In this document: one piece after another, positions 1 to 64,000 of the stretch
Layout: every line of letters begins with the position of its first letter
How positions within the stretch are numbered: position 1 is the first letter of the stretch
Source: Rickettsiales bacterium
GTDB lineage: Bacteria; Pseudomonadota; Alphaproteobacteria; Rickettsiales; SXRF01
Assembly (NCBI GenBank): GCA_041396965.1
Contig: JAWKXN010000001.1
Location: 1,897,679-1,961,678, forward strand
DNA length: 64,000 nucleotides
Direction of reading: 5' to 3'
Position numbers and translations under genes: made by a program
Notes under the pieces: generated by a model
Seen by the model: the letters and a program-made list of their open reading frames with translations, nothing else
What the model was told of the DNA's origin: nothing
Database searches by the model: none

Positions 1-326
1 AGGTAATACGCCGCTATAGCAGCCTAAGAGGCAAGAAGGAACTGGCATTTGACAAGCTGCCGATGCTGGTGCGGTTTAGAGATATTAACGATCCGAAAAC
101 GGTGGAGCTTGTTGACCCGAACGATTTAGCGGCGAGTTTTGGCGAGGGTGTTAAGCTTAAATCCGCTAGCATTGAGATAACTGATGACGCCGTGACCACA
201 GGAGTGGAGAAGTATTTACCTTCATTTGGAAAAGAAACTGGTTATTTAGAATGGTTTAGAAGTTTACCTTACGGTGATAGTCGTAAGATTGGTCCATATG
301 ACTTTAAGAAAGGGACAAAAAAATGA
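1..326 (+). CDS. 3' end of a putative immunity-type protein (5' end upstream of window); paralog of 1405..2100
   Basis: Frame is open from the window edge. The last 87 aa (MLVRFRDINDPKTVELV...) align with the C-terminus of ORF 1405..2100 (MLVRFRDINDSTTVERV...). Its stop overlaps the next start (ATGA at 323). Confidence 0.5.
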   Translation, partial: VIRRYSSLRGKKELAFDKLPMLVRFRDINDPKTVELVDPNDLAASFGEGVKLKSASIEITDDAVTTGVEKYLPSFGKETGYLEWFRSLPYGDSRKIGPYDFKKGTKK

Positions 327-1414
327 CAATAAGTAATAAATTATTCAATGCTATATTAGCGATGGACTCCTATAATCGTGGTTACGATGAAGGTATTAAG
401 TTAACTGGAACTAAAGTTGGCAATGCTACGATAACGAAAGATTCAGAAGATCTTGGATTTGTTTCTGGCACTCAAGATAGGCTGGATCAAGCAGCCGGCT
501 TTTACGCTGTGGCATACACCATGCCATCCGGCAAGAAGATCATTTCTTATCGTGGCACGGACGGCAACCCTCTGGATATTGCCACCGGCTGGGTGATCGG
601 AGGTGGCTTGCTTGGCACACCTTATAACCAATCCCAGCTTGCCGTTGAGTTTTTTAACGCGGTAGCAGGCAGTGAAGATCCATATACCGCCAATATGTTC
701 ACCACCGGTCACTCTCTCGGTGGTGGGCTTGCCGGATTAGTCGCCGCCGCTTATGGTCAGCCCGCTGATATTTTTGATAATATGCCGTTTGAGTTTGCTG
801 TTTCTACCCTTATTCCTTTATTATTCGCTAGCGGTTATCCTCTTCCTGATTATTCAGCAATAACCGGCTACGCGACCACCGGCGAAGCGTTAGAATCTAT
901 CCGACTCCTGCAATCCACCCCCGTAACCGAATATAATTCATATAACAACTCGCTCGGTTCCATTGATTTACACAGCCAATCATTGCTGGTTACTCTGATG
1001 TACGGAGCTGAGAATAATCACACTGATTGGCAGGTATTTGGCGAAGAGTTCATAAATTCATTGTTTGATAATAATATCGCCCTTGCCGCCGGAGCGAACT
1101 CAATAGAAGGTACCAGAAAAGAGAAAAGTGATTTTTCAGAAATAATGAGGTCCGCCATCGCCTATAGCGTTATAGACGAAGGGACACGGGTGTTTGGCGA
1201 TACCGCTATTCGCGCTCTGTTTGATGACGCGAACGAGCTGGGCAAGGTGCTGAAGGCGGATGACCACTCAACAACTCTTAAGGATTTATCGGGTTACATC
1301 TCCGACATATTCACCCAATATGCTGGACAGTTGGCTCTGGGTAAGATATTGCAATCCACAAACCCTACCGCCGCCAACGATAATTATGAACCAAACATAA
1401 AGGTATGCGCATGA
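323..1414 (+). CDS. Orphan toxin module 1: class-3-lipase-like alpha/beta hydrolase, truncated before any RTX repeats
   Basis: N-terminus MTISNKLFNAILAMDSYNRGY and the GHSLGGGLAG nucleophile elbow are paralogous to 2103..4487. Near-identical DNA to 2985..3195 runs up to GKILQS, then a degenerate ANDNY cap and stop. Confidence 0.6.
   Translation: MTISNKLFNAILAMDSYNRGYDEGIKLTGTKVGNATITKDSEDLGFVSGTQDRLDQAAGFYAVAYTMPSGKKIISYRGTDGNPLDIATGWVIGGGLLGTPYNQSQLAVEFFNAVAGSEDPYTANMFTTGHSLGGGLAGLVAAAYGQPADIFDNMPFEFAVSTLIPLLFASGYPLPDYSAITGYATTGEALESIRLLQSTPVTEYNSYNNSLGSIDLHSQSLLVTLMYGAENNHTDWQVFGEEFINSLFDNNIALAAGANSIEGTRKEKSDFSEIMRSAIAYSVIDEGTRVFGDTAIRALFDDANELGKVLKADDHSTTLKDLSGYISDIFTQYAGQLALGKILQSTNPTAANDNYEPNIKVCA
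1373..1414 (+). repeat. Degenerate copy of the ANDNY cap element
   Basis: gccaacgataattat encodes ANDNY in frame, and the rest has diverged (EPNIKVCA*). It overlaps the start of the next small ORF. Confidence 0.45.
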
Positions 1415-2100
1415 AGAAGTTTTTAATTATCATTAGCATTGTGATACTATGCCTGTATGGAACTTATCATGCAGTTTTACCATCATCAACGGTTCGTTAT
1501 AAGCTAACCTTAAATATTGATGATAACGGCAAGCTAGTTACAGGTTATAGTGTTGTAGAAGTTTATAGGCAGGATACAACAAGAGTTTTTGGCTCTTCGT
1601 TGGGTGGCTATGGTGCCCATATTAAAGGTGAAGCGGTAGCTGTTGATTTAGGAGATAAAGGTGTGTTATTCGCCTTGCTAAAAGGTGACTCTGTTCGTAA
1701 TCCTGATAGCTATAGTAACAGTGAGCCACCATATATTATTGTTCATGCGTTTAAGTCATATTTTGAGAATAATGGTTCTATCATTGATAATATGAACAAA
1801 CTAAAACAAGACAAACCGAAAACTAGATTATCTAATAAACTCATACCTATGCTTGTAAGGTTTCGTGATATTAATGATTCCACAACGGTAGAGCGCGTTA
1901 ATCCCAATAATTTAGAAAAAGCTTTTGGTAAGGGAGTAAGGTTGGTTTCAGCAAAGCTAGAGATTACTAATGAGTCGGTTACTAGGAAGATTGAAAATGT
2001 TTTGCCGGTCTGGAATGGTAAGAAATTTTCTGAATGGAGAAAAAAAATACCGTATGGAAATTCTTTGGCTATTGATAGAATAGATTTTGAAAGGAAATAA
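1405..2100 (+). CDS. Putative immunity protein for the lipase-like module (N-terminal signal/anchor)
   Basis: Hydrophobic N-terminus (KKFLIIISIVILCLYG). The stop lies 2 nt before the ATG of 2103. A paralog sits in front of the other lipase-like gene. Confidence 0.45.
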   Translation: MRMKKFLIIISIVILCLYGTYHAVLPSSTVRYKLTLNIDDNGKLVTGYSVVEVYRQDTTRVFGSSLGGYGAHIKGEAVAVDLGDKGVLFALLKGDSVRNPDSYSNSEPPYIIVHAFKSYFENNGSIIDNMNKLKQDKPKTRLSNKLIPMLVRFRDINDSTTVERVNPNNLEKAFGKGVRLVSAKLEITNESVTRKIENVLPVWNGKKFSEWRKKIPYGNSLAIDRIDFERK

Positions 2101-2102
2101 AA

Positions 2103-4487
2103 ATGACAATAAGCAACGAACTATTTAACGCTATTTTATCTTTAGACTCCTACAATCGTGGTTACGGTACAGGAATTAATTTAACTGGCACCAAAATTGG
2201 TAATATAACTCTAGTTAGAGATTCATCCATATTACTTGGCTTAGACGGCACAACACGTTTAGATATAGACGCTGGTTTTTATGCTTCCGCCTATCAAACA
2301 AGCTCTGGTGATATTATTATTTCCTATCGTGGCACAAATGCCGAAACCGCCGCTAATTTTTTAACTGATGCAATCAATGGCTACATATTAGGTGGTGGCA
2401 TACCGGGTGATGATCAATCTGTTCTTGCTGTTCGCTTTTATAATGAGATTAAAAATCAATATCCAAACGCTAATATAAGTCTAACAGGACACTCTCTCGG
2501 CGGTGGACTAGCCGGTTATGTAGGCGGACTATACGGTAAGTCAGTTAATTTGTTTGATAACATGACATATGAAACAAGTACCATCAATGCCTATGCTAAA
2601 TCAGTTAACGCTTACATTGATCCAACTAGCGAGTATGGAGACACAAACTTATTGGCAGCTATTTATGGAAACAATCAACCTTGGGATCCAGTCTTTAGTG
2701 GCAAAGCCTTTTATTTGGAAGGTGAATTATTAGAAACTTTGTTACCTTTAAGATCTGGTCAAACTCTAACACCAGAAAAACTTGATATAACTAGCACACG
2801 TGGCGCAGTTGATTTACATAGTATCGCATTGCTCGCCTCATTGATATATGCAAAGGATAACAGCTTCATCGATTGGAAAAGCATAGGTTCTCCATTTATA
2901 GATTCTTTGTTTGATAATGAGATTGCTGGAGCTTTAGGTTTACAAGCTAATGTTAATGGATTTTACGACGCTGCGCAAAAGATGCTTTCAGCCATCGCCT
3001 ATAGCGTTATAGACGAAGGGACACGGGTGTTTGGTGATACCGCTATTCGCGCCCTGTTTAATGACGCGAACGAGCTGGGCAAGGTGTTAAAGGCTGATGA
3101 CCACTCAACAACTCTTGAGGATTTATCCGGTTATATATCCGACATATTCACCCAATATGCTGGTCAGCTTGCTTTGGGTAAGATATTGCAATCAGCGGCA
3201 TCTGTTGTGCTCGACGGAGTGCTAACATTATCAGCCGATGAGAAACTGCTTACGGTTAGTTTCAACCAAGCATTATGGCCAACTGTTAGCGGCGCTCCTG
3301 ACCAAATAGTCGGCAAAGACCGATTGCTAGACGCTCTTGCCATACCCGTATTAAAATATGTTAAGGGCGAAGGATTCTCGGCTTTACCTGGTGTTCGTGA
3401 CGCTATGAAATGGCTGTGGGATGATGAGACTGGTAGCAAGATAGATAATATAAAACTCGCCACCAAACAAAACGCTGATAACATCACCCTTGACGCGCGA
3501 GTCATAGCATCCGACAATGTCGCTCTATATGTTGATAGTGGCAATGGCAATCACGTCACCGGCTCCGCTGATAATGAGTTTATTTATGGCGGCAAGGGTG
3601 ATGATAATCTTAAGGGTGGCGGCGGCGATGATTTGCTTATCGGTGGCGCGGGAAATGACCGCATGTCTGGTGGCACAGGTAAGGATTATTATATTGGCGG
3701 TGATGGCACCGACATAGTATATTACAGCGGCAGCGCGCCACTTAACATTAATATCCAAGCCGCTGATTCCGGCAAGGTTCTAGATATTACCGCCGCCGGT
3801 GAGACCGACCGCGCGGTTCGGGTAGAAGTAATAGAAGCCGGAGTGGGAGGCGACACCATCACCCTGTCTAAGACCATTCAGCATCTTGGCGCGATAATGA
3901 TTGATGGTAACGCCGGAGTTGACACTCTTAATTATGAAAATGGTGGTAACGGTGTCGCAACTAAAATAGAAGAGATATTATCCACCTACGCCGGAGCTGA
4001 TTGGAATGGTAAAAAAGATTATATCGGCAGTATAGAAAAAATCAACTTCACCAGCCAGAATGATAAGGTAGATATTAGATTACTTGCCAACACCAAAGTA
4101 CAAGAAATCCACACCGGAGCGGGTAACGACACTGTGACAATCACCGGCTCGGCGACTGCCTTTAAGCCGGTTATCTACCTAGAAGATGGCAATGACGTGT
4201 TAGTCTCCGCGCCGAGGGGTAGTATTGTTTATGGTGGCGCGGGCGAGAATCATTACGAGGCGGGAATGGATTATATAATCGCCGATGCCGATGCTGATGA
4301 CCATATATATTATGGTGCCCGCCCGATATATGGTGGCGTGAGCTTCAACACCCAAGAATCACCATGGGCAAAGGGGATTTATGGCGAAATCATTCCCGCA
4401 CCCGCCCGTGGATCTGGAGCTGCTTGCCGCAACCCAGCCAACGATAATTACGTTGACATAAGCGTTAACACTGCTATTGCTAGTTAA
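2103..4487 (+). CDS. Orphan toxin module 2: class-3-lipase-like domain + RTX repeats + backbone, truncated and ANDNY-capped
   Basis: YRGT...GHSLGGGLAG lipase motif. GGxGxD nonapeptides are present (GGKGDDNLKGGGGDDLLIGGAGNDRMSGGTGKD). Backbone runs to ESPWAKGIYG, then IIPAPARGSGAACRNP-ANDNYVDISVNTAIAS*. No C-terminal secretion domain. Confidence 0.7.
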   Translation: MTISNELFNAILSLDSYNRGYGTGINLTGTKIGNITLVRDSSILLGLDGTTRLDIDAGFYASAYQTSSGDIIISYRGTNAETAANFLTDAINGYILGGGIPGDDQSVLAVRFYNEIKNQYPNANISLTGHSLGGGLAGYVGGLYGKSVNLFDNMTYETSTINAYAKSVNAYIDPTSEYGDTNLLAAIYGNNQPWDPVFSGKAFYLEGELLETLLPLRSGQTLTPEKLDITSTRGAVDLHSIALLASLIYAKDNSFIDWKSIGSPFIDSLFDNEIAGALGLQANVNGFYDAAQKMLSAIAYSVIDEGTRVFGDTAIRALFNDANELGKVLKADDHSTTLEDLSGYISDIFTQYAGQLALGKILQSAASVVLDGVLTLSADEKLLTVSFNQALWPTVSGAPDQIVGKDRLLDALAIPVLKYVKGEGFSALPGVRDAMKWLWDDETGSKIDNIKLATKQNADNITLDARVIASDNVALYVDSGNGNHVTGSADNEFIYGGKGDDNLKGGGGDDLLIGGAGNDRMSGGTGKDYYIGGDGTDIVYYSGSAPLNINIQAADSGKVLDITAAGETDRAVRVEVIEAGVGGDTITLSKTIQHLGAIMIDGNAGVDTLNYENGGNGVATKIEEILSTYAGADWNGKKDYIGSIEKINFTSQNDKVDIRLLANTKVQEIHTGAGNDTVTITGSATAFKPVIYLEDGNDVLVSAPRGSIVYGGAGENHYEAGMDYIIADADADDHIYYGARPIYGGVSFNTQESPWAKGIYGEIIPAPARGSGAACRNPANDNYVDISVNTAIAS

Positions 4488-4517
4488 TAAATTATTTACT
4501 CTGGGGTGTGTGGGTAG
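4437..4517 (+). repeat. ANDNY cap element, long form (tag-like codons + TAATAA + spacer)
   Basis: gccaacgataattacgttgacataagcgttaacactgctattgctagttaataaattatttactctgg... is conserved with copies at 7190, 12637 and 15583. Confidence 0.85.
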
Positions 4518-4544
4518 ATTATATAGAATATATAAGGTTTAGAT

Positions 4545-5102
4545 ATGTTGTATAAATATATAAAAAAAATATCCTTAGTTATTGTTTGTTACTTTATGGT
4601 TTCACAATCTATAGCCGCAGAGATAAGCAAGTCAGATGGCATAGAGATTTTTTCTCAAACAGAAAAGGATAGCGAAATAATACACAAAATAAAAAAACAA
4701 TTATCTATAGGAATAGATGATAAACTGCTTGCTCATCTAATTGATAAGAACAATACTAGTTACTACATAGTTGATGCACCACACTTAGTGAGACATGGTA
4801 TTGGCTATAGGAAATTAATCTTGTACAGATACTACGATAATCAATCCCAGAAATTATGGTCTTTAGAATTATCTTTTGATGCCGAATCTGGAGGATGTGG
4901 TAGCATTAGTAGAGCGAAAGCTATAGGAATTCAGACTGGTCTGCTAGGATATAATATGAAATCATTTTCCCCGCAAGATTACAATGTAAAAACTGGTACC
5001 GTTCAAATAAAACTAAATATCATGGACTGTGAGACAAGAAAAGATAAAGAAAGTCAGATTCTATTTGAAATAGGGAATAATTTTATAACTATCATAGAGT
5101 AA
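4545..5102 (+). CDS. Putative periplasmic immunity protein (signal peptide)
   Basis: Signal-like N-terminus ...VCYFMVSQSIAAE. It sits immediately upstream of toxin module 3, in the same position as the other small ORFs in the array. Confidence 0.45.
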   Translation: MLYKYIKKISLVIVCYFMVSQSIAAEISKSDGIEIFSQTEKDSEIIHKIKKQLSIGIDDKLLAHLIDKNNTSYYIVDAPHLVRHGIGYRKLILYRYYDNQSQKLWSLELSFDAESGGCGSISRAKAIGIQTGLLGYNMKSFSPQDYNVKTGTVQIKLNIMDCETRKDKESQILFEIGNNFITIIE

Positions 5103-5125
5103 ATTAGCTAATGGAGACTAAATAA

Positions 5126-7240
5126 ATGGTGTCAGTAACAGATAATTGGATTGGAATCACTAAAATTATTGGTGTGGTTTTAGCAAAAAATGAAGTTGGT
5201 AACGATTCAATTAATAATGAAGAACCTTACAAGCTATCTTATGCTGGCGGAAACAGCGGGTATAGTTTTGGCTGGAATCAACTTGATCTATCAAAAAATT
5301 CAAAGGCTATTGATCACCTCACTAATATATTAACCAATGCTATAGATCCTAATACTGGAAATCTAGTAGTAGATGATATTAACACGTTCCTTGCTAATTA
5401 CAGAAATGCGTTAATTACACATGGAATCCTTCCAAATTCTGTTATTACCCAAATAGAATTGGCACTGAGTAGTGCATATGGCAAGACATACCTTGCCAGT
5501 TTATTTGAACAGACAACATTGGAGAATATTAATTATGTACTTTCTGAGTTATACAAAGCTGGAGAGAAATATGTTTCTGCTGCTTTAGAAGATCCAAAAA
5601 TACTTATACAACTTACTGATTATCATAATCAGTTCAATATAAGTATTGGTGGAAAAATGGAGCAGTTTCTGCAAGGTAAATCTGTCACACTTACTGGAGG
5701 TACGGTACAAATATCTGGTGATTTAGATATAGATGATATTAGAAATTTTATAACTAGTACAGAATGGGCTACTAGTGGTCATATGGATGATATAAACCGC
5801 CGTTTTGGGAATATAGATGACACAGTGACACAAAATATCCCTATTGATTTAGTGGACAAGACGATAGGCGGAAGTAATAGTAGCTTTAATTTACTTGGAG
5901 CTGTTGGTTCAGCCAATATTACTTTTGGTGGATCAGGTAATGATAAATTATATGGTAGTTATCAAAGTGATGTGCTTTCTGGGGGTTCTGGAAATGATGA
6001 GTTAAGTGGTAATGATGGTGATGATCGTTTATTTGGTCATAGCGGCAATGATTTGCTGATCGGCGGCAAAGGCAATGATATTTTAGACGGCGGTGAAGAT
6101 GCCAGTAAACTAGATATTGATACAATTAGCTACGAAGACAGACTATTTGGTGTTGATGTAAAAATCACAGAACGAGGTGATAACGAAGTTGTTAACCCAT
6201 CGCTTATAATTAGCCGTGAAAATGATATAATATTAAACATAGAAAAAATCAACTTCACCAGCCAGAATGACACTGTGGAAATCAGGTTACTAGCGAGTAC
6301 ACAACTACAAGAAATCCACACCGGAGCGGGTGACGACACTGTGACAATCACCGGCTCGGCGACTGCCTTTAAGCCGGTTATCTACCTAGAGGACGGCAAT
6401 GACGTGTTAGTCTCCGCGCCGAGGGGTAGTATCGTCTATGGTGGCGCGGGCGAGAATCATTACGAGGCGGGAATGGATTATATAATCGCCGATGCCGATG
6501 CTGATGACCATATATATTATGGTGCCCGCCCGATACATGGCGGCGTGAGCTTCAACACCCAAGAATCCCCATGGGCGAAGGGGTTATATGGCGTGCGCTA
6601 CGGCAGGAACGAGGATGACGAGCTGGTTATCGTAACTCCTGACGGCAGACAAACATTCATCGCCAACTTCAACTTTGACCTAGCGGGCGAGCGCACCGCT
6701 GGCTTGCTGGTTGGTGAGGGAACGCTGGAGTTTCACCGCCTGTTGGAATCACCGAAAGGCTTTAATCTTTACGGCACGTTTGAGACGATATTCGGCTATT
6801 ACATGAAGGCGATATTCGGCATCTCGTTCTTTCCGGGCATTGACCCGCTGATACTGGATATGGATGGTGACGGGGTGGAACTGAATGCCCGTCTTGGTGT
6901 CTCCCCTTTTTATGATATTGACGCTGACGGCTTCGCCGAGCAAACGGGCTGGGCACGGGGCGATGACGCTTTCCTCGTGCGTGACCTCAACGCTAACGGG
7001 ATTATTGATGATGTCTCGGAAATGTTCGGCGATGTCACCACCTCCGGCTTTGACGCGCTTAGAGTGCTAGATAGTAATAATGACGGGGTGATTAACGCCG
7101 CTGATAATGAGTTCTCCACCCTGCTATTATGGCAAGACGTAAATGAGAATACGCTAACCGACGCCGGTGAGCTGACAAGCCTTAATGCTGCCAACGACAA
7201 TTACGTTGACATAAGCGTTAACATTGCTATTGCTAGTTAA
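5126..7240 (+). CDS. Orphan toxin module 3: unknown N-terminal domain (weak lysozyme/SLT-like motif) + RTX + backbone with most of the Asp-Pro self-processing module, ANDNY-capped
   Basis: The N-terminal ~250 aa are unique (EEPYKLSYAGGNSGYSFGWNQLDL). RTX repeats present (GGSGNDKLYG...GGKGNDILDGG). Backbone includes GIDPLILDMDGDGVELN and ends at TSLNA-ANDNYVDISVNIAIAS*. Confidence 0.65.
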   Translation: MVSVTDNWIGITKIIGVVLAKNEVGNDSINNEEPYKLSYAGGNSGYSFGWNQLDLSKNSKAIDHLTNILTNAIDPNTGNLVVDDINTFLANYRNALITHGILPNSVITQIELALSSAYGKTYLASLFEQTTLENINYVLSELYKAGEKYVSAALEDPKILIQLTDYHNQFNISIGGKMEQFLQGKSVTLTGGTVQISGDLDIDDIRNFITSTEWATSGHMDDINRRFGNIDDTVTQNIPIDLVDKTIGGSNSSFNLLGAVGSANITFGGSGNDKLYGSYQSDVLSGGSGNDELSGNDGDDRLFGHSGNDLLIGGKGNDILDGGEDASKLDIDTISYEDRLFGVDVKITERGDNEVVNPSLIISRENDIILNIEKINFTSQNDTVEIRLLASTQLQEIHTGAGDDTVTITGSATAFKPVIYLEDGNDVLVSAPRGSIVYGGAGENHYEAGMDYIIADADADDHIYYGARPIHGGVSFNTQESPWAKGLYGVRYGRNEDDELVIVTPDGRQTFIANFNFDLAGERTAGLLVGEGTLEFHRLLESPKGFNLYGTFETIFGYYMKAIFGISFFPGIDPLILDMDGDGVELNARLGVSPFYDIDADGFAEQTGWARGDDAFLVRDLNANGIIDDVSEMFGDVTTSGFDALRVLDSNNDGVINAADNEFSTLLLWQDVNENTLTDAGELTSLNAANDNYVDISVNIAIAS

Positions 7241-7275
7241 GGAATTATTTACTCTGGAGTATATGGGTTGTGATG
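7190..7275 (+). repeat. ANDNY cap element, long form
   Basis: 86-nt copy with a single TAA followed by ggaattatttactctggagtatatgggttgtgatg. Confidence 0.85.
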
Positions 7276-7307
7276 AGGAAAGTAACAAAAAGAAAGTTAT
7301 AGCACAC

Positions 7308-8282
7308 ATGAAAAAAACGTTTTTTATTTTCGTAGCAATAAATATTTTTTTAGGGCTGTGTTTTTTATCCTTTCAAACATTTGCTAATAAAGTCACGGTC
7401 AGACAACTATTTATTGAGTATTATAATCCTATCAACAGAGAATATTATACGCTTCGGCAAGGATCACCTCAGTTGAAGGAAGAGCCATATAATTATATTT
7501 TGACATCGCTCAAAACTCAGTTAGTTGCTATAGATCAGGAAACAGTTGAGTATGATAATGACCAAGCAGATTATCATGTAATATTTATAGATATACCTTA
7601 TACCTATCAAAAGGAATTTAGAAATAGAAAATTTGAAGTTCCAAATATAGATCCTCCGCTTCCAAAAAATAAATATAAAGATGATAAGAATATAACATCA
7701 TACAGGTTTGTGTCTCCATGGGTACGTGGAACTATTTACATTAAGGGTAAAAAACCGATAGGTGGAACTATTATATTCCCTATCTCTAATATGCTTCGTA
7801 TGAAAGAGTTATATTATGCTTCTCATGGCGATTGGAATAAATTCTCTAAAGGTAATCCAACTAATCTAGATGATGTAACAATGTCTTATGAGAATATTTA
7901 TCAACCAGCACTAGAGAAATACATAAGAATATTCTTAGACAGCTCTAGCGGACGTCCTACAGAGGAGCAAATTGATAAAGTATTCTCTCCTGATGGTATA
8001 CAGACATTATTTTGGGCAAGAATAGCAAGATTAGCTCCTCAAACTACAATAGTTAGATTTACTGGTGGAGGGAAGATAGTAGAGTGTTTAAGAAGATCTA
8101 AGGTTTATTATATTAACATTTATAAATATATATTAGAAGAAATATTAAAAAAAAGTATTACTGAAACTGATAATAATATTATATACAGTATAACCCCACC
8201 TGTAGAATTATTGAAGTCTATACATAACTCCAGTGGTGATTACAATTGCTTTTCAAAATACATTAAGGAGACCTCAAAATGA
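7308..8282 (+). CDS. Putative immunity protein (signal peptide), ~324 aa
   Basis: I prefer the internal start MKKTFFIFVAINIFLGLCFLSFQTFA over the track start at 7224, which reads through the cap repeat. Its stop overlaps the ATG of 8279 (ATGA). Confidence 0.45.
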   Translation: MKKTFFIFVAINIFLGLCFLSFQTFANKVTVRQLFIEYYNPINREYYTLRQGSPQLKEEPYNYILTSLKTQLVAIDQETVEYDNDQADYHVIFIDIPYTYQKEFRNRKFEVPNIDPPLPKNKYKDDKNITSYRFVSPWVRGTIYIKGKKPIGGTIIFPISNMLRMKELYYASHGDWNKFSKGNPTNLDDVTMSYENIYQPALEKYIRIFLDSSSGRPTEEQIDKVFSPDGIQTLFWARIARLAPQTTIVRFTGGGKIVECLRRSKVYYINIYKYILEEILKKSITETDNNIIYSITPPVELLKSIHNSSGDYNCFSKYIKETSK

Positions 8283-9775
8283 CGATTCAAACTTTGTTAA
8301 GCAATATAATTTTTAATGGGTTTTCTTCAATAGATGAAGCGAAGGTACGCCTTGCTATAACAGATTTATATAATGTTTCAACAACTGCACGTACTATGCT
8401 AGATAAAGTGACCCCTCAACAGCAACTGACAATTAATTTTTTGTCTGGTCATTTTCAAGCACATGGAGCCGGAGCATATCAATTAGAAATTGACCCTAAT
8501 TATAACGATAAATTATTCTTCGTCACTCCAACAGGTAAAGCTATACAATACCCTCTTTCTGTTAACATAGCTCACGAGCTTGAACATGCAATAAACGGCA
8601 CCCTTGAAAACCCTAGAACAGACATTAACTTAGCTGGACCAACAGTAATTGCCACTAATGTTATTCATGACGAAATGGGAATAGCACGCAGGTTAACTTA
8701 TGAAGGAGCGGCAGATATAACAGATACCTCAGTTCAAATCAATAAGGATTATACAAATGGAACCGTGATTGATGTAGCTATAGTCATGCTAACAAGTGAA
8801 GGAACTACAAATTATGATGTTATTTCAGCTAATCATATTACAGATAGTAGAGATTTAATAATAGGTAACAATAGTACTAATTTCATATATACTGGTGATG
8901 GTGATGATTTTATATACGGTTACGGTGGAAATGATAACTTAGAAGGAGGAAATGGAAATGATTTTCTCGACGGTGGAGATGGTATAGACACGGCTGAATA
9001 TGATGGGAGTGTTGTAAGTATAGAAATAAGAGTATCATCCCCTAACTCAAGTAATCTTGGTACTATAGAGATAGATGCTGGTTCTGGGAATATTGATCAT
9101 ATAAAAAATATAGAAAGAATTAACTTGAGTGCCTTAGACAATACTATAACTGTCACTCGTAGTTCCAATATACACTATCCAAACAATATCATGATTGATG
9201 GCGGAGCTGGTGAAGACACATTGATATACGCTGGTGCAAGCGTCATAACAGCCATAAAGGAAATATCTTCTGTTAGTGAATCTGATTCACAAAATAAATT
9301 TAGAATGGAGCTTATAGGCAATATAGAAAATATTAAAGGGACATCTGGTAATGATACGTTAGGAATAGTTCTCCTGCCCACCACCAAAGTACAGAAAATC
9401 CACGCCGGTGACGGAGATGATGAGGTATCGGTGGTTGGTTCACTGGTTGCTTTCAAGCCGACGATATATCTTGAGAATGGTGATGATACTCTGGTCGCCG
9501 CTCCTCGTGGGAGTATCGTCTACGGCGGCGCAGGCGCTGACAAGTTTGAACTTGGCAGTGACTATCTGATAGCCGATGCTGACACCAGCGACACCATCAC
9601 TTACGGCGGCAGAACAATCCATGGTGGTATCAACTTCAACACCCAAGAATCCCCATGGGCGAAGGGGATTTATGGTAGTATTATTCCCGCACCCGCCCGT
9701 GGATCCGCTGCTGCAAACGATAACCCAGCCAACGACAATTACATTGACATAAATATTTATGCTAAGGTGGGTTGA
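8279..9775 (+). CDS. Orphan toxin module 4: HExxH metallopeptidase-like N-terminal domain + RTX + backbone, capped with the short ANDNY variant
   Basis: NIAHELEHAING contains HExxH. RTX repeats present (GDGDDFIYGYGGNDNLEGGNGNDFLDGGDGID). Backbone runs to ESPWAKGIYG, then SIIPAPARGSAAANDNP-ANDNYIDINIYAKVG*. Confidence 0.6.
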   Translation: MTIQTLLSNIIFNGFSSIDEAKVRLAITDLYNVSTTARTMLDKVTPQQQLTINFLSGHFQAHGAGAYQLEIDPNYNDKLFFVTPTGKAIQYPLSVNIAHELEHAINGTLENPRTDINLAGPTVIATNVIHDEMGIARRLTYEGAADITDTSVQINKDYTNGTVIDVAIVMLTSEGTTNYDVISANHITDSRDLIIGNNSTNFIYTGDGDDFIYGYGGNDNLEGGNGNDFLDGGDGIDTAEYDGSVVSIEIRVSSPNSSNLGTIEIDAGSGNIDHIKNIERINLSALDNTITVTRSSNIHYPNNIMIDGGAGEDTLIYAGASVITAIKEISSVSESDSQNKFRMELIGNIENIKGTSGNDTLGIVLLPTTKVQKIHAGDGDDEVSVVGSLVAFKPTIYLENGDDTLVAAPRGSIVYGGAGADKFELGSDYLIADADTSDTITYGGRTIHGGINFNTQESPWAKGIYGSIIPAPARGSAAANDNPANDNYIDINIYAKVG

Positions 9776-9779
9776 GATG
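9728..9779 (+). repeat. ANDNY cap element, short form
   Basis: gccaacgacaattacattgacataaatatttatgctaaggtgggttgagatg. It shares both ends with the long form and matches the minus-strand copy at 54190..54240. Confidence 0.8.
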
Positions 9780-10370
9780 CTATTAACTGAAACAAAATTA
9801 CTGCTAAAAACGGTCGCTGACTTACGGGCTAAGGGTGAGTTGGATGAGGAGAAGTGGGGAAGGATAAGTAAATATATACTAAGTTTCTATGGAGGTGTTT
9901 TTATAATAGCTTCGTCATTTATATTGTATGATTACTTTTATACAAATTTACTAATAAAGTTGCCGTTATTTGCCATAATAATGGCGTTTGTTTTTTTCTT
10001 AACGTTTATGATAATTAATAAAATATTCGTGAAAAAGGTAGTTAACTTTATATTACTATATACGATAGGTAAGAAAGCAATGGCTTCATTAATTAGGTGT
10101 GATTGGACTGAAGGTATGTACTTTGTAAAGCGATATTCTTTAGATTATTCGTACAAAAATAACATTGGAAAGATTTATATAAAGAAAAATGAAAATTGTA
10201 GTGATTTGGGCTTTTTAGGGGCAAACATCAATATATTAACATCCTTAAAAGCAGGAGACAATATTAATATTCTATATTTAGAGAAATACCCTATAACCTC
10301 TACAATTTTTGTTGAGGAGCTAAATGAAAAATATAATTTAAGGAGAGGAACTAATCATGCCACGCTATGA
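9777..10370 (+). CDS. Putative integral-membrane immunity protein
   Basis: Start taken at the conserved cap ATG (MLLTETK...). Hydrophobic segments FYGGVFIIASSFILY and LPLFAIIMAFVFFLTFMII. The 3' end overlaps the start of 10357. Confidence 0.5.
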   Translation: MLLTETKLLLKTVADLRAKGELDEEKWGRISKYILSFYGGVFIIASSFILYDYFYTNLLIKLPLFAIIMAFVFFLTFMIINKIFVKKVVNFILLYTIGKKAMASLIRCDWTEGMYFVKRYSLDYSYKNNIGKIYIKKNENCSDLGFLGANINILTSLKAGDNINILYLEKYPITSTIFVEELNEKYNLRRGTNHATL

Positions 10371-12687
10371 AGATTACGGAACTTATATTAGACGAGATGA
10401 TGCAATAGTCGGAGCTTTCGCTAGTACGATTAATCCTCTTATAGATGATTGGTTATCAAACGCTAAAGTAAAAGTGTTAGCCCAAGAGGTTGTGGAGTCA
10501 ACAAAATTTTTCTTAAAAACAGGTCTTCCTGGAGCAGTAATTGGAGCCTCAGCACAAGCTATTGATGTAACTATTAATAGCGATGGTGACATATCGCTAA
10601 TATATAATACATCAAAATTAAACGTAGGTAATATTTTAGTTGATACTGGAGCAACTTTTTTAATAGCAGCAGGTATTTTAGGTCTGTTAGCGGCGGCAGA
10701 TGTTGCGATTGGAGTTGTTGCTTTAGTAGGGGTTTCTATTGGTGCCAGTTTGTTATGGAGTGGTATAACCGGTGGATTTAATAGTGTTCAGGATATTATA
10801 ACCGATAGCAATGACATCCAAGTCCGCATATTCACGGATGGTGGCACGCATGTGGCTAGTTATATTTATCCGGAGGGGCAGGATTATCCGGACAGTCCGG
10901 CGGAAGCGGTTCAAGGGTTGTTATTTAACTTCGCCCATGCCATCCCTAACAATAACTTCACCATCAACATCAGCGGTGGCAGTGATAGCGGCGCTGAGTT
11001 TAAGATAGACTCCCAACCCTATCAGAATATCGCCGGCAGGGTTGGTGTTTCTGTGGATAATATGATGAGCGTAATCCACTCACCGGAGTATGATAACTCC
11101 AACTACACCGCCAGCAACGCCGTTATGGGTAAGGTGTATTATTACCCAACTAATTATAAACTAAAATTAGTGGTTCCAGTTGTAATTGATGGTGTTACTC
11201 AGAATATATTGGTTAATAATATTTATGATTCCACCGGCAAGATAGCGGGCATAGATTCCAGCCAGTCAACTGACTCCAACCTGATATTAGCGGCAGCCGG
11301 TAATAGCAATGTTTTTGGCACTACCGGCAAGGATTTGATATTGGGCAGTAGCGGCAATAATACCATCAACGGCATTGGTGGTAGCGATATAATCTTCGGC
11401 TATGGTGGTAACGATATAATACATGGCGGAGTTGGGGTAGATAATATATTGGTCGGCGGCAGCGGTGATGACCAGTTGTTCGGACATGGCGGCATTGGTG
11501 GAACTAGCAGCTTTTACGGAGATGGTGGTAATGACATAATAGTTGGCAGCGATGGTAACGACCTGATTCGTGGTGGCGCTGATAACGACACACTGACTGG
11601 TGGTATCGGCAACGACATTATGGATGGTGGCGCTGGTTATGACACTATTAAATACGAAGCCAGTTTTTTTGGTTTAATCGGGCGAGATATAACATTATCA
11701 GAAAGAGCGACAGTACCGGCGGTCTCTAATGCTAAAACCAGCATAGAGGTTGACTTGATGATTGACGTGGAACGGGTTGAGGCGACTTCCGCCAGCGACA
11801 ACATAGGAATAGTTCTCCTGCCCACCACCAAAGTACAGGAGATACACGCCGGTGACGGAGATGATGAGGTATCGGTGGTTGGTTCACTGGTTGCTTTCAA
11901 GCCGACGATATATCTTGAGAATGGCGACGATACTCTGCTCGCTGCCCCTCGTGGGAGTATCGTCTATGGTGGGTCTGGAGCGGATACGTTTGAGCTGGGC
12001 AGTGACTATCTGATAGCCGACGCTGACACCGGCGACACCATCACTTACGGCGGTAGAACAATCCATGGTGGGATTAACTTCAACACCCAAGAATCCCCAT
12101 GGGCAAAGGGGTTATATGGCGTACGTTACGGCAGGAACGAGGATGGTGAACTGGTAATAGTCACTCCTGACGGCAGACAGACTTTCGTTGCTAACTTCAA
12201 TTTTGACCTGGCGGGTGAGCGCACCGCCGGCTTGCTGGTTGGCGAGGGCAGTTCAGAGTTTTACCGCCTGTTGGATTCACCGAAAGGCTTTAATCTTTAT
12301 GATACTTTTGAGGCGATATTTGGCTATTACATGAAGGCGATATCTGGCATATCGTTTTTTCCGGGCATTGACCCGCTGATACTGGACATGGATGGTGACG
12401 GGGTGGAGCTTAACGCCCGTCTTGGTGTCTCACCTTTTTATGATATTGACGCTGACGGCTTTGCCGAGCAAACGGGCTGGGCACGGGGCGATGACGCTTT
12501 CCTCGTGCGTGACCTCAACGCTAACGGGATTATTGATGACGCCTCCGAGATGTTTGTATTATCCCCCGCCCCTGAGCGGGGGTCTCATCCCGTAGTCACA
12601 AAAGCCGTCAATGACAACGTAGCAACACCCACCGCCACCAACGACAATCACCTTGACTTAAGCATTAACACTGCTATTGCTAGTTAA
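10357..12687 (+). CDS. Orphan toxin module 5: glycine/alanine-rich membrane-inserting (pore-former-like) N-terminal domain + RTX + backbone truncated inside the self-processing module, ANDNY-type cap
   Basis: AGGAG SD lies upstream of the ATG. The hydrophobic stretch GATFLIAAGILGLLAAADVAIGVVALVGVSIGASLLWSGITGG is homologous to the N-terminus of 16054..23694. A long RTX block follows. Includes GIDPLILDMDGDG and ends ...IIDDASEMF + VLSPAPERGS...TNDNHLDLSINTAIAS*. Confidence 0.65.
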   Translation: MPRYEDYGTYIRRDDAIVGAFASTINPLIDDWLSNAKVKVLAQEVVESTKFFLKTGLPGAVIGASAQAIDVTINSDGDISLIYNTSKLNVGNILVDTGATFLIAAGILGLLAAADVAIGVVALVGVSIGASLLWSGITGGFNSVQDIITDSNDIQVRIFTDGGTHVASYIYPEGQDYPDSPAEAVQGLLFNFAHAIPNNNFTINISGGSDSGAEFKIDSQPYQNIAGRVGVSVDNMMSVIHSPEYDNSNYTASNAVMGKVYYYPTNYKLKLVVPVVIDGVTQNILVNNIYDSTGKIAGIDSSQSTDSNLILAAAGNSNVFGTTGKDLILGSSGNNTINGIGGSDIIFGYGGNDIIHGGVGVDNILVGGSGDDQLFGHGGIGGTSSFYGDGGNDIIVGSDGNDLIRGGADNDTLTGGIGNDIMDGGAGYDTIKYEASFFGLIGRDITLSERATVPAVSNAKTSIEVDLMIDVERVEATSASDNIGIVLLPTTKVQEIHAGDGDDEVSVVGSLVAFKPTIYLENGDDTLLAAPRGSIVYGGSGADTFELGSDYLIADADTGDTITYGGRTIHGGINFNTQESPWAKGLYGVRYGRNEDGELVIVTPDGRQTFVANFNFDLAGERTAGLLVGEGSSEFYRLLDSPKGFNLYDTFEAIFGYYMKAISGISFFPGIDPLILDMDGDGVELNARLGVSPFYDIDADGFAEQTGWARGDDAFLVRDLNANGIIDDASEMFVLSPAPERGSHPVVTKAVNDNVATPTATNDNHLDLSINTAIAS

Positions 12688-12722
12688 TAAATTATTTACT
12701 CTGGAGTATATGGGTTGAGATG
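12637..12722 (+). repeat. ANDNY cap element, long form (diverged 5' codons: TNDNHLDLSINTAIAS)
   Basis: The 3' 60 nt match the other long copies: ...gctattgctagttaataaattatttactctggagtatatgggttgagatg. Confidence 0.85.
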
Positions 12723-13226
12723 AAGAAGATACTATATTGGATAGGAAGACACTGGATATTATCACTTTTTTTATTAATTGGTAGTGTTTCTTCAGGGCTT
12801 AACTATTCTGGATTTTGTATTGAGCAGGGTAGATGGCTTAGCGATGAGGAGTTTTTATTGGCTATGTTGGGTTACACAGAAGGAGATACTATACGCAATG
12901 AAGAAAGAAAAAAATTCCTTAGAGAAAACCCTGAATGCTGCCGTTTGTACAGAGGAGATACAGGTATGGTGTCAAACATAGACTGGTTGAATAGAATAAC
13001 AGGTTCTATTTATGCATCCGGTGAAGTAGACTCTAAACTTCCTGATACAGAAATATGGTATGGAACAAACCCACCTCTAGATTACTATAGAAGATACATA
13101 ACTCTAGATACTTGCGGGAAGTCATATAGTAAATTTAGCGATAAAATTACAAAACAAGACAGTGAATTATCTTACGAAATATATTTAAGAAAGAAACAAA
13201 AAGGAGTTGCTCATGACAGTTTATAA
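12720..13226 (+). CDS. Putative immunity protein (N-terminal signal/anchor)
   Basis: Starts at the cap ATG. N-terminus has HWILSLFLLIGSVSSG. The 3' end overlaps the start of toxin module 6. Confidence 0.45.
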   Translation: MKKILYWIGRHWILSLFLLIGSVSSGLNYSGFCIEQGRWLSDEEFLLAMLGYTEGDTIRNEERKKFLRENPECCRLYRGDTGMVSNIDWLNRITGSIYASGEVDSKLPDTEIWYGTNPPLDYYRRYITLDTCGKSYSKFSDKITKQDSELSYEIYLRKKQKGVAHDSL

Positions 13227-15633
13227 TTGGAATCAGCTTGGCATTGAAGAAGTTACCAATCTCTACCTTTACGGTTCGTTAAACACTCCGGATAATTTGG
13301 CAAGCGATACATTGATTCGTCCAAAGGTAGTGCGTCAAAATGATGTTTACATGTTTGAAGACGGAACACCTCTTGCATCCATTACTTTAGATACTGTGTC
13401 CTTTATGTCCAGCGGTCCTGGATATTTTGCAAAAGCCTCTAATTCGGCATTAATTCAGCAATTTTTTAATAACACTACGTTGCTTTCTACTAGTGGTGTT
13501 CGCCAAGAATTTAGCCTCGCAATGATAAAAAGTATTCTAGGTTTAAACGATATTCAAAGTAATATTTCTATTCAACAATATGCTTATGATGTTGGAAGCG
13601 CAGATTTTTTACAAAGAAGTTATATCTATAATACTTCTGGGTTTACAATTACGGATAATCATTCTCCAGCCGATAGAAAAATTAAATTTATCATTGAAGC
13701 GGATGGTACAAGACATATACAAAATATGCGAATTCTTCCACTAAGTGATAATTTTGACTTTGACTCATCTGATAAATCAACTGTTCTTGCAAACACTGTT
13801 TTGCAGCCAAATATAGACCCCTCTAATATTGGAAGAAGAGCAAATATTATATTTGACGAAGCAAGTAAAGCCAATGTCCCACTAATAACAGACTATTATA
13901 AAGCTGATTATGATAATGATGTTGCCGCTACGAACAGCTGGTTTGATGCCGCCGCTGGTCTTGCTAAACTTTCTACACTTAGTAGTTCCCTTATTTCTGA
14001 TCTATGGGATTCTGGTGTCACTAAATTCCTTACAGCAGATAACCGCCCTATAATATATGGCACGAATGATGGAGACACATTTAATGCCAGTATATTTAAT
14101 GATTCCAGCCTTCCAACACTTGCTCCCTACGCAAAAAATGGGATTGTATTTATCGGCGGAAAAGGTGATGATACTTTCGTAAATAGCACTCATAATAGCG
14201 ATAATAATGATATATTTGATGGTGGAGAAGGTGTTGATACTGTTAAGTATAGTTCATTTTTATTTGGTAAAGATATTGCAATATCAGAACGTTCTTCCAT
14301 TCCAGAGTTGCCGAGTCCAAACGCTAGTATTAATACCAGTATAGAAGTTGACTTAATTGTTAATATAGAAAAAATAGAAGCAACCAGCAATAGCGACAAC
14401 ATAGGAATAGTTCTCCTGCCCACCACCAAAGTACAGGAGATACACGCCGGTGACGGAGATGATGAGGTATCGGTGGTTGGTTCACTGGTTGCTTTCAAGC
14501 CGACGATATATCTTGAGAATGGTGATGATACTCTGGTCGCTGCCCCTCGTGGCTCCATCGTCTATGGCGGGTCTGGAGCGGATACGTTTGAGCTGGGCAG
14601 TGACTATCTGATAGCCGACGCTGACACCAGCGACACCATCACTTACGGCGGCAGAACAATCCATGGTGGGATTAACTTCAACACCCAAGAATCACCATGG
14701 GCGAAGGGGATTTATGGCGTGCGTTACGGCCGGAATGAGGATGACGAGCTGGTTATCGTAACTCCTGATGGCAGACAGACATTCATCGCTAACTTTAACT
14801 TTGACCTAGCGGGTGAGCGCACCGCTGGCTTGCTGGTTGGCGAGGGAACGCTGGAGTTTCACCGCCTGTTGGAATCACCGAAAGGCTTTAACCTTTACGG
14901 CACGTTTGAGGCGATATTCGGCTATTACATGAAGGCGATATTCGGCATCACCTTCTTTCCGGGCATTGACCCGCTGATACTGGATATGGATGGTGACGGG
15001 GTGGAACTGAACGCCCGTCTTGGTGTCTCGCCTTTTTATGATATTGACGCTGACGGTTTCGCTGAGCAAACGGGCTGGGCACGGGGCGATGATGCTTTTC
15101 TCGTGCGTGACTTAAACGCCAACGGGATTATTGATGATGTCTCGGAGATGTTCGGCGATGTATCAACCACTGGCTTTGACGCGCTTAGAGTGCTAGATAG
15201 TAATAATGACGGGGTGATTGACGCCGCTGATAATGAGTTCTCCACCCTGCTATTATGGCAAGACGTAAATGAGAATATGCTAACAGACGCCGGTGAGCTG
15301 ACAAGCCTTAATGCCGCCGGAATTACCTCCATTGATTTAAGCAGCACGCCAAGCGGTGAGCTGGTCGCCGGTAACTATGTTGACTCTGTGGGCAGCTTCA
15401 CCCTAAGTGATGGCAGCACGCGTGAGATAGCCGACGTTACCTTCCGCGCCAATCAACGTGATACTATCTGGCTGGGTGATGATACGATAGACGCGGTGGC
15501 GGCAACCCTGCCCGAACTTAAAGGATTCGGCACACTAACCGACCTGAGAATAGCCATGACCGATAGCGCGAGCTTGAAGGGGGCAAATGATAATTACGTT
15601 GACATAAGCGTTAACACTGCTATTGCTAGTTAA
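13213..15633 (+). CDS. Orphan toxin module 6: unknown ~330-aa N-terminal domain + backbone with a complete self-processing module, ANDNY-capped
   Basis: I prefer ATG 13213 (AAGGAG 6 nt upstream) over the TTG at 13207. The backbone from HAGDGDDEVSVVG to MTDSASLKG is collinear with the main gene. It ends with G-ANDNYVDISVNTAIAS*. Confidence 0.65.
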   Translation: MTVYNWNQLGIEEVTNLYLYGSLNTPDNLASDTLIRPKVVRQNDVYMFEDGTPLASITLDTVSFMSSGPGYFAKASNSALIQQFFNNTTLLSTSGVRQEFSLAMIKSILGLNDIQSNISIQQYAYDVGSADFLQRSYIYNTSGFTITDNHSPADRKIKFIIEADGTRHIQNMRILPLSDNFDFDSSDKSTVLANTVLQPNIDPSNIGRRANIIFDEASKANVPLITDYYKADYDNDVAATNSWFDAAAGLAKLSTLSSSLISDLWDSGVTKFLTADNRPIIYGTNDGDTFNASIFNDSSLPTLAPYAKNGIVFIGGKGDDTFVNSTHNSDNNDIFDGGEGVDTVKYSSFLFGKDIAISERSSIPELPSPNASINTSIEVDLIVNIEKIEATSNSDNIGIVLLPTTKVQEIHAGDGDDEVSVVGSLVAFKPTIYLENGDDTLVAAPRGSIVYGGSGADTFELGSDYLIADADTSDTITYGGRTIHGGINFNTQESPWAKGIYGVRYGRNEDDELVIVTPDGRQTFIANFNFDLAGERTAGLLVGEGTLEFHRLLESPKGFNLYGTFEAIFGYYMKAIFGITFFPGIDPLILDMDGDGVELNARLGVSPFYDIDADGFAEQTGWARGDDAFLVRDLNANGIIDDVSEMFGDVSTTGFDALRVLDSNNDGVIDAADNEFSTLLLWQDVNENMLTDAGELTSLNAAGITSIDLSSTPSGELVAGNYVDSVGSFTLSDGSTREIADVTFRANQRDTIWLGDDTIDAVAATLPELKGFGTLTDLRIAMTDSASLKGANDNYVDISVNTAIAS
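14443..15584 (+). repeat. 1.14-kb direct repeat of main-gene segment 17356..18497 (constant offset 2913 bp)
   Basis: Collinear by eye. The last ~300 bp (about 15277..15584 vs 18190..18497) show no mismatch I could find. Confidence 0.85.
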
Positions 15634-15669
15634 TAAATTATTTACTCTAAACTGTGGATGGGTGAGATG
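15583..15669 (+). repeat. ANDNY cap element, long form
   Basis: gcaaatgataattacgttgacataagcgttaacactgctattgctagttaataaattatttactctaaactgtggatgggtgagatg. Confidence 0.85.
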
Positions 15670-15683
15670 AAAAAAGCAACAAA

Positions 15684-16061
15684 ATGGTACAGACGATGAC
15701 AGAAAAAATATTCTTGATTTCTATTCAGATTATAGGAGTCCTATTACTATTATTCTTAACTTTTTATATCCCCTATCGCTTGGCTCTTAGAAATAAAGAA
15801 AAAAGAACAATCTTTATTAAAAATGCAGTAAGAACTGAAGGGACTATAGAAGGAATAGTTTTAGCGAATATAAAGCCTATACATTTTTCCTTGAAATATT
15901 TTTTTACCGATAAGCACGGTGGAATATACAAGGGAACTGATGATATAGGGCTATCTATATTCAAATACAAAAAAGGTCAAAAAATTACTATTTATTATGA
16001 CCCTAATAAACCAGATAAAAATATTATAGAGCACAAAGGAAAGAAGGATAGTTATGTCTAA
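15684..16061 (+). CDS. Putative membrane immunity protein of the expressed toxin
   Basis: One clear TM segment (IFLISIQIIGVLLLLFLTFYIPY). Its stop overlaps the main-gene ATG by 8 nt. Confidence 0.5.
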   Translation: MVQTMTEKIFLISIQIIGVLLLLFLTFYIPYRLALRNKEKRTIFIKNAVRTEGTIEGIVLANIKPIHFSLKYFFTDKHGGIYKGTDDIGLSIFKYKKGQKITIYYDPNKPDKNIIEHKGKKDSYV

Positions 16062-19000
16062 CATATTTGGATATTATAAAGCAGAAAATATGCCTAGAGT
16101 GACAAGCAGTGGTACAATCTCTGGGTTAAATGCATATATCGCAGCATTAGAAACTGGTCTCATAGAAGTATTAGAGTATAATAAAACTTTACCGGGCATA
16201 GCTTTACGATTTGCTTTGATCGGTGATGGTATAACAGGAGCTTCGAGCCAAACCTTAAACATAATATATAATGACGATGAAACGTTTAGCATAGATGGTT
16301 ATCTTAACAATGCTAAATTTGCGCTAACTCAAACTGCTGCTTCTACCGCTATAGCTGGAGCTATATTTCTTATAACTGGCACCTCTGTCGGTATAGCCGG
16401 AGTTATCGGTATATCCGCCGCTACCTCTTTGGTGTTTTCCGTAATAGATGGTGTAACAGATAGCTTCTATGGAATGGGAAGACCAGTTAACGTTAAATTC
16501 TACGATCAGTCTGGAGAACATGTTTCTGGTTTTTTATATCCTGATGGGTTGGACGGTTCTGCCAATCAAAAAACGACTGCCGTTCGCAATTTAATTTTTG
16601 CCGCTGGTTCAGAAATAGCCAATGGCGGCACCATTGAGATTGAGACCTCATATTTTGACACATTGCTGGATAGCTCATACACTCTTTACGATGGTTCTTT
16701 TACTAATTTTATTGTAGGAGCAAGCGCCGCAACCAGCGTTACGGATTTTTTAACAACTGGTGATGGTAAAAATCTTGAAGCGCACGCCTTCGCGCCAAAT
16801 AATCCCTCAACCGCTAAAGAATATTACTTCTTTGAGGATAATGAAGTGGCTCTTGATATACCGGTATTTATTAACGGTGTTAAAGAGGTAATAACTGTCA
16901 ATAATATTTATGAAGGGAATACAAGTAACGCCCCTGATTCAATTTATATCGGAGATGGTACAGGCAAAAACTTAATAATAAACACTGGTTTCTCACCGAC
17001 TCTTGTCGGTAATGAAAATGATGATTTAATACTTGGTGGCGGTGACGCTGAGGTGTTAAACGGAAAAGAAGGAGACGATATTTTAATCGCCGGTGGTGGC
17101 AATGACTTTCTCATCGGTGGCGAAGGCAACGATTATATAGATGGTGGTGATGGAACCGATACGCTGCAATATCTTCATAGCAATAGTTTCTTTAACAGAA
17201 CAATAAATATAAAGGAAGGTGTCGGACATGTTCCTTCCTCATTATTTCGTTTTAGTGAAACAGATTCAATATTAAATGTAGAAGAAATAGATTTTGCTGA
17301 TTCAGCGGACAACATCAATATTACATTACTCGCTAACACTGCCGTTCAGAAAATCCACGCCGGTGACGGAGACGATGAGGTATCAGTTGTTGGTTCACTG
17401 GTGGGGACATTCCCGAGAATCTTCCTTGAGAATGGCGACGATACTCTGCTCGCCGCTCCTCGTGGGAGTATCGTCTATGGCGGTAGCGGTGCTGACAAGT
17501 TTGAACTTGGCAGTGACTATCTGATAGCCGACGCTGACACCAGCGACACCATCACTTACGGCGGCAGAACAATCCATGGCGGGATTAACTTCAACACCCA
17601 AGAATCGCCATGGGCAAAGGGGTTGTATGGCGTGCGTTACGGCCGGAATGACGCTGACGAGCTGGTTATCGTCACTCCTGATGGCAGACAGACTTTCGTT
17701 GCTAACTTCAATTTTGACCTGGCGGGTGAGCGCACCGCCGGCTTGCTGGTTGGCGAGGGCAGTCTGGAGTTTTACCGCCTGTTGGAATCCCCGAAAGGCT
17801 TTAATCTTTACGGCACGTTTGAGGCGATATTCGGCTATTACATGAAGGCGATATTCGGCATCACCTTCTTTCCGGGCATTGACCCGCTGATACTGGACAT
17901 GGATGGTGACGGGGTGGAACTGAACGCCCGTCTTGGTGTCTCGCCTTTTTATGATATTGACGCTGACGGATTCGCCGAGCAAACAGGCTGGGCACGGGGC
18001 GATGACGCTTTCCTCGTGCGTGACCTCAACGCTAACGGGATTATTGATGATGTCTCAGAGATGTTCGGCGATGTCACCACCACGGGCTTTGACGCGCTTA
18101 GAGTGCTAGATAGTAATAATGACGGAGTGATTGACGCCGCTGATAATGAGTTCTCCACCCTGCTATTATGGCAAGACGTAAATGAGAATATGCTAACCGA
18201 CGCCGGTGAGCTGACAAGCCTTAATGCCGCCGGAATTACCTCCATTGATTTAAGCAGCACGCCAAGCGGTGAGCTGGTCGCCGGTAACTATGTTGACTCT
18301 GTGGGCAGCTTCACCCTAAGTGATGGCAGCACGCGTGAGATAGCCGACGTTACCTTCCGCGCCAATCAACGTGATACTATCTGGCTGGGTGATGATACGA
18401 TAGACGCGGTGGCGGCAACCCTGCCCGAACTTAAAGGATTCGGCACACTAACCGACCTGAGAATAGCCATGACCGATAGCGCGAGCTTGAAGGGGGCGGT
18501 ACAGACCGCGCTTACTCAGCTGGGAACGATTGACCTTGGGGCGATGATTAGCGCGATAACTCCGGTACTTAATGAATGGCGGGACGCGGTGCCCGCTCCT
18601 GCGGACGTACCGGGTATGGTGGCGCGCTCGGATGTGCCGATTCTCGCGATAAATGATATTAACGGCGCGCAGGTGATTGATTTTGCCTATCAAGTCAGTG
18701 ACGAGCAGGGTTCGTACTGGAAGCTGGCTAGTGGTGAGGCAGTGAAGGATTCCGGCGGGGTGGTGATTGACCGTCCGCAAGTCGCTGATGTTATGGCGCA
18801 GACTCCAACAAGCGGCACGTGGCAGACATTTTCCGGTGAGCATATCCAGTTTCTGGAGCGTTATTTAAGTGTTGAGTTGCCGCTTGGGGTGGATAATTTA
18901 GCCGGCAGTACGGCGATTGCCGCCGCCGGTGATATGCTTAACGATATGTGGGATATGCTTGGTGGCATAGCGGTGCGGCTTGCGGCGCAAGGACCACTTG

Positions 19001-22000
19001 CCTCATATTTCGCCGGAGTTGAGTATAACGCCGCTGATGACCGTTTTGTGGCGACCACTGACCAATCACTAACCCCGACTATGGAAGCGATTTTCACAGC
19101 GGCTCCGGCGGGTGACGCGACAAGCTGGCTTGCCGCGTGGAAGCCGATAATCAATGTATTCCTGCAAAGCTTTGATCGTGGGAGTGACGGGCTTAAGGTG
19201 AGTTATGGTTTTCTGTTCAGTCATATCGTGGCGGCCTATGAGAATGTCGGGCTTTCGGCGACACTCACGCAAGCGGCGGATGCTTTTGACGTGCCGGTGG
19301 ATTTAATCCGCGCCAATAGTGATGACATAAACGGAGATGGCGAGGCTAACCTTATCTATCTTGGCGCGGGAGACCAGATAGCGCGCGGCGGACATGGACC
19401 GGATAATTATATTGTCGGCAGGAATTTCGGACATGACATAATAGATGACCTTGAGAACCCGTTAAATGGCAGCCCAGACTGGCTGCGTTTCGCTCATCTT
19501 AACTCTGATGAGGTGACTATGGAGCGCAGCGGGATTGACCTTATAATCAAGGTAAACGGCACTGCTGATGAGCTGAAAATAATCGGACAATTCGCTAGGC
19601 AGCTTTCCGGCTTTGGTATTGGTGGGCTGGACGCTGATCGTGGTGTACTAGAGATAATTTTCGCTAATGGTGAGGTTTGGGACAAAATTGACATAGCGAA
19701 AGCGGTAGAAAGACACACTGATGGTGATGACCTAATTATCGGTACTGATACCATAGATTTTTTTGACGGCGGACTTGGCAATGACCGGCTTATTGGTGGC
19801 GCGGAAGGTGATATTTATCAGTTCGGGCTTGGTGATGGTCAGGACATAATAGAAGATAATATGAGCTATATAACTATGGATGCTCCTGATGTAGTTGTTT
19901 TTAAGGATGGCATAACTTTTGATATGGTGTCATTTACCCGTGATGGTTACTCACAGGATCTGGTGGTCAAAATAAACGGAACTAATGATCAGATAACCAT
20001 AAAAAACCAGTTTACTGGTACTTATACTGGTGTTTATGGTTTGCATTTCCTTACTCGTATAGAAAATTTTATATTTAGTGATGGCACTAACATATCGTGG
20101 GACGATGTTCAGGACATAATCCTAGAGTCCAACCAAACGGATGGTGATGACGAGATTTACGGCTTTACCCGTACGGATATAATTGATGGTGGTGCCGGTG
20201 ATGATTTTATGTCCGGTGGTGATGAAGGCGATCTGTACATAATGGGACTTGGTTATGGGAAGGATGTTATTGAGGACGGTAGAAGTAACGTATTAAGTGG
20301 TGATAATGATACTATACAATTCTTGGAAGGAGTTAATCCTAACGAGGTTATCATGTCACGACCAACAGTTGATGACCTAAAGCTTACCCTTATAGATGGA
20401 AGTAGTGTTCTGATAAAAGGACATTTCTACAATATAGACCAATTTACTTTCAGCCAAGATCGCATAGAATATTTTACCTTTGCTGATGGAACAGAGTGGG
20501 ATTTTAACTTTATTAAGCAACGAATGCTAGAAATCAGCTCAACTGATGGTGACGATATTATTTATGGTTATTACTTTACTGATGATGTGATCAATGCCGG
20601 AGCTGGCAATGATATAGTAAATTCTTTGAGCGGCAACTCCACCATTACCGGAGGTCTGGGTGATGATCTACTTACTGGAGGAGGAGCCGATACTTACATT
20701 TATAATCAAGGTGATGGTGTTGATACCATAGATGAGGCAGTTTTTGCCGGAACTGACCAAATAATATTTAGCGGAGACGCACTTACTTCTACTAACGTCG
20801 TTCTTACTCGCTCCTCTGATTTTAACTCCGCAACGCTTACTTTTGGTGGAGTGGATGATACTATAATACTTCCTAATCAATTTTATAATTATAACGCGGG
20901 GATTGAATATATAGTATTTTCTGACGGAGTGACTTGGACTAAACGCGACCTGCAGGATAAATATCTATCAGATAACTCAACTGATGGTGATGATATTATA
21001 ACAGGATTTGGTAGTAACATAACTCATTATGAAAATGACATAATTACTGGTGGGCTTGGCAATGATCAGATGAATGGTCTAGTTGGTGACGATATTTATA
21101 TCCATAATCAGGGCGATGGTGTTGATACAATAATTGAGGATCAGTATAGTGGGAACGATACGGTAAGATTAACCGGAGCGGCTCTTACCTCAACCAATGT
21201 GACAGTTACTCGCTCCGCAGATTTTACCAGCGCTACGCTTAGCTTTGCCGGAGTATCTGATCAGATAATACTTAAAAATCAATTTGGCTCGCATGGTGCC
21301 GGTGTAGAGTATATAGAGTTTTCTGATGGCGTGACTTGGACAAAAGATGATTTACAAATAAAATATTTAAGTGACGCATCTACTGATGGAGATGACATTA
21401 TAGTTGGTTTTGGCTCCGAGTTTAATCATAGAGTAGATGATATAATTACCGGTGGGCTTGGTAATGATGTGATGGATGGTCTTAATGGTGATGATACTTA
21501 CATTTATAATCAAGGTGATGGTGTTGATGATATATATGAAGGTCTATTTAATGGATTAGACACATTAAAGTTATATGGTGATCTACTTACTATGGATAAC
21601 GCTTTAATCACCTATTCAGAAAATTATACTAAAGTGACATTAAGCTTTAATGGCATAGATGATAAAATAATCATGAGTGGAGAACAATATCCATGGCCAG
21701 GTCTAGAAAGAATAGAATTCTCTGATGGAAAAATATGGAACACACCGAACTTTTTTGGTGGTGCCGCTTATGTTGATAATCAAGAGACATTTAACGGTAC
21801 CGTAAATAATGATGTATTTATGAGCTTTGGAGCAAATGATACATTATATGGCAATGCTGGTGATGATTATTTTGAGGGTGGAGCTGGCGCGGATACGATA
21901 GATGGTGGAACTGGTGTGGATACTGTATCTTATTTTGGCTCTATTTCTGGAGTTGCCGTTAATCTTAGCACCAATGTCAATAGTGGTGGCGATGCGCAGG

Positions 22001-23694
22001 GTGACTTGCTCTATAATATTGAAAATATTATAGGTTCTAGTTTTGCTGACAATCTATCTGGTAATCCTAGTAATAATGTTATTCATGGTGGTCTAGGTAA
22101 CGATACTCTATCTGGGGCAGTTGGCAACGACACTCTATTTGGCGATGGTGGCAATGACGTTCTTGATGGCGGTGCTGGTGGTGATTACATGGATGGTGGT
22201 GCTGGTGTTGACACTGTGTCTTATGCTTCGTCTGCGGTTGTTGTTGATATAGATCTTAGCCGTACCGGTCTGCAGGGCTGGGGAGCATCTGGTGATACGA
22301 TAGTTAACGTGGAGAATATTATCGGCTCTGACTTTAGTGATCGCCTAGCAACTTCGGTGGTTGGTGGCACTATTCATGGCGGTTTGGGTAATGACATTAT
22401 CAATGGTAGAGACGGTAGTGATACTCTTTACGGCGAGGATGGCAATGATACTATCTATGCTGGTGGTGGTGATGACATTATTGATGGCGGCGCTGGCGAT
22501 GACACCATCTATAGTAATGGCGGCACTAACCTACTGATTGGTGGTGCTGGCGCGGATTACATGAATGGTTTTGGTGGAACCGCGATTGCTAGTTACGCTG
22601 ATTCAATAGCAGCAGTAAATATTATTCTCTCCACTAATGTAAATACCGGTGGTGACGCACAGGGTGATAGCCTTGTTGGCGTACCGAACATTATCGGATC
22701 AGACTTTGATGACACTATTATCGGTGATGGCTTTGCTAACAGCCTGTATGGTGGCTTGGGAGATGACTTGCTTGCCGGTAGAGGCTTTGGTGGCAACCAT
22801 ATGGATGGTGGTGATGGTGTTGACACTGTATCTTACGCTGAATCATCACAAGTGGTAAGCATCAATCTTGATAGCACTGGCTCACAAGGCTGGGGAGCGT
22901 CTGGTGATACTCTGGTCAGTATAGAAAATCTTATCGGCTCAGCTTATAATGATACTCTCGCCGCAAAAAGCAGTGGTAGTGTCATCCATGCTGGCAGCGG
23001 TAACGACACCATCAATGGTAGAGCTGGCAGTGATACTATTTATGGCGAGAATGGTAATGATACTATCTACGCGGGAGCTGGCAATGATACTGTCTATGGT
23101 GGTGCTGGCGATGACCTTATTTACAGTCAAGCTGGAGATAATCTGATAGTTGGTGGCGCGGGAGCTGATACCATTAACGGTTTTACTGGAATATCCACCG
23201 TATCTTACGCTGATTCATCTGCGGCGGTAAACATCAATCTTGCCACTAACGCCAACACAGGTGGCGACGCGCAGGGTGACGTTCTGCAAGGTGTAACTAA
23301 CATCATCGGCTCTGACTTCGCCGATAACCTCACCGGTGATTATAAAAATAATACTATAACCGGTGGCAGCGGTGTTGACACCATAACCGGTGGTAGTGGC
23401 TTTGATATATTCAAATATCTGGCAGATACCGATTCCGGCACTGGCGCGGGCAATCGTGATATAATCACTGACTTCAGCCACGCGCAAGGCGATAAGATTG
23501 ACCTGTCAGCCTTCGCCGGTGACTTCATATTCATGGGAACAAATAACTTCTCCGCCACGGCAAATGAGGTTAATTACTCACAATCCGGTGGTAACACAAT
23601 AATCGCCGTAGACTCCGACGCTAACGGACTCACCGACTTCGAGATACAACTCGCAGGGTTGCATGCGATGGTGGCTGGCGATTTCTTATTGTAG
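16054..23694 (+). CDS. Full-length 2546-aa RTX type I secretion substrate with a pore-former-like N-terminal domain, self-processing module, tandem HCBP-related repeats, a large RTX block and a C-terminal secretion signal
   Basis: The N-terminus is homologous to 10357..12687. Many GGxGxD nonapeptides. Contains [13 protein letters not shown]. The C-terminus ...[19 protein letters not shown] is typical of T1SS substrates. A hairpin terminator follows. Confidence 0.9.
   Translation: [2546 protein letters not shown]
17881..18420 (+). other. Putative Ca2+-dependent Asp-Pro self-processing module (FrpC/ApxIVA clip-and-link type)
   Basis: [17 protein letters not shown]...[40 protein letters not shown]...[23 protein letters not shown]...LWQDVNEN...[17 protein letters not shown] matches my recollection of the SPM consensus. 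Asp codon 17881, Pro codon 17884. The extent is approximate. Confidence 0.6.
19476..21750 (+). repeat. Six tandem ~125-aa haemolysin-type calcium-binding-related repeats within the main gene
   Basis: Recurrent pattern D.(I/L).F......(D/T).V...R.G.DL.I...G..D.I.I.N.F......IE.I.F(A/S)DG..W. Units 4 and 5 are the most similar pair. Confidence 0.7.
21800..23415 (+). repeat. C-terminal RTX nonapeptide region organised as alternating higher-order units
   Basis: Five units of the form VSY..S...V.(I/L)....(NVN(S/T)GGDAQGD or G.[9 protein letters not shown])...(I/V)(E/P/T)N(I/L)IGS.(F/Y).D.L, separated by GGxGxD runs. Confidence 0.75.
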
Positions 23695-23814
23695 GAGGGG
23701 CAGAAAGGGAGAATTGCGGTGGAGACAAGTTGTATCAGATTAGGGTGTCCAGCGACTCATATAAAACTTACTACAAAACTACGAAAATATACTAAGTCGC
23801 TGTCGAACGCAAAA

Positions 23815-23843
23815 GAGGTGTGTCTTGAGACACACCCCTTTAT
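23815..23843 (+). terminator. Rho-independent terminator after the RTX gene
   Basis: GGTGTGTC-TTGA-GACACACC hairpin followed by CCTTTAT, preceded by AAAAGA, so it may act in both directions. Confidence 0.6.
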
Positions 23844-24108
23844 GGCTTGTGAGAATATTTTTTATAAAAGTTTTTCAGATAATTTATAGCGACAGTGCGA
23901 ACCTGTTTGCCTTCTCCTCCCGATACAAACATTTTTTCAAACGGAATATTTTTTAGTCGCCTGAATATTAAAAAAGTTGTGTTTTGAGATAGTGCTACGC
24001 TTGTGTGTTTATAGGAGTTATCATAAGAAAAAAGCGGTAATTTGTGCAAAGTATATCAGATTAGATTAGGGTGTCCAGCAGCAACTCAAAAACCGACACG
24101 AAACGAAG

Positions 24109-24729
24109 CTACTTCAGAAAATCCACTTCACCTGTTTTTATATCCAGAAGAGCGCCAGATATTTTTAGTTTTTTCTTCTCTATCAATCCCTCCATAATTC
24201 TACTGGAATGCGCGAGATGGTCAACCGAAGCACGCACATTAGCTATCGCCGCCTGCTTTGATTTTTCTTCCGGTGACAAATCAGCAAGACGTGATATAGC
24301 GAATATATGTGGTCTTATTCGGCTTACAATATCATGTATATTCTCTGATTCTATCGCCTGTGGGTCTTCTATATGGTCAAGAGTAGCGCCAATAGCCCCG
24401 CACAACGTATGTCCCATCACCAAAACTGTGTTTGTGCCAAAGGCACTGGCGGCGAATTCCACACTCCCAACCAATGAGGGAGCCACTATATTCCCAGCCA
24501 CCCTGATTACAAATAAATCACCAACATCTTGATCAAAAATCATTTCAACCGGCGCTCTTGAATCAGAACAACAAAGTACTATAGCTTTTGGAAACTGTTT
24601 CTTATCGGCGAAATCTTTCAACTTTTTTATTGACGATTTAGACAACTGTATAGACTTGCCTTTTACAAACCTACTATTACCATCTTTTAACTCTTGTAAT
24701 ATCTGTTTAGGCGTTTTTTTACTCTTCAT
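24109..24729 (-). CDS. Beta-class carbonic anhydrase
   Basis: CCSDSR and GHTLCGA zinc-ligand motifs. Confidence 0.85.
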   Translation of the reverse strand: MKSKKTPKQILQELKDGNSRFVKGKSIQLSKSSIKKLKDFADKKQFPKAIVLCCSDSRAPVEMIFDQDVGDLFVIRVAGNIVAPSLVGSVEFAASAFGTNTVLVMGHTLCGAIGATLDHIEDPQAIESENIHDIVSRIRPHIFAISRLADLSPEEKSKQAAIANVRASVDHLAHSSRIMEGLIEKKKLKISGALLDIKTGEVDFLK

Positions 24730-24751
24730 ATTACTTCCTTAAAAATAAATT

Positions 24752-25450
24752 TTAATGACCATAATTCATAATATCACCATTTATCACACCATCAACTATG
24801 GTTATACTTCTTTGTGCTTTTTCAGCGAAATCTTGATCGTGAGTTACCACTATAATTGTACGATTATGTTGTTCTGATAGTCTTTTAAGGATATTCTGAA
24901 CATTCTTGCTGGAAGAAGTATCAAGATTTCCAGTCGGCTCATCAGCAAGAATTATTTGAGGATCATTGGCAAGAGCGCGCGCTATAGCGACACGCTGACT
25001 TTGCCCGCCTGATAATTGTCTTGGTAGTTTATTTATCTGATCTTTAAGCCCTAAATCCTCCAACAACTCACTTGCTCTATTTTTTATTTTTCTCTCACTC
25101 AGTTTGGAAAGTCTCCTCATTGGCAACATCACATTTTCCAAAGCGGAAAATTCCGGAAGAAGAAAATGGAATTGGAAAACGAACCCCATATCTTTAAGAC
25201 GTATCCTAGCGAGCTTTCTCTCACTATGAGTAGATACATCTTCCCCATCCACCCATATTTTACCCTGCGTAGGTTTATCTAGCAAACCAAGCAAATATAG
25301 AAATGATGATTTACCAGAACCTGAAGGTCCGGTAATCGCCACAAATTCACCACGCTTAATTTCTACATTGGCGTTATTTACCAATGTAACCTGTAACTCA
25401 GATTGTAATTTTCTAGTCAGATTTTCTGTCTTTATAATAATATCAGACAT
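24752..25450 (-). CDS. ABC transporter ATP-binding protein (MacB/LolD-type)
   Basis: Walker A GPSGSGKSS, signature LSGGQSQR, Walker B ILADEPT. Confidence 0.9.
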   Translation of the reverse strand: MSDIIIKTENLTRKLQSELQVTLVNNANVEIKRGEFVAITGPSGSGKSSFLYLLGLLDKPTQGKIWVDGEDVSTHSERKLARIRLKDMGFVFQFHFLLPEFSALENVMLPMRRLSKLSERKIKNRASELLEDLGLKDQINKLPRQLSGGQSQRVAIARALANDPQIILADEPTGNLDTSSSKNVQNILKRLSEQHNRTIIVVTHDQDFAEKAQRSITIVDGVINGDIMNYGH

Positions 25451-26695
25451 CTAACTACCTCTTAAGATGTCAACAGGCTTCACGTCAGCGGCCTTTCTAG
25501 CTGGCAGTAAAGACGCGAGCATAGAGGCAACCATAGCAAAACCATATGCTATTAAAAACTGAGAAACACTCCAATCAACAGGTATATTTATTTCCTCTGA
25601 GGCACCGGGTGGTCTTAAGCGAATAGTGGAAAGAAGCTTTATCATAATACTTCCTAAAGGTATGCCAAGCGCACAGCCGACAGTTCCTAATATCACACCT
25701 TGCGTAAGGAATATTTTTTTAATATCTGAGGCGTAAAACCCCATAGATTTAAGGATAGATATATCTTTTCTCTTTTCCATTATTATGGTGGAAATAACAT
25801 TATATATGCCAAGAGCGGCGACAAAAAGCAGTGTGCTTACCACACTGTACATGATCACGTTTCTTACAACCAAGCTGCTTAATATATCCTGCGATGTTTC
25901 CTGCCAAGAAACAGATTTATAACCAACTATATTCTCAATATTTTCCGCTATCTCTCTTGCTGCGTAAGGATCTTTTACTTTTATTATAATATTATTTATC
26001 CGATTAGGACGATCCAGTAAGGTCTGCGCTTTTTTTAACTGAATGAAAGCCTGCCTTTCATCATAGCTTGAGCGACCAACATGAAAAAGCCCTACTATTT
26101 TGAAAATTCTTACCTGTCCGGTATTTGAGGTAAGGGTTATATTATTTCCCATCTCAAGAGCTAATTTCTTAGCCAGAGCCCTACCCATTATTATACCGTT
26201 AGAATTAGTATCAAGATTTTCAATATTGCCAGCAATCATATATTTTTTTATCGTGGTAACTTCTAAAATATCTGATGGTATCATACCATTTACGGTAATC
26301 GCGTAATTCTTACCGGCACTACTTATTAATGCTTGCTCAGCTAATGTTGGTGACGCTTTTATATCAGGATATATTGATTTCAAAGTTTTAATAATATTCT
26401 TGAACCCTCTTACCCCCCTATTTTCCGTAACAGGTTTCACGTTGCTTATTTCTACCGCTCCCCGCTCATACACCATTAAGGCGGGTTGTTTTCGTGAGTT
26501 ACGAAATTCATCAACAATATTTATATGTGGCAAATTATCAACTAAGCGATTTATGAAATCACGCTCAGATCCTCTCATAAGCGATGATATAGCGAGAAAA
26601 AATGATACTCCTAAAATAATACCAGTAAGAGACACTATGCTCTGCCTTTTGCGGGCAAGTAAGTGACGAACGGCGATAAAAGTAAGCAGCTTCAT
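25451..26695 (-). CDS. ABC transporter permease, FtsX/MacB-type
   Basis: TM1, a large periplasmic loop and three C-terminal TMs. Adjacent to the ATPase gene. Confidence 0.8.
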   Translation of the reverse strand: MKLLTFIAVRHLLARKRQSIVSLTGIILGVSFFLAISSLMRGSERDFINRLVDNLPHINIVDEFRNSRKQPALMVYERGAVEISNVKPVTENRGVRGFKNIIKTLKSIYPDIKASPTLAEQALISSAGKNYAITVNGMIPSDILEVTTIKKYMIAGNIENLDTNSNGIIMGRALAKKLALEMGNNITLTSNTGQVRIFKIVGLFHVGRSSYDERQAFIQLKKAQTLLDRPNRINNIIIKVKDPYAAREIAENIENIVGYKSVSWQETSQDILSSLVVRNVIMYSVVSTLLFVAALGIYNVISTIIMEKRKDISILKSMGFYASDIKKIFLTQGVILGTVGCALGIPLGSIMIKLLSTIRLRPPGASEEINIPVDWSVSQFLIAYGFAMVASMLASLLPARKAADVKPVDILRGS

Positions 26696-27723
26696 TACTC
26701 TTTTATTTCTGTTTTTATTTCTGTTTCAATTACATTTACCGATACGCTCTGCCCTTCCTTAAAATTTTTGTTGCTTTTTATTACAACAAGTGAGTCTTTT
26801 GGCAGCTCATCCTCTATCTCGGTAAGCTCAACACCTTTTGCCCCAACGACAACTTCTCTATTTTTTAACTTACCGTCCTCTACCAACCACACTTTACTAT
26901 CATTTATAGCACCACTTGGAATAAGCTGAGCATCATCCTGCTCATTAGTTATAATATTGGTTTCTGTAGTCATCCCTATTTTAAGAGGATTATCATCAGT
27001 AAATCCTACTCTTACCCTATAACTTCTTGCAACCGGATCACCTTTTGGCGTAATTTGCTGAACTTTACCGTGAAAGACTTTACCAATAAAAGCGTCAGCC
27101 CTTATTAACACCTTCTGTCCAACCTTGACACTTGCTATATCTTCCTCGTCAACTTCAGCGGTGATTCTAAGCGGTGAATTCTCTGACATCCAAAATATCG
27201 CTTCTCCCGCTGGAATGAACTGCCCTTCCTCACCATCACGCTTTATAAGCAAACCATCAGCTGGCGCTTTTATATTAAGATAATCAAACTTAGCCTGCGC
27301 CTCAAGAGTAGCCGCGATCGCCGTCTGCATATCAGCTTTTGACTGATCATACATTTTCTGTGAAATTGTTTTCTTTTTAAGCAGAGATTCATTTCTCTCA
27401 AATTCCTTTTTAGCGAATTCCCCACGACTTTTTAGTTGCTGAATAAGATATTTAAGCTCATCACTTTCCATTTCCGCTAGAATCTGTCCCTTTTTTACCA
27501 CAGCCCCTTCATCAGATAATAACTTTACAATCCTTGACGATACATGAGGTGATAAAGGCATCATAATACTAGGCTCAACCGTACCCGTGGCGTAAACGGC
27601 GCGTACAGCTTGCCCTCTTATCGGACGAGTAACATCAACTCTTTTACTTTGAGAATAACTATAAAAACCATACCCAGCTAGCACACAAAACCCCACTGAG
27701 ATTATAGCAAAATATTTTTTCAT
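26695..27723 (-). CDS. HlyD/MacA-family periplasmic adaptor of the efflux pump
   Basis: N-terminal anchor, coiled-coil centre and beta-barrel C-terminus. First gene of the three-gene operon. Start taken at MKKYFAIISVG. Confidence 0.75.
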   Translation of the reverse strand: MKKYFAIISVGFCVLAGYGFYSYSQSKRVDVTRPIRGQAVRAVYATGTVEPSIMMPLSPHVSSRIVKLLSDEGAVVKKGQILAEMESDELKYLIQQLKSRGEFAKKEFERNESLLKKKTISQKMYDQSKADMQTAIAATLEAQAKFDYLNIKAPADGLLIKRDGEEGQFIPAGEAIFWMSENSPLRITAEVDEEDIASVKVGQKVLIRADAFIGKVFHGKVQQITPKGDPVARSYRVRVGFTDDNPLKIGMTTETNIITNEQDDAQLIPSGAINDSKVWLVEDGKLKNREVVVGAKGVELTEIEDELPKDSLVVIKSNKNFKEGQSVSVNVIETEIKTEIKE

Positions 27724-27820
27724 TATTTTTATGACCAACAATTACAATACTCAAATATGCCATACCGAAAATCATCGGCAGCCAGAGAATACTATGTAAA
27801 TAACCATAAAAAGACAAACG

Positions 27821-27854
27821 GTTTGTTTACATTCTCTGTTTGTTTACATTCTCT
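27821..27854. promoter_or_regulatory. Perfect tandem 17-bp direct repeat upstream of the efflux operon
   Basis: gtttgtttacattctct occurs twice, head to tail, ~100 bp upstream of the adaptor gene start. Confidence 0.35.
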
Positions 27855-27980
27855 TCTGGATAGTTTTACAGAAACCGGCTGGAAATAATGAAAACACAAC
27901 CCACCGGAGAAAGCAGCACCCCCACCGGTACATCAACAAACATTTTATAAAACAAGAACCATGCAGCTCAAACTTAGGAA

Positions 27981-28229
27981 TCAATATAATTGATCAAAAT
28001 TAGGTTCTTGATTTCTAGAAACATAATTACAGCAGGTAAAATCCTTTGTCTCACTATCATAGTAAAAATTCTCAGCCCTAAAATAAGGACAAGGCTCTTT
28101 TTTATGACAAATCCTACTTATTACACTGTTTTTATTATAATGCATACACCCTTCACACACCTTTTCAGATAGCGCTATGGCAGCGGTCTTCGATAGCTTT
28201 TTAGACATAACTACCCCCCCTAGTGTCAA
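27981..28229 (-). CDS. Small cysteine-rich hypothetical protein
   Basis: ORF only. Several paired Cys residues (CEGC, CHKKEPC, CC). No recognisable family. Confidence 0.3.
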   Translation of the reverse strand: MTLGGVVMSKKLSKTAAIALSEKVCEGCMHYNKNSVISRICHKKEPCPYFRAENFYYDSETKDFTCCNYVSRNQEPNFDQLY

Positions 28230-28269
28230 ACACTAGAAACATACCACATTATAAACGAAATAGCACTAA

Positions 28270-28635
28270 TTATTTACATCTGCTAACTGGTGAGTACCAC
28301 ACGGAACACCCACTGGCGAATTTCAACCCATCACAAACACGGTTATAACGAGTATTAGCTCTTATTGGACACTCATCATTAGCATTACAATCAAATTTAC
28401 GAACATTTCCAACCGGATTTTCCGACTGACACATAGTATCGCTACAACGCAATATAGCGTCACTCTCACCTGAGCTTGATATTGTAGCCTCACATTCTTT
28501 CGCGGCAGCTTTTACTTCCTTGCTATATTCTCTGGATAAGTCTTTTTCTTCTGGGTGTGGTATTCCCTGACTTACACCGCTACAACCAGCCATTAACATC
28601 GCTACCGCAACACCAAGTAAATAAATCTTTTTCAT
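28270..28635 (-). CDS. Cysteine-rich lipoprotein
   Basis: Lipobox LMAGC after a signal peptide. GGAG SD upstream. Confidence 0.6.
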   Translation of the reverse strand: MKKIYLLGVAVAMLMAGCSGVSQGIPHPEEKDLSREYSKEVKAAAKECEATISSSGESDAILRCSDTMCQSENPVGNVRKFDCNANDECPIRANTRYNRVCDGLKFASGCSVWYSPVSRCK

Positions 28636-28751
28636 TAATCATCTCCTTTAGCTGACAATAAATACATAATCAAAAAAACAGACGAAATATATACTATAAT
28701 TTATAAAAATACTATTAATGAATAATTTAACCCATCTACTAGTGCTCGTGC

Positions 28752-29744
28752 TTAAGCTACTTTTTTATTTAGCGCGAACCTATAATGACCATCTTCTTCC
28801 TTCTTCGCTTGATACATAGCCTCATCAGCGAGCTTGATTAAATCTTCAGGATACTCTCCTGAACCGCTATAAATCGCTATACCTATGCTCACACCAATAT
28901 TTATTATAATATCTTTAACAACAAACGGCTCTCTTATTGAGTTAATTATTCGCTCCGCCACAATCTTACATGATTCCTCTCCCTGGTTATCAATCTCTTC
29001 CAAAATAATCGCAAATTCATCACCACCGAATCTCGCGGCTATATCGGAATCACGAATACACTTATCAATACGCAACGATGCTTCTTTCAAGACTTTATCA
29101 CCAAAATCATGTCCATAGGTGTCATTTACTGATTTGAATTTATCAAGATCAAGGAACATAACAGCGAAATTATGTGAGTGTCGCTTACTTCTCTGGATAG
29201 TTCCACTTAAATGCCGCTCAAAATAAAAACGATTAAACAAACCAGTTAGCTTATCATAGTGAGCGTTCTTATATAAATCAGCTTCAATATTCGCACGCTT
29301 GAAAGAATCTTTTACCACACCAAGAAAATCAATTTGCGGTATATTATGTTTAGTAAGATAATCACAGGCACCACTAGTAATAGCGCTTGCCGCAATCTCT
29401 TCACTACCCTGACCAGTTAACATTATAATCGGGGTAAAACACCCACGCTCTTTAACTTTATTAATAAAGTCTATACCATCACCATCAGGCAACATATAAT
29501 CAACGAATATACAATCATATCTCCCTTTGTTAAACTCCTCAAACCCAGAGCGTAAATCATCAGCTTCCACATAACTAGCATTAAATCCAGCTTTGGATAC
29601 GCATCTCCTGATATTAAGTCGGTCAACTCTATCATCATCTATAATCAGAAGACGTAAATTCGCCCCTTTTTCTGGTATACGTATGGATTGTGAATATTGG
29701 TTCATACTATTTCTCCCTATTGTGGCATTTCCACTATACGCCAA
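28752..29744 (-). CDS. Response regulator with GGDEF diguanylate cyclase output
   Basis: Receiver domain (LLIIDDD...DYMLPDGDG) followed by RFGGDEF. Confidence 0.85.
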   Translation of the reverse strand: MAYSGNATIGRNSMNQYSQSIRIPEKGANLRLLIIDDDRVDRLNIRRCVSKAGFNASYVEADDLRSGFEEFNKGRYDCIFVDYMLPDGDGIDFINKVKERGCFTPIIMLTGQGSEEIAASAITSGACDYLTKHNIPQIDFLGVVKDSFKRANIEADLYKNAHYDKLTGLFNRFYFERHLSGTIQRSKRHSHNFAVMFLDLDKFKSVNDTYGHDFGDKVLKEASLRIDKCIRDSDIAARFGGDEFAIILEEIDNQGEESCKIVAERIINSIREPFVVKDIIINIGVSIGIAIYSGSGEYPEDLIKLADEAMYQAKKEEDGHYRFALNKKVA

Positions 29745-30169
29745 TAACTATCAAGCAAATCAATCAATCTTATAAAATCATCGCCAGCATTTTCTTTTAG
29801 TATATAACCGGCTATGTTTAGATTATAAGCAGCAGCCATGTCTTCATCATGCTTAGATGTAGTAAGCACAAAAACGACAGATGATTTTAACTCTTCATCA
29901 TTTCTTATCTCAGTAATAAGCTCAATACCACCCATACGCGGCATATTAAGATCTACTAACAACAGATAAGGCTCAGAAACTAATTCCACACCTTCTCTGC
30001 CCTTTAGCATATTCAGCGCTTCTATACCATCACGCGCTCTATGCACTGGGTTTATAATTTTGGCGTTCTTCAATGCCCTCCGTAGACCTGATGCGTCTAC
30101 ATCATCGTCTTCAACAAGCAATATATGAACGGTTCTGTTATTGCAGTCCGTATAGCTATTTTCCTTCAT
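29717..30169 (-). CDS. Single-domain CheY-like response regulator
   Basis: ILLVEDDDVD...DLNMPRMGG. Start moved to MKENS (AGGGAGA SD), which overlaps the kinase stop. Confidence 0.8.
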   Translation of the reverse strand: MKENSYTDCNNRTVHILLVEDDDVDASGLRRALKNAKIINPVHRARDGIEALNMLKGREGVELVSEPYLLLVDLNMPRMGGIELITEIRNDEELKSSVVFVLTTSKHDEDMAAAYNLNIAGYILKENAGDDFIRLIDLLDSYWRIVEMPQ

Positions 30170-31844
30170 TATTTTTTCTCCCTTTGATTTTTGACCAAGT
30201 AAAGCGGAAAACCGCGCCACTACCTTCCGTTGACTCAATATAAATGTTACCGTTCATGGTTGTTACTATCTTAGATACTAATGCCAGCCCCATACCATTC
30301 CCCTCAACCTTGTCTCTTGGCTGTAGTGTCTGAAACATCTCAAATATCTTTCTGTGGAACTTCTCAGCTATACCCGGACCGTCATCCTTCACAGAAATTT
30401 CATAATGAGTATTCATTTCCTTTGCGGAAACTTCTATATGCCCATCATCCTTATCGTGATGTTTAATAGCGTTATTAATCAAGTTAAGCATTACCTGATG
30501 CAACGGCATTCTATATACAAGTAATCCATTGAATGTATCGTCAGCTGATATGGTAAAGTCTTTAGGTGGGTTCAAAAGCTGTTTTATATCAGTTATTAAA
30601 TCACTTCCTTTTATCACTGGGTTATCTTTATTATTGATTTTTACTCCAATCCGTGAATATTCAAGCAAACTATCCAAGAGATTATTCATACGTCTTACTC
30701 GTCCGCGTAGAGTTTCCATGTTTTCTTTATTGTCACCATCCAGTAACGGACCCAAATCTTCTTCCAACCAATTAGATAACTGATCAATAGCACGAAGAGG
30801 AGCCTTAAGATCGTGAGATGCTACATAAGCGAAACGTTCTAGCTCTTCATTAGAGCGTTTTAAGGCTATAGTTTGCATCTTTACTATATTCTGTATACGT
30901 ATATTCTGATTTACTAGAGAAAATACGAACATACTTAGAACTATAGTAACTAGTGTTCCAGCCACCAATACTATCCATGGCAAAAAGTCAACAGCCTGAG
31001 CCAGATATTGTTGTGTGGGAACAAATAATATTTTCCACTCACAAGTTAAAAGTTCTACTGTCTCCTCTCTATAGAACGGTGATTTTCTTATCACATTATC
31101 ATAAGATAATTCAGGAGTTGATGAAAAATGATGTCCCTCTATATCGCTATAATAAAATAGCCTTCTTTTATCACCATCATTTTTATATACATACACTGAT
31201 AAATCTTCGTTATTATCTTGCCAATTCATAGTAGCAGAAAATGTTTTCATTAAATCCAGTATACTTACCAAATATCCTTTTATGTGCCGCTTATCGTATA
31301 CAGGAAAAATAAACGCTAAATCGCTACTATTGTGCTCACCAGTAAAAAACTTAAACGGTCCTACGACAGTATTTTTTTTCTGCTTAGATGCTTTTTCAAT
31401 AGAATTTACTATTGCATCACTATTTTTAATAGGCACGTTTTTTGGGTTTATATCCTGACCAAGCTTTATGAATTCCATGTCATTATATTTATTATCACTA
31501 GGAATCAAGAAGGACGCGGCAAACTCCCCTCTTGAGAACAAAGGTGAAATAATCTGGAAGAACTGTTCTTCTTTAAGAGCATTAACAGAAGCAATCGCTC
31601 CTGCTGCTATTTCTTGTCCCCTTATGTACGCATTAAAACGATGAACTAGTTGTGTATATTGACTTTGACTATAATTATGAAAGTCATGCTCCAGCTTATC
31701 AACTTTGTAGTGCAGGGTGACGATGAAAGCGGCAGCAGAAAGACTTATACCAACCATAGTTACTAATATAGGAAAAATATACCTCCTCAATAACGGTGCC
31801 AGTGTCAATATTTCATCGCGTTTCTTCTTGTAGCCATCTTCCAT
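30156..31844 (-). CDS. Sensor histidine kinase with a periplasmic sensing domain
   Basis: Two TM segments flank a ~250-aa loop. H-box SHDLKAPLR. ATPase N/G boxes LNLINNAIKH and GNGMGLA. Confidence 0.85.
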   Translation of the reverse strand: MEDGYKKKRDEILTLAPLLRRYIFPILVTMVGISLSAAAFIVTLHYKVDKLEHDFHNYSQSQYTQLVHRFNAYIRGQEIAAGAIASVNALKEEQFFQIISPLFSRGEFAASFLIPSDNKYNDMEFIKLGQDINPKNVPIKNSDAIVNSIEKASKQKKNTVVGPFKFFTGEHNSSDLAFIFPVYDKRHIKGYLVSILDLMKTFSATMNWQDNNEDLSVYVYKNDGDKRRLFYYSDIEGHHFSSTPELSYDNVIRKSPFYREETVELLTCEWKILFVPTQQYLAQAVDFLPWIVLVAGTLVTIVLSMFVFSLVNQNIRIQNIVKMQTIALKRSNEELERFAYVASHDLKAPLRAIDQLSNWLEEDLGPLLDGDNKENMETLRGRVRRMNNLLDSLLEYSRIGVKINNKDNPVIKGSDLITDIKQLLNPPKDFTISADDTFNGLLVYRMPLHQVMLNLINNAIKHHDKDDGHIEVSAKEMNTHYEISVKDDGPGIAEKFHRKIFEMFQTLQPRDKVEGNGMGLALVSKIVTTMNGNIYIESTEGSGAVFRFTWSKIKGRKNNEGK

Positions 31845-31984
31845 AATTTATTTAATATTATTATTGGTTATCTTCTTCTGTAAATATATCTAAAAGTCTG
31901 CGGATAAGTGGAATCATCAATATAGCGGTAGCAATAGAAAACACAGCCGTTACGGCTTTTATTATTCCTTGAAAATAGTGAATC

Positions 31985-32512
31985 TCCGCCAGCTTACGCA
32001 GGCGGTTTCACTCTAGTTCAAGCTTCGCTTGGCCACAATCTTCCTGCCCTTGTTTTTCTATATAACGCTGTATAATCTTTTCATTTATCCCCACCGTAGA
32101 AACAAAATAACTGCCCGACCATATACTATCTGTACCCCAATACACCTTTTTGAGAAACGGAAACTTTACCTTGATTTTGCGTGCTGTATTCGTCTTAATT
32201 ATTCGTACAACATCTCCTACGCTCATCTTTGGAGGAATAGACACAAGAATATGTATATGATCTTTATCATCATTATATTCCATAATATCTATTTCTGGAT
32301 AATGTTCCGTTATTTCATAGAGTCTATTCCTCAAAAATTCGCTAACACCTTCGTTGATAATCTTACGACGGTATTTAGTCGCAAAAACAAGGTGATAGTG
32401 ACATAGATAGATGCAGTTATTTTGTTTCCTGTAACTCATATATTATTTGTAGCAGGAAGATTGTAGCTGCGCTACATCCGCCAGCTCACGCAGGCGGTCT
32501 TAGAACGCGGAT
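31985..32512 (-). mobile_element. IS200/IS605-family insertion (tnpA only)
   Basis: A Y1 HUH transposase gene is flanked by near-identical subterminal hairpins: ccgccagcttacgcaggcgg (31988) and ccgccagctcacgcaggcgg (32478). Boundaries are approximate. Confidence 0.75.
32008..32439 (-). CDS. tnpA: IS200/IS605 family transposase TnpA (Y1 HUH)
   Basis: HYHLVFATKYRRK (HUH motif), a 143-aa size, and SYFVSTVG near the C-terminus. Confidence 0.9.
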   Translation of the reverse strand: MSYRKQNNCIYLCHYHLVFATKYRRKIINEGVSEFLRNRLYEITEHYPEIDIMEYNDDKDHIHILVSIPPKMSVGDVVRIIKTNTARKIKVKFPFLKKVYWGTDSIWSGSYFVSTVGINEKIIQRYIEKQGQEDCGQAKLELE

Positions 32513-33035
32513 AAATAGGATGCCACAACACTACAACCGACAGTAAATGTGTTACCCCACACGACACAATGAACAGGGCAAACATTACGAATGCCCAAGA
32601 AAAAGGAATATTTTGCTTTCGTTTAATAAGTAAATACATGATGGTGAGTGGAATAATAAAATAGGCGAGCGCTATCGCTACATCAGCTACAACATGCATC
32701 CACACCAATTCAGGTTGCCACAAAAGACAATATCCATGTGGCATATAACGACTTATATCAAATAATCTTTCCATGTTTGCCATCTATATTTATAATTTTT
32801 ATACATATACTTATGATAGCAAAAATATATTTTTTAGTAATTAAAACATTGCATGATTCCCATATTATGACGTAACATTAATATATTGCGTCAATTTAAG
32901 AAGCCACCGCAAAAAACAACTATAAATCACGATAAAGTGTTGATAAATAAGCCAACAATTAAAATTGCCTTAATTGTTCCTCTAAAGAAAATCCCAAAAT
33001 AAAACTTACAATGAAATTACATATTAAAATACAAA

Positions 33036-34277
33036 TTAATTTTTTTCATTAATACTATCTTTTAATGAATTATCATCGCTATTTTTTTTCGTCATTGAAA
33101 GAATAATAAAACCTAATATAGCCGATAACACTGAACCAGTTATAACTCCTATTTTAATTTCATCCTGCACTGATTCAGGAAACGCGAGTATCCCAATAAA
33201 TAAACTCATAGTAAAACCAATGCCGGCAAGGGCGGAAACCCCGTAAACATGCAACCAACTAGTTGAATCTGGAAGCTTTGCGAGATTACACTTTATAGCA
33301 ATCCATGTAGTCCCAAAAATACCAATCTGTTTGCCAAAAAATAATGATAAGGCGATACCTATAGGTATCGGATTCAATAAATGTTGTAATGTAAGTCCGG
33401 CAAAACTTACTCCCGCGCTAGTAAAAGCAAATATCGGCAGAATAACAAAAGCAACCCAAGGATGTAAAAAATGAATAGCTTTATTTACCGGTGACTTCTC
33501 ATTATTCTTGCCAGCCTTCATAGGAATAAACAATCCTACTAAAACACCTGCTATTGTCGCGTGAATTCCTGAGATATGGAAACAGAACCATAAATATATA
33601 CCAACGACAATATACGGCGTTATCATGCCTATACGCATACGGTTCAAAATAAACAACGCCAATACACCAATAACAGCCAAGCCAAGAGCACTTAAATTAA
33701 GAGCGCCACTATAAAACAAAGCTATTATCAAAATAGCTCCTATATCATCAAAAATCGCTATCGCTAGCAAAAATATCTTTAACGCCGGAGGCACACCACG
33801 CCCTATCAACATTAATATGCCAAGCGCGAAAGCAATATCAGTCGCCGAAGGTATCGCCCAACCATGCCAATTTTCAGGATGTTCATAATTAAACAAAAGA
33901 AAAATAGCCGCCGGTGCCAACATTCCACCAATAGCCGCTAACATCGGTAATATTATCTGATCCTTCTGCGATAAAAATCCACTTACCGCCTCCCGCTTTA
34001 ACTCAAGTCCGATAAGCAAGAAAAACAAGACCATCAATATGTCTTTTACCCATGTCTTAAGAGGCTCAGTCGCGCTATTTTCTGAAAAACCAAACATTAC
34101 AGGAATATTGATAAAATCCTTGTAGCTATCATGTAAAAAACTATTAGCCGAAAACAACGCGAGAGCCGTAGCGATAATCAGAACTATGCCACCTGACGCT
34201 TCCATATTGAGGAAACGTTTCACTATTTTGGGAATAGAAAATCTTTTAGGAATTATACTATCTGGTAGATTTGTCAT
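33036..34277 (-). CDS. nhaA: Na+/H+ antiporter NhaA
   Basis: FLNMEASGGIVLIIATALALFSANS and AIFDDIGAI motifs. About 12 TM segments. Confidence 0.9.
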   Translation of the reverse strand: MTNLPDSIIPKRFSIPKIVKRFLNMEASGGIVLIIATALALFSANSFLHDSYKDFINIPVMFGFSENSATEPLKTWVKDILMVLFFLLIGLELKREAVSGFLSQKDQIILPMLAAIGGMLAPAAIFLLFNYEHPENWHGWAIPSATDIAFALGILMLIGRGVPPALKIFLLAIAIFDDIGAILIIALFYSGALNLSALGLAVIGVLALFILNRMRIGMITPYIVVGIYLWFCFHISGIHATIAGVLVGLFIPMKAGKNNEKSPVNKAIHFLHPWVAFVILPIFAFTSAGVSFAGLTLQHLLNPIPIGIALSLFFGKQIGIFGTTWIAIKCNLAKLPDSTSWLHVYGVSALAGIGFTMSLFIGILAFPESVQDEIKIGVITGSVLSAILGFIILSMTKKNSDDNSLKDSINEKN

Positions 34278-34389
34278 CGCTATAATCTTGAATTAGGTTA
34301 CTGAGCTATATATAAAACTATTATTGGTTATAAAAACAGCGATGAACTGTCAATGTAAATGACTGTTTTATACTATAGGAAATATTTTT

Positions 34390-35478
34390 ATGGCGGATTT
34401 TTGGAACGAACTAGTTTTAATTATTAATAAAAATAGCGAATGGCTAGTACAGATATGTTTAGTTCTATCAGCGACTCTACTTGCTAGCATAATACTACAA
34501 AGGATAATACACCGTATTTACGGAACAATATCTGGTGATAATCCCGCTTCATGGCGCTATGTGATAATCTCATCATTATCTTTACCGGTTAGAGTTTTTG
34601 TCTGGGTTGGCGGTATCACCCTTTCACTCTCAGTATTATACGAGCAATTCCACATAGCGATAATTAAATCACTTCTCGGTTTTCAACCAGCCATTCACAC
34701 CGCTGTTGTCGCATGGTTCCTCGTAAGATTTTCCAGCCGTTATTTTAACTTTGCCGCTATCAAATATGAAAATGTCAGCAACTCAGCGGCTCTTACTATG
34801 GAGAAAGTCGCTAAAACTGTCATATTAATAGCGATGATTCTGCTTATCCTACCAAGTCTTGGCATAAGCATAAATGGTCTACTTACTTTTGGTGGTATCG
34901 GCGGAATAGTAGTAGGGCTCGCTGCTAAAGATATGATCGCTAACCTGTTTGGCGCGATTATGATCCATTTTGACCGCCCATTTGCCATCGGTGACTGGGT
35001 CGCCATACCAGAAAAAGACGTGGAGGGAACTGTGGAAAATATCGGCTGGCGACAGGTCGTTATCCGCCGCTTTGATAAACGTCCAGTTTTTGTGCCTAAT
35101 TCCATGTTTGGCAATATGGTAGTCATAAACCCCAGCAGAATGACCCATCGCCGCTTTAATGAAATTATCGGTATTCGTTATGATGATATAAAACTGGTTT
35201 CTCAGATAGTAAACGATATAAAAGATTATCTGTTAAACCACCAACAAATAGATAAAAAAGCTGCGCTTTTGGTTAATCTTGATAAATTTTCCGCCTATTC
35301 TGTGGATATTTTTGTCTACGCTCTTTCAAGAAACACCGATTGGGCTGGATTTCTTGATATAAAACAAGAGATATTGCTTAAAATAAGCGACATAATATCA
35401 GCGCATGGCGCGGAAATCGCCTTTCCAACACAACTTGTACAACTTTCTAGTAATGCTGATATTATTCCTAATAACTAA
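34390..35478 (+). CDS. Mechanosensitive ion channel (MscS family)
   Basis: TM N-terminus followed by the conserved segment ...FDRPFAIGDWV...GTVENIGWRQVVIRRFD. Confidence 0.85.
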   Translation: MADFWNELVLIINKNSEWLVQICLVLSATLLASIILQRIIHRIYGTISGDNPASWRYVIISSLSLPVRVFVWVGGITLSLSVLYEQFHIAIIKSLLGFQPAIHTAVVAWFLVRFSSRYFNFAAIKYENVSNSAALTMEKVAKTVILIAMILLILPSLGISINGLLTFGGIGGIVVGLAAKDMIANLFGAIMIHFDRPFAIGDWVAIPEKDVEGTVENIGWRQVVIRRFDKRPVFVPNSMFGNMVVINPSRMTHRRFNEIIGIRYDDIKLVSQIVNDIKDYLLNHQQIDKKAALLVNLDKFSAYSVDIFVYALSRNTDWAGFLDIKQEILLKISDIISAHGAEIAFPTQLVQLSSNADIIPNN

Positions 35479-35786
35479 TATATACCAACTACAGGACAAG
35501 TCAGGTCGTGTTAGCCTTTAGCTATGCTCTGCACAGGCGACAGTAGTCCCGTAGTAGGAGTGAGATAAATTTATTTTTATGAATAAAGATAAAATTGAAT
35601 TACTATAGCTTCTTATCTACGATTATTGTAGTTGACTGTTTAACGTAATTGTTTTACTTTAGCTGCTTGTTTATATCCTTACCCCCTCCTAATATTTTAA
35701 GTTATTTATAAAATGAGCGCATAGCTGTTTTTTGTCCCCTGTAATCTCTCAATATAATATTATCAACTTTTTAATCCGGTATAATT

Positions 35787-37046
35787 ATGAATATACAAGA
35801 ACTTAAACTGAAAAGTCCTGACGAACTCCTAAAACTAGCGGAAGAAGGGCAAATTGAAAATGCCAGCACCATGCTCAAACAAGAAATGATTTTCGCTATC
35901 CTAAAAAAGAAAGCGGAAGAAGGGGAGGCTATTCTTGGTGAGGGGGTGGTGGAAGTATTACAGGATGGTTTTGGGTTTCTGCGTTCCCCACTTGCTAATT
36001 ATCTAGCTGGTCCTGATGATATTTATGTATCTCCCAGCCAAATACGCCGCTTCGCGCTGCGTACTGGTGATACGGTAGAAGGTGAGATTCGCGCGCCAAA
36101 GGATGGTGAGCGTTATTTCGCTATGCTCAAAATCAACAAAATTAATTATGACGACCCTGAACAAGTTCGGCAACGTATAAATTTTGATAATCTTACGCCT
36201 TTATATCCTGAAAAAAGGATTAAGCTTGAGATAGAGGACCGACCAGACAAAAAAGACCTATCAATGCGAGTGGCGGATATTGTCGCCCCAATAGGTTTCG
36301 GACAACGCGCTCTTATTACCGCACAGCCAAGAACTGGTAAAACGGTATTCCTACAGAATATAGCTCACTCAATTACCGCTAATCACCCCGACGCTTATCT
36401 AATAGTTCTGCTAATTGACGAACGTCCTGAGGAAGTAACAGATATGCAACGCACGGTAAGAGGAGAAGTAGTATCCTCAACTTTTGATGAACCGGCAGTT
36501 CGTCACGTGCAGCTTGCAGAAATGGTTATAGAAAAAGCCAAAAAATTGGTTGAGCATAAAAAGGATGTAGTGATATTGCTGGACTCTATAACTCGTCTAG
36601 CGCGTGCTTATAATACGGTAGTTCCATCATCAGGAAAAGTACTTACCGGTGGTGTTGACGCTAACGCGCTGCAACGTCCGAAAAGATTTTTTGGAGCCGC
36701 TCGTAACATAGAGCACGGTGGCTCCCTTACCATAATCGCCACCGCTCTTATTGATACCGGTTCACGTATGGATGAAGTTATTTTTGAGGAATTCAAAGGA
36801 ACCGGTAACAGCGAAATAGTACTAGATCGTAAAATGGCTGATAAACGCATATTCCCTTCTATTGATATTACTAAGTCCGGAACTCGCAAAGAAGACCTGC
36901 TTGTTGATAAATCTACGCTTACTAAAATGTGGGTGATGCGTAAAATACTCGCTCCAATGGGAGCTATGGAAGGAATAGAGTTCTTGATAGAAAAACTCAC
37001 TGAGACAAAAACTAATTCCGAGTTTTTTGATAAGATGAATTCGTAG
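35787..37046 (+). CDS. rho: Transcription termination factor Rho
   Basis: Full-length 419 aa with the N-terminal RNA-binding region and Walker A PRTGKT. Preceded by a long untranslated leader. Confidence 0.95.
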
Positions 37047-37072
37047 CCTAAAAATAATCTATGAAATAATCT

Positions 37073-37930
37073 CTAAAAGAACCAATTAACAAAGAATATT
37101 GTATCCTCTCTAACCTTACCGCTTAGAAAGCGCTTATTGACGCTGTATTTGACCCCTGGCTGGAAAGTAATCTCATTACCTATGGGAATACGCAATTTAC
37201 TGCCAACACTAAATGTTACATGGTTATTGTATGAATATTCTTCCTTATCAGCTATATATTTCAATTCTATATAGCTATTTATCGTGACAGCGTCGGTATG
37301 ATACCAGTCCACCCCCTGCTCAACCGCGCCTTCTACAATAATGTTGCTCTCTTCTTCATCATCCTGAGAACCCGGATATCTCACCCCACCCCAAGTAAAT
37401 CCAGGAAATGCTGTATTACGTTTTTTCAGAGAATCAAAAAAAGGTAAATTCCAACCGGCAAACCAATTGGTAAAAAATTGCCCTCCATGCAAAGTACGCT
37501 GAGTTCTCAATCTATAATCCAGCTCATATTTTATTCCATTTTCTACCACAATACCGGAAAATGGATAATATTGCAGAGCGACACCGACCGCTGGTCTTAA
37601 TTTATTATTAAAATCAAAACCCTCTGTATCAGAAACATAATTAACGCTGCCAAAAGCCTTAACAACAAAAGTTGATGAGTAATTCCTTAATATCACGTCT
37701 TTATTAAAAGCGCCCTCAACGATCAGATTGTCATTATCATCTAATTGCTCAGAACTGGGGAAACGTATTTCTCCCCATCCTCTTAGAGGTTGCCAAGCGC
37801 CACCCTTACCATCCACCGGAGGATTAACTTCATTCTTAAAAATAAAAGGCGTTATATCGGTACTTCTTGCCTCTTCCGCAAGTACAGTAACAGGAATTAT
37901 ACAGCACAAAAGAGCCAGTCGCCATTTCAT
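37073..37930 (-). CDS. Outer-membrane beta-barrel protein (possible exopolysaccharide porin)
   Basis: Signal peptide, alternating amphipathic strands and a C-terminal ...VNWFF. Last gene of the EPS cluster. Confidence 0.5.
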   Translation of the reverse strand: MKWRLALLCCIIPVTVLAEEARSTDITPFIFKNEVNPPVDGKGGAWQPLRGWGEIRFPSSEQLDDNDNLIVEGAFNKDVILRNYSSTFVVKAFGSVNYVSDTEGFDFNNKLRPAVGVALQYYPFSGIVVENGIKYELDYRLRTQRTLHGGQFFTNWFAGWNLPFFDSLKKRNTAFPGFTWGGVRYPGSQDDEEESNIIVEGAVEQGVDWYHTDAVTINSYIELKYIADKEEYSYNNHVTFSVGSKLRIPIGNEITFQPGVKYSVNKRFLSGKVREDTIFFVNWFF

Positions 37931-40395
37931 GAATGGCTCAGCCCTATAGATTTAGCGCCTGTAATATCAAATTTATTATGGCAACCAGAACACTCAAAAT
38001 AGTCCCAGAACCAGTGTCCTAAAGTGTTAGCTCCACATTGATTACAACAAATCACTAAATGCTCCACCAAACGTTGATCTATAAAGTTTATTAGCTCAAT
38101 ACTATAACCATCTTCAACACTTTTTTCCAATAGATCTTTGCCTATACTGGTTATTGTTGCATTTCCAACACTATCAATTTTTATGTAACCAAGAACCCCT
38201 GCTTCTTCAATACGGCGTAAACCAGAGAGCATATTTGGCGAGGTAGCCATCTGTTTTTGTAATAATGAGACCGAAACCGGCTTATCCTTTACCATCTGCA
38301 AAAGACGCATTCTTCTAAAATGGCTAATGCGTTGTGGTCCCATAGATTTAAGAATCTCTGAAACTCTAGCAACCATTTCAGCGGGAATATCTCCGTTCGC
38401 GCTTATCTCACGCTCAAGCGTAGAAAAATCTACATCAGAAATATTTATCTCCAACTTACGACCATTATCTGAATCAACACTAATGCCGTGAATACGCTTC
38501 TTACGCAAGGTACGCCAACCTATTATAAAAATAACCGTAAGAGCCGCCCCACCACCAGCGAATAACAAATTATGAATCTTTGGTGATAAAATAATTTTAT
38601 CTTTAATGAACTTGCCTGAATCACCAGATAGTTTTTTGGCTTTATATAAAGGTATCTGTTTTTCAAGAAATTTAACCTGTGACGATTCCATGTTCCATTC
38701 TGGAATATCCCCGCGTCCAAACAAGTTAGCGTAATTATAAAAAACAACACCACCAGCTAGCTCGGCCGCGTATTTAAGCGATGTCTCAAACTCTCTTGCG
38801 GTCATCTTCCATGATTGTGGTTGCTGATACGCTGAAAGACCAGTAAATAATTTACGGCTTCCTGTAGCGGAACGTACCGCGAAATTCACTCTTTTAATCC
38901 AATCTTCCTCTTTACGCTCATTCTTAAAATAAGCCATAGGAATTATGGTATCAATATAACTAGAAAGCATAGCGTAATTTTGCCCAAATTTTTCCTGAGA
39001 ACGATAATTTGTCGCCGCGTCTGCGATCAAGGCAGCGGATAATTCCAAATTACCATCTCCAGTTTTATGAACAATATCCGCTAGTTCTGATACAAAATCA
39101 GTAATCGTTTTCGCTCGATAATCTACCCAATCCATATAATATTTTGAAAGAAGCTCATTTTTTTTAATATTCTTCTCTTTCCTGTCAGCGACAAAGCCAT
39201 CAATAGCCGCTTGCGAAAAATCATGATCCAAATCAGGAAAACGAATATAATCCAAATGCAGCCCATCAAGATTATATTTTGTCATAAGTAATTTTACGGT
39301 CTCGGTAATATGATAACGAACTTCTTTATTATACGGTGACAACCAATGAATTGACGATGTGCCATTACTTGCTTTCATCGTCCATTCAGGATTAATCTGT
39401 GCCAATCTTGGATTCATAAATATAGGCATCCAAGCATGAACTTTAAGACCAGCTTTTTTTAGCTTAGCTGCCATTTCACCGAAAACATCCTCATCTTGAG
39501 GAGTACGACTAAAATATTCATGTCCTTCATGATCAGCGACCATTAAATATATATCAGTAGTTTTAATCCTACGAGCGTCCGCGATAAGAGTATCAGCATT
39601 CGGCTTGCTTACTGAATAATCAACCCAAAGACCTACATTATTAAAAGGTACATCATTATATTGTTTAAGCCACGAGTCACTGCTAAGAAACTCACCACCT
39701 TCTTGCTGAACAAATTTTATAAAATCATGCAATACAGAAGCGTGCTCAGAGATAATAGAAGGATGCAAAAGAATTACCAACGGCCGTTTTGTTTTCTCAC
39801 GCTCCTTATAACGTTCTTTCAACCAATTTAGAGCTTCTTCCTGCCTTAACTCATTACGTATAAATATATCATAATCAGAAACTACATTAGCCGTACCATC
39901 CTGTGATGATATTGGCATTTCTGGAAGTGTTCCCTGTTTGCGCCAACGTTCATGATCAGAACTGTCATAAAGATAACCTTGCTCTTTTACCTTTTGCATT
40001 ACATCATCACTATATTCCAGATATGGCGCGCGAAACCAAACCACTGGTCTGCCTGATAGTTCCTCAAGCAAATCCTTACTGGACTTAAGCTCCAATTCCG
40101 CTGTGTCAATTGGAATTTCTTTAAGATTAGCATGAGTATAAGCATGAGAGCCAATAGTGTTATACTCTGTCGCTAACCCTTTTACGAAATCACGATTTTC
40201 TTTAGCGAACTTGCCAAGCACGTAATAAGTAGCCGGAACTTTAATGTCTAAAGACTTAAGCTTTGCCGCATCCCCAATTTTCTCGACATCAAAAGTAAGT
40301 AGCACCGGTGCCGCGTAAACCGATTGCGATAGACCTATATATAACGTCACTACAACATAGGCTATAAATCCAAATGATAATTTTATCCGTTCCAT
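37927..40395 (-). CDS. PgaB-like polysaccharide deacetylase + GH-like (GHL10) domain, fused to a TM segment and a cytoplasmic wHTH/zinc-ribbon tail
   Basis: NodB-type motifs (TFDVEK, HAYTH, RAPY). (beta/alpha)8-like ...LDGLHLDYIRFP. TM segment LLFAGGGAALTVIFIIGW. C-terminal CCNQCG...CSGCH. Confidence 0.65.
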   Translation of the reverse strand: MERIKLSFGFIAYVVVTLYIGLSQSVYAAPVLLTFDVEKIGDAAKLKSLDIKVPATYYVLGKFAKENRDFVKGLATEYNTIGSHAYTHANLKEIPIDTAELELKSSKDLLEELSGRPVVWFRAPYLEYSDDVMQKVKEQGYLYDSSDHERWRKQGTLPEMPISSQDGTANVVSDYDIFIRNELRQEEALNWLKERYKEREKTKRPLVILLHPSIISEHASVLHDFIKFVQQEGGEFLSSDSWLKQYNDVPFNNVGLWVDYSVSKPNADTLIADARRIKTTDIYLMVADHEGHEYFSRTPQDEDVFGEMAAKLKKAGLKVHAWMPIFMNPRLAQINPEWTMKASNGTSSIHWLSPYNKEVRYHITETVKLLMTKYNLDGLHLDYIRFPDLDHDFSQAAIDGFVADRKEKNIKKNELLSKYYMDWVDYRAKTITDFVSELADIVHKTGDGNLELSAALIADAATNYRSQEKFGQNYAMLSSYIDTIIPMAYFKNERKEEDWIKRVNFAVRSATGSRKLFTGLSAYQQPQSWKMTAREFETSLKYAAELAGGVVFYNYANLFGRGDIPEWNMESSQVKFLEKQIPLYKAKKLSGDSGKFIKDKIILSPKIHNLLFAGGGAALTVIFIIGWRTLRKKRIHGISVDSDNGRKLEINISDVDFSTLEREISANGDIPAEMVARVSEILKSMGPQRISHFRRMRLLQMVKDKPVSVSLLQKQMATSPNMLSGLRRIEEAGVLGYIKIDSVGNATITSIGKDLLEKSVEDGYSIELINFIDQRLVEHLVICCNQCGANTLGHWFWDYFECSGCHNKFDITGAKSIGLSHS

Positions 40396-41684
40396 GTTAT
40401 TCTCTCACCTCTCATTTCGCGGTACATCGCAAGTAAACGTACCCATGTTTGAAAAAGATTATATGGCTTCATTATACAAGCAGCGAGTATTAGATTCATT
40501 TTCATACTACGCTCCATACCGAGTACAGCCACATACATTAAAATATTTACCACCTCAAACAACCCATATAAAATTACGGTTAACATCCCGAATTTCCATG
40601 ACGCATAGTAAAAAATAGATGGCACCAGCAATATAATCATTAACCCTTCTAGGCAGGCACTACCAAAACCAAAAATCAACAAATATGGCAGCCAAAACAA
40701 GCCAAGAAAACCGTATTTCATATTAAACAGCATATCTTTATGTAAGAGTAACGCTTGTAAATTACCACGATACCAACGCAAACGCTGATTCTTCAACGCC
40801 TTAAAAGTCTCCGGTGTCGTCGTCCAAGAAATAGCTGTAGGATCATAGGTAGCGTATTTACCTATACGAGCGATTTCCAAAGTAAGGTCAAAATCCTCTA
40901 CAATAGTACGATCCTTAAATCCACCAACCTCTAGCAATGTTTTCCGTTCATACATACAAATTGGTCCTGGACAAACTGTAATTGAAGAGCCACTGCCAAC
41001 CTGAGCTGTTTTTACTAAAGCCTGACTAAATATATACTCAATACTTTGCCACAACACTACCAACCTATGATTGCGTCTTACTATAAGTTTTCCACAGCTA
41101 GCTCCAATCTTTGGGTCAGAAAAATGACGAAGAAGATTACTAATAGCGTCTTTATGAAGATGTGAGTCAGAGTCAGAAAATAATATATACTTTCCTCTCG
41201 CCTCAGAAATAGCCTGATTAACAGCGGTCGCCTTTCCTTGATTCTGACTCATATGAACACTACGCACTTCAGGATTCTCAATTATAAGCGGAGTAAAATC
41301 TGAAGAACCATCATCTACGACAATTACCTCAAACTCTGGATAATCCTGAGCTAACGCACATTCAATACTACGTTTTACCGTTTCTTGTTCATTGAAAGCT
41401 GGAATAATAACAGTTACGAAAGGTAGACTTTTCATCTGCAATCCTACTTTACGACCAAAACAAAAATTCCATCCAACAAATAGGTAAAAAGGGAAAATTG
41501 TTAAACTCAGACAAAATCTAAATACATATAACAACCACATATGTGATTGTTCCCACCCATTATTCATCATGGCATAGATACGCAACGCTATATTTTCCAT
41601 CACAAGAACAGAAATTACCGTTAGAACGAACGAGCTTACAAAAATAGTAAGATGCCCGGTTTTAGATATATCTGTGCCATGCAT
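40383..41684 (-). CDS. Family 2 glycosyltransferase, PgaC/IcaA-like processive synthase
   Basis: VVDDGSSD, QNQGKA, FSDSDS and QRLRW (QxxRW) motifs, with flanking TM segments. Confidence 0.8.
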   Translation of the reverse strand: MHGTDISKTGHLTIFVSSFVLTVISVLVMENIALRIYAMMNNGWEQSHMWLLYVFRFCLSLTIFPFYLFVGWNFCFGRKVGLQMKSLPFVTVIIPAFNEQETVKRSIECALAQDYPEFEVIVVDDGSSDFTPLIIENPEVRSVHMSQNQGKATAVNQAISEARGKYILFSDSDSHLHKDAISNLLRHFSDPKIGASCGKLIVRRNHRLVVLWQSIEYIFSQALVKTAQVGSGSSITVCPGPICMYERKTLLEVGGFKDRTIVEDFDLTLEIARIGKYATYDPTAISWTTTPETFKALKNQRLRWYRGNLQALLLHKDMLFNMKYGFLGLFWLPYLLIFGFGSACLEGLMIILLVPSIFYYASWKFGMLTVILYGLFEVVNILMYVAVLGMERSMKMNLILAACIMKPYNLFQTWVRLLAMYREMRGERITWNG

Positions 41685-41690
41685 CTAATA

Positions 41691-43520
41691 TCACTCCACA
41701 GTAACCGATTTCGCTAGATTTCTTGGCATATCAACATCTGTGCCTTTAGCGAGCGCCACATGATAAGCTATAAGCTGAATAGGTATGGCGTAAAGAATAG
41801 GAGTAGCGAAAGGATCAGCTTGTGGCATTTCAATAGCGGTCTGAACAATAGAGCCAAGCTTATCTATACCTTTCTTGTCAGAAAGCAGGATAATTTTTCC
41901 GCCACGTGCCGCCACCTCATTGATATTTCCTGCTGTTTTCTCAAAAAGCTCATCCGAAGGAGCAATAGCGATAATTGGTGTTTTATCATCAATAAGAGCT
42001 ATAGGACCATGTTTTAACTCACCAGCTGCCGTCGCTTCCGCCGGAAGATAAGTAATTTCTTTAAGCTTTAACGCTCCTTCAAGCGCTAGTGGATATGACA
42101 AACCACGTCCTATATATACCACATTGCTTACATTAGTTAGTTGCTGACACAAAGCGCGAATAGCATCATCATGGGTTAATACAGCTTGCATTCTTGAAGA
42201 TATTTCAGATAGTGACACGGAAAGATTTGACTCTTCTAAATGAGAAATATTACCCTTACTTACACCAAGCGCCAAAGTAAAACAAGCAAGTGCCATAAGC
42301 TGAGCGGTGAAAGCTTTGGTAGAAGCGACGCCTATCTCAGGTCCGGCGTGTAACTCAAGAACAGCGTCCGCCTCACGCGCCATAGTACTAGTTCCAACAT
42401 TTACGAACGCCAGAGCATACTGACCATGTTCCTTAGCGTAACGCATAGCGGCTAGCGTATCAGCGGTCTCTCCTGACTGAGATATAACTATCGTAAGACC
42501 ACCTTTTTTCAGCACAGGGCGGCGATAACGAAACTCAGACGCTATATCAACCGAAACCGGTACTTTCGCCATCTGCTCCAACCAATATTCGGCGACCATT
42601 CCCGAATAATAAGAAGTTCCACACGCCACAATATTAATTTCTTCTATATCCTTTAGGTCAAAAGAAAAATCCGGCAAGCATATATGACCATCAACCGGAT
42701 GATAATAACCTTTAAGAGCCGTACCCACCACAGAAGGCTGCTCATAAATTTCCTTAAGCATGTAATGTTCATGATGCTCCTTAGCTATCAATACATCCTC
42801 AGTAGCGACCTCTTTCTTCTCACGGACAACAATATTTCCACTCCTATCAAATATTTCCACGCTATTTGTTGTAAGCATAGCTATGTCACCTTCTTCCAGA
42901 TAGGTGATAGTGCGTGTAAAAGGAGCCAGCGCCAAAGCGTCAGAAGCTAGATACATTTCATTATCACCATAACCAATCGCCAAAGGAGAGCCTTGACGAG
43001 CACCAAATAACACATCCTCGTGACCAGAAAAAATAACTCCTATAGCAAAAGCTCCTTCCAAACGTTCAACCGTCTTCTGAATAGCTTCTTTCGGAGATAA
43101 TCCTTCCCTAATATATTTCTGCAATAAATTGGGAATTACCTCTGTGTCAGTCTCCGTTACAAATACCGATCCTTCCGCCGTCAACTCACGACGTAATTCC
43201 AGAAAATTCTCGATAATCCCATTATGCACTACAGCGATATTTTCTGATATATGTGGGTGAGCGTTAATTATGGTAGGCGCGCCATGTGTCGCCCAACGTG
43301 TATGACCAATCGCCGTGCGGCCAACAAGTTTTTCGCTAGTAACAGCTTTTTCCAACTCAACCAGCTTGCCTTTGGCGCGTACACGATATATTGGAGTATT
43401 AGCTTCATTTACCGCTGCTATTCCCGCTGAATCGTACCCTCTATATTCTAAACGCTTTAATCCTTCCAATACCGGACTCACCACATCGTTCTGACTTATT
43501 ATACCAATAATTCCACACAT
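41691..43520 (-). CDS. glmS: Glutamine--fructose-6-phosphate aminotransferase
   Basis: MCGIIGI N-terminus, two SIS domains and a ...KSVTVE C-terminus. Confidence 0.95.
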   Translation of the reverse strand: MCGIIGIISQNDVVSPVLEGLKRLEYRGYDSAGIAAVNEANTPIYRVRAKGKLVELEKAVTSEKLVGRTAIGHTRWATHGAPTIINAHPHISENIAVVHNGIIENFLELRRELTAEGSVFVTETDTEVIPNLLQKYIREGLSPKEAIQKTVERLEGAFAIGVIFSGHEDVLFGARQGSPLAIGYGDNEMYLASDALALAPFTRTITYLEEGDIAMLTTNSVEIFDRSGNIVVREKKEVATEDVLIAKEHHEHYMLKEIYEQPSVVGTALKGYYHPVDGHICLPDFSFDLKDIEEINIVACGTSYYSGMVAEYWLEQMAKVPVSVDIASEFRYRRPVLKKGGLTIVISQSGETADTLAAMRYAKEHGQYALAFVNVGTSTMAREADAVLELHAGPEIGVASTKAFTAQLMALACFTLALGVSKGNISHLEESNLSVSLSEISSRMQAVLTHDDAIRALCQQLTNVSNVVYIGRGLSYPLALEGALKLKEITYLPAEATAAGELKHGPIALIDDKTPIIAIAPSDELFEKTAGNINEVAARGGKIILLSDKKGIDKLGSIVQTAIEMPQADPFATPILYAIPIQLIAYHVALAKGTDVDMPRNLAKSVTVE

Positions 43521-43737
43521 AAATTTTTATCTTTCTCTACAGAATGGCTTGATTAATATAATAATTAATAAAGGAAAAATATTATAGTAAAAAAATACTA
43601 TAGTCATTTAAGTTAACTTTACTAGAAATAACTATAATCAAGTCACAAATCTTGCATTTATTAGAATTATAAACTATCCGTATATGGCATTCACCTTGTT
43701 AGTAACAATCGCTCACATAAAATAAATTCACCTACTC

Positions 43738-45474
43738 ATGAAAAAACTACTTCCATTATTAATTATCACAGCTTTATTACCTAACAACAGCTTAGCGGCG
43801 GAAATGCCTCTTACCACACAAAAATATGGAATGCGAGCATATGTATCATCTCCTATAAACTGCCGCTCCACGATGGACGTAAATATTAAAGCAACGAACT
43901 CAAACGTTTTTACCGGCAGCAAAATTAACCTACAAAAAACTCTAGGTCTTGTTCGCACAGCGCTTAATTTTGAGTGTAACGGTCTGGTGTCAACTATTAA
44001 ACTAAACGGGATTGTTGGTAACAGATCTGTTTATCAGGGAACAGCCAACTCTTCAAATAACTGGGTGTTAAAAGATATAAACGTCAACTCCAATAGAGCG
44101 CATAATAGAAATGACAATAGCACAAGGAACCGGCGCTCCATTTTCGCAAGATCATCCTCTACTAAAGAACCCTCTACCCAAAAACCTGTAATAGAACTAA
44201 ACAAATGTGATAAACTGGCCGCGCACCCTAATGATAAACAAAAAAACAAATACGCTTATGGTGTTGGTGATAACTATGTCAAAATAGAAGAAGCAATAGA
44301 TGCCTGCATTGAGTCTTTATCAACAGAAAAGGATAATCCAAATTATAATTTCCAGCTTGGTAGGGTTCTATTCTTGTCTCAAATGTACGATGAGGCGATA
44401 GAGTATTTCACAAACGCTAATAATATCACCCCTTATCCGGCGGCGATATATTATCTAGCGATGATAAAACTACAAAAAGAACAAGCCAGTATTGACGACG
44501 TACTTCCCGAATTAAACAACATAGCAGCGAAATTTGCGCCAGCAGCTAGCTTTGTCGCTGAATATCAAGAGAAAATAGCCGCTGAGAAATCAGCTGCGGC
44601 ATTAAGCGAGATGAACAAGAATTTCATTTATATAGACAAGGATATAGCAGGAAATAACTATAATTATCCAGGCATATTTAATAATTTTGTATCTAGCAGG
44701 CTGTTAGAAGGTCCCGATTACTCTATCATGGCGGTCACCGCTGAGATGATAATGGGCGAAATACAGGGTTGGTGTCCAGGCTTAGTTAAAAAATCCGATG
44801 TTCGGCGTATAGCTAAATATATTGACTCCAGCCCCAACTCCGCCGCCTATAAAAAATACGCGCGCGCCAACTCTGTTGATTTTAGCAAGCAACCTCTTAT
44901 GATGTTAATGAGTGGCGGCAGAGGGCAACAACTTAACGAAGCTGTAGCATCCGCTCACATTAATAATAAGGTAAGAAATAGCGATGACGTAAGCTTCAAA
45001 ATATCATCAGATGTCACCAAATTAATGAAAAGCTATGATTGCAGTGAGCGGGAAATTACCGCTTTAACCAATAATATCAATAATTACATAAAAACTGCTC
45101 CACCATATAATACAGTATCAGAGTCCTACTGGAATGCCTGTATGAAAAGTTCCCTTAAATATTCAACAAACAAAAGCCAGTTCTGCGGTTGTTTTCTTGA
45201 TATGATGCGTGGAGGAGGTATCGGCACTATGCTAAGTAGTGGTGGAGAATTATTCAAAGGGTTCATGACCGGTGGCGCTTCATATGCTAAGAAACGCTAT
45301 ATTAACTATAAAATAGGACACGACCTTATTAGAGATTTCTCTACAACAGCGAGTACCTTAATAAAAAAACACAGAAATTTACAAAAATGTACCAAACCCA
45401 AAGATGATTCTTTCAGACGCTTCATGAATGGTGAGACTGATTCATACGGTAGACCTATTAGGCGGAGATATTAA
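43738..45474 (+). CDS. Secreted hypothetical protein
   Basis: Signal peptide ...LLPNNSLAAE. No family recognised by eye. Confidence 0.5.
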   Translation: MKKLLPLLIITALLPNNSLAAEMPLTTQKYGMRAYVSSPINCRSTMDVNIKATNSNVFTGSKINLQKTLGLVRTALNFECNGLVSTIKLNGIVGNRSVYQGTANSSNNWVLKDINVNSNRAHNRNDNSTRNRRSIFARSSSTKEPSTQKPVIELNKCDKLAAHPNDKQKNKYAYGVGDNYVKIEEAIDACIESLSTEKDNPNYNFQLGRVLFLSQMYDEAIEYFTNANNITPYPAAIYYLAMIKLQKEQASIDDVLPELNNIAAKFAPAASFVAEYQEKIAAEKSAAALSEMNKNFIYIDKDIAGNNYNYPGIFNNFVSSRLLEGPDYSIMAVTAEMIMGEIQGWCPGLVKKSDVRRIAKYIDSSPNSAAYKKYARANSVDFSKQPLMMLMSGGRGQQLNEAVASAHINNKVRNSDDVSFKISSDVTKLMKSYDCSEREITALTNNINNYIKTAPPYNTVSESYWNACMKSSLKYSTNKSQFCGCFLDMMRGGGIGTMLSSGGELFKGFMTGGASYAKKRYINYKIGHDLIRDFSTTASTLIKKHRNLQKCTKPKDDSFRRFMNGETDSYGRPIRRRY

Positions 45475-45501
45475 TAAGGTTTCGTATTAGAAAAAAACTT
45501 A

Positions 45502-45816
45502 TTAAGCAATGATCTTGAATTCAAAACCAGCTATAGGTTTAACTATTTCCGCTATTTTTTTTATAAATTCTATATCTTCTGTGCTCGGACTAAACTTACA
45601 TACCAAATCAATAATTACTCTTTTATTCATTGATTCCGGATATTTTTCCAATATTTCACCACTTTCTATAAATGAAATATAGCAATTCACTTTTTCTTGT
45701 AGCAAAAACAAATGTTGTTCATCTCCCCAAGATAGATGGTCAGATATTGTAAGACGGACATTCTTTTGTTCATCTAAACCAATAAAATCTACTATACTTG
45801 TATCTTCTATAGACAT
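45502..45816 (-). CDS. Small acidic cytoplasmic protein, immunity-like
   Basis: 104 aa, located 9 nt downstream of the toxin-like gene 45826..47010 on the same strand. Confidence 0.4.
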   Translation of the reverse strand: MSIEDTSIVDFIGLDEQKNVRLTISDHLSWGDEQHLFLLQEKVNCYISFIESGEILEKYPESMNKRVIIDLVCKFSPSTEDIEFIKKIAEIVKPIAGFEFKIIA

Positions 45817-45825
45817 AATATCCTA

Positions 45826-47010
45826 TTAATCCTCAGAGTCTTTTGGACGAATAATATCAATTTTTGTTGGTGGAATTACAGTCCCACCTTCAAAACCTGG
45901 TTTACCTTTACCGACAATAACAGCACCGTTTTTTTCTATATCAGGAAATGCAAGTTTTTGATTTTTGGTTAGCGGTGCAGTTTCTGAGCTTTTGCATTCA
46001 GTGCATTTCACTTTCCCATCGCTATCTCTTCCTAGAAGATCAACCCTTGTCTTAACCCCATTTTTTGCTCTCATAGTGACCTGCTCAACAACTCCGGTCT
46101 GTTCTTTTGTCACTTGATTTTTAACCTTTTTTTCAAAATCTCTTGCTGTTTTTTTATTTTCTTCTAATTGTTGCACCCTCTTATCAGGAGGTGAGTTTCC
46201 TGAATTTTTACCGCTTTTACGCTCATTCTGTTTAAGCTTTTCCAGCTTTGCCTTAATGTCAGCACGCTTTTGATTGATAGTAACAGTACCGGAGGAAATA
46301 GCGGTCTGACTTTTTAAGTTATTAAGCAACAACATACGGTTATGCTTAGCTTCTTTGTCTTTTGCCTCTTTATCTTTTTTCTGTTCTTGTAGTAGTTTTT
46401 TCTTTTTCTGATCCTGCAATTTTTTCAATTTATTTTTTAGATCCTGCTTTTTTTGTTTATCAAGCCTGTTCTGTTTTTGTTTACGCAACCTTTCATTAAC
46501 AATGCGCTTTGCTATTTCATCTTTGTTTTTCTTAACCTGCTGCTTTCTAATTCTTTCCTGATCACGGCGTAACTTACGGTTCTGTTCTAAATTTTGCTTA
46601 TTTTTCGTCTGTTGCTGTTTAAGATTTTGCTGCTGCCTTTGTATATTCTGATTCTGTCTTTGCAATTGCTGCTGAGATTGCTGTTGTTTTTGTAGCTGTT
46701 GCTGCTGATTTTTCTGCTGTTGCCGGCGTTGCTGATCTCGCATCTGCCGCTGGCGCATTTCCTGCTGGCGACGCTGTTGCTCTCGCATCTGTTGCTGACG
46801 CATTTCCTGCTGGCGACGCTGTTGCTCTCTCATCTGCTGCTGGCGCTGCATTTCTTGCTGACGACGCATCTGATCTTGCATCATTCTTTGTTGTTGCTGC
46901 TGCTGAATCAACCAAGAATTATTATTATAACCTTGCGCTATACCATTACTTGCTACAAAAGTTATAAGTAAAATAAAAACCAAAAAACTGGTGAATAATC
47001 GCTTAATCAT
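45826..47010 (-). CDS. Secreted Q/R/K-rich low-complexity protein with a C-terminal PD-(D/E)xK-nuclease-like domain
   Basis: Signal peptide, then ~250 aa of QQ(M/R)R(E/Q)QQRRQQE repeats, then RVDLLGRD...KCTECKSSETAPLTKNQ (D...ExK...Q pattern). Confidence 0.45.
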   Translation of the reverse strand: MIKRLFTSFLVFILLITFVASNGIAQGYNNNSWLIQQQQQQRMMQDQMRRQQEMQRQQQMREQQRRQQEMRQQQMREQQRRQQEMRQRQMRDQQRRQQQKNQQQQLQKQQQSQQQLQRQNQNIQRQQQNLKQQQTKNKQNLEQNRKLRRDQERIRKQQVKKNKDEIAKRIVNERLRKQKQNRLDKQKKQDLKNKLKKLQDQKKKKLLQEQKKDKEAKDKEAKHNRMLLLNNLKSQTAISSGTVTINQKRADIKAKLEKLKQNERKSGKNSGNSPPDKRVQQLEENKKTARDFEKKVKNQVTKEQTGVVEQVTMRAKNGVKTRVDLLGRDSDGKVKCTECKSSETAPLTKNQKLAFPDIEKNGAVIVGKGKPGFEGGTVIPPTKIDIIRPKDSED

Positions 47011-47433
47011 GCTCTCAATTTATACAATTTAATTAATACATATCAAACTTAAACTATATAGCTGAAAAAACAAGTATAGTCAGAAAATTTAGTAAAAAGC
47101 TTTATATAACAGGGAAATTGGCACACAGGAGAGCGCAGCGTCTCCTTTGCCAAGAGGGTTCTGATTAGAAATTTTTTTCAAAATTTGTAATACAAAACAC
47201 ATCTTGCGATTCACGGGAACCATACCCAAGTCAGCAATAACCAAAAGCGGGAGTAATTGGACGAACATAAATTCAGGTTGCAAATAATAAATTAACACCA
47301 GAAAGGAAAGTTCTTAGATCAAATCGTGACTAGTACACTTTACAATTCGTCATCGCCACCCTCCACACCTTACGAACAGAAAGGCGTGGTGAAGTTATCA
47401 TTTTTAGCAGATGTTTTTCTGAATCAAGCTCTC

Positions 47434-48864
47434 TCATTCTTCCTTAAAGGCTTTATGGAGGCTATCGGTTATTGGTGCTAGGAGGTAAGAGAAGAAGGAT
47501 CGGGAGCCAGTATTAATAAATACTTCTACGGGCATACCGGGATAGAGTTTTACTTTGTCAGTAAGTTCTTGGAGGGTTTTTCCATCTACTTCAACACGGG
47601 CAGTGTAGTAAGATATGTTTTGCAAGCCTTGCTGTTCATTAAAAGCATCGGCGGAAAGTTGTGTGACCTTACCACCAAGCAGTGGCATACGACGGGATTT
47701 ATAAGCTGAAAGCACGATGCGAGCATGCATTCCAACTTCTACCACATCAATATCGGTTGGTTTTATGTGAACTTCGGCAACCAGCTTGTCACTTTGCGGT
47801 ACTATATCCATAATCGGCTCACCAGCCATTATTACCCCACCAACAGTGTGTGATTTAAGACCAGTAACTATACCCTCTGATGGTGCAGTAACAATTGTGC
47901 GTTTTACCACATCAGTAGCGGCACGTAGCTTTTCTTCAGTATCGTTTATTTTTAGCCGCACCTCTTGTAATTCTTTTGCTATATTAGTTGCGAAGTCATT
48001 TTTAAGATTGATAACTTCCATTTGGGTTTGAGTGATATTTTGTTTGGCTTTGGCGATTTCTGCTGTGTATTGTCCAGCATTTCCCTTAAGCTCCTCTGCC
48101 TTACGTTGTAACTCAAGCAAACGTGATTTAGGGGCTAACCCTTTTTTTTGCAACTTCTCAACAGATTCTATTTCCTCATCTATAAGTTTTAACTGTCCAC
48201 GCGCGCTTGCAAGCTGTGAGGTAAGTCCAATAATTTCTTCTTTGATACTATCAATACGCTGGTTTAATGAATCTATCTTGCCTTTTTGGGTTTCATATTG
48301 ATTGGTAAATAAATCATGCTGTGATTTTATGGTTTTACTTAATTCAGGATGATTTTTGGCAGCATTGCCTAGCTCTTCGGGAAAAACCAGTTTCTCATCT
48401 CCGTCTTGCAACGTTTGCAGGCGAGACTCGGAGGCACGCGCCGCCCATAACTCATTTTGGATTATTCTATGGTTAGCTTTAGGCGCAACATCGCTTATCT
48501 CAAGCAGTGGCTGACCTTCTTTAACTAATTGCCCCTCCTTAACTAATATATTTTTTACAATGCCACCTTCTAAATGTTGAACAGTTTTTCTTTTTGAGAT
48601 AACCGCTACATTGCCACTGGCTATTGCCGCACTTTCTATTGGAACTAGTATTCCAAAAACTATAATGATAATAAAAATAGAGAGGATAACTATCGCGCTT
48701 ACCCTTAGCGGAGCGTAGCTACTAGCAATTGCTGGGTTATCACCTTTATAATTTTTATTAGTGATTATCTTTATAAAGCCATCAATAGACGCAAGAAGAG
48801 AGGCGATACGTGGATGTTTCTCTAGATTTTCAGCCTTATCTTTTATTAAGCTTACTATCCTCAT
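47434..48864 (-). CDS. Type I secretion membrane fusion protein (HlyD/PrtE family)
   Basis: N-terminal TM, long coiled coil and a conserved C-terminus ...GMPVEVFINTGSRSFFSYLLAPI. Overlaps the ABC gene stop. Confidence 0.9.
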   Translation of the reverse strand: MRIVSLIKDKAENLEKHPRIASLLASIDGFIKIITNKNYKGDNPAIASSYAPLRVSAIVILSIFIIIIVFGILVPIESAAIASGNVAVISKRKTVQHLEGGIVKNILVKEGQLVKEGQPLLEISDVAPKANHRIIQNELWAARASESRLQTLQDGDEKLVFPEELGNAAKNHPELSKTIKSQHDLFTNQYETQKGKIDSLNQRIDSIKEEIIGLTSQLASARGQLKLIDEEIESVEKLQKKGLAPKSRLLELQRKAEELKGNAGQYTAEIAKAKQNITQTQMEVINLKNDFATNIAKELQEVRLKINDTEEKLRAATDVVKRTIVTAPSEGIVTGLKSHTVGGVIMAGEPIMDIVPQSDKLVAEVHIKPTDIDVVEVGMHARIVLSAYKSRRMPLLGGKVTQLSADAFNEQQGLQNISYYTARVEVDGKTLQELTDKVKLYPGMPVEVFINTGSRSFFSYLLAPITDSLHKAFKEE

Positions 48865-50564
48865 GCTTCTACCTTATCACTTGCCATTTGAGGCTTATGT
48901 TTACTCGCATAAGCTGCTATAACATCACAGGCAGCACCAAACGCCGCCACTTTGCCATCACGTAAAACTAGAAGCTTATCAACGTGCGAGAGCAAAGCAT
49001 TACGGTGGGTTATAAGCAGAGTAGTTATTTTACGTTCCTTCGCAAATTTTAAGGCACTGGTGAGGGCTGTTATTCCTGCCTCATCAAGATTAGCATCTGG
49101 TTCATCAAGCGTTAGTAAGCACGGATTGCCATAAAATGCTCTTGCTAGACCAACACGCTGCCTCTGACCAGCCGAAAGCATTGCGCCACCATTTCCGATC
49201 TGGGTGTCATAACCATTCTGCAAACGTAAAATAAGTTCATGGGCATTTGCTAGCTGTGCGGAACCAACAACATCTTCCGGTAAAAAATTTTCATTAAAGC
49301 GAGCGATATTTTCTTTTACACTACCAGCAAATAACTCAACATCTTGTGGCAGATAACCAACGGACTTTCCAAATTGCTCTCTTGGCAGAGTTCTTATATC
49401 AGCTCCGTCAAAGCGGATTACTCCTTCACTTTGCTCATATATACCCATAAGCAGGCGGGCAAGTGTTGATTTACCGGATCCGCTCGCGCCAATGATGGCA
49501 AGACTTTCTCCAGCATCCAGTGAAAAACTTATATTTTTAAGAATCGCTTCTTCTCTATTTTCTACTAAGTAAGATAAATTCTCAACAGCTAGCGTACCTT
49601 CTGGTTTAGGAAGTTCCATATTCTCATCATTTTTTCCTTCCTCAGAAAATACTATCTTAAGGCGTTTATAAGCTGCTCTTACATCAGTAAATGAACGCCA
49701 ACTGGCAATCGCCGCCTCAAACGGTGCTAGTGCGCGACTAGCTAAAATAGAAGCGGCAATAATCGCCCCAACCGTAACATGACCATAAATAGCAAGCCAT
49801 GCTGACACGCAAGTTACCATTACCTGTAACGCTAGCCTGATAAACTTTGTTCCGCCCTGTATAACAGAGGAACGGCTTCCCGCTTGCATTTGAAGCTGCG
49901 ATATATTTTTCTGCAATTTACGCCAGCGTGATGATAAAGCTGCTTCCATCGCCATCGCTTTTGTAACTTCAGCATTACGGGTAGCAAGTTCTAACTCCTG
50001 CATTGCCATTACTTGCCTAGCCCCTGCCTCACCAGCAGGGCGGCGCATAGCTGCTTCATTTAGCCAGCCAAGTATAAGTAAAATAATAACACCAGCAACT
50101 ACCAAACTGCCTAAAATAGGGTGTACGATAAATAAAGCGATTATATAAAGAACTGACCATGGTGTATCAACCATAGTAACCAAGCCTTGCCCACCAATGA
50201 ACTGCTTGATTAATGAAGCGTCACGTAAATGTTGCGCGCCACTGCCACCTGACTTCCCCTGCACCAACACTAAAGGTAGTACAAACTCACTGATGGCCTC
50301 ATGTAGCCAGTCGGCAACTCTTTGTAAAGTTACACTACGAAGAGTTTGTAAAAGCCCAGCTGCCGCGAACATGGCAAGCATTATCAGGGTAAGCCATAGC
50401 AAAGTCTCAACACTGCCTGTACTCATCACCCTATCTAAAACCTGCAACGAATATATTGAGATAGGTAGTATAAGCAGGTTAATAAAAAAGCTACTTATCC
50501 CAACTGATAACCATACGGGTCTTAGTGAACGTAATATCTTATCTAGGCGGGTAAATTTAGACAT
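48861..50564 (-). CDS. Type I secretion ABC transporter (PrtD/AprD type, no C39 domain)
   Basis: 567 aa. A six-TM domain followed by GASGSGKST, LSAGQRQR and LLTLDEP. Confidence 0.9.
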   Translation of the reverse strand: MSKFTRLDKILRSLRPVWLSVGISSFFINLLILPISIYSLQVLDRVMSTGSVETLLWLTLIMLAMFAAAGLLQTLRSVTLQRVADWLHEAISEFVLPLVLVQGKSGGSGAQHLRDASLIKQFIGGQGLVTMVDTPWSVLYIIALFIVHPILGSLVVAGVIILLILGWLNEAAMRRPAGEAGARQVMAMQELELATRNAEVTKAMAMEAALSSRWRKLQKNISQLQMQAGSRSSVIQGGTKFIRLALQVMVTCVSAWLAIYGHVTVGAIIAASILASRALAPFEAAIASWRSFTDVRAAYKRLKIVFSEEGKNDENMELPKPEGTLAVENLSYLVENREEAILKNISFSLDAGESLAIIGASGSGKSTLARLLMGIYEQSEGVIRFDGADIRTLPREQFGKSVGYLPQDVELFAGSVKENIARFNENFLPEDVVGSAQLANAHELILRLQNGYDTQIGNGGAMLSAGQRQRVGLARAFYGNPCLLTLDEPDANLDEAGITALTSALKFAKERKITTLLITHRNALLSHVDKLLVLRDGKVAAFGAACDVIAAYASKHKPQMASDKVEA

Positions 50565-50885
50565 TCTTACAGCTAATTATAATTGCATTAATTAATATTT
50601 ATTAGCTATTTATAGAATATTATTAACTTATGTAAAGTAAAAGGTTAAGAGATGATACAAAATCATATTTTGATCCATTCATACGAATTGTACATATTTA
50701 TTATATTTCAGCAAACCATATTATTAGTATCCAACTGTTTTTTAATAATAATTACTCAATACTTACTGTAAAATATCAATAATAAGTTATAACATGGAAA
50801 AATAGTGCAAAATGTAATTTATTAGGATAGGATGATCATAATTATATATTATATGTAACAATAATTTTTTATTAGGCGGTGACGA

Positions 50886-51260
50886 TTGACAGATAGTAAC
50901 ATAAATATTCTAATAGGCAGAAATTTGCGTCTGAGGCGAATAGAGCTTGGATTAAGTCAAGAGGCTGTCGCAAGAGAGATCGGTATTAGCTTTCAGCAGG
51001 TACAAAAATATGAAAAAGGATCTAACGTTATAAACATAAACAGATTGATGGACTTTGCTGAAGTCTTACGGACGGACATAGACTATATTCTGAAGCAGAG
51101 TAAAACAGGGAAGTCTGACAAACATAATGATAGCTATGATAATCCAAATATAACCTCTGAACGTGAGATTCTAGAAATGATAAAAGTATTCAAGCAGATT
51201 AAAAGTCATGAGATACGCAAAAAAATAGTAGATCTAGCACGCACAGTAGTAGAAAAATGA
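50886..51260 (+). CDS. XRE-family HTH transcriptional regulator
   Basis: LRLRRIELGLSQEAVAREIGISFQQVQKYEKG. Divergent from the T1SS operon. TTG start in the track. Confidence 0.7.
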   Translation: MTDSNINILIGRNLRLRRIELGLSQEAVAREIGISFQQVQKYEKGSNVININRLMDFAEVLRTDIDYILKQSKTGKSDKHNDSYDNPNITSEREILEMIKVFKQIKSHEIRKKIVDLARTVVEK

Positions 51261-51264
51261 CTTA

Positions 51265-51603
51265 TCATCCAATATGATTGGAAGAATTTTCATATACTAG
51301 CAGTGTACTCTCATCAATGTTTTCTAAAAACTCTATTGCCTGCTTTCTTGTATTGTCATCCTTTATCAGACAGAATTTCGCAAATGACCTGAACGCATTC
51401 AATATATCGTAATACGTTGTATCATATTCACTATTGATATGTGCGTTATCGCGTTTAACTATTTCCGTAATAGAAGTCTTTATTATATCATGAATACAAG
51501 GCAATTCATTATCCATAGCATCCCGTGCTAGAAACTCTAGGCAATATATAATATTCTCAGATTTTAGTTTATTATTCTGTCTTTGAAAAAGCGTGGTATC
51601 CAT
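51265..51603 (-). CDS. Hypothetical protein downstream of luxI
   Basis: ORF abuts the luxI stop. No motif recognised. Confidence 0.4.
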   Translation of the reverse strand: MDTTLFQRQNNKLKSENIIYCLEFLARDAMDNELPCIHDIIKTSITEIVKRDNAHINSEYDTTYYDILNAFRSFAKFCLIKDDNTRKQAIEFLENIDESTLLVYENSSNHIG

Positions 51604-52302
51604 TTATATAGCCTCCATAATTCTATTTTTACTGGGGTTAATAGTCGTATATAAGTTCCTAATATTAACTGATTCCCTATGTAGAACTTCCTCATCTTCT
51701 ATTAATGAATGATATATCTCAGTTCTATTTTTTATATTATCAAGTATCTCACGATTCACGTTAATCCATCCCGCCACTACTTTTTCACCACTATCAAGAA
51801 TCGTAACCTCACCGATATTGTTTATTGGCCATCCAGAATTAACAAATACAGCTCGCCAAATAAGCGGTGGCATAACTCCAATCATTCCTTTTATATCTAA
51901 GGATAATGCGAACTCTATTTTTGCTTGTAAAATTTCTAATTTAACTCTTTGTCTCATGCTGGCAGATAGTTCACTGTCAATAGCAAATCTTGATGACTCC
52001 CATATACTATCTTCTTCAGGCATATTAATGCGTGTAACCATGCCTGGCCATATATCCTTTATCATATAAGGGCGGTCTGTAGGGGACATTCTTGAGCAGC
52101 CACGAACTATTCCATCGTCATCTTGCCACACAACATAAACAGCAGCCGGAGTATCATAGACATCATATTCCATCTCTTTAAAGACCGGTACATCATAATT
52201 CTGTCTTGCTTTGAATTCTTTATAGCGTAACCTCAGCATTGAAGGCATAACATCGCCATATTTGTGCATATTCTCTATTGTTATTATGCGTGTGTTCATC
52301 AC
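51604..52302 (-). CDS. luxI: LuxI-family acyl-homoserine-lactone synthase
   Basis: RYKEF...EMEYDVYD...RGCSRMSPTDRPYM...WESSRFAID match the conserved LuxI blocks. Confidence 0.8.
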   Translation of the reverse strand: MMNTRIITIENMHKYGDVMPSMLRLRYKEFKARQNYDVPVFKEMEYDVYDTPAAVYVVWQDDDGIVRGCSRMSPTDRPYMIKDIWPGMVTRINMPEEDSIWESSRFAIDSELSASMRQRVKLEILQAKIEFALSLDIKGMIGVMPPLIWRAVFVNSGWPINNIGEVTILDSGEKVVAGWINVNREILDNIKNRTEIYHSLIEDEEVLHRESVNIRNLYTTINPSKNRIMEAI

Positions 52303-52348
52303 AGTCCCTCCATGTTGTTTCGAGGGATGTTAAATATTTTTTGACAAA

Positions 52349-52378
52349 AGTAATGTCGCCCTGTTGGGGGACATTACT
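52349..52378 (-). terminator. 9-bp perfect inverted repeat between luxR and luxI (terminator or operator)
   Basis: AGTAATGTC-N12-GACATTACT overlaps the luxR stop. On the coding strand it is followed by TTTGTCAAAAAATATTT. Confidence 0.35.
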
Positions 52379-53129
52379 CAGACAAAATTTTATGATTATG
52401 ACATAGGTCAGGTGTTATCAGACCAAGAGAAATAGCTTTTACTACAGCCATTTGTATAGAGCTAACCTGCAGTTTTATAAAAATACGTTCTATATATGTT
52501 TTGACAGTTTCATCACTTATGTTCAATATATCAGCGATAACTCCTCTACTTTTACCAGATGCTGCCCAGTTCATGACCTCTTTTTCTCTTTTTGATAATT
52601 GTATTATCGGAGAAGATTTTTCTTCCATGTTACGATATAAAACATGAAATTGTGTGCATAAACTGTAGACAAGGCTAACCGTATTTCTATCTAAATCAAC
52701 TTGTCCAGAACTGCTGGCTACTCCCATCCCTACTATTTCACCGTACGCTCCATGTAACGATATACCAATTCCATCGAGAAGTTTTGCCTCTCTAGCTTCC
52801 TCCATTAGAACGTGCTCGTCTTTGTCCAAACCGTTTTTGAGTTCTGGTAATTTATTCCATAAAAATGGACCACTGGTTTGCTTAATAACTTTAATTACAG
52901 GATCCACCTCAAAATAGTCTTTTGAATAATAATACTTCATCCAATCATCTGGATAGTTTCTTAAAATTCCATGACCTTTTTTTAATTGTAGGCTCGGATG
53001 GTCTGTAATTAAAGAGTAAACTACTCTATCAAACCCTAGTTCTTTTAGGTTTTTTTCAAGTATGTTAAAGGCGTCTTCCACATTAACAGCCTTATTCATT
53101 TCCGATATAAATTTAATGAAATCTATCAT
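52374..53129 (-). CDS. luxR: LuxR-family autoinducer-responsive regulator
   Basis: N-terminal autoinducer-binding-like domain. C-terminal HTH LSKREKEVMNWAASGKSRGVIADILNISDETVKTYIERIFIKL. Confidence 0.85.
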   Translation of the reverse strand: MIDFIKFISEMNKAVNVEDAFNILEKNLKELGFDRVVYSLITDHPSLQLKKGHGILRNYPDDWMKYYYSKDYFEVDPVIKVIKQTSGPFLWNKLPELKNGLDKDEHVLMEEAREAKLLDGIGISLHGAYGEIVGMGVASSSGQVDLDRNTVSLVYSLCTQFHVLYRNMEEKSSPIIQLSKREKEVMNWAASGKSRGVIADILNISDETVKTYIERIFIKLQVSSIQMAVVKAISLGLITPDLCHNHKILSE

Positions 53130-53202
53130 TAATCATAAAAACAACTTACGGTTTATATATTCCTATTTTTTACATCTTTAGTATTAATAAATCAATATTA
53201 AG

Positions 53203-53424
53203 TTAAAAATTATCGTTTGATACGTTAATAATCTGCTTAGTAACAAACTTATTCTCTTTTAACCAACCAATTAATTTTTCTCCAGATTCCTTACTATCTA
53301 CTTCTATAATAGGCTCTATTACACCGGTATGGACTGATTCAACAAAAACAAAATAACCAACATTATAATAACTACAGTAATATTTTTTTCTATTTTGTTT
53401 TGACATATAAATAACACTAGCCAC
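53203..53424 (-). CDS. Hypothetical small protein
   Basis: ORF only. Confidence 0.25.
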   Translation of the reverse strand: MASVIYMSKQNRKKYYCSYYNVGYFVFVESVHTGVIEPIIEVDSKESGEKLIGWLKENKFVTKQIINVSNDNF

Positions 53425-53617
53425 TTTTCTTCTCTTAGGGATAAAATTTACGGTATTTTCTTACACAATCAATATACCATTAATTGCTAGATTCTAATTC
53501 AAAACTAAAATTATTGGAATAATTTTCATTTTATTTCCATAGTCGTGCTAATATTATACATTGGTACAAGATAAATATACTATATGTTTTGAGTTATAGC
53601 TTTCCTTACGCTCCACC

Positions 53618-53824
53618 CTACAACAGGAAATCGCCTGTTTCTAGCGCATGCAACCCAGCTAGTTGTATCTCGAAGTCGGCGAGTCCGTTAGCGTCGGAGT
53701 CTATAGCGATTATTGTGTTACCGCCTAGTTGTGAGTAGTTAACTTCGTTAGCTGTGGCGGAGAAGCTATTTGTTCCCATGAATATGAAGTCACCGGTGAG
53801 GTCTGATATATCTATTAGGTCTGG
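53618..53824 (-). pseudogene. Remnant of the last ~68 codons of a paralogous RTX toxin (T1SS signal region)
   Basis: The reverse complement translates as IDISDLTGDFIFMGTNSFSATANEVNYSQLGGNTIIAIDSDANGLADFEIQLAGLHALETGDFLL*. This is near-identical to the C-terminus of 16054..23694. Confidence 0.85.
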
Positions 53825-53830
53825 TTAACT

Positions 53831-54089
53831 TTAGAGAGGGTTTTTTCTTAAACTGGTGAGTAGCATATCATAGATATTCTGCTTACGCGAGTTGAATCTA
53901 AATTGACACTCGGTGAGATGGAGGCGCAGTTTTGCATAAATTACCTTGCAACTGCGGTGCGAAATGCCAGTCAGTTTGGATGCCTCCAGTTGCATTCAAA
54001 TCAAGTGCAAAACACCTGAGTAAATGACGAAATTTACCCTCCGTAATATGCGAACGGCGATAATACTTGTTTTTGCCAGCTTTTCTCAT
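53831..54089 (-). pseudogene. Internally deleted, frameshifted IS1595-family transposase remnant
   Basis: N-terminal YYRRSHITEGKFRHLLRCFALDLNAT. After a frameshift: SKLTGISHRSCKVIYAKLR...ECQFRFNSRKQNIYDMLLTSLRKNPL* (conserved family C-terminus). The catalytic core is missing. Confidence 0.6.
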
Positions 54090-54189
54090 GCCTTAGCTAC
54101 TATCAGAATTAGCTAAAGTTCGCTAGAACCTAAATAATATAGGAAGTGACCATATCCAGTGCCTTTTTAGTACGTTCAGTATCTCCTTA

Positions 54190-54240
54190 ATCTCAACCCA
54201 ACTTAGCATAAATATTTAAGCCAATGTAATTGTCGTTGGC
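54190..54240 (-). repeat. ANDNY cap element, short form
   Basis: The reverse complement gccaacgacaattacattggcttaaatatttatgctaagttgggttgagat matches 9728..9779. Confidence 0.8.
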
Positions 54241-56268
54241 TGACACCCTATCGCCCGCTTCGGGATCTGTGATGGTATCTAGCCCCTCGCCTTTATTTAC
54301 AACGAACCGGTCATCGCCATCATCAGATACTATGGTGTCATTGCCACCATCACCGAAAATAACATCATCATCCGCACCGCCAGAGATAAAGTCATCACCA
54401 TCACCGCCCGATATATGGTCACTACCAACATCACCCACCAGCGTATCATTACCCGCTTTACCTTCCAGATAATCAGAGCCACTACCGCTGAATATAGAGT
54501 CATCCGCATCTGTCCCCACAAGAACGTCTTGCCCAGTATTACCCAGAATAGTGGTGATACCTTGTGAGACAATAGTTGAGCCATTAGCGTTCACCGCCAC
54601 CAATGCAGGTATAGTTCCGCCATTGCCATCATCTATTTGCTGAACTTGATAAATGCTGTTAAGAACCAAATTCGGATCGCCAAACTCACCATCGTAGAAC
54701 TTCTTGCTACCAAAGAGTGAACCAAGAATTTTACCAGCAACAAGGGCGACAACAGCTGCTGCAACAATCGCAACAGGCCCTCCAGCGGCGGATGAGCCAA
54801 TTATCGCTGTTGCAATTGCATCACCGGCAATAACAGAACCAGCGGCTATGCCAACTTGCGCCCCTAAATTTAACCAATCACCACTATCAAAACCATTACT
54901 GTTTAGTAGCCCGCTTACGGCGGTAGTAATTGCCGCTACTGTGGCATTGGCATCTGTTACAGAATTAGGGAATATTTCTTTTGCGTAACGTGCGGCAACA
55001 ACGCCTGAAATAGTAGTTATCCCAGCATTGATATATTGCTGACTATTCCAGCCATCAGAATGTAAAGCGAAGTCCACAGCCATGCGTGAAAGCGCGGTTG
55101 CGAGATCGCCAGATAGAGTTTCCACCAGACCTGCGTCCACCCCTAATTCTTGCAATGAGTCCTGTATAACAGCAGAAGCATCATTTACGGTAACGATATT
55201 ACCAATTTGATCGGCAAGGATACGCTCACCAAAAAATTGAGCGAGGCTGATAAAAGCATCATCCGCACTTAGATTGCCATCAACCAAATTCTGCATATTA
55301 GCACCCAGCCATTGCGCGAATATAAGTTGCGCGCCTTCACCATTAGTGAACCATTGGGTTGCCTCATCCACCTGCGTGGATATAAAATTGGCTGTGGATG
55401 TGGCGAGGTTTTCTACAGAATCTATTACTTCATTAAAATAGTAAGAATCGTTAGCGACATTGATAATTTTGTTGTCATCCACAAGACTAATCGCATAGCC
55501 GCTATTGTAATCTTCTAAAATATCAATTCCATCCAGATTGGTAAATGTACCACCAATAGCATCAGAAATCTTAAACACATTCGTACCGCTGATAGATATG
55601 GTATTGGTATCTGTTATTTTGTTGGCACCAAAGCGGCTTTCTAAATAAGCATTCACACTGCCATCAAAATCAAATGATATTTCGTTGGCTAGCCCTTCAA
55701 TACCGTTAAATAAATGTATCCCGTTAGTGTCTGAGGAGCTAGTAAGTTGTATGAAAAATTCTTTAACATCCGTAATTACGGTCGTTCCAAATGACAGCCT
55801 CATATATATTTCAACTGGAGTGTCCAAGCCTATCGCCCCGTCAGAAAAATAATCCAATATAGTGCCACCAATGCCAGTGGCTTCTAATACATCCTGTGCA
55901 AAATCAACACAATTGTGGGCAAGAAACACATAATTTTCACGATCATCAACCAAACCTTTTGGGGGTATGATAGCATAACCATGAGCTTCATCCATTGCGG
56001 CGATATATTGAGCTTCTGTTAATTCTATCGGAATAGACTGGACATGCTCATAACCTTGATTATCAATATGCTGAGTAAAAGCAGCTTCATCATGTATAGA
56101 TTCATCACTATATAACGAGCCTATTCCATGATCTTCCGGCCATTTCCCACGATACACACTACTTGATGAGCCATCATTAATAGCTTTAAGTTCTACAAAA
56201 GTATGCCCGACATTTGGAAAACCTCCATTATCCGTAACGTGAAATATAAGCTGATAGGTTGTAGACAT
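54193..56268 (-). CDS. Truncated RTX toxin module: papain-like (His...Cys, PPPDE/LRAT-like) N-terminal domain + Gly/Ala-rich hydrophobic region + RTX repeats, ANDNY-capped
   Basis: VGHTFVEL ... YVFLAHNCVDFAQ. GIAAGSVIAGDAIATAIIGSSAAGGPVAIVAAAVVALVAG. GSGSDYLEGKAGNDTLVGDVGSDHISGGDGDD. It ends RVS-ANDNYIGLNIYAKLG* with no secretion signal. Confidence 0.6.
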   Translation of the reverse strand: MSTTYQLIFHVTDNGGFPNVGHTFVELKAINDGSSSSVYRGKWPEDHGIGSLYSDESIHDEAAFTQHIDNQGYEHVQSIPIELTEAQYIAAMDEAHGYAIIPPKGLVDDRENYVFLAHNCVDFAQDVLEATGIGGTILDYFSDGAIGLDTPVEIYMRLSFGTTVITDVKEFFIQLTSSSDTNGIHLFNGIEGLANEISFDFDGSVNAYLESRFGANKITDTNTISISGTNVFKISDAIGGTFTNLDGIDILEDYNSGYAISLVDDNKIINVANDSYYFNEVIDSVENLATSTANFISTQVDEATQWFTNGEGAQLIFAQWLGANMQNLVDGNLSADDAFISLAQFFGERILADQIGNIVTVNDASAVIQDSLQELGVDAGLVETLSGDLATALSRMAVDFALHSDGWNSQQYINAGITTISGVVAARYAKEIFPNSVTDANATVAAITTAVSGLLNSNGFDSGDWLNLGAQVGIAAGSVIAGDAIATAIIGSSAAGGPVAIVAAAVVALVAGKILGSLFGSKKFYDGEFGDPNLVLNSIYQVQQIDDGNGGTIPALVAVNANGSTIVSQGITTILGNTGQDVLVGTDADDSIFSGSGSDYLEGKAGNDTLVGDVGSDHISGGDGDDFISGGADDDVIFGDGGNDTIVSDDGDDRFVVNKGEGLDTITDPEAGDRVSANDNYIGLNIYAKLG

Positions 56269-56280
56269 TTTTCATTTCCC

Positions 56281-56754
56281 TTATCTATAAGATTTTCTAT
56301 ATTTTTCTTCTCTTTCTTGCCAGATGTGTGTAAGAGAATTTGCTTTATCGATTTCCTCTTTAGTCATATGTTTTTCAAGTGATTTTCTAGTCTTTCTGTA
56401 GCTAATTTTAAAGTTATCAGCTAACAGGAAGTGAGCATACGCTTTAACATAGCTAGTTTTGACACCAAGGCTACTTCTCCATTTAAAGGCTTTTAACAAT
56501 TTTTCTTTTCTCTCATCAGGTAGATTATCATTTGGAGTAAAGCAAACTTCACCACAAAAGACTTCCGCAAGAGCAACGTGAGAATCGCTATTACCCATCT
56601 TTGCTCCCTCAATATATTCAGCTAATTCCTTATCAGCCTTTGCTGAGCCTGTAGAATAGCTGGTATCCATCATTTCCATTAACTCTGCCTCTGAATATCG
56701 CGTGCATGCCGCCAGTAATATTGGCAGCATAAATATATATAAAAATTTTCTCAT
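56281..56754 (-). CDS. Lipoprotein, putative immunity protein
   Basis: Lipobox LLAAC. It sits directly upstream of the toxin module and overlaps the stop of the acyltransferase gene. Confidence 0.45.
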   Translation of the reverse strand: MRKFLYIFMLPILLAACTRYSEAELMEMMDTSYSTGSAKADKELAEYIEGAKMGNSDSHVALAEVFCGEVCFTPNDNLPDERKEKLLKAFKWRSSLGVKTSYVKAYAHFLLADNFKISYRKTRKSLEKHMTKEEIDKANSLTHIWQEREEKYRKSYR

Positions 56755-57254
56755 CCCTCCGCCTTCCTCTCATCTATCACATTCCCCTCACTAGCAAACA
56801 CCATCAGCTTCTTGCAGTTGGTTGCTGGGTTGAAGCGCACGGCGTGGGCTTTGTGGTTTGGGTAGTGTTTTTTCAGGTCGCTGATAATTCTTTTCGCGTG
56901 TCCGAACGGGGCGATAAACTCCATAATGTAGATAATATCACCACTTGCCCATTCTTCTAAAGTAAGCGGCTTGGACTCATTTAAGAATTTATCCTCCACC
57001 TCTTTAGAAAACTTCGCCCATGACACAAAGCCTACAGGTCTGTTACTTGCGTCATGATAAATACGATATTGATTTAACTGCACTGGCGGCAGAACAACTT
57101 CACTAAAATGCTTAATCTTATAATCAGCATGGGCGGAGGAAGCGGTCATAAGAGTTAAAATATCACCAAGCAAACGGCTGCGCTTATCAGGCGGCATAAT
57201 AGCCAGAATATTATTTTTGTTATTAACCATCTGAGGCTTTGCTAAACCAATCAT
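56751..57254 (-). CDS. RTX toxin-activating lysine acyltransferase (HlyC/CyaC family)
   Basis: LPPVQLNQYRIY...RPVGFVSWAKFS...EWASGDIIYIMEFIAPFGH parallels the E. coli HlyC blocks (QANQYVLL...YPVAYCSWANLS...DWTSGDRKWFIDWIAPFG). Confidence 0.8.
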   Translation of the reverse strand: MIGLAKPQMVNNKNNILAIMPPDKRSRLLGDILTLMTASSAHADYKIKHFSEVVLPPVQLNQYRIYHDASNRPVGFVSWAKFSKEVEDKFLNESKPLTLEEWASGDIIYIMEFIAPFGHAKRIISDLKKHYPNHKAHAVRFNPATNCKKLMVFASEGNVIDERKAEG

Positions 57255-57448
57255 AAATATTTTAACTTTTAATGACTAAAAAGAGTTAACAAAAAACTAT
57301 ATCAACCGATGGTTGTCAATGAAAAATTAGTACTATTAGATGGTTTTAATTATACCGCTTGTAACCAATAGCTATTGTAGGAAAAAAATCCTTATGCTAG
57401 AAACAGCCAAAAATGCCCTATATTAAAAGTGCTAAGGACAAGTAACTA

Positions 57449-58996
57449 ATGAAAAAGCTGTTTTTATATTCTCTTCCTATAGTATTTACACTAATTGCAG
57501 TAGTTCTATTAAAAAATGCTTTTCTCAAAGGTGAGGGGTTCCAAAAGCAATCATACGTGACTATGGAAACTCAAAAGTGGGAGTATGTTGAAAAAACTCC
57601 AGAAAACAAAATTTCTGTCCCGACTTCTGGCAATAAAATCACCATAAATGTTTCATCACCTACTAAGCTTATTGATTCTACTATTAGTGGAACGATAATA
57701 TCCGCTTACTCCAAAGACAATAAACTAGTTTTCTCAGCGGGCTTTCCACTAACTTGGAACACCTACTCCGCATCTAGCGCGCTTGGTGAGATTCATATGT
57801 TCGTACGAACCCCTAATATGGATTCAGAATTTATTGCCTTACCTAGAACTATAGAGAGTTTACGTAGTGCATACGTAATAAAGTCAGATGAGAAGCTGTT
57901 TTTATTTGATGCACCTGACGGTGATTATTATCCTCTAAAAGACTCTAAAATTGGCAAATATATTTTTGATAATAATCCCGTTAAAATATCTCCTGAGCCA
58001 TTCAAAAATATAGGTTATCAATACTCTTATGGAGCGGAGAAAAATGGAGACTGGGTAGTAAAGGCGTGTAAATTATCTAAGCCTAATGATTGTAATAAAA
58101 TTGCTACAACACCTAAATCCATAGTCTTTGCCTATGGCGGCAATGAGTTAAATACGGTTGCCGTTACTAATAGAGGCGATGTCTTGTTTCATAATAGGCA
58201 GGGATGGTGTAGAGGAAAAAAGACTTCTGACGGCGGAGTTAAATGTGACAAGCAAGCAAAAGACTTTGATGCTCTTTATAAAACACAATTATATTCTTCT
58301 ATAAGAGCTAAAGATGGAACATTGCTTGGCGAATACCCAACTGGTAGGTTCTGGAAATTGGGGGATGGAATTATAACACCAACACCTCTTAGCCCCTATG
58401 ATGATACGGAGCATAAGAATCGTGAGCTTCAATCTGTTTCAATGTTTTGCGGTGATTTATATGCTGGCTTTTGGCCACAAGGTGAGGTTTGGGAAAAGCC
58501 ATTAGAGAGTAACGGTTGGATAAAAACAAAAAGACTATTCTCACATCCAGTAGTAAAAGATGGAGATGTTCCCTATCTGTCTAATTTAGAATCTGGTAAT
58601 AATGGCAAATATCCTGCCTATTCATTTTTTGGACAGCGCGCGACATCTATGGTTAATTATAAAAACTCTCTATTTATATCTTCTTCAAATTTAGGTGGAT
58701 GGAGTAAAGATATTCCAAAACCATCCTTTATGACAGATTCTCAGGCCAATGAATATGGCAGGATTTATAGCAAAACTGATAGTAACTGTTTAACAACTGT
58801 CATTGACAGTAATGTAAATCTAGTAATCACGATAGATTCAAACTCTATGTCTGTTACCAACAACGGCAAAGAAATCGCTAAAACCAACCTTCATGATTTT
58901 GACATTAAACAGATAGATTACTTTACCATAGGAGATGGAATCTTTGGCAAGATTAGTGATGAAAATATAGATGTTAACTTTTTGAACAATAATTAA
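57449..58996 (+). CDS. Hypothetical exported/anchored protein
   Basis: N-terminal hydrophobic segment. No family recognised. Confidence 0.45.
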   Translation: MKKLFLYSLPIVFTLIAVVLLKNAFLKGEGFQKQSYVTMETQKWEYVEKTPENKISVPTSGNKITINVSSPTKLIDSTISGTIISAYSKDNKLVFSAGFPLTWNTYSASSALGEIHMFVRTPNMDSEFIALPRTIESLRSAYVIKSDEKLFLFDAPDGDYYPLKDSKIGKYIFDNNPVKISPEPFKNIGYQYSYGAEKNGDWVVKACKLSKPNDCNKIATTPKSIVFAYGGNELNTVAVTNRGDVLFHNRQGWCRGKKTSDGGVKCDKQAKDFDALYKTQLYSSIRAKDGTLLGEYPTGRFWKLGDGIITPTPLSPYDDTEHKNRELQSVSMFCGDLYAGFWPQGEVWEKPLESNGWIKTKRLFSHPVVKDGDVPYLSNLESGNNGKYPAYSFFGQRATSMVNYKNSLFISSSNLGGWSKDIPKPSFMTDSQANEYGRIYSKTDSNCLTTVIDSNVNLVITIDSNSMSVTNNGKEIAKTNLHDFDIKQIDYFTIGDGIFGKISDENIDVNFLNNN

Positions 58997-59058
58997 ATAT
59001 AAAGTAATCGTATATAAAATCTTGCTGAGATTATTTCAACTACAAATTATCCGTGTAA

Positions 59059-60180
59059 ATGAATAATAAGACAAACACAAAAAATAACTTTTACCTGTCC
59101 CTTGAGCTACTAAGAGGTCTATGTGCTTTAGAAGTCGTACTCTGGCATTGTTTTGCGCGCATTGATGATGTGTTTTTAAGAATTAGTCCCACATTTAAGT
59201 TCGTATATCACGCGTTTCTACGAGGGTCAGACATAGCAATTATTGGTTTTTTTGTGCTTAGTGGCTTTGTAACAACTGCCAGTTTTATTAAATATTTTAA
59301 TAAATATAATATAGCAAAAGCCGTAACCATATTCTATGCGGCACGTATGCTGCGTATATGGTCACTAACCTTCATAACAGTGTTGGTTTCTGTTGGTATC
59401 AGCTGGCACTACCGGACTATGTCGGGAAATTGGTCGGCATGGGAAAAATATGACCATTTTGATCTGAGTAACATTATAGGAGGGATGTTTGGTCTTAATC
59501 CACACTGGAACGCTCCGATGTGGACTCTTACATATGAACTCGCATTTTATAGCATATTACCCTTTTTTATGTTAGCGATATTACGAACTAACTACTTAAT
59601 AAAAGCAATCTCGCTAGTTATAACAGGTTTTCTTACTTTTTTTTTACTAAAAAGTGAGATAGTTCCTTTACCACATCTAGTTACTCCATTCTTATTTGGG
59701 ATCGCGATATATTTTATCAGAGACTTATCTTATTTGCGTATATTTTTTACATCAAATCTTAATAAGATTTTATTTTTTGCTGTCGCAGTAACCAGCGTAA
59801 TCTATGTGAGTTGGGAATATTTACCGCAAAACCCCTATAACATAAAAAAATATTTTCTTGTTACTCTGGTGGTGCTTGGTCTGGTTTTTAGTGAAAGTTT
59901 TTTTATAAAATATAAAGAGACAAAAGTAATAAAAATGCTCACTGGTCTATCTATGTGCTCATACAGCCTGTATTTATGGCATTATGTCATATTATGGTTT
60001 ACGGGAATGTATATGTTCGGCTCTATGAACGCACGTAGCACTACAGAGATCTTTGTATTATTTTCAATAGCTGTCCCTACAATTATCTTGGTTACTTGGA
60101 TGTCGTGGTATTTTATCGAACGTAACGCAAAGATGAAAAGAATATTGCCTCTTTTTGAAAAGAAATCGGCAAAAAGTTAA
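59059..60180 (+). CDS. Membrane acyltransferase family 3 protein
   Basis: About 10 TM segments with the N-terminal LRGLCALEVVLWH motif typical of Acyl_transf_3. Confidence 0.7.
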   Translation: MNNKTNTKNNFYLSLELLRGLCALEVVLWHCFARIDDVFLRISPTFKFVYHAFLRGSDIAIIGFFVLSGFVTTASFIKYFNKYNIAKAVTIFYAARMLRIWSLTFITVLVSVGISWHYRTMSGNWSAWEKYDHFDLSNIIGGMFGLNPHWNAPMWTLTYELAFYSILPFFMLAILRTNYLIKAISLVITGFLTFFLLKSEIVPLPHLVTPFLFGIAIYFIRDLSYLRIFFTSNLNKILFFAVAVTSVIYVSWEYLPQNPYNIKKYFLVTLVVLGLVFSESFFIKYKETKVIKMLTGLSMCSYSLYLWHYVILWFTGMYMFGSMNARSTTEIFVLFSIAVPTIILVTWMSWYFIERNAKMKRILPLFEKKSAKS

Positions 60181-60443
60181 TATCATAACTCTCTCCTATC
60201 CGTTGGCTAACGTTAAACGGTTAACGGCACTCTGGTGGTAAGTGGCATCCATTTCGATGCAGATCCACGAGCGGCGGAGTTGTTGTGCTGCAAGAGCGGT
60301 AGAGCCTGAAACAGCAAAACGGGCTGTTATTCAGCAGATGAAAATGATTCAGGAAGATTTGGACAACGCCGCTGGCAAGACATTGGAAACAGGTGATTAC
60401 CAGATGTCGTGTACTTTCCGATAGATATGTACCTCGGACTCAT

Positions 60444-60520
60444 TGGTTGCGGGGGCCGGATTTGAACCGACGACCTTTAGGTTATGAGCCTAACGAGCTA
60501 CCAGGCTGCTCCACCCCGCG
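60444..60520 (-). tRNA. tRNA-Met (CAU), initiator type, CCA encoded
   Basis: The reverse complement CGCGGGGTGGAGCAGCCTGGTAGCTCGTTAGGCTCATAACCTAAAGGTCGTCGGTTCAAATCCGGCCCCCGCAACCA folds as a cloverleaf. It has a C1:A72 mismatch and is nearly identical to E. coli tRNA-fMet. Confidence 0.9.
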
Positions 60521-60702
60521 TCAATATACCGAAATTCCAGAAGGGAATACCTTCTACAACAATTTTTCTGTTCGTACAAGCATTGATTAAGTAATTTTCG
60601 CTTGGAATAACTATCATCTAAATAACCACCAAGAACAAGCAATTCTCTGAGCAAAGCAAGTATTGTATCTAAACAAAACATTTTACACAGATATAACAAA
60701 GT

Positions 60703-62682
60703 CTATAGCAATAAATCTTCTTCTATCCTTAAACCATTTGATTTATCTGAAAAATTACCGTCTTTAATAATATGTCTATAAAGCTGTAAATTCTCTAATA
60801 CACGTTGCACATAATTCCTAGTCTCGGAAAAAGGTATTTTTTCAATCCAGTCTATTCTGGAATTAATATCACCAGTAGGTCTTCCCATCTGTTTTATCCA
60901 TTTATTAACATTACCCGGACCAGCGTTATAAGCGGCTATTGCTAAAATCAGTGAACCATCATAATTATCAAGCATCCGACTAAGATAAAGACTACCAATA
61001 TTTATATTATAATCCTCATCATACAACCTGTCTTTACTATATTTTATATCACTCTTACGAGCTGTGTGTCTTGCTGTTGCTGGCATTACCTGCATAAGCC
61101 CACGTGCTCCCGCGCTACTGGTTATCTCTCTGTTAAACTCACTTTCTTGACGAATTATGGAATGCACCAGCTCTGGCGGCAAAATATGCTCATCATACAA
61201 CCCAAGAATAGGATAGGTTTTATCAAGCAATATAATATTGTTAAGCATAGCTTTTCTGGAGCTACGAACACTAATATGTAATTTACCATATTTTACGCCA
61301 ATCTCACTTGCAAGTGCAGCTTCTTCTTTGCTTGCAGCATTCATCACCAAATGACCTAAAAGATAATCAGCTATTTCTTCCTCACCATAATTAAGACTAA
61401 CTATCGCCGCCTTCACAATATCCCGAGAATAAAATTTCTCCCTATCACGGGAATTTATTGAGATATTATCATCACTATTTATAGAAAATGAAACGCCAAG
61501 TGACTTAATAGCGAGCTGCCCATAAAAAGTAGTCGGATAATTAGCCGCTTTCTTAAAACAACTATTTGCTTTATCAGACTTACCAATTTTCTGATAAGCC
61601 CGCCCCGCCCAATAGGCAAATCTGGATTTACTTATCGGATAACCAACCTTGTCAAACATCCGCTCAAAAATACTAGCCGCCTTGCCAGCGTTGTTACCAT
61701 ATCTGAGTAATAACCAACCTTTAATCCATTCAGCATCCGCCTGCGACGCTCCATCAACTTGACCATGCTTACTGGCAAGCCGTAAAGCCAGCTTCATATC
61801 ACCTTTACTTATAGCGGAATATATAATTTTCTTGCGGTAATACCACCATTTCTCTGGATAAGGCACTTTACCAGAAACGCCAAGCAACATCTCTCTTACG
61901 CCTTTTTCATCCTTACGTCTGTCACGATAGCGCATCCGTTCGTAAATAATACCACTATCATTTCTCATTGACGCTGGCAGAGCGCGCAACATCTTAGACA
62001 CTCCTCTTTTATCCAACATCAAATACATTCTAGTTTTATAAAGATTAGCGTATTTTTTAGGAAGCCTGTCCAGCATGTGTTTAGCGCTGATTATCTTACC
62101 TTCCCACAAAAGACGATCCGTTCTTTTTATATCATCTTTATCGCTCAAAAATTTAGCGAACCGTGATAACAAGTATTTCTCCTCGTCATTATTAAAGTCA
62201 CCATAAATCCACGCTTCCTCTACCAGTTTTTTTATATCTTTTTGCTTATATCCACCCTTCTTAAGCATAGCGTCAGCAAGTGCCATTTTGCCAACACCAG
62301 TAATTGGCGGATTAGCGGTAAGCCATTTTATGACCATATCCTTATCCACCATATCGGCAAATATCGCTCTTTCGGCTTTTACCAAAATCCTATCACGTAG
62401 CGGCCAATCTGGGTATTTATTCAAAAAATCCACCGTTTCATAAAACCCAGGATCAGAATCTCTAGCTACCAAATAACGCCATTTGGTTAAAGTTAACAAA
62501 GCGCTATCACTGCTATTACTGAGTTTGTATAGAGCATCATCCCATCTTTTTTCTTTAGCTAGATTGAAAATTTTTCCTGTAAAATCAAATTCTTTTCTGT
62601 CTTCTGCGAAAGAATATGGCGACAGTGTACATACATACGCCATAAATAATATAGACAATAAAAACTTAAGGAAATTACTCAT
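60703..62682 (-). CDS. slt: Soluble lytic murein transglycosylase (Slt70-like)
   Basis: Signal peptide, a superhelical N-terminal domain and the catalytic block IRQESEFN...SSAGARGLMQVMPATA. Confidence 0.85.
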   Translation of the reverse strand: MSNFLKFLLSILFMAYVCTLSPYSFAEDRKEFDFTGKIFNLAKEKRWDDALYKLSNSSDSALLTLTKWRYLVARDSDPGFYETVDFLNKYPDWPLRDRILVKAERAIFADMVDKDMVIKWLTANPPITGVGKMALADAMLKKGGYKQKDIKKLVEEAWIYGDFNNDEEKYLLSRFAKFLSDKDDIKRTDRLLWEGKIISAKHMLDRLPKKYANLYKTRMYLMLDKRGVSKMLRALPASMRNDSGIIYERMRYRDRRKDEKGVREMLLGVSGKVPYPEKWWYYRKKIIYSAISKGDMKLALRLASKHGQVDGASQADAEWIKGWLLLRYGNNAGKAASIFERMFDKVGYPISKSRFAYWAGRAYQKIGKSDKANSCFKKAANYPTTFYGQLAIKSLGVSFSINSDDNISINSRDREKFYSRDIVKAAIVSLNYGEEEIADYLLGHLVMNAASKEEAALASEIGVKYGKLHISVRSSRKAMLNNIILLDKTYPILGLYDEHILPPELVHSIIRQESEFNREITSSAGARGLMQVMPATARHTARKSDIKYSKDRLYDEDYNINIGSLYLSRMLDNYDGSLILAIAAYNAGPGNVNKWIKQMGRPTGDINSRIDWIEKIPFSETRNYVQRVLENLQLYRHIIKDGNFSDKSNGLRIEEDLLL

Positions 62683-62768
62683 GAATTAATCTTATTTTAT
62701 ACCGATTATGCTATACATAAAGCCTGGGGAATGTAACATAGCGTAAATAACAAATAAAACCAAATAAC

Positions 62769-63545
62769 ATGTACGATCCTGATATAATAACACTACGCCG
62801 CTTTTACGCCACACAATTCGGTGAATCCGTGCGCAATCTGATAGCCCGCTGTATATTGCGTATTTGGCCAGAGGAAAAAGATAAATCTATGGTTGGGTTT
62901 GGCTACGCCACTCCTTACCTTTCACCATACATGGAACATTCAACTTCTCTTACCGCCTGTATGCCCGCTAGACAAGGGGCTGCCTATTGGCCAAATGGTA
63001 AGGATAATAAAGTAATAATCTCACATGAGCATATATTACCATTCGCTAGCGAATCAATTGATAGAATTCTCCTAATCCACGCTATAGAAAATAGTGAGCA
63101 ACTATCGGCGATGATTGAGGAATTATGGCGGGTATTATCTATAAATGGCAAAATACTTATAGTTATCCCCAATAGAAGAAGTTTATGGTCACGCTCCTCT
63201 AGCAGCCCGTTCGGTTATGGCAGACCATTTACTAAAGCTCAAATGTGTGAGCTGTTAAGTCAAAACCAGTTTAATGTCACAAAAGTAAAGTCTGCTCTAT
63301 TCATGCCACCAACCAAAATAAATATTTTATGGAAAGCCGCCACCAGAATGGAAAAAATTGGAGACTTCATATGCCGTTTTTTTGGGGATTTTTTGGAGGG
63401 AATACTAGGTGGAATAATATTGGTTGAGGCGGAAAAACAACTATACGCTCCAACCTGTCAGCCAGTGGTGGAAGCGAAAAAATACCGCACGGCGATAAAT
63501 AACCCTAAACCAGCAATGACCGTAAAAAAGGATATAGGAAAATAA
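62769..63545 (+). CDS. Class I SAM-dependent methyltransferase
   Basis: ESIDRILLIHAIE...LWRVLSINGKILIVIPN resembles post-I/II Methyltransf_11 motifs. Confidence 0.55.
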   Translation: MYDPDIITLRRFYATQFGESVRNLIARCILRIWPEEKDKSMVGFGYATPYLSPYMEHSTSLTACMPARQGAAYWPNGKDNKVIISHEHILPFASESIDRILLIHAIENSEQLSAMIEELWRVLSINGKILIVIPNRRSLWSRSSSSPFGYGRPFTKAQMCELLSQNQFNVTKVKSALFMPPTKINILWKAATRMEKIGDFICRFFGDFLEGILGGIILVEAEKQLYAPTCQPVVEAKKYRTAINNPKPAMTVKKDIGK

Positions 63546-63650
63546 TTCAGGAAAAACAATCTATTATTTATATAGCCTAGAACTGGGGGCATAGACTATT
63601 GTTAATAAAAATTAATGCACCCCCATAATGTTTATGCTATAAGATCATAC

Positions 63651-64000
63651 ATGGAAATTAATAAAACAAATTCAAAAAATACTCATAAATCCTCCCTGAC
63701 CCCTCAAGAACTGGCGGATAAGCTAGAAAAAATTATGGATTTTAACAGAGTATCATTTCCCTTTTCCAACATAAAAGAAATACATCCGGAACTTTATGAA
63801 CAACTTATCAAGCCTGGGCTTGAAGTGGCGTATGGAGCGGGGAAAATATGTAGGACCCCCAAACCATTATATGCCATCATGATAGATAAAGATCTTGATA
63901 ATATGAGTTATGATCCTACTTATCATGAGCTTATCATAGGATTGCCTTATTTACGTAAACAGCAATCCATGAGAGAGGCTATAGCCGTTATTTCTCACGA
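63651..64000 (+). CDS. Hypothetical protein, 5' part (continues past window end)
   Basis: The frame from ATG 63651 stays open to the window edge. Absent from the ORF track because no stop is reached. Confidence 0.35.
   Translation, partial: MEINKTNSKNTHKSSLTPQELADKLEKIMDFNRVSFPFSNIKEIHPELYEQLIKPGLEVAYGAGKICRTPKPLYAIMIDKDLDNMSYDPTYHELIIGLPYLRKQQSMREAIAVISH

Follow-up and report, generated by a model that had tools for sequence, protein, structure and literature searches.

The 64,000-nucleotide stretch of DNA that we analyzed (the window), from a Rickettsiales genome, encodes a 2546-residue RTX protein with a predicted mass of 268 kDa and, upstream of it, six N-terminal cassettes that are truncated at their 3' ends, each of which is preceded by a small ORF for an envelope protein (Table 1). 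A seventh cassette (R3D71_10000) lies past the edge of the window. The full-length protein (the main protein) has a variable head, a constant region, an FrpC-type self-processing module (SPM), a post-SPM region, and a carrier with ten HemolysinCabind and five HCBP_related repeat matches, and it ends in ...AGDFLL. By these repeats and its TIGR03661 domain, the main protein belongs, as far as sequence can tell, with the RTX proteins that are exported by type I secretion systems (T1SS). The window contains a single T1SS pair (ABC transporter and HlyD-family adaptor), which is 24 kb from the main gene and next to a different RTX toxin. We infer that this pair exports the main protein.

Table 1. 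Features of the main gene, the upstream cassettes, and the secretion genes. Positions are those of the window; aa, residue numbers.
Feature	Position	Strand	Basis or remark
Full-length SPM-bearing RTX protein, 2546 aa	16054..23694	+	NCBI MEZ5691991.1, 'MAG: calcium-binding protein [Rickettsiales bacterium]'
Variable N-terminal head, aa 1-430	16054..17343	+	No DNA homology to other cassettes before aa 431
Hydrophobic helical hairpin in main head, aa 89-131	16318-16446	+	TM-like segments
Short RTX block in main head, aa ~307-383	16972-17202	+	RTX block matches in PDB
Constant pre-SPM region, aa 431-609	17344..17880	+	DNA identity to cassettes
Predicted scissile bond Asp610-Pro611, GAC CCG	17881..17886	+	Codon position, FrpC alignment
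Self-processing module, aa 611-776	17884..18381	+	FrpC 415-591 alignment, predicted fold
Post-SPM region, aa 777-1100	18382..19353	+	Conserved jointly with SPM in alphaproteobacterial homologs
Carrier: HCBP_related repeats, then RTX nonapeptide blocks	19351..23433	+	Profile matches
Type I secretion C-terminal target domain TIGR03661	23458..23661	+	18.9 bits (cut-off 17.6)
Type I secretion ABC transporter (566 aa) and HlyD-family adaptor (475 aa)	47434..50564	-	
Orphan cassette 1	323..1414	+	Just a lipase-like head; identity to cassette 2 is 50%
Orphan cassette 2	2103..4487	+	Lipase class 3 / Mbeg1-like, GHSLG at aa 129
Orphan cassette 3	5126..7240	+	Truncated 116 aa into SPM, Asp-Pro at 6842-6847
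Orphan cassette 4	8279..9775	+	Ends at main aa 526; HELEH at its own aa 99
Orphan cassette 5	10357..12687	+	Truncated 61 aa into SPM, Asp-Pro at 12370-12375
Orphan cassette 6	13207..15633	+	Own head and constant region through whole SPM to main aa 815
Junction element, orphan end to next small ORF	15583..15673	+	
Copies of junction element	4437-4527, 7190-7280, 12638-12727		Variants at 1373 and 9713-9775
Small ORF of 125 aa with DUF3592 and a single TM segment	15684..16061	+	Overlaps main gene start by 8 nt

An earlier note, made from the sequence alone, had proposed that an FrpC-type SPM lies at 17881-18420. This was borne out, although the proposed end was slightly generous (the module proper spans about 17884-18381). 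When we compared the module to all of the sequences in the PDB with phmmer, the best match was the SPM of FrpC (6sjw_A, E = 6.2e-32, chain residues 1-172 of 179), and the second-best match had E = 0.5. Residues 611-772 align to the FrpC SPM (6SJW) with 45% identity over 161 aligned residues, so the alignment to characterized SPMs (FrpC 415-591), which the note had named as its test, is strong (E = 6e-32). The peptides that the note had quoted (DADGFAEQTGWARGDDAFLVRDLNANGIIDD, FGD, GFDALRVLDSNNDGVIDAADNEF, and AGELTSLNAAGITSIDL) are all in frame.

As in the SPMs of FrpC and FrpA (6SJW and 6SJX), the Asp-Pro is at the N-terminal edge of the module, directly before the PL(A/I)LD(L/M)DGDG strand (D610-P611 and then LILDMDGDG), and there are four EF-hand-like Ca2+ sites. 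All of the FrpC residues that have been probed or proposed as functional (the Asp-Pro, the Ca2+ sites, a Trp pair, D478, and D579) are kept. The liganding positions are conserved at all four predicted Ca2+ sites: D615/D617/D619/G620 and D651 at site 1 (FrpC D419/D421/D423/G424 and D456), D657/N659/N661/G662/E669 at site 2 (FrpC D462-E474), D686/N688/D690/D697 at site 3 (FrpC D499-D510), and D708/N710/N712/E719 at site 4 (FrpC D521-E532). The sole deviation is at loop position 6, where Gly526 of FrpC is replaced by Met713. W646 and W706 correspond to the T-shaped pair W451/W519 of FrpC, and the W column is nearly invariant in an alignment of 39 sequences. D673 and D765 correspond to FrpC's D478 and D579, which have been modeled as a transient fifth Ca2+ site; in FrpC, D579A abolishes cleavage and D478A reduces it (Kuban 2020, PMC7078468). 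The differences from the FrpC SPM are an 8-residue deletion in the 479-490 loop beside D478; G526M (the position-6 glycine) and D525N in the fourth EF-hand-like site; and changes in the "narrow port" (FrpC 579-582), where three of four residues differ.

The predicted structure of the module (AlphaFold, AF2; pLDDT 88.6, pTM 0.84) has the SPM fold, with two perpendicular beta-sheets and a helix-turn-helix. A Foldseek search of the PDB with this model found only 6sjx and 6sjw (E = 1e-16, TM 0.72-0.77), with a third match at E = 0.4. Judged by the sequence match, the conserved functional residues, and the match of the AlphaFold fold, residues 611-776 are a bona fide FrpC-type SPM. Scans with profiles from Pfam (a copy without PF26745), NCBIfam, and PADLOC named neither the SPM nor the heads. 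We also considered the "DPxGL" aspartyl autoprotease of Rhs proteins and rejected it: the main protein is without Rhs/YD repeats and has a full-length SPM match.

Reports of in vitro cleavage by an SPM cover FrpC and ApxIVA and, from later work, FrpA and homologs from Alysiella and Kingella that are 60-98% identical to FrpC. At 45% identity, the module described here is below that range. By analogy with the biochemistry of FrpC, we would expect Ca2+-dependent cleavage, cross-linking, and toxicity here.

The predicted scissile bond joins Asp610, encoded by GAC at 17881-17883, to Pro611, encoded by CCG at 17884-17886; the peptide there reads TFFPGID followed by PLILDMDGDGVELN. No other Asp-Pro dipeptide occurs in the 2546-residue protein, for which about 5.1 would be expected from composition (shuffle p ~ 0.03). 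FFPGID followed directly by PLILDMDGDG recurs identically in cassettes 3, 5, and 6 (ORFs 5126..7240, 10357..12687, and 13207..15633), with the Asp-Pro codons exactly where the earlier note had placed them (6842, 12370, and 14968; in cassette 6, 14968-14973) and nowhere else in the six frames. Over the SPM, the main gene and cassette 6 differ at 16 of 615 nucleotides, with just one amino acid change, which is consistent with purifying selection on the module.

What the cassettes have in common is limited to the constant region, from aa 431 onwards. Its pre-SPM part is 88-93% identical at the DNA level to cassettes 4, 5, and 6 (starting at 8279, 10357, and 13207); cassette 3 (5126) is similar only from aa 507. 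The protein has a variable part at its N-terminus and RTX repeats and a type I secretion domain at its C-terminus, so the placement of the SPM between a variable part and an RTX carrier, as the earlier note had it, is upheld. The SPM is not at the variable/constant junction, which is at about aa 431 (180 aa before the Asp-Pro bond), so 180 conserved residues would remain on the clipped fragment. Three of the six upstream cassettes (at 323, 2103, and 8279) end before the bond.

Most of the heads are unrelated to each other, with the exceptions of the lipase-like heads of cassettes 1 and 2 and of the head of cassette 5, which is 49% identical to the main head. Two of the heads are membrane-hairpin proteins by sequence. 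Among characterized toxins, we found no significant match for the heads: the lipase and Mbeg1 matches were marginal, and the main head had no match. With Pfam at relaxed settings, every match to the heads was sub-threshold, with Peptidase_M91 and Peptidase_M85 at E ~ 0.05 for the HExxH of cassette 4. The main head matched sequences in the PDB only through its RTX block; a search for its homologs among 5.8 billion proteins found one protein; and an AlphaFold model of it from 3 sequences had a pLDDT of 35.7. A sigma-70 scan placed a weak match, TTAACA-17-TAAATT, within the junction element, and we do not rely on it because such matches are common in this AT-rich DNA (75 found versus 50 expected).

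All six of the small upstream ORFs encode an N-terminal hydrophobic segment, and they abut or overlap the next cassette. The ORFs upstream of the two lipase-like heads, which are 50% identical to each other, are 49% identical, and the ORFs upstream of the related main and cassette 5 heads have no detectable relationship to each other. The small ORF that overlaps the main gene is a candidate for the cognate immunity or partner protein. Profile searches and PDB sequence searches with the small upstream ORFs found no match to known immunity families, and a PDB sequence search with the concatenated ORFs found no match to any entry, including FrpD (5EDF) and Smlt3025 (6PDK).

Among 46 proteins with an Asp-Pro SPM, 100% of SPM pairs align and 4% of N-terminal pairs do. 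Across the family, the heads of Asp-Pro proteins are hypervariable (lipase-like, metalloprotease-like, or membrane hairpin), and the Asp-Pro copy behind them is about 600 aa from the N-terminus; the heads of relatives include Peptidase_M10, Lipase_3, and TseH-like domains. A scan of genome contigs turned up no close relative of the main gene (best, 42% identity) and gave 13 alphaproteobacterial loci for comparison. Of 13 Asp-Pro SPM genes in the alphaproteobacterial loci that we examined, 11 have a small ORF abutting them upstream. Sphingopyxis pDB-1 shares the architecture and has its T1SS genes adjacent. Arrays similar to this one are present at two loci (L011 and L015). At L015, small ORFs alternate with cassettes, of which four carry SPM matches and one has a TseH-like head (26.3 bits, just under the Pfam cut-off of 27; E = 8e-6). 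At the locus described here, and in related arrays in other bacteria, the polymorphic part is the part that is predicted to be clipped. A Sphingobium locus has a lipase-like head and an upstream ORF that look similar to those described here (compared by eye).

We propose that the main protein carries a genuine SPM, is exported by type I secretion, and is cleaved upon binding Ca2+ to release or tether a polymorphic effector; we consider this explanation, taken as a whole, to be probable. The 268-kDa protein would be unfolded in the low-calcium cytosol and would be exported C-terminus first. Once outside, first the RTX blocks and next the SPM would bind Ca2+ and fold. Folding would strain the Asp610-Pro611 amide, and the side chain of Asp610 would attack its own carbonyl and break the chain. 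This would yield a 64.7-kDa N-terminal product (the variable head, the short RTX block, and the 180-aa constant segment, with a reactive aspartic anhydride at its end) and a 203-kDa SPM-RTX carrier. Hydrolysis of the anhydride would give a free effector, while capture by a nearby lysine would tether the effector covalently to a surface protein. Six alternative heads would be stored upstream as 3'-truncated cassettes, each with its own gene for a small envelope protein, and the DNA that encodes the SPM would be within the constant region by which a stored head recombines onto the single carrier. The type I route and an immunity role for the small proteins are presumed parts of this scheme.

FrpC of Neisseria meningitidis is the closest comparison. 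In both proteins, the SPM is N-proximal in a T1SS RTX protein (at residue 414 in FrpC and 610 here), the N-terminal part is variable, and a gene for a small envelope protein (frpD in Neisseria) is directly upstream. In contrast to FrpC, the protein described here has an unrelated N-terminal region, a lineage-specific 180-aa constant segment before the cut, and six or more displaced N-terminal cassettes stacked upstream, and its cleavage is a prediction. Bayer-Santos 2019 studied Smlt3024/Smlt3025, an effector/immunity pair of the X-T4SS of Stenotrophomonas maltophilia, in which Smlt3024 is homologous to the N-terminal domains of many RTX proteins and Smlt3025 is structurally similar to FrpD. 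(This pair differs in using another secretion system and in having no SPM.)

As has been proposed for FrpC/FrpD, the main protein could instead be a clip-and-link adhesin, with cleavage bonding the N-terminal fragment covalently to the surface of a host or partner cell. The small envelope proteins would then be FrpD-like surface receptors that keep this fragment attached to the producing cell, and the polymorphism would be due to antigenic variation or to specificity for partners or kin, and not to toxicity. FrpC1-414 does form covalent links to proteins on epithelial surfaces, and it binds FrpD, the lipoprotein encoded upstream of it, with a Kd of 0.2 nM; every cassette here is preceded by a small ORF whose product has a signal or anchor segment; and the heads have no significant match to a toxin family. 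However, we think that an adhesin is unlikely. Heads at this locus have catalytic-looking motifs (the GHSLG lipase elbow and HELEH) and those of relatives have the enzyme-like domains listed above; what marks polymorphic toxin-immunity systems is truncated cassettes in stacks, next to small genes that co-vary with them; and FrpC mutants have no adhesion-linked virulence defect in the cited models. Furthermore, Bayer-Santos 2019 argued that FrpC is itself an antibacterial effector of a T1SS and that FrpD is its immunity protein.

The module falls in the very large Pfam family PF26745 ("SPM"; 22,703 cluster representatives), where only some copies have Asp ahead of the conserved Pro; in the majority of motif instances in the sampled members, the residue there is A, S, P, or T. 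In sampled proteins with multiple copies, the Asp-Pro copy is N-proximal, and the copies without the Asp are grouped near the C-termini of giant proteins. A non-cleaving and purely structural Ca2+-binding domain would be in keeping with the loop deletion and G526M, and with the many PF26745 members that are without the Asp, lie in tandem near C-termini, and are presumed not to cleave. But this seems quite improbable for the main protein, which has the Asp-Pro, D673, and D765; whose Asp-Pro is identical in all four copies at the locus, with almost exclusively synonymous substitutions in the module; and whose residue 610 is exactly the typical position of Asp-Pro copies (proteins with a single such copy have it at a median of residue 610 and have a median length of 2165 aa). 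The Asp-Pro and its N-proximal position at the family median favor the cleaving subtype.

It is hardly credible that the protein is a vehicle for ordinary exoenzymes (a lipase or metalloprotease, for nutrition or against a eukaryotic host) with upstream ORFs that encode periplasmic inhibitors of the AprI/Inh type and not immunity against neighbors: each clipped fragment would have the layout of serralysin and RTX lipases (an enzyme-like domain and a short RTX block) and the MAG is labeled as Rickettsiales, an order rich in eukaryote-associated bacteria, but housekeeping exoenzymes do not normally build up displaced alleles in arrays, each allele with a partner gene of its own, two of the heads are membrane hairpins and not enzymes, and the window has a free-living-style repertoire (LuxI/R, PgaBC-like, and GGDEF genes).

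The locus has the hallmarks of a polymorphic toxin, namely a hypervariable region fused to a conserved region and orphan cassettes beside the full-length gene. As in CdiA-CT/CdiI, Rhs, and MafB/MafI systems, the hypervariable putative effector has a small gene of its own next to it and there are silent truncated cassettes that share the conserved region; many of those systems also have autoproteolytic release. In contrast to those systems, the polarity here is reversed, with an N-terminal effector, an upstream partner gene, and upstream orphans that are truncated at the 3' end, which fits the C-terminal signal for the T1SS. Also, the release step, which in many such systems depends on HINT, the Rhs aspartyl protease, PrsW, or caspase-like peptidases, would here fall to an Asp-Pro module that is triggered by Ca2+. 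The cysteine protease domain (CPD) of MARTX toxins is similar in that built-in autoprocessing, in response to a compartment-specific small ligand, frees effector domains from a T1SS RTX carrier. However, the CPD is triggered by InsP6 in the host cytosol and cuts after Leu, whereas the SPM has no catalytic nucleophile besides the substrate Asp, responds to extracellular Ca2+, and leaves a reactive anhydride. To our knowledge, no known polymorphic toxin uses anhydride chemistry of this kind for delivery.

The function of FrpC and ApxIVA has puzzled the field since the 1990s: FrpC mutants have no clear phenotype, and adhesion is the field's working model. ApxIVA of Actinobacillus pleuropneumoniae, the second RTX protein for which experiments have demonstrated SPM cleavage, is known from a host-pathogen context, and deletion of its SPM attenuates virulence; unlike the locus described here, it has no cassette array that we could find in the literature on it (compared by description only). 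At our locus, the stacked interchangeable heads and private upstream genes for envelope proteins have the genomic look of a toxin-immunity system. This hints at the purpose of SPM-bearing RTX proteins and supports, with genomic evidence, the effector/immunity hypothesis that Bayer-Santos 2019 raised in passing. The wider proposal is that the whole class, including FrpC and ApxIVA, consists of type I-secreted polymorphic effectors with reversed polarity: an N-terminal toxin head, an immunity gene and 3'-truncated heads upstream, and Ca2+-triggered release or stapling at the Asp-Pro. For this, we find the case evenly balanced. If it is true, then the Asp-Pro module would be the release step and would also staple the effector covalently to the target's surface via the anhydride. 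In open-access papers, we found no report that connects cassette arrays or immunity genes with the SPM, which as negative evidence is weak. The SPM itself was described in 2004, was solved in 2020, has been engineered as "NeissLock", and has its own Pfam family; as a side benefit, the module reported here is a 45%-identical variant with a naturally shorter loop for protein-ligation engineering.

The main RTX protein (MEZ5691991.1) is encoded by a single ORF of 7.6 kb, and an exact look-up gave "calcium-binding protein" as its sole annotation. The earlier note had proposed that this protein carries a self-processing module (SPM) like that known from FrpC, an RTX protein of Neisseria meningitidis, with an Asp-Pro scissile bond at 17881. 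This was borne out. The peptide strings it quoted all lie in frame within the main ORF, and at the predicted bond the translation reads TFFPGID followed by PLILDMDGDGVELN. When we compared amino acids 550-849 to the sequences of all PDB chains, the best matches were the FrpC SPM (6SJW, E = 6.2e-32) and its P415A precursor (6SJX, E = 8e-32); the next best had only E = 0.5. The alignment to 6SJW begins exactly at the proline and covers 172 of its 179 residues, and a pairwise alignment to the FrpC SPM gave 45% identity across 161 residues.

The functional residues are also conserved. We took these from Kuban et al. 2020 (PMC7078468) and mapped each by alignment. D414-P415 of FrpC corresponds to D610-P611; the split calcium site (D419/D421/D423/G424 and D456) to D615/D617/D619/G620 and D651; the EF-hand-like sites (D462-E474, D499-D510, and D521-E532) to D657-E669, D686-D697, and D708-E719; and the tryptophan pair W451/W519 to W646/W706. 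D478 and D579, which correspond to D673 and D765, matter for activity in FrpC: cleavage was reduced in D478A and abolished in D579A (Kuban et al. 2020, PMC7078468). Our protein differs from FrpC by D525N (a conservative change for position 5 of an EF-hand), by G526M, by the deletion of 8 residues in the 479-490 loop, and by changes in three of the four "narrow port" residues (579-582). An AlphaFold2 model of amino acids 605-800, built from a 39-sequence alignment, had a mean pLDDT of 88.6 and a pTM of 0.84. Foldseek matched this model to 6SJX and 6SJW (E = 1e-16, TM 0.72-0.77) and to nothing else in the PDB below E = 0.4. Because the FrpC structure was published as a novel fold (PMC7078468), this match is specific. 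Taken as a domain, the SPM adds one member to a family that was already known.

Features of the window, with positions in window coordinates
Feature	Position	Strand	Remarks
Main RTX ORF	16054..23694	+	2546 aa
Predicted scissile bond, Asp610-Pro611	GAC 17881 (codon 610), CCG 17884 (codon 611)	+	from translation
Starts of orphan cassettes 1 to 6	323, 2103, 5126, 8279, 10357, 13207		upstream of main ORF
Junction element copies	1373-1414, 4437-4527, 7190-7280, 9713-9775, 12638-12727, 15583-15673	+	orphan ends
MacAB-like ABC efflux set	24752-27741	-	directly downstream of main RTX gene
PgaB-like and PgaC-like genes	37927-41684	-	biofilm polysaccharide
T1SS ABC transporter and HlyD adaptor	47434-50564	-	adjoin second, HlyC-activated RTX toxin
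LuxI-type synthase and LuxR-type regulator	51604-53129	-	between T1SS genes and second RTX toxin
Second RTX toxin and HlyC-family acyltransferase	54193-57254	-	156-aa ORF between them

The bond is the sole Asp-Pro in the main protein; with 290 Asp and 45 Pro, one would expect about 5.1 (p ~ 0.03 by shuffling). Labile bonds may have been avoided in the rest of the protein.

Published studies of the FrpC SPM found that it is unfolded below about 100 nM calcium and that its affinity for calcium is about 150 uM. Folding is cooperative, the Asp-Pro amide is twisted, and the side chain of the Asp attacks to cleave the bond; the aspartic anhydride left behind is then either hydrolysed or trapped by lysines. 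The module accepts any protein on its N-terminal side. By analogy, the main protein would be exported by a type I secretion system (T1SS), C-terminus first, and outside the cell the RTX repeats would fold and then the SPM. Cleavage at D610-P611 would yield a head fragment of 64.7 kDa and a carrier of 203 kDa, with the head either released or covalently tethered. A T1SS translocates about 600 residues in seconds to a minute, whereas the measured half-times of SPMs are minutes to hours, so the head should be outside before the cut is made.

The six upstream ORFs are cassettes for the N-terminal part of the main gene. At the DNA level, they share a constant region with it that starts at amino acid 431 (507 for cassette 3) and stops at varied points. 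Because of this start, 180 residues before the cut would stay on the clipped fragment. The earlier note was right that an RTX carrier lies downstream of the SPM, but the variable warhead does not reach the module: a constant segment of that length precedes the cut. It had also reported that the Asp-Pro recurs in three orphans. Indeed, the 16-residue motif with GAC-CCG is present at 6842, 12370, and 14968, and a six-frame translation of the window found it only there and at the main site. These copies belong to cassettes 3, 5, and 6, which extend into or through the SPM, while half of the cassettes (1, 2, and 4) stop short of the bond. The SPMs of the main gene and of cassette 6 differ at 16 nucleotides across 205 codons, with 13 synonymous codons and one amino acid difference, and changes among the copies in the window are almost only synonymous. 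This implies that the copies were working genes, subject to purifying selection, while they diverged. The SPM-coding DNA could also have a genetic role, as part of the repeat by which recombination might join a stored head to the carrier.

The array continues beyond the window: R3D71_10000 (P0035, 278 amino acids), which lies upstream of cassette 1 at a distance of two genes, matches a portion of the constant region with 69% identity. Also, the small ORF at 1405-2100 has a homologue in a partial ORF at 3-323.

The reading frames of all six orphan cassettes continue into a common junction element, which starts with GCNAAYGAYAAY ("A-N-D-N") and ends with ...AIAS-stop. On the + strand, the 12-mer GCNAAYGAYAAY occurs only at five of the junctions, and the sixth (12638) has an ACC variant. 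Cassettes 2, 4, and 5 have a longer form (IIPAPARGS...). The breakpoints on the gene side vary (amino acids 526, 527, 671, 726, and 815). The element may represent a recombination site, or else the promoter or 5' end belonging to an incoming immunity-toxin module.

A small ORF (125-352 amino acids), a candidate immunity or partner gene, lies immediately before every cassette, with a gap of +2 to +23 nucleotides or an overlap of 4-20, and all of these ORFs start with a signal-like or transmembrane segment at the N-terminus. The heads of cassettes 1 and 2 are like lipase class 3 or Mbeg1 and have a GHSLG elbow; the head of cassette 4 has a HELEH motif and sub-threshold matches to zinc proteases; and the heads of cassette 5 and the main gene contain a two-helix hydrophobic hairpin. 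No family was detected for the heads of cassettes 3 and 6. Heads 1 and 2 share 50% identity and the ORFs upstream of them share 49%, a co-variation that cognate pairs would be expected to show. The heads of the main gene and cassette 5 are 49% identical, yet we detected no similarity between their upstream ORFs.

Similar arrangements are found in other bacteria. Upstream of its full-length gene, a Sphingobium locus has an orphan of 1124 amino acids that carries an Asp-Pro SPM itself and, further upstream, a lipase-like head and a small ORF that by eye both resemble the cassette 1/2 pair. In an 11.5-kb metagenomic contig (L015; GC 39%, versus 39.6% for the window), small ORFs alternate with cassettes. 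Four of these cassettes have SPM matches, and one has an N-terminus like the type VI effector TseH, just under the Pfam cut-off (26.3 vs. 27 bits; E = 8e-6). Most of the orphan ends in this array, which is of unrelated sequence, also have an "AANDN" start. In the alphaproteobacterial loci that we examined, a small ORF on the same strand abuts or overlaps the start of 11 of 13 Asp-Pro SPM genes, and overlaps of 4 nucleotides are common. The Sphingopyxis plasmid pDB-1 encodes, in order, a T1SS ABC transporter, an adaptor, an acyltransferase, a small ORF, and a protein of over 5000 amino acids whose Asp-Pro lies at residue 812. In a set of 46 Asp-Pro proteins, the SPMs align in all 1035 pairs (median 49% identity), and the N-terminal 300-residue segments align in only 41 pairs (4%). 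The heads of relatives include Peptidase_M10 and Lipase_3, and a short RTX block always lies between head and SPM. A Filomicrobium homologue (L003, 6929-20794) has two Asp-Pro motifs in one ORF (residues 345 and 1053), which looks like the in-frame fusion of an orphan; two fragments could be released.

The SPM family (PF26745, "SPM", in precomputed Pfam annotations) is far larger than the "subset of RTX proteins" of the literature: among 1.84 billion cluster representatives, HMMER found 22,703 proteins with E ≤ 1e-3, of which 1,207 had E ≤ 1e-30. In the best 150 of the 22,703, the residue preceding the conserved proline is Asp in 60 motif instances and A/S/P/T/L in 149. In this set, the 39 Asp-Pro copies in single-motif proteins have a median position of residue 610 and a median protein length of 2165 amino acids; in the multi-copy proteins listed, the Asp-Pro copy is the N-proximal one; and the non-Asp copies are in tandem near the C-termini of proteins of 4000-7000 amino acids. 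The two kinds of copies are placed differently; the main SPM is therefore a typical N-proximal Asp-Pro copy, and its Asp is informative rather than automatic.

Examples of non-Asp copies are P0117, P0130, and P0145, proteins of 4000-7700 amino acids with C-terminal tandem SPM-like domains in which the Pro follows Ala, Ser, Pro, or Thr; some such giants also carry one N-proximal Asp-Pro copy. The family is also found outside of RTX proteins, as in proteins from a cyanobacterium (Pleurocapsa) and a Clostridium, and it occurs next to dockerin, LysM, and EF-hand. This goes against the claim that only RTX proteins have SPMs. SPMs are present on 145 plasmid records, mostly annotated as "calcium-binding protein" and once as "iron-regulated protein frpC."

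The layout of the main gene and its small upstream ORF is the same as that already known for FrpC/FrpD: a variable N-terminus, the SPM, and RTX repeats, with the gene for a small envelope protein upstream. In a 2017 review, the variation at the N-terminus was put down "possibly to immune pressure" and the proteins were taken to serve adhesion. Bayer-Santos et al. 2019 suggested reading FrpC as an antibacterial effector exported by a T1SS and FrpD as the matching immunity protein, and a 2025 survey described toxin domains fused N-terminally to RTX repeats. A 2012 census of polymorphic toxins leaves the SPM out of its releasing peptidases and, in the accessible part, names no T1SS polymorphic class. 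We found no open-access paper on cassette arrays for SPM proteins or on a role for the SPM in toxin release, so we judge the module itself to be ordinary and the novelty to rest with the system-level reading. Identifying the SPM was routine; the locus provides an unusually clear genomic argument on the role of a biochemical activity that has been an orphan for 20 years.

Directly after the SPM, about 320 residues are co-conserved with it in alphaproteobacterial homologues. The carrier repeats comprise HCBP_related and ten RTX blocks, and the C-terminus has a type I secretion C-terminal domain (above the NCBIfam cut-off) and ends in D-hydrophobic ...AGDFLL. The second RTX toxin, of 690 amino acids, is of the classical kind. 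Given the autoinducer synthase and regulator, quorum control of the toxins is possible. The Pga-like genes (a deacetylase/glycosyl hydrolase and a glycosyltransferase) and the MacAB-like genes are unusual baggage for something labelled Rickettsiales.

Follow-up and report, generated by a model that had tools for sequence, protein, structure and literature searches.

A decayed RTX toxin locus with an HlyC-type acyltransferase gene: a polymorphic RTX toxin system of an apparently undescribed kind

Our analysis of a 64,000-nucleotide stretch of DNA from a Rickettsiales bacterium (the window) indicates that its positions 53618 to 57254 are probably the decayed expression locus of a rare type-I-secreted RTX toxin family, equipped with an HlyC-type acyltransferase and an N-terminal variable toxin domain. 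The cognate substrate of the acyltransferase would be the 691-aa toxin type, not the FrpC-like 2546-aa toxin whose intact gene (16054..23694) is 33 kb away. We class the locus as a degraded representative of a polymorphic RTX toxin system whose particular variant has apparently not been described before. To judge from the sequences compared here, the toxin domain that varies in this variant is the N-terminal one, and stored cassettes lie upstream.

The gene order proposed by an earlier sequence-only reading (HlyC-family gene, lipoprotein, capped RTX module, IS1595 relic, RTX 3' end) is borne out. Read along the minus strand, hlyC is followed by a lipobox gene, a 691-aa RTX ORF with its cap, a small-gene relic, the IS1595 relic and the RTX 3' relic. 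Besides hlyC and the lipoprotein gene, the first 676 codons of a core-type toxin are intact. The relevant features are:

56751..57254, minus strand: gene of an HlyC/CyaC-family toxin-activating lysine acyltransferase (PF02794, E 1.1e-34, 119 bits, cut-off 25)
56281..56754, minus strand: small lipobox protein gene, 157-aa ORF (signal peptide and lipobox MRKFLYIFMLPILLAAC, read from sequence)
54193..56268, minus strand: 691-aa RTX module of variable N-terminal domain, family core, first RTX block and cap (PF00353, E 1.8e-25)
55519..56268, minus strand: N-terminal domain, aa 1-250, with His22 (GHTFVEL) and Cys119 (AHNCVDF)
54595..55485, minus strand: family-specific hydrophobic core, aa 262-558 (profile from alignment A1, E 1e-134)
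54700..54705, minus strand: Lys522-Lys523 (GSKKFYDGEF), candidate acylation site (column conservation in the core)
54241..54564, minus strand: RTX nonapeptide repeats, aa 569-676 (PF00353; CyaA and lipase RTX blocks in PDB)
54193..54240, minus strand: ANDNY cap, 15 codons and stop, ANDNYIGLNIYAKLG (53 nt 94% identical to 9726..9778)
54131..54192, minus strand: relic of the next small gene, about 21 codons, IKEILNVLKRHWIWSLPILF, its ATG now ATT (paralogue of 12720..13226)
53823..54130, minus strand: IS1595-family relic, 308 bp, ends GGTTCTAGCGAACTTTAG and CTAAAGTTAACC (tblastn to annotated IS1595 family transposases)
53618..53821, minus strand: 3' relic of a full-length RTX gene, 67 codons ending in GDFLL and stop (similarity on to 53604, 14 nt past the stop)
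48861..50564, minus strand: type I secretion ABC transporter, 567 aa (PF00005 and PF00664)
47434..48864, minus strand: type I secretion membrane-fusion protein (HlyD_3 and HlyD_D23)
9726..9778, plus strand: cap twin in the first array, forming an inverted repeat with 54190..54242

The hlyC gene is apparently intact and, from its sequence, its product looks functional. The protein (159 aa from the NCBI start at 57230) contains all 26 residues invariant in its subfamily (n = 19, the window protein included) and shares 55-73% identity with 17 relatives and 48% with the most distant one. It matches the ApxC structure 4WHN with an E-value of 1.1e-17, and the histidine (SSAH/SPLH) and asparagine (LNQY/SNQY) align. 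A check of all six frames found no second HlyC-like ORF, in agreement with the earlier statement that this is the only toxin-activating acyltransferase of the window. The hlyC stop overlaps the ATG of the lipobox ORF as ATGA (junction ggagggATGAgaaaa). No family match was found for the 157-aa lipobox protein, Pfam LPAM_1 reaching an E-value of only 0.27. The equivalent position in L003, L010, L013, L015 and L016 is occupied by a small gene of unrelated sequence; this is presumed to be the position of an immunity gene.

Residues 1-661 of the 691-aa ORF align with the 2942-aa protein P0036 from its residue 1, with 38% identity. The ORF contains a Gly/Ala-rich hydrophobic region and lacks a C-terminal secretion signal. 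Its first 250 residues are presumed to be the toxin domain. The papain-like His...Cys fold proposed for them was not confirmed: His22 and Cys119 are conserved in P0036, the sole full-length homologue, yet Pfam, PDB and profile comparison gave no match, and two AlphaFold (AF2) models have pLDDT of 40-44. The core profile matches this ORF alone within the window. Its only lysine-rich columns are K513 (19/31), K522 (22/31) and K523 (13/31). The best conserved of them, Lys522, is missing in nine of 31 family members; K522 and K523 closely precede two invariant residues, G527 and E528, and fall between hydrophobic segment and RTX block. The core is not detectably homologous to those parts of HlyA or CyaA that are acylated. 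The RTX block is shorter than in full-length relatives, L003 and P0036 continuing to repeat where the ORF diverges, after VSDDGDD.

The core family is rare, with 49 representatives among 1.84 billion proteins. The core begins anywhere from residue 163 to residue 693 across them, so the N-termini of the family vary. HlyC homologues adjoin an RTX gene in seven of eight readable contigs. In six cases the gene bears the 691-type core (L003/L007, L006, L010, L012, L013, L015); in L009 the HlyC homologue stands after an RTX C-terminus only, at the contig end. Intact relatives have the order hlyC, small gene (often for a signal-peptide protein or lipoprotein) and a toxin of 1100-3400 aa. This toxin is composed of a variable N-terminal domain, the hydrophobic core with the GSKKFYDGEF lysine segment, long RTX repeats and a secretion tail of the type ...DF-hydrophobic; the C-terminus of P0036 is of the same tail type as the window's 3' relic. 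In L015, hlyC is followed by a 194-aa gene, a 581-aa capped module, a small gene and the full-length toxin, and in L016 two capped modules, with a small gene after each, precede a 4336-aa toxin. Each of these modules shares with the gene downstream an arm of 240-570 nt at 91-100% identity. The predicted layout is found intact in two other organisms, and the search for an intact version in relatives, suggested earlier, was answered by L003, L015, L016 and P0036.

The cap links the locus to the first array. Its ANDN head, which equals the start of alphaproteobacterial tmRNA tags, shows synonymous variation only. A Shine-Dalgarno-like AAGTTGGG lies in the 3' half of the cap, together with what was once the start of the small gene behind it. 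Members of the cap family also occur in L008, L014, L015, L016, P0076 and P0077, which represent five or more further assemblies or metagenome contigs, and displaced cassettes of the first array and of other organisms are closed by the same junction. Between cap and IS lies a 62-nt small-gene relic that had been overlooked (blastn of 54200..54132 against 12711..12779: 74% over 69 nt, E 3.5e-6). Since it stands directly behind the cap, a further cassette unit once stood here. The claim that one array grammar is used at two sites holds on account of this 12720-like relic and the twin cap.

The IS relic has both transposase ends of an IS1595 element (fragments 53898..54089 and 53831..53995; residues 4-58 and 192-225 of an annotated 226-aa transposase, 42% and 56% identical) and inverted-repeat-like termini. 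Unlike the family, it has lost the catalytic middle (about residues 59-191), carries a frameshift and has no target-site duplication in its flanks. It joins two non-contiguous fragments, codon ~21 of the small gene and the last 67 codons of the RTX gene. The earlier view that a full-length gene was lost beside the IS is upheld by this join, the missing duplication and the intact relatives. The RTX 3' remnant is real, but "nearly identical" overstated its likeness to the end of the 2546-aa gene: the DNA is 83-86% identical to 23497..23708, and the protein matches the 2546-aa C-terminus at 55/69 positions, P0036 at 36/68 and P0032 at 34/69. At the amino-acid level the relic thus resembles the end of the 2546-aa gene (80%) more than it does the ends of core-family genes (about 50%). 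This is expected for within-genome paralogues, but does not prove what N-terminus the lost gene had. We propose that the ancestral locus would have comprised hlyC, the lipoprotein gene and a full-length toxin gene. Recombination would then have brought a new unit of cap, small gene, N-terminus and homology arm, and the former 5' part would have stayed behind, capped and no longer exportable. IS insertion with adjacent deletion would have wrecked the new expression gene, and the IS itself would have decayed last. Cassette displacement would thus be earlier than IS damage.

It had been implied that the acyltransferase acts on the 2546-aa product. This link is unsupported, since that protein lacks the core and HlyC homologues adjoin core-type genes. 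An acyltransferase serving the 2546-aa toxin in trans, the two loci being one system with its activator stranded at the eroded site, would account for a sole and intact-looking HlyC-like gene. Although hlyC is intact, the 20 largest family representatives include no full-length core-type toxin from this genome, so hlyC may have another substrate. Cap, small-gene type and 3' end are common to both loci, and over its last 630 aa the 2546-aa protein is 41% identical to the C-terminus of P0036. We nevertheless regard action on the 2546-aa toxin in trans as unlikely: the core is missing from the 2546-aa protein and from all array modules (best profile E-value there >0.4). These proteins have instead an FrpC-like Asp-Pro self-processing motif (residue 610), found in 0 of 49 core-family proteins. 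Two different toxin families are thus present at the two loci; what they have in common is the cap, the type of small gene and the export region at the C-terminus.

The 691-aa protein might also be a working stand-alone product, kept in the cell or exported otherwise, for example, with the IS and 3' relic as unrelated debris. Its ORF is intact and follows the lipoprotein gene closely. All 13 capped modules for which DNA sequence is available keep the reading frame, and purifying selection acts on the cap head, which makes their translation probable. This reading appears quite unlikely to us, because the protein lacks the ...DF-hydrophobic tail of the 2546-aa toxin and many full-length family members (13 among those listed), the same toxin has full-length counterparts, and capped modules in L015 and L016 always stand upstream of a full-length gene with a near-identical common arm. 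Inversion between the inverted type-B caps (9726..9778 and 54190..54242) could have exchanged the downstream parts of the two loci; in the former arrangement, the array with the intact 2546-aa gene at its end would have begun with hlyC, the lipoprotein gene and the 691-aa module, and the array 323..9775 would have ended in the IS-damaged gene. These are the window's only two IYAK(V/L)G-type caps, inverted and 94% identical over 53 nt, and the cap ends are the exact limits of similarity. Such an exchange is improbable, however: 53 nt is a short recombination substrate, the alternative arrangement was not found in related genomes, and the small-gene start reads smoothly at both junctions, which favours neither arrangement.

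In intact loci of the core family, HlyC would acylate Lys522/523 of the core, and the toxin would be exported via its C-terminal signal by an AprD-type ABC/MFP system. The N-terminal domain would be delivered by the core and RTX part and the producer protected by the small gene. In the window, type I secretion genes follow on the same strand at a distance of 3 kb.

The arrangement resembles operons of the hlyCABD/cyaCABDE type (HlyC-HlyA, CyaC-CyaA, ApxC-ApxA) in having an HlyC-family gene beside an RTX gene, ABC and membrane-fusion genes downstream on the same strand, and a toxin with hydrophobic region, lysine-bearing segment, RTX repeats and C-terminal signal in this order. CyaA has a separate N-terminal domain ahead of its hydrophobic, acylated and RTX part, and so do core-family toxins. 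Unlike these systems, the core family has a variable N-terminal domain and no detectable homology to RTX N-terminal or acylated regions, and a small lipoprotein or signal-peptide gene stands between C and A. Furthermore, the ABC protein of the window lacks an HlyB-like N-terminal domain, as its ABC_membrane domain begins at residue 23; luxR/luxI and two further genes separate the toxin end from the export genes; and the gene is accompanied by truncated capped cassettes.

In Neisseria meningitidis, the lipoprotein gene frpD lies directly upstream of the RTX gene frpC in one operon, and FrpC-type proteins vary in an N-terminal domain of ~350 aa (PMC5472700). The window shares the lipoprotein gene directly before the RTX gene and the N-terminal variation, and its first-locus proteins share the Asp-Pro processing motif (GIDPLILDMDGDG); the 691-aa protein and its family differ in lacking this motif and in their link to HlyC. 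That review of FrpD-FrpC contains no mention of upstream arrays of 3'-truncated capped cassettes. Orphan cassettes are known from the polymorphic toxin loci CdiA/TpsA-tpsC, MafB-CT and Rhs (PMC3482391, PMC5472700), polymorphic toxins being defined by their C-terminal toxin domains (PMC3482391). Common to these and the RTX loci are a single full-length secreted toxin with truncated, non-exportable cassettes, an own small gene per cassette, a short arm near-identical to the expression gene and highly diverse toxin domains. The RTX layout is their mirror image, with an N-terminal variable domain, 3'-truncated upstream cassettes and the small gene before the toxin, which fits a C-terminal secretion signal; its cassettes end in a conserved translated cap, whereas the others begin with a conserved motif.

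The caps begin with (A)ANDN, then Y/W/L/N/C/G/S, and comprise 12-16 residues, like alphaproteobacterial tmRNA tags such as AANDNFAEEFAVAA of Caulobacter SsrA (PMC9393093) and ANDNYRSAGTPALAVA of Rickettsia bellii (ARAGORN table). Longer double-ANDN forms resemble the tags of Ehrlichia and Micavibrio, and cap and tag alike form the extreme C-terminus of a truncated protein. The cap differs in being gene-encoded, not tmRNA-added, no tmRNA-like RNA having been found at the caps; their tails are tag-like no more than by chance and most are without the final AA. Upstream of hlyC, both in the window and in L003, lies a divergent Acyl_transf_3 gene.

The locus at 53618-57254, on the minus strand, belongs, in decayed form, to an apparently undescribed and rare variant of RTX/polymorphic toxin systems. 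It had been read from sequence alone as an IS-eroded second RTX locus; that reading holds and the observation behind it is real. The locus and the genes downstream of it are made up as follows.

56751..57254, minus: HlyC-family acyltransferase gene, hlyC (PF02794, E 1.1e-34)
start overlapping the hlyC stop as ATGA, minus: 157-aa ORF with signal peptide and lipobox, by sequence reading
54193..56268, minus: 691-aa ORF, beginning 12 bases past the 157-aa ORF
53823..54130, minus: relic of an IS1595-family element, cutting a small-gene relic at 54130
53618..53821, minus: 3' relic of an RTX gene, 67 codons and stop, ending ...GDFLL, directly after the IS relic
downstream, same strand: 73-aa ORF, luxR, luxI, 112-aa ORF, then ABC (567 aa) and membrane-fusion genes of type I secretion
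51604..53129, minus: luxR and luxI, the latter for an autoinducer synthase, located after the RTX-gene relic and before the type I secretion genes
50886..51260, plus: Xre-type HTH protein, on the strand opposite to the downstream genes

The position of the luxI/luxR pair between relic and secretion genes suggests quorum-sensing control of the region. A scan of 53000..57700 for promoters and terminators gave no enrichment over shuffled sequences. The 567-aa ABC protein agrees with a Rickettsia felis study, according to which an Apr-like type I secretion system is encoded by all Rickettsiales. The best NCBIfam match of the Xre-type protein is Wolbachia WO male-killing (Wmk), at E 9e-15 and far below the family cut-off.

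The hlyC product matches PF02794 with 119.4 bits (cut-off 25) over model positions 2-122 of 127, and is the sole toxin-activating acyltransferase of the window, as previously stated: one HlyC-like ORF is found across six frames. It aligns with the ApxC structure 4WHN (E 1.1e-17) so that SSAH lies opposite SSPLH and LNQY opposite SNQY, and the active-site His and Asn positions of ApxC are retained. The catalytic role of this histidine, together with the neighbouring asparagine, is established for ApxC/HlyC. Within a subfamily of 19 sequences, the window protein and 18 homologues (17 at 55-73% identity, one at 48%), H34 and the other 25 invariant residues are all kept in the window protein.

Only one small gene separates hlyC from the toxin gene. 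Family searches with this 157-aa lipobox ORF gave no match; from their position and their signal peptide or lipobox, small genes beside the toxins are presumed to be immunity genes. The 691-aa ORF (window G+C ~38%) is identical to a database entry labelled "hypothetical protein", which can now be annotated as the 5' part of a destroyed toxin gene. Its product consists of an N-terminal domain, a Gly/Ala-rich hydrophobic region, ~110 residues of RTX repeats (PF00353, E 1.8e-25, 6 stretches; RTX blocks of CyaA in PDB match as well) and the cap, a short ANDN-headed peptide of 15 codons, ANDNYIGLNIYAKLG. NCBIfam RTX_toxin and PDB matches are confined to residues 559-690, and no homologue of the N-terminal hydrophobic/acylated region of classical RTX cytolysins (HlyA/CyaA/ApxA) is detectable. 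As the ORF ends in the cap, it lacks a C-terminal type I secretion signal; the ...GDFLL tail occurs only in the separate 67-codon relic. The N-terminal domain had been called papain-like, which was not confirmed: no match came from Pfam at E 10, from profile comparison with PDB or from hhalign with a DeSI-type sequence, and AlphaFold models reached pLDDT of 39.9 (single-sequence) and 44.5 (3-sequence). A word-index search found no homologues of this domain either; P0036, a related protein of 2942 aa, surfaced only in a full HMMER scan.

The part of the 691-aa protein that is shared with relatives is a core of ~300 residues (aa 262-558, alignment A1), collected through HlyC homologues and the 691-aa protein itself. 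Against Pfam, even at E 10, the core matches only HemolysinCabind and no other family. When 1.84 billion representative proteins were scanned in full with HMMER, just 49 carried it, mostly 1200-3400 aa long and with unrelated N-termini; since the core begins anywhere between residues 163 and 693, the part ahead of it is variable. Among species-representative genomes, a collection outside which the source MAG lies, only two loci have the core, and JGI metagenome contigs gave zero confirmed relatives. One member, P0037, is annotated as coming from a Phaeodactylibacter (Bacteroidota) MAG, so that the family is either not confined to Alphaproteobacteria or has been transferred. P0036 aligns with residues 1-661 of the 691-aa protein at 38% identity, contains its GH(T/G)FVE and NCVDF motifs and is the only one among the 49 to share its N-terminus.

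The partner of the acyltransferase can be judged from gene neighbourhoods, readable in ten contigs of relatives (one, L002, stops too early to show an hlyC neighbour). Of 8 readable relatives, 7 have an RTX gene adjoining the hlyC homologue, and in 6 of these the RTX gene bears the core (L003/L007, L006, L010, L012, L013, L015); in L009, hlyC comes after an RTX C-terminus. An Acyl_transf_3 gene lies divergently upstream of hlyC in L003 and has a counterpart at 59059..60180 in the window. It had been proposed that the acyltransferase activates the distant intact toxin, the 2546-aa product of 16054..23694 on the plus strand, and the sequences lend this no support. Within the window the core profile matches only the 691-aa ORF (E 1e-134), with nothing below E 0.4 in the 2546-aa protein and the array modules. 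The 2546-aa toxin has at residue 610 an FrpC-like Asp-Pro motif, GIDPLILDMDGDG, found in 0 of the 49 core proteins, although its C-terminal 630 aa are 41% identical to those of P0036. Judged by these sequence features, the 2546-aa toxin and the array modules are of a different type from the 691-aa protein. Because hlyC adjoins core-bearing genes and the 2546-aa type carries the Asp-Pro motif instead, the natural partner of the acyltransferase appears to be the 691-aa type.

Three core columns only are rich in lysine, K513, K522 and K523 (GKILGSLFGSKKFYDGEF). The latter two lie shortly before G527 and E528, both invariant, in the stretch that links the hydrophobic segment to the RTX block. We infer from this conservation that Lys522/523 is a candidate site at which HlyC would acylate an internal lysine of the toxin in an acyl-ACP-dependent reaction. 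None of the 20 largest core-family representatives (cluster representatives only) comes from the source contig, and HlyC may therefore have no exportable substrate left in this genome. A rare toxin family that is tied to an HlyC-type acyltransferase and has no detectable similarity to the classical acylated regions would represent a new and testable class of lysine-acylation substrates, and the acyltransferase should not be assumed to activate the neighbouring giant RTX protein.

Behind the cap, the locus consists of relics. When the locus was compared with 1..24200 by blastn, the 62 nt past the cap stop (54131..54192) matched the first part of the small gene 12720..13226 at 74% identity, and they read IKEILNVLKRHWIWSLPILF against MKKILYWIGRHWILSLFLLI, with the ATG mutated; hence a further small gene once stood behind the cap, as in the first array. 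The earlier claim that the array grammar is used at a second site is thus borne out by a twin of the cap and by this relic right behind it. The relic is cut by the IS1595-family remnant, identified through tblastn matches to features annotated "IS1595 family transposase" (BLASTP E 2e-12 and 3e-12). Joined over a frameshift, its two short ORFs correspond to residues 4-58 and 192-225 of a 226-aa annotated IS1595 transposase; residues ~59-191, the catalytic middle, are missing and the DDE domain is incomplete. The ends of the remnant are inverted-repeat-like (GGTT...AACTTTAG), and a target duplication is absent, as the flanks ATTATTTA and AGACCTAA differ.

The 67-codon relic that follows had been described as nearly identical to the C-terminus encoded by 16054..23694. 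The actual values are 83-86% for DNA, continuing 14 nt beyond the stop, and 55/69 for protein, and with protein identity this low the relic is a paralogue and not a near-identical copy. The C-terminus of P0036, ...DFQIELTGLHTLTAEDFVL, is of the same tail type (36/68 identical). As P0036 matches both, the 691 codons and the 67-codon relic look like two ends of one kind of toxin; the relic may instead derive from a gene that replaced the toxin of the 691-aa type. A single gene split by simple insertion was rejected, as a cap, a stop and the relic of another small gene intervene, and the stretch leading up to the cap resembles the big gene only in generic RTX repeats, at ~70%.

The modular logic of these loci is best seen in the first array.

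323..23694, plus: first array, in which six RTX modules truncated at the 3' end precede the full-length gene of the 2546-aa toxin

The module ORFs end at 1414, 4487, 7240, 9775, 12687 and 15633, and every module after the first has its own small gene in front. Module arms are 66-90% identical to the full-length gene, with differing break points, and an ANDN-type cap ends all six, in some cases lengthened by a common extension (…IIPAPARGS…NP-ANDNY). The Asp-Pro motif is present in the full-length gene and in four of the modules. The N-terminal domains differ in kind across 323..1414, 2103..4487, 8279..9775, 10357..12687 and 16054..: two are lipase-like (Mbeg1-like/Lipase_3, GHSLGG), one has a HELEH zinc-peptidase motif and two are hydrophobic, Gly/Ala-rich and pore-former-like.

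A search for intact versions of the eroded locus, suggested by the sequence-only reading, was successful: L003, L015 and L016 carry layouts expected before IS damage. In L003, hlyC, a 324-aa gene and a toxin of 1116 aa or more follow each other and the cap is absent. L015 contains a divergent hlyC and a 194-aa gene, then a 581-aa module that closes with AANDNWPMGEMRELG; the small gene behind it has a start overlapping the stop of the cap, and a full-length toxin comes last. Over the ~310 nt that precede its cap, the module agrees with the corresponding stretch of the full-length gene at 92-100% identity. In L016, a 4336-aa toxin is preceded by a pair of capped modules with a small gene behind each, and the module arms are 91% and 95% identical to the toxin gene. 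The layout of the L015/L016 type is the expected state of the window locus before IS damage. The 1116-aa toxin ORF of L003 is ended by a single stop at 14714..14719, after which the next ORF resumes the same protein, contiguous in L006; a pseudogene, a sequencing error or read-through are suggested alternatives. Integrases, a serine recombinase, terminase, ParB, or GTA/phage-tail-like genes lie beside toxin loci in L015 (4686..5753 and 20811..21249), L016 (1..8474) and L002 (5655..9547), and the cassettes may travel on mobile elements.

The core family resembles polymorphic toxins in combining a variable toxin domain with a conserved delivery region, the core starting at residue 163-693. Their near-identical cassette arms have counterparts in the first array and in L015/L016 (91-100%); at 53618..57254 the partner gene of such an arm is deleted, and only the cap and the relic of the next unit remain. 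Polymorphic toxins have a C-terminal toxin domain and downstream cassettes (PMC3482391), whereas here the variable domain stands at the N-terminus and the cassettes precede the full-length gene. In the comprehensive survey of these toxins, a C-terminal toxin domain is the defining feature and type I secretion comes up only in connection with classical RTX toxins (PMC3482391), and a meningococcal review covers FrpD-FrpC together with the tpsC and mafB-CT cassettes that lie downstream (PMC5472700). In the literature searched, which was covered incompletely, no description was found of upstream, 3'-truncated, capped RTX cassettes or of an HlyC-linked core family. The concept of polymorphic toxins would thus be extended to type I secretion, with N-terminal warheads, upstream spare cassettes and a C-terminal export signal.

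The most intriguing of the loose ends is the conserved cap. Caps are found at seven ORF ends in the window and also in L008 (twice), L014, L015, L016 (twice), P0076 and P0077; their sequences include ANDNYVDISVNTAIAS, ANDNYIGLNIYAKLG and ANDNCNYEIKIAA. Over 53 nt, the cap DNA of the 691-aa ORF shares 94% identity with 9726..9778, where a first-array module ends. Caps join the modules at differing points of the conserved region, in frame in 13 of 13 cases with DNA. The head reads (A)ANDN plus Y, W, L, C, G or S, the exceptions being one TNDNH and one VNDNG. Over the four ANDN codons of 5 organisms, 21 synonymous and 0 non-synonymous pairwise differences were counted, the Ala codon using all four third bases; this purely synonymous variation indicates selection on the head peptide. 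The 3' half of the cap comprises a Shine-Dalgarno-like stretch and the start of the next small gene, a pattern shared by the 3' ends of hlyC in relatives (...GTGGGATGA).

The head, (A)ANDN followed by F/Y, is also the start of alphaproteobacterial tmRNA tags, such as that of Caulobacter, AANDNFAEEFAVAA (PMC9393093), that of R. bellii, ANDNYRSAGTPALAVA, and the double-ANDN tags of Ehrlichia and Micavibrio (the latter three from the built-in table of ARAGORN). For 13 of 13 caps the best match in this table has an ANDN head, and all matches but one (Haliangium) are alphaproteobacterial. The cap-versus-tag scores are 27-38, the 95th percentile of the null being 27; cap tails alone score inside the null. 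An SsrA-like (L/V/I)AA end occurs only in L008 (IAA), other caps ending in AIAS, KVCA, EKSA, KVG, KLG, RVG or ELG.

One reading, which we hold to be improbable, is that the cap serves as an encoded degron and coupling signal securing stored toxin cassettes. By the sequence pattern, every displaced, non-exportable module would close with an in-frame, translated cap. The 3' half of this cap would couple translation to the next immunity gene, the stop overlapping or just preceding the start and a Shine-Dalgarno-like sequence lying inside the cap. The head, (A)ANDN plus an aromatic residue, would mimic the adaptor-binding start of the alphaproteobacterial tmRNA tag, through which the useless toxin fragment would be passed to ClpXP-type proteolysis. 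Because the tails score within the null and no tmRNA-like RNA is found at the caps, we keep the degron and coupling role at the level of hypothesis; alternatively, the head may be derived from a degenerate RTX repeat (G-NDN-L). Two other origins were rejected. Structural pieces of a tmRNA gene are ruled out, since neither ARAGORN nor Rfam shows a tmRNA-like RNA at the caps; across the window, ARAGORN and Rfam (at gathering threshold and E 10) found no tmRNA and a tRNA-Met only. Origin from the 3' end of hlyC is opposed by likeness restricted to the last codons (…VG*, the Shine-Dalgarno-plus-start region) and by the lack of a counterpart of the ANDN head in 19 HlyC C-termini. A back-translated ANDNYVDIS pattern had zero matches in JGI metagenome contigs. 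If the proposed role is true, the cap would be a gene-encoded copy of a ribosome-rescue degron that punctuates a mirror-image polymorphic toxin system of the N-terminal kind; if the tmRNA link is real, it would be the first genome-encoded rescue tag policing stored toxin fragments.

At 7229..8655 of L008, two adjacent capped modules have the same terminal 40-odd nt (…GWDAGQYRAANDNCNYEIKIAA*) and identical ~30 nt after both caps, and only the first cap leads into a module ORF; this is a tandem duplication of the cap junction. In the window, just two caps belong to the IYAK(V/L)G type, 9726..9778 and 54190..54242; lying 44 kb apart, they form a 53-bp inverted repeat of 94% identity. Recombination between them would bring the units 9759..23694 directly behind hlyC, the lipoprotein gene and the 691-aa module.

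Other features of the window include, on the minus strand, a PgaB-like deacetylase/glycosyl hydrolase, a GT2 glycosyltransferase and glmS in a row at 37927..43520, by its gene content a locus for exopolysaccharide of the poly-N-acetylglucosamine type. Past the secretion genes, a DUF6572 protein (45502..45816, minus; E 3e-34) is encoded beside a 394-aa ORF; the tRNA-Met gene lies at 60444..60520 on the minus strand.
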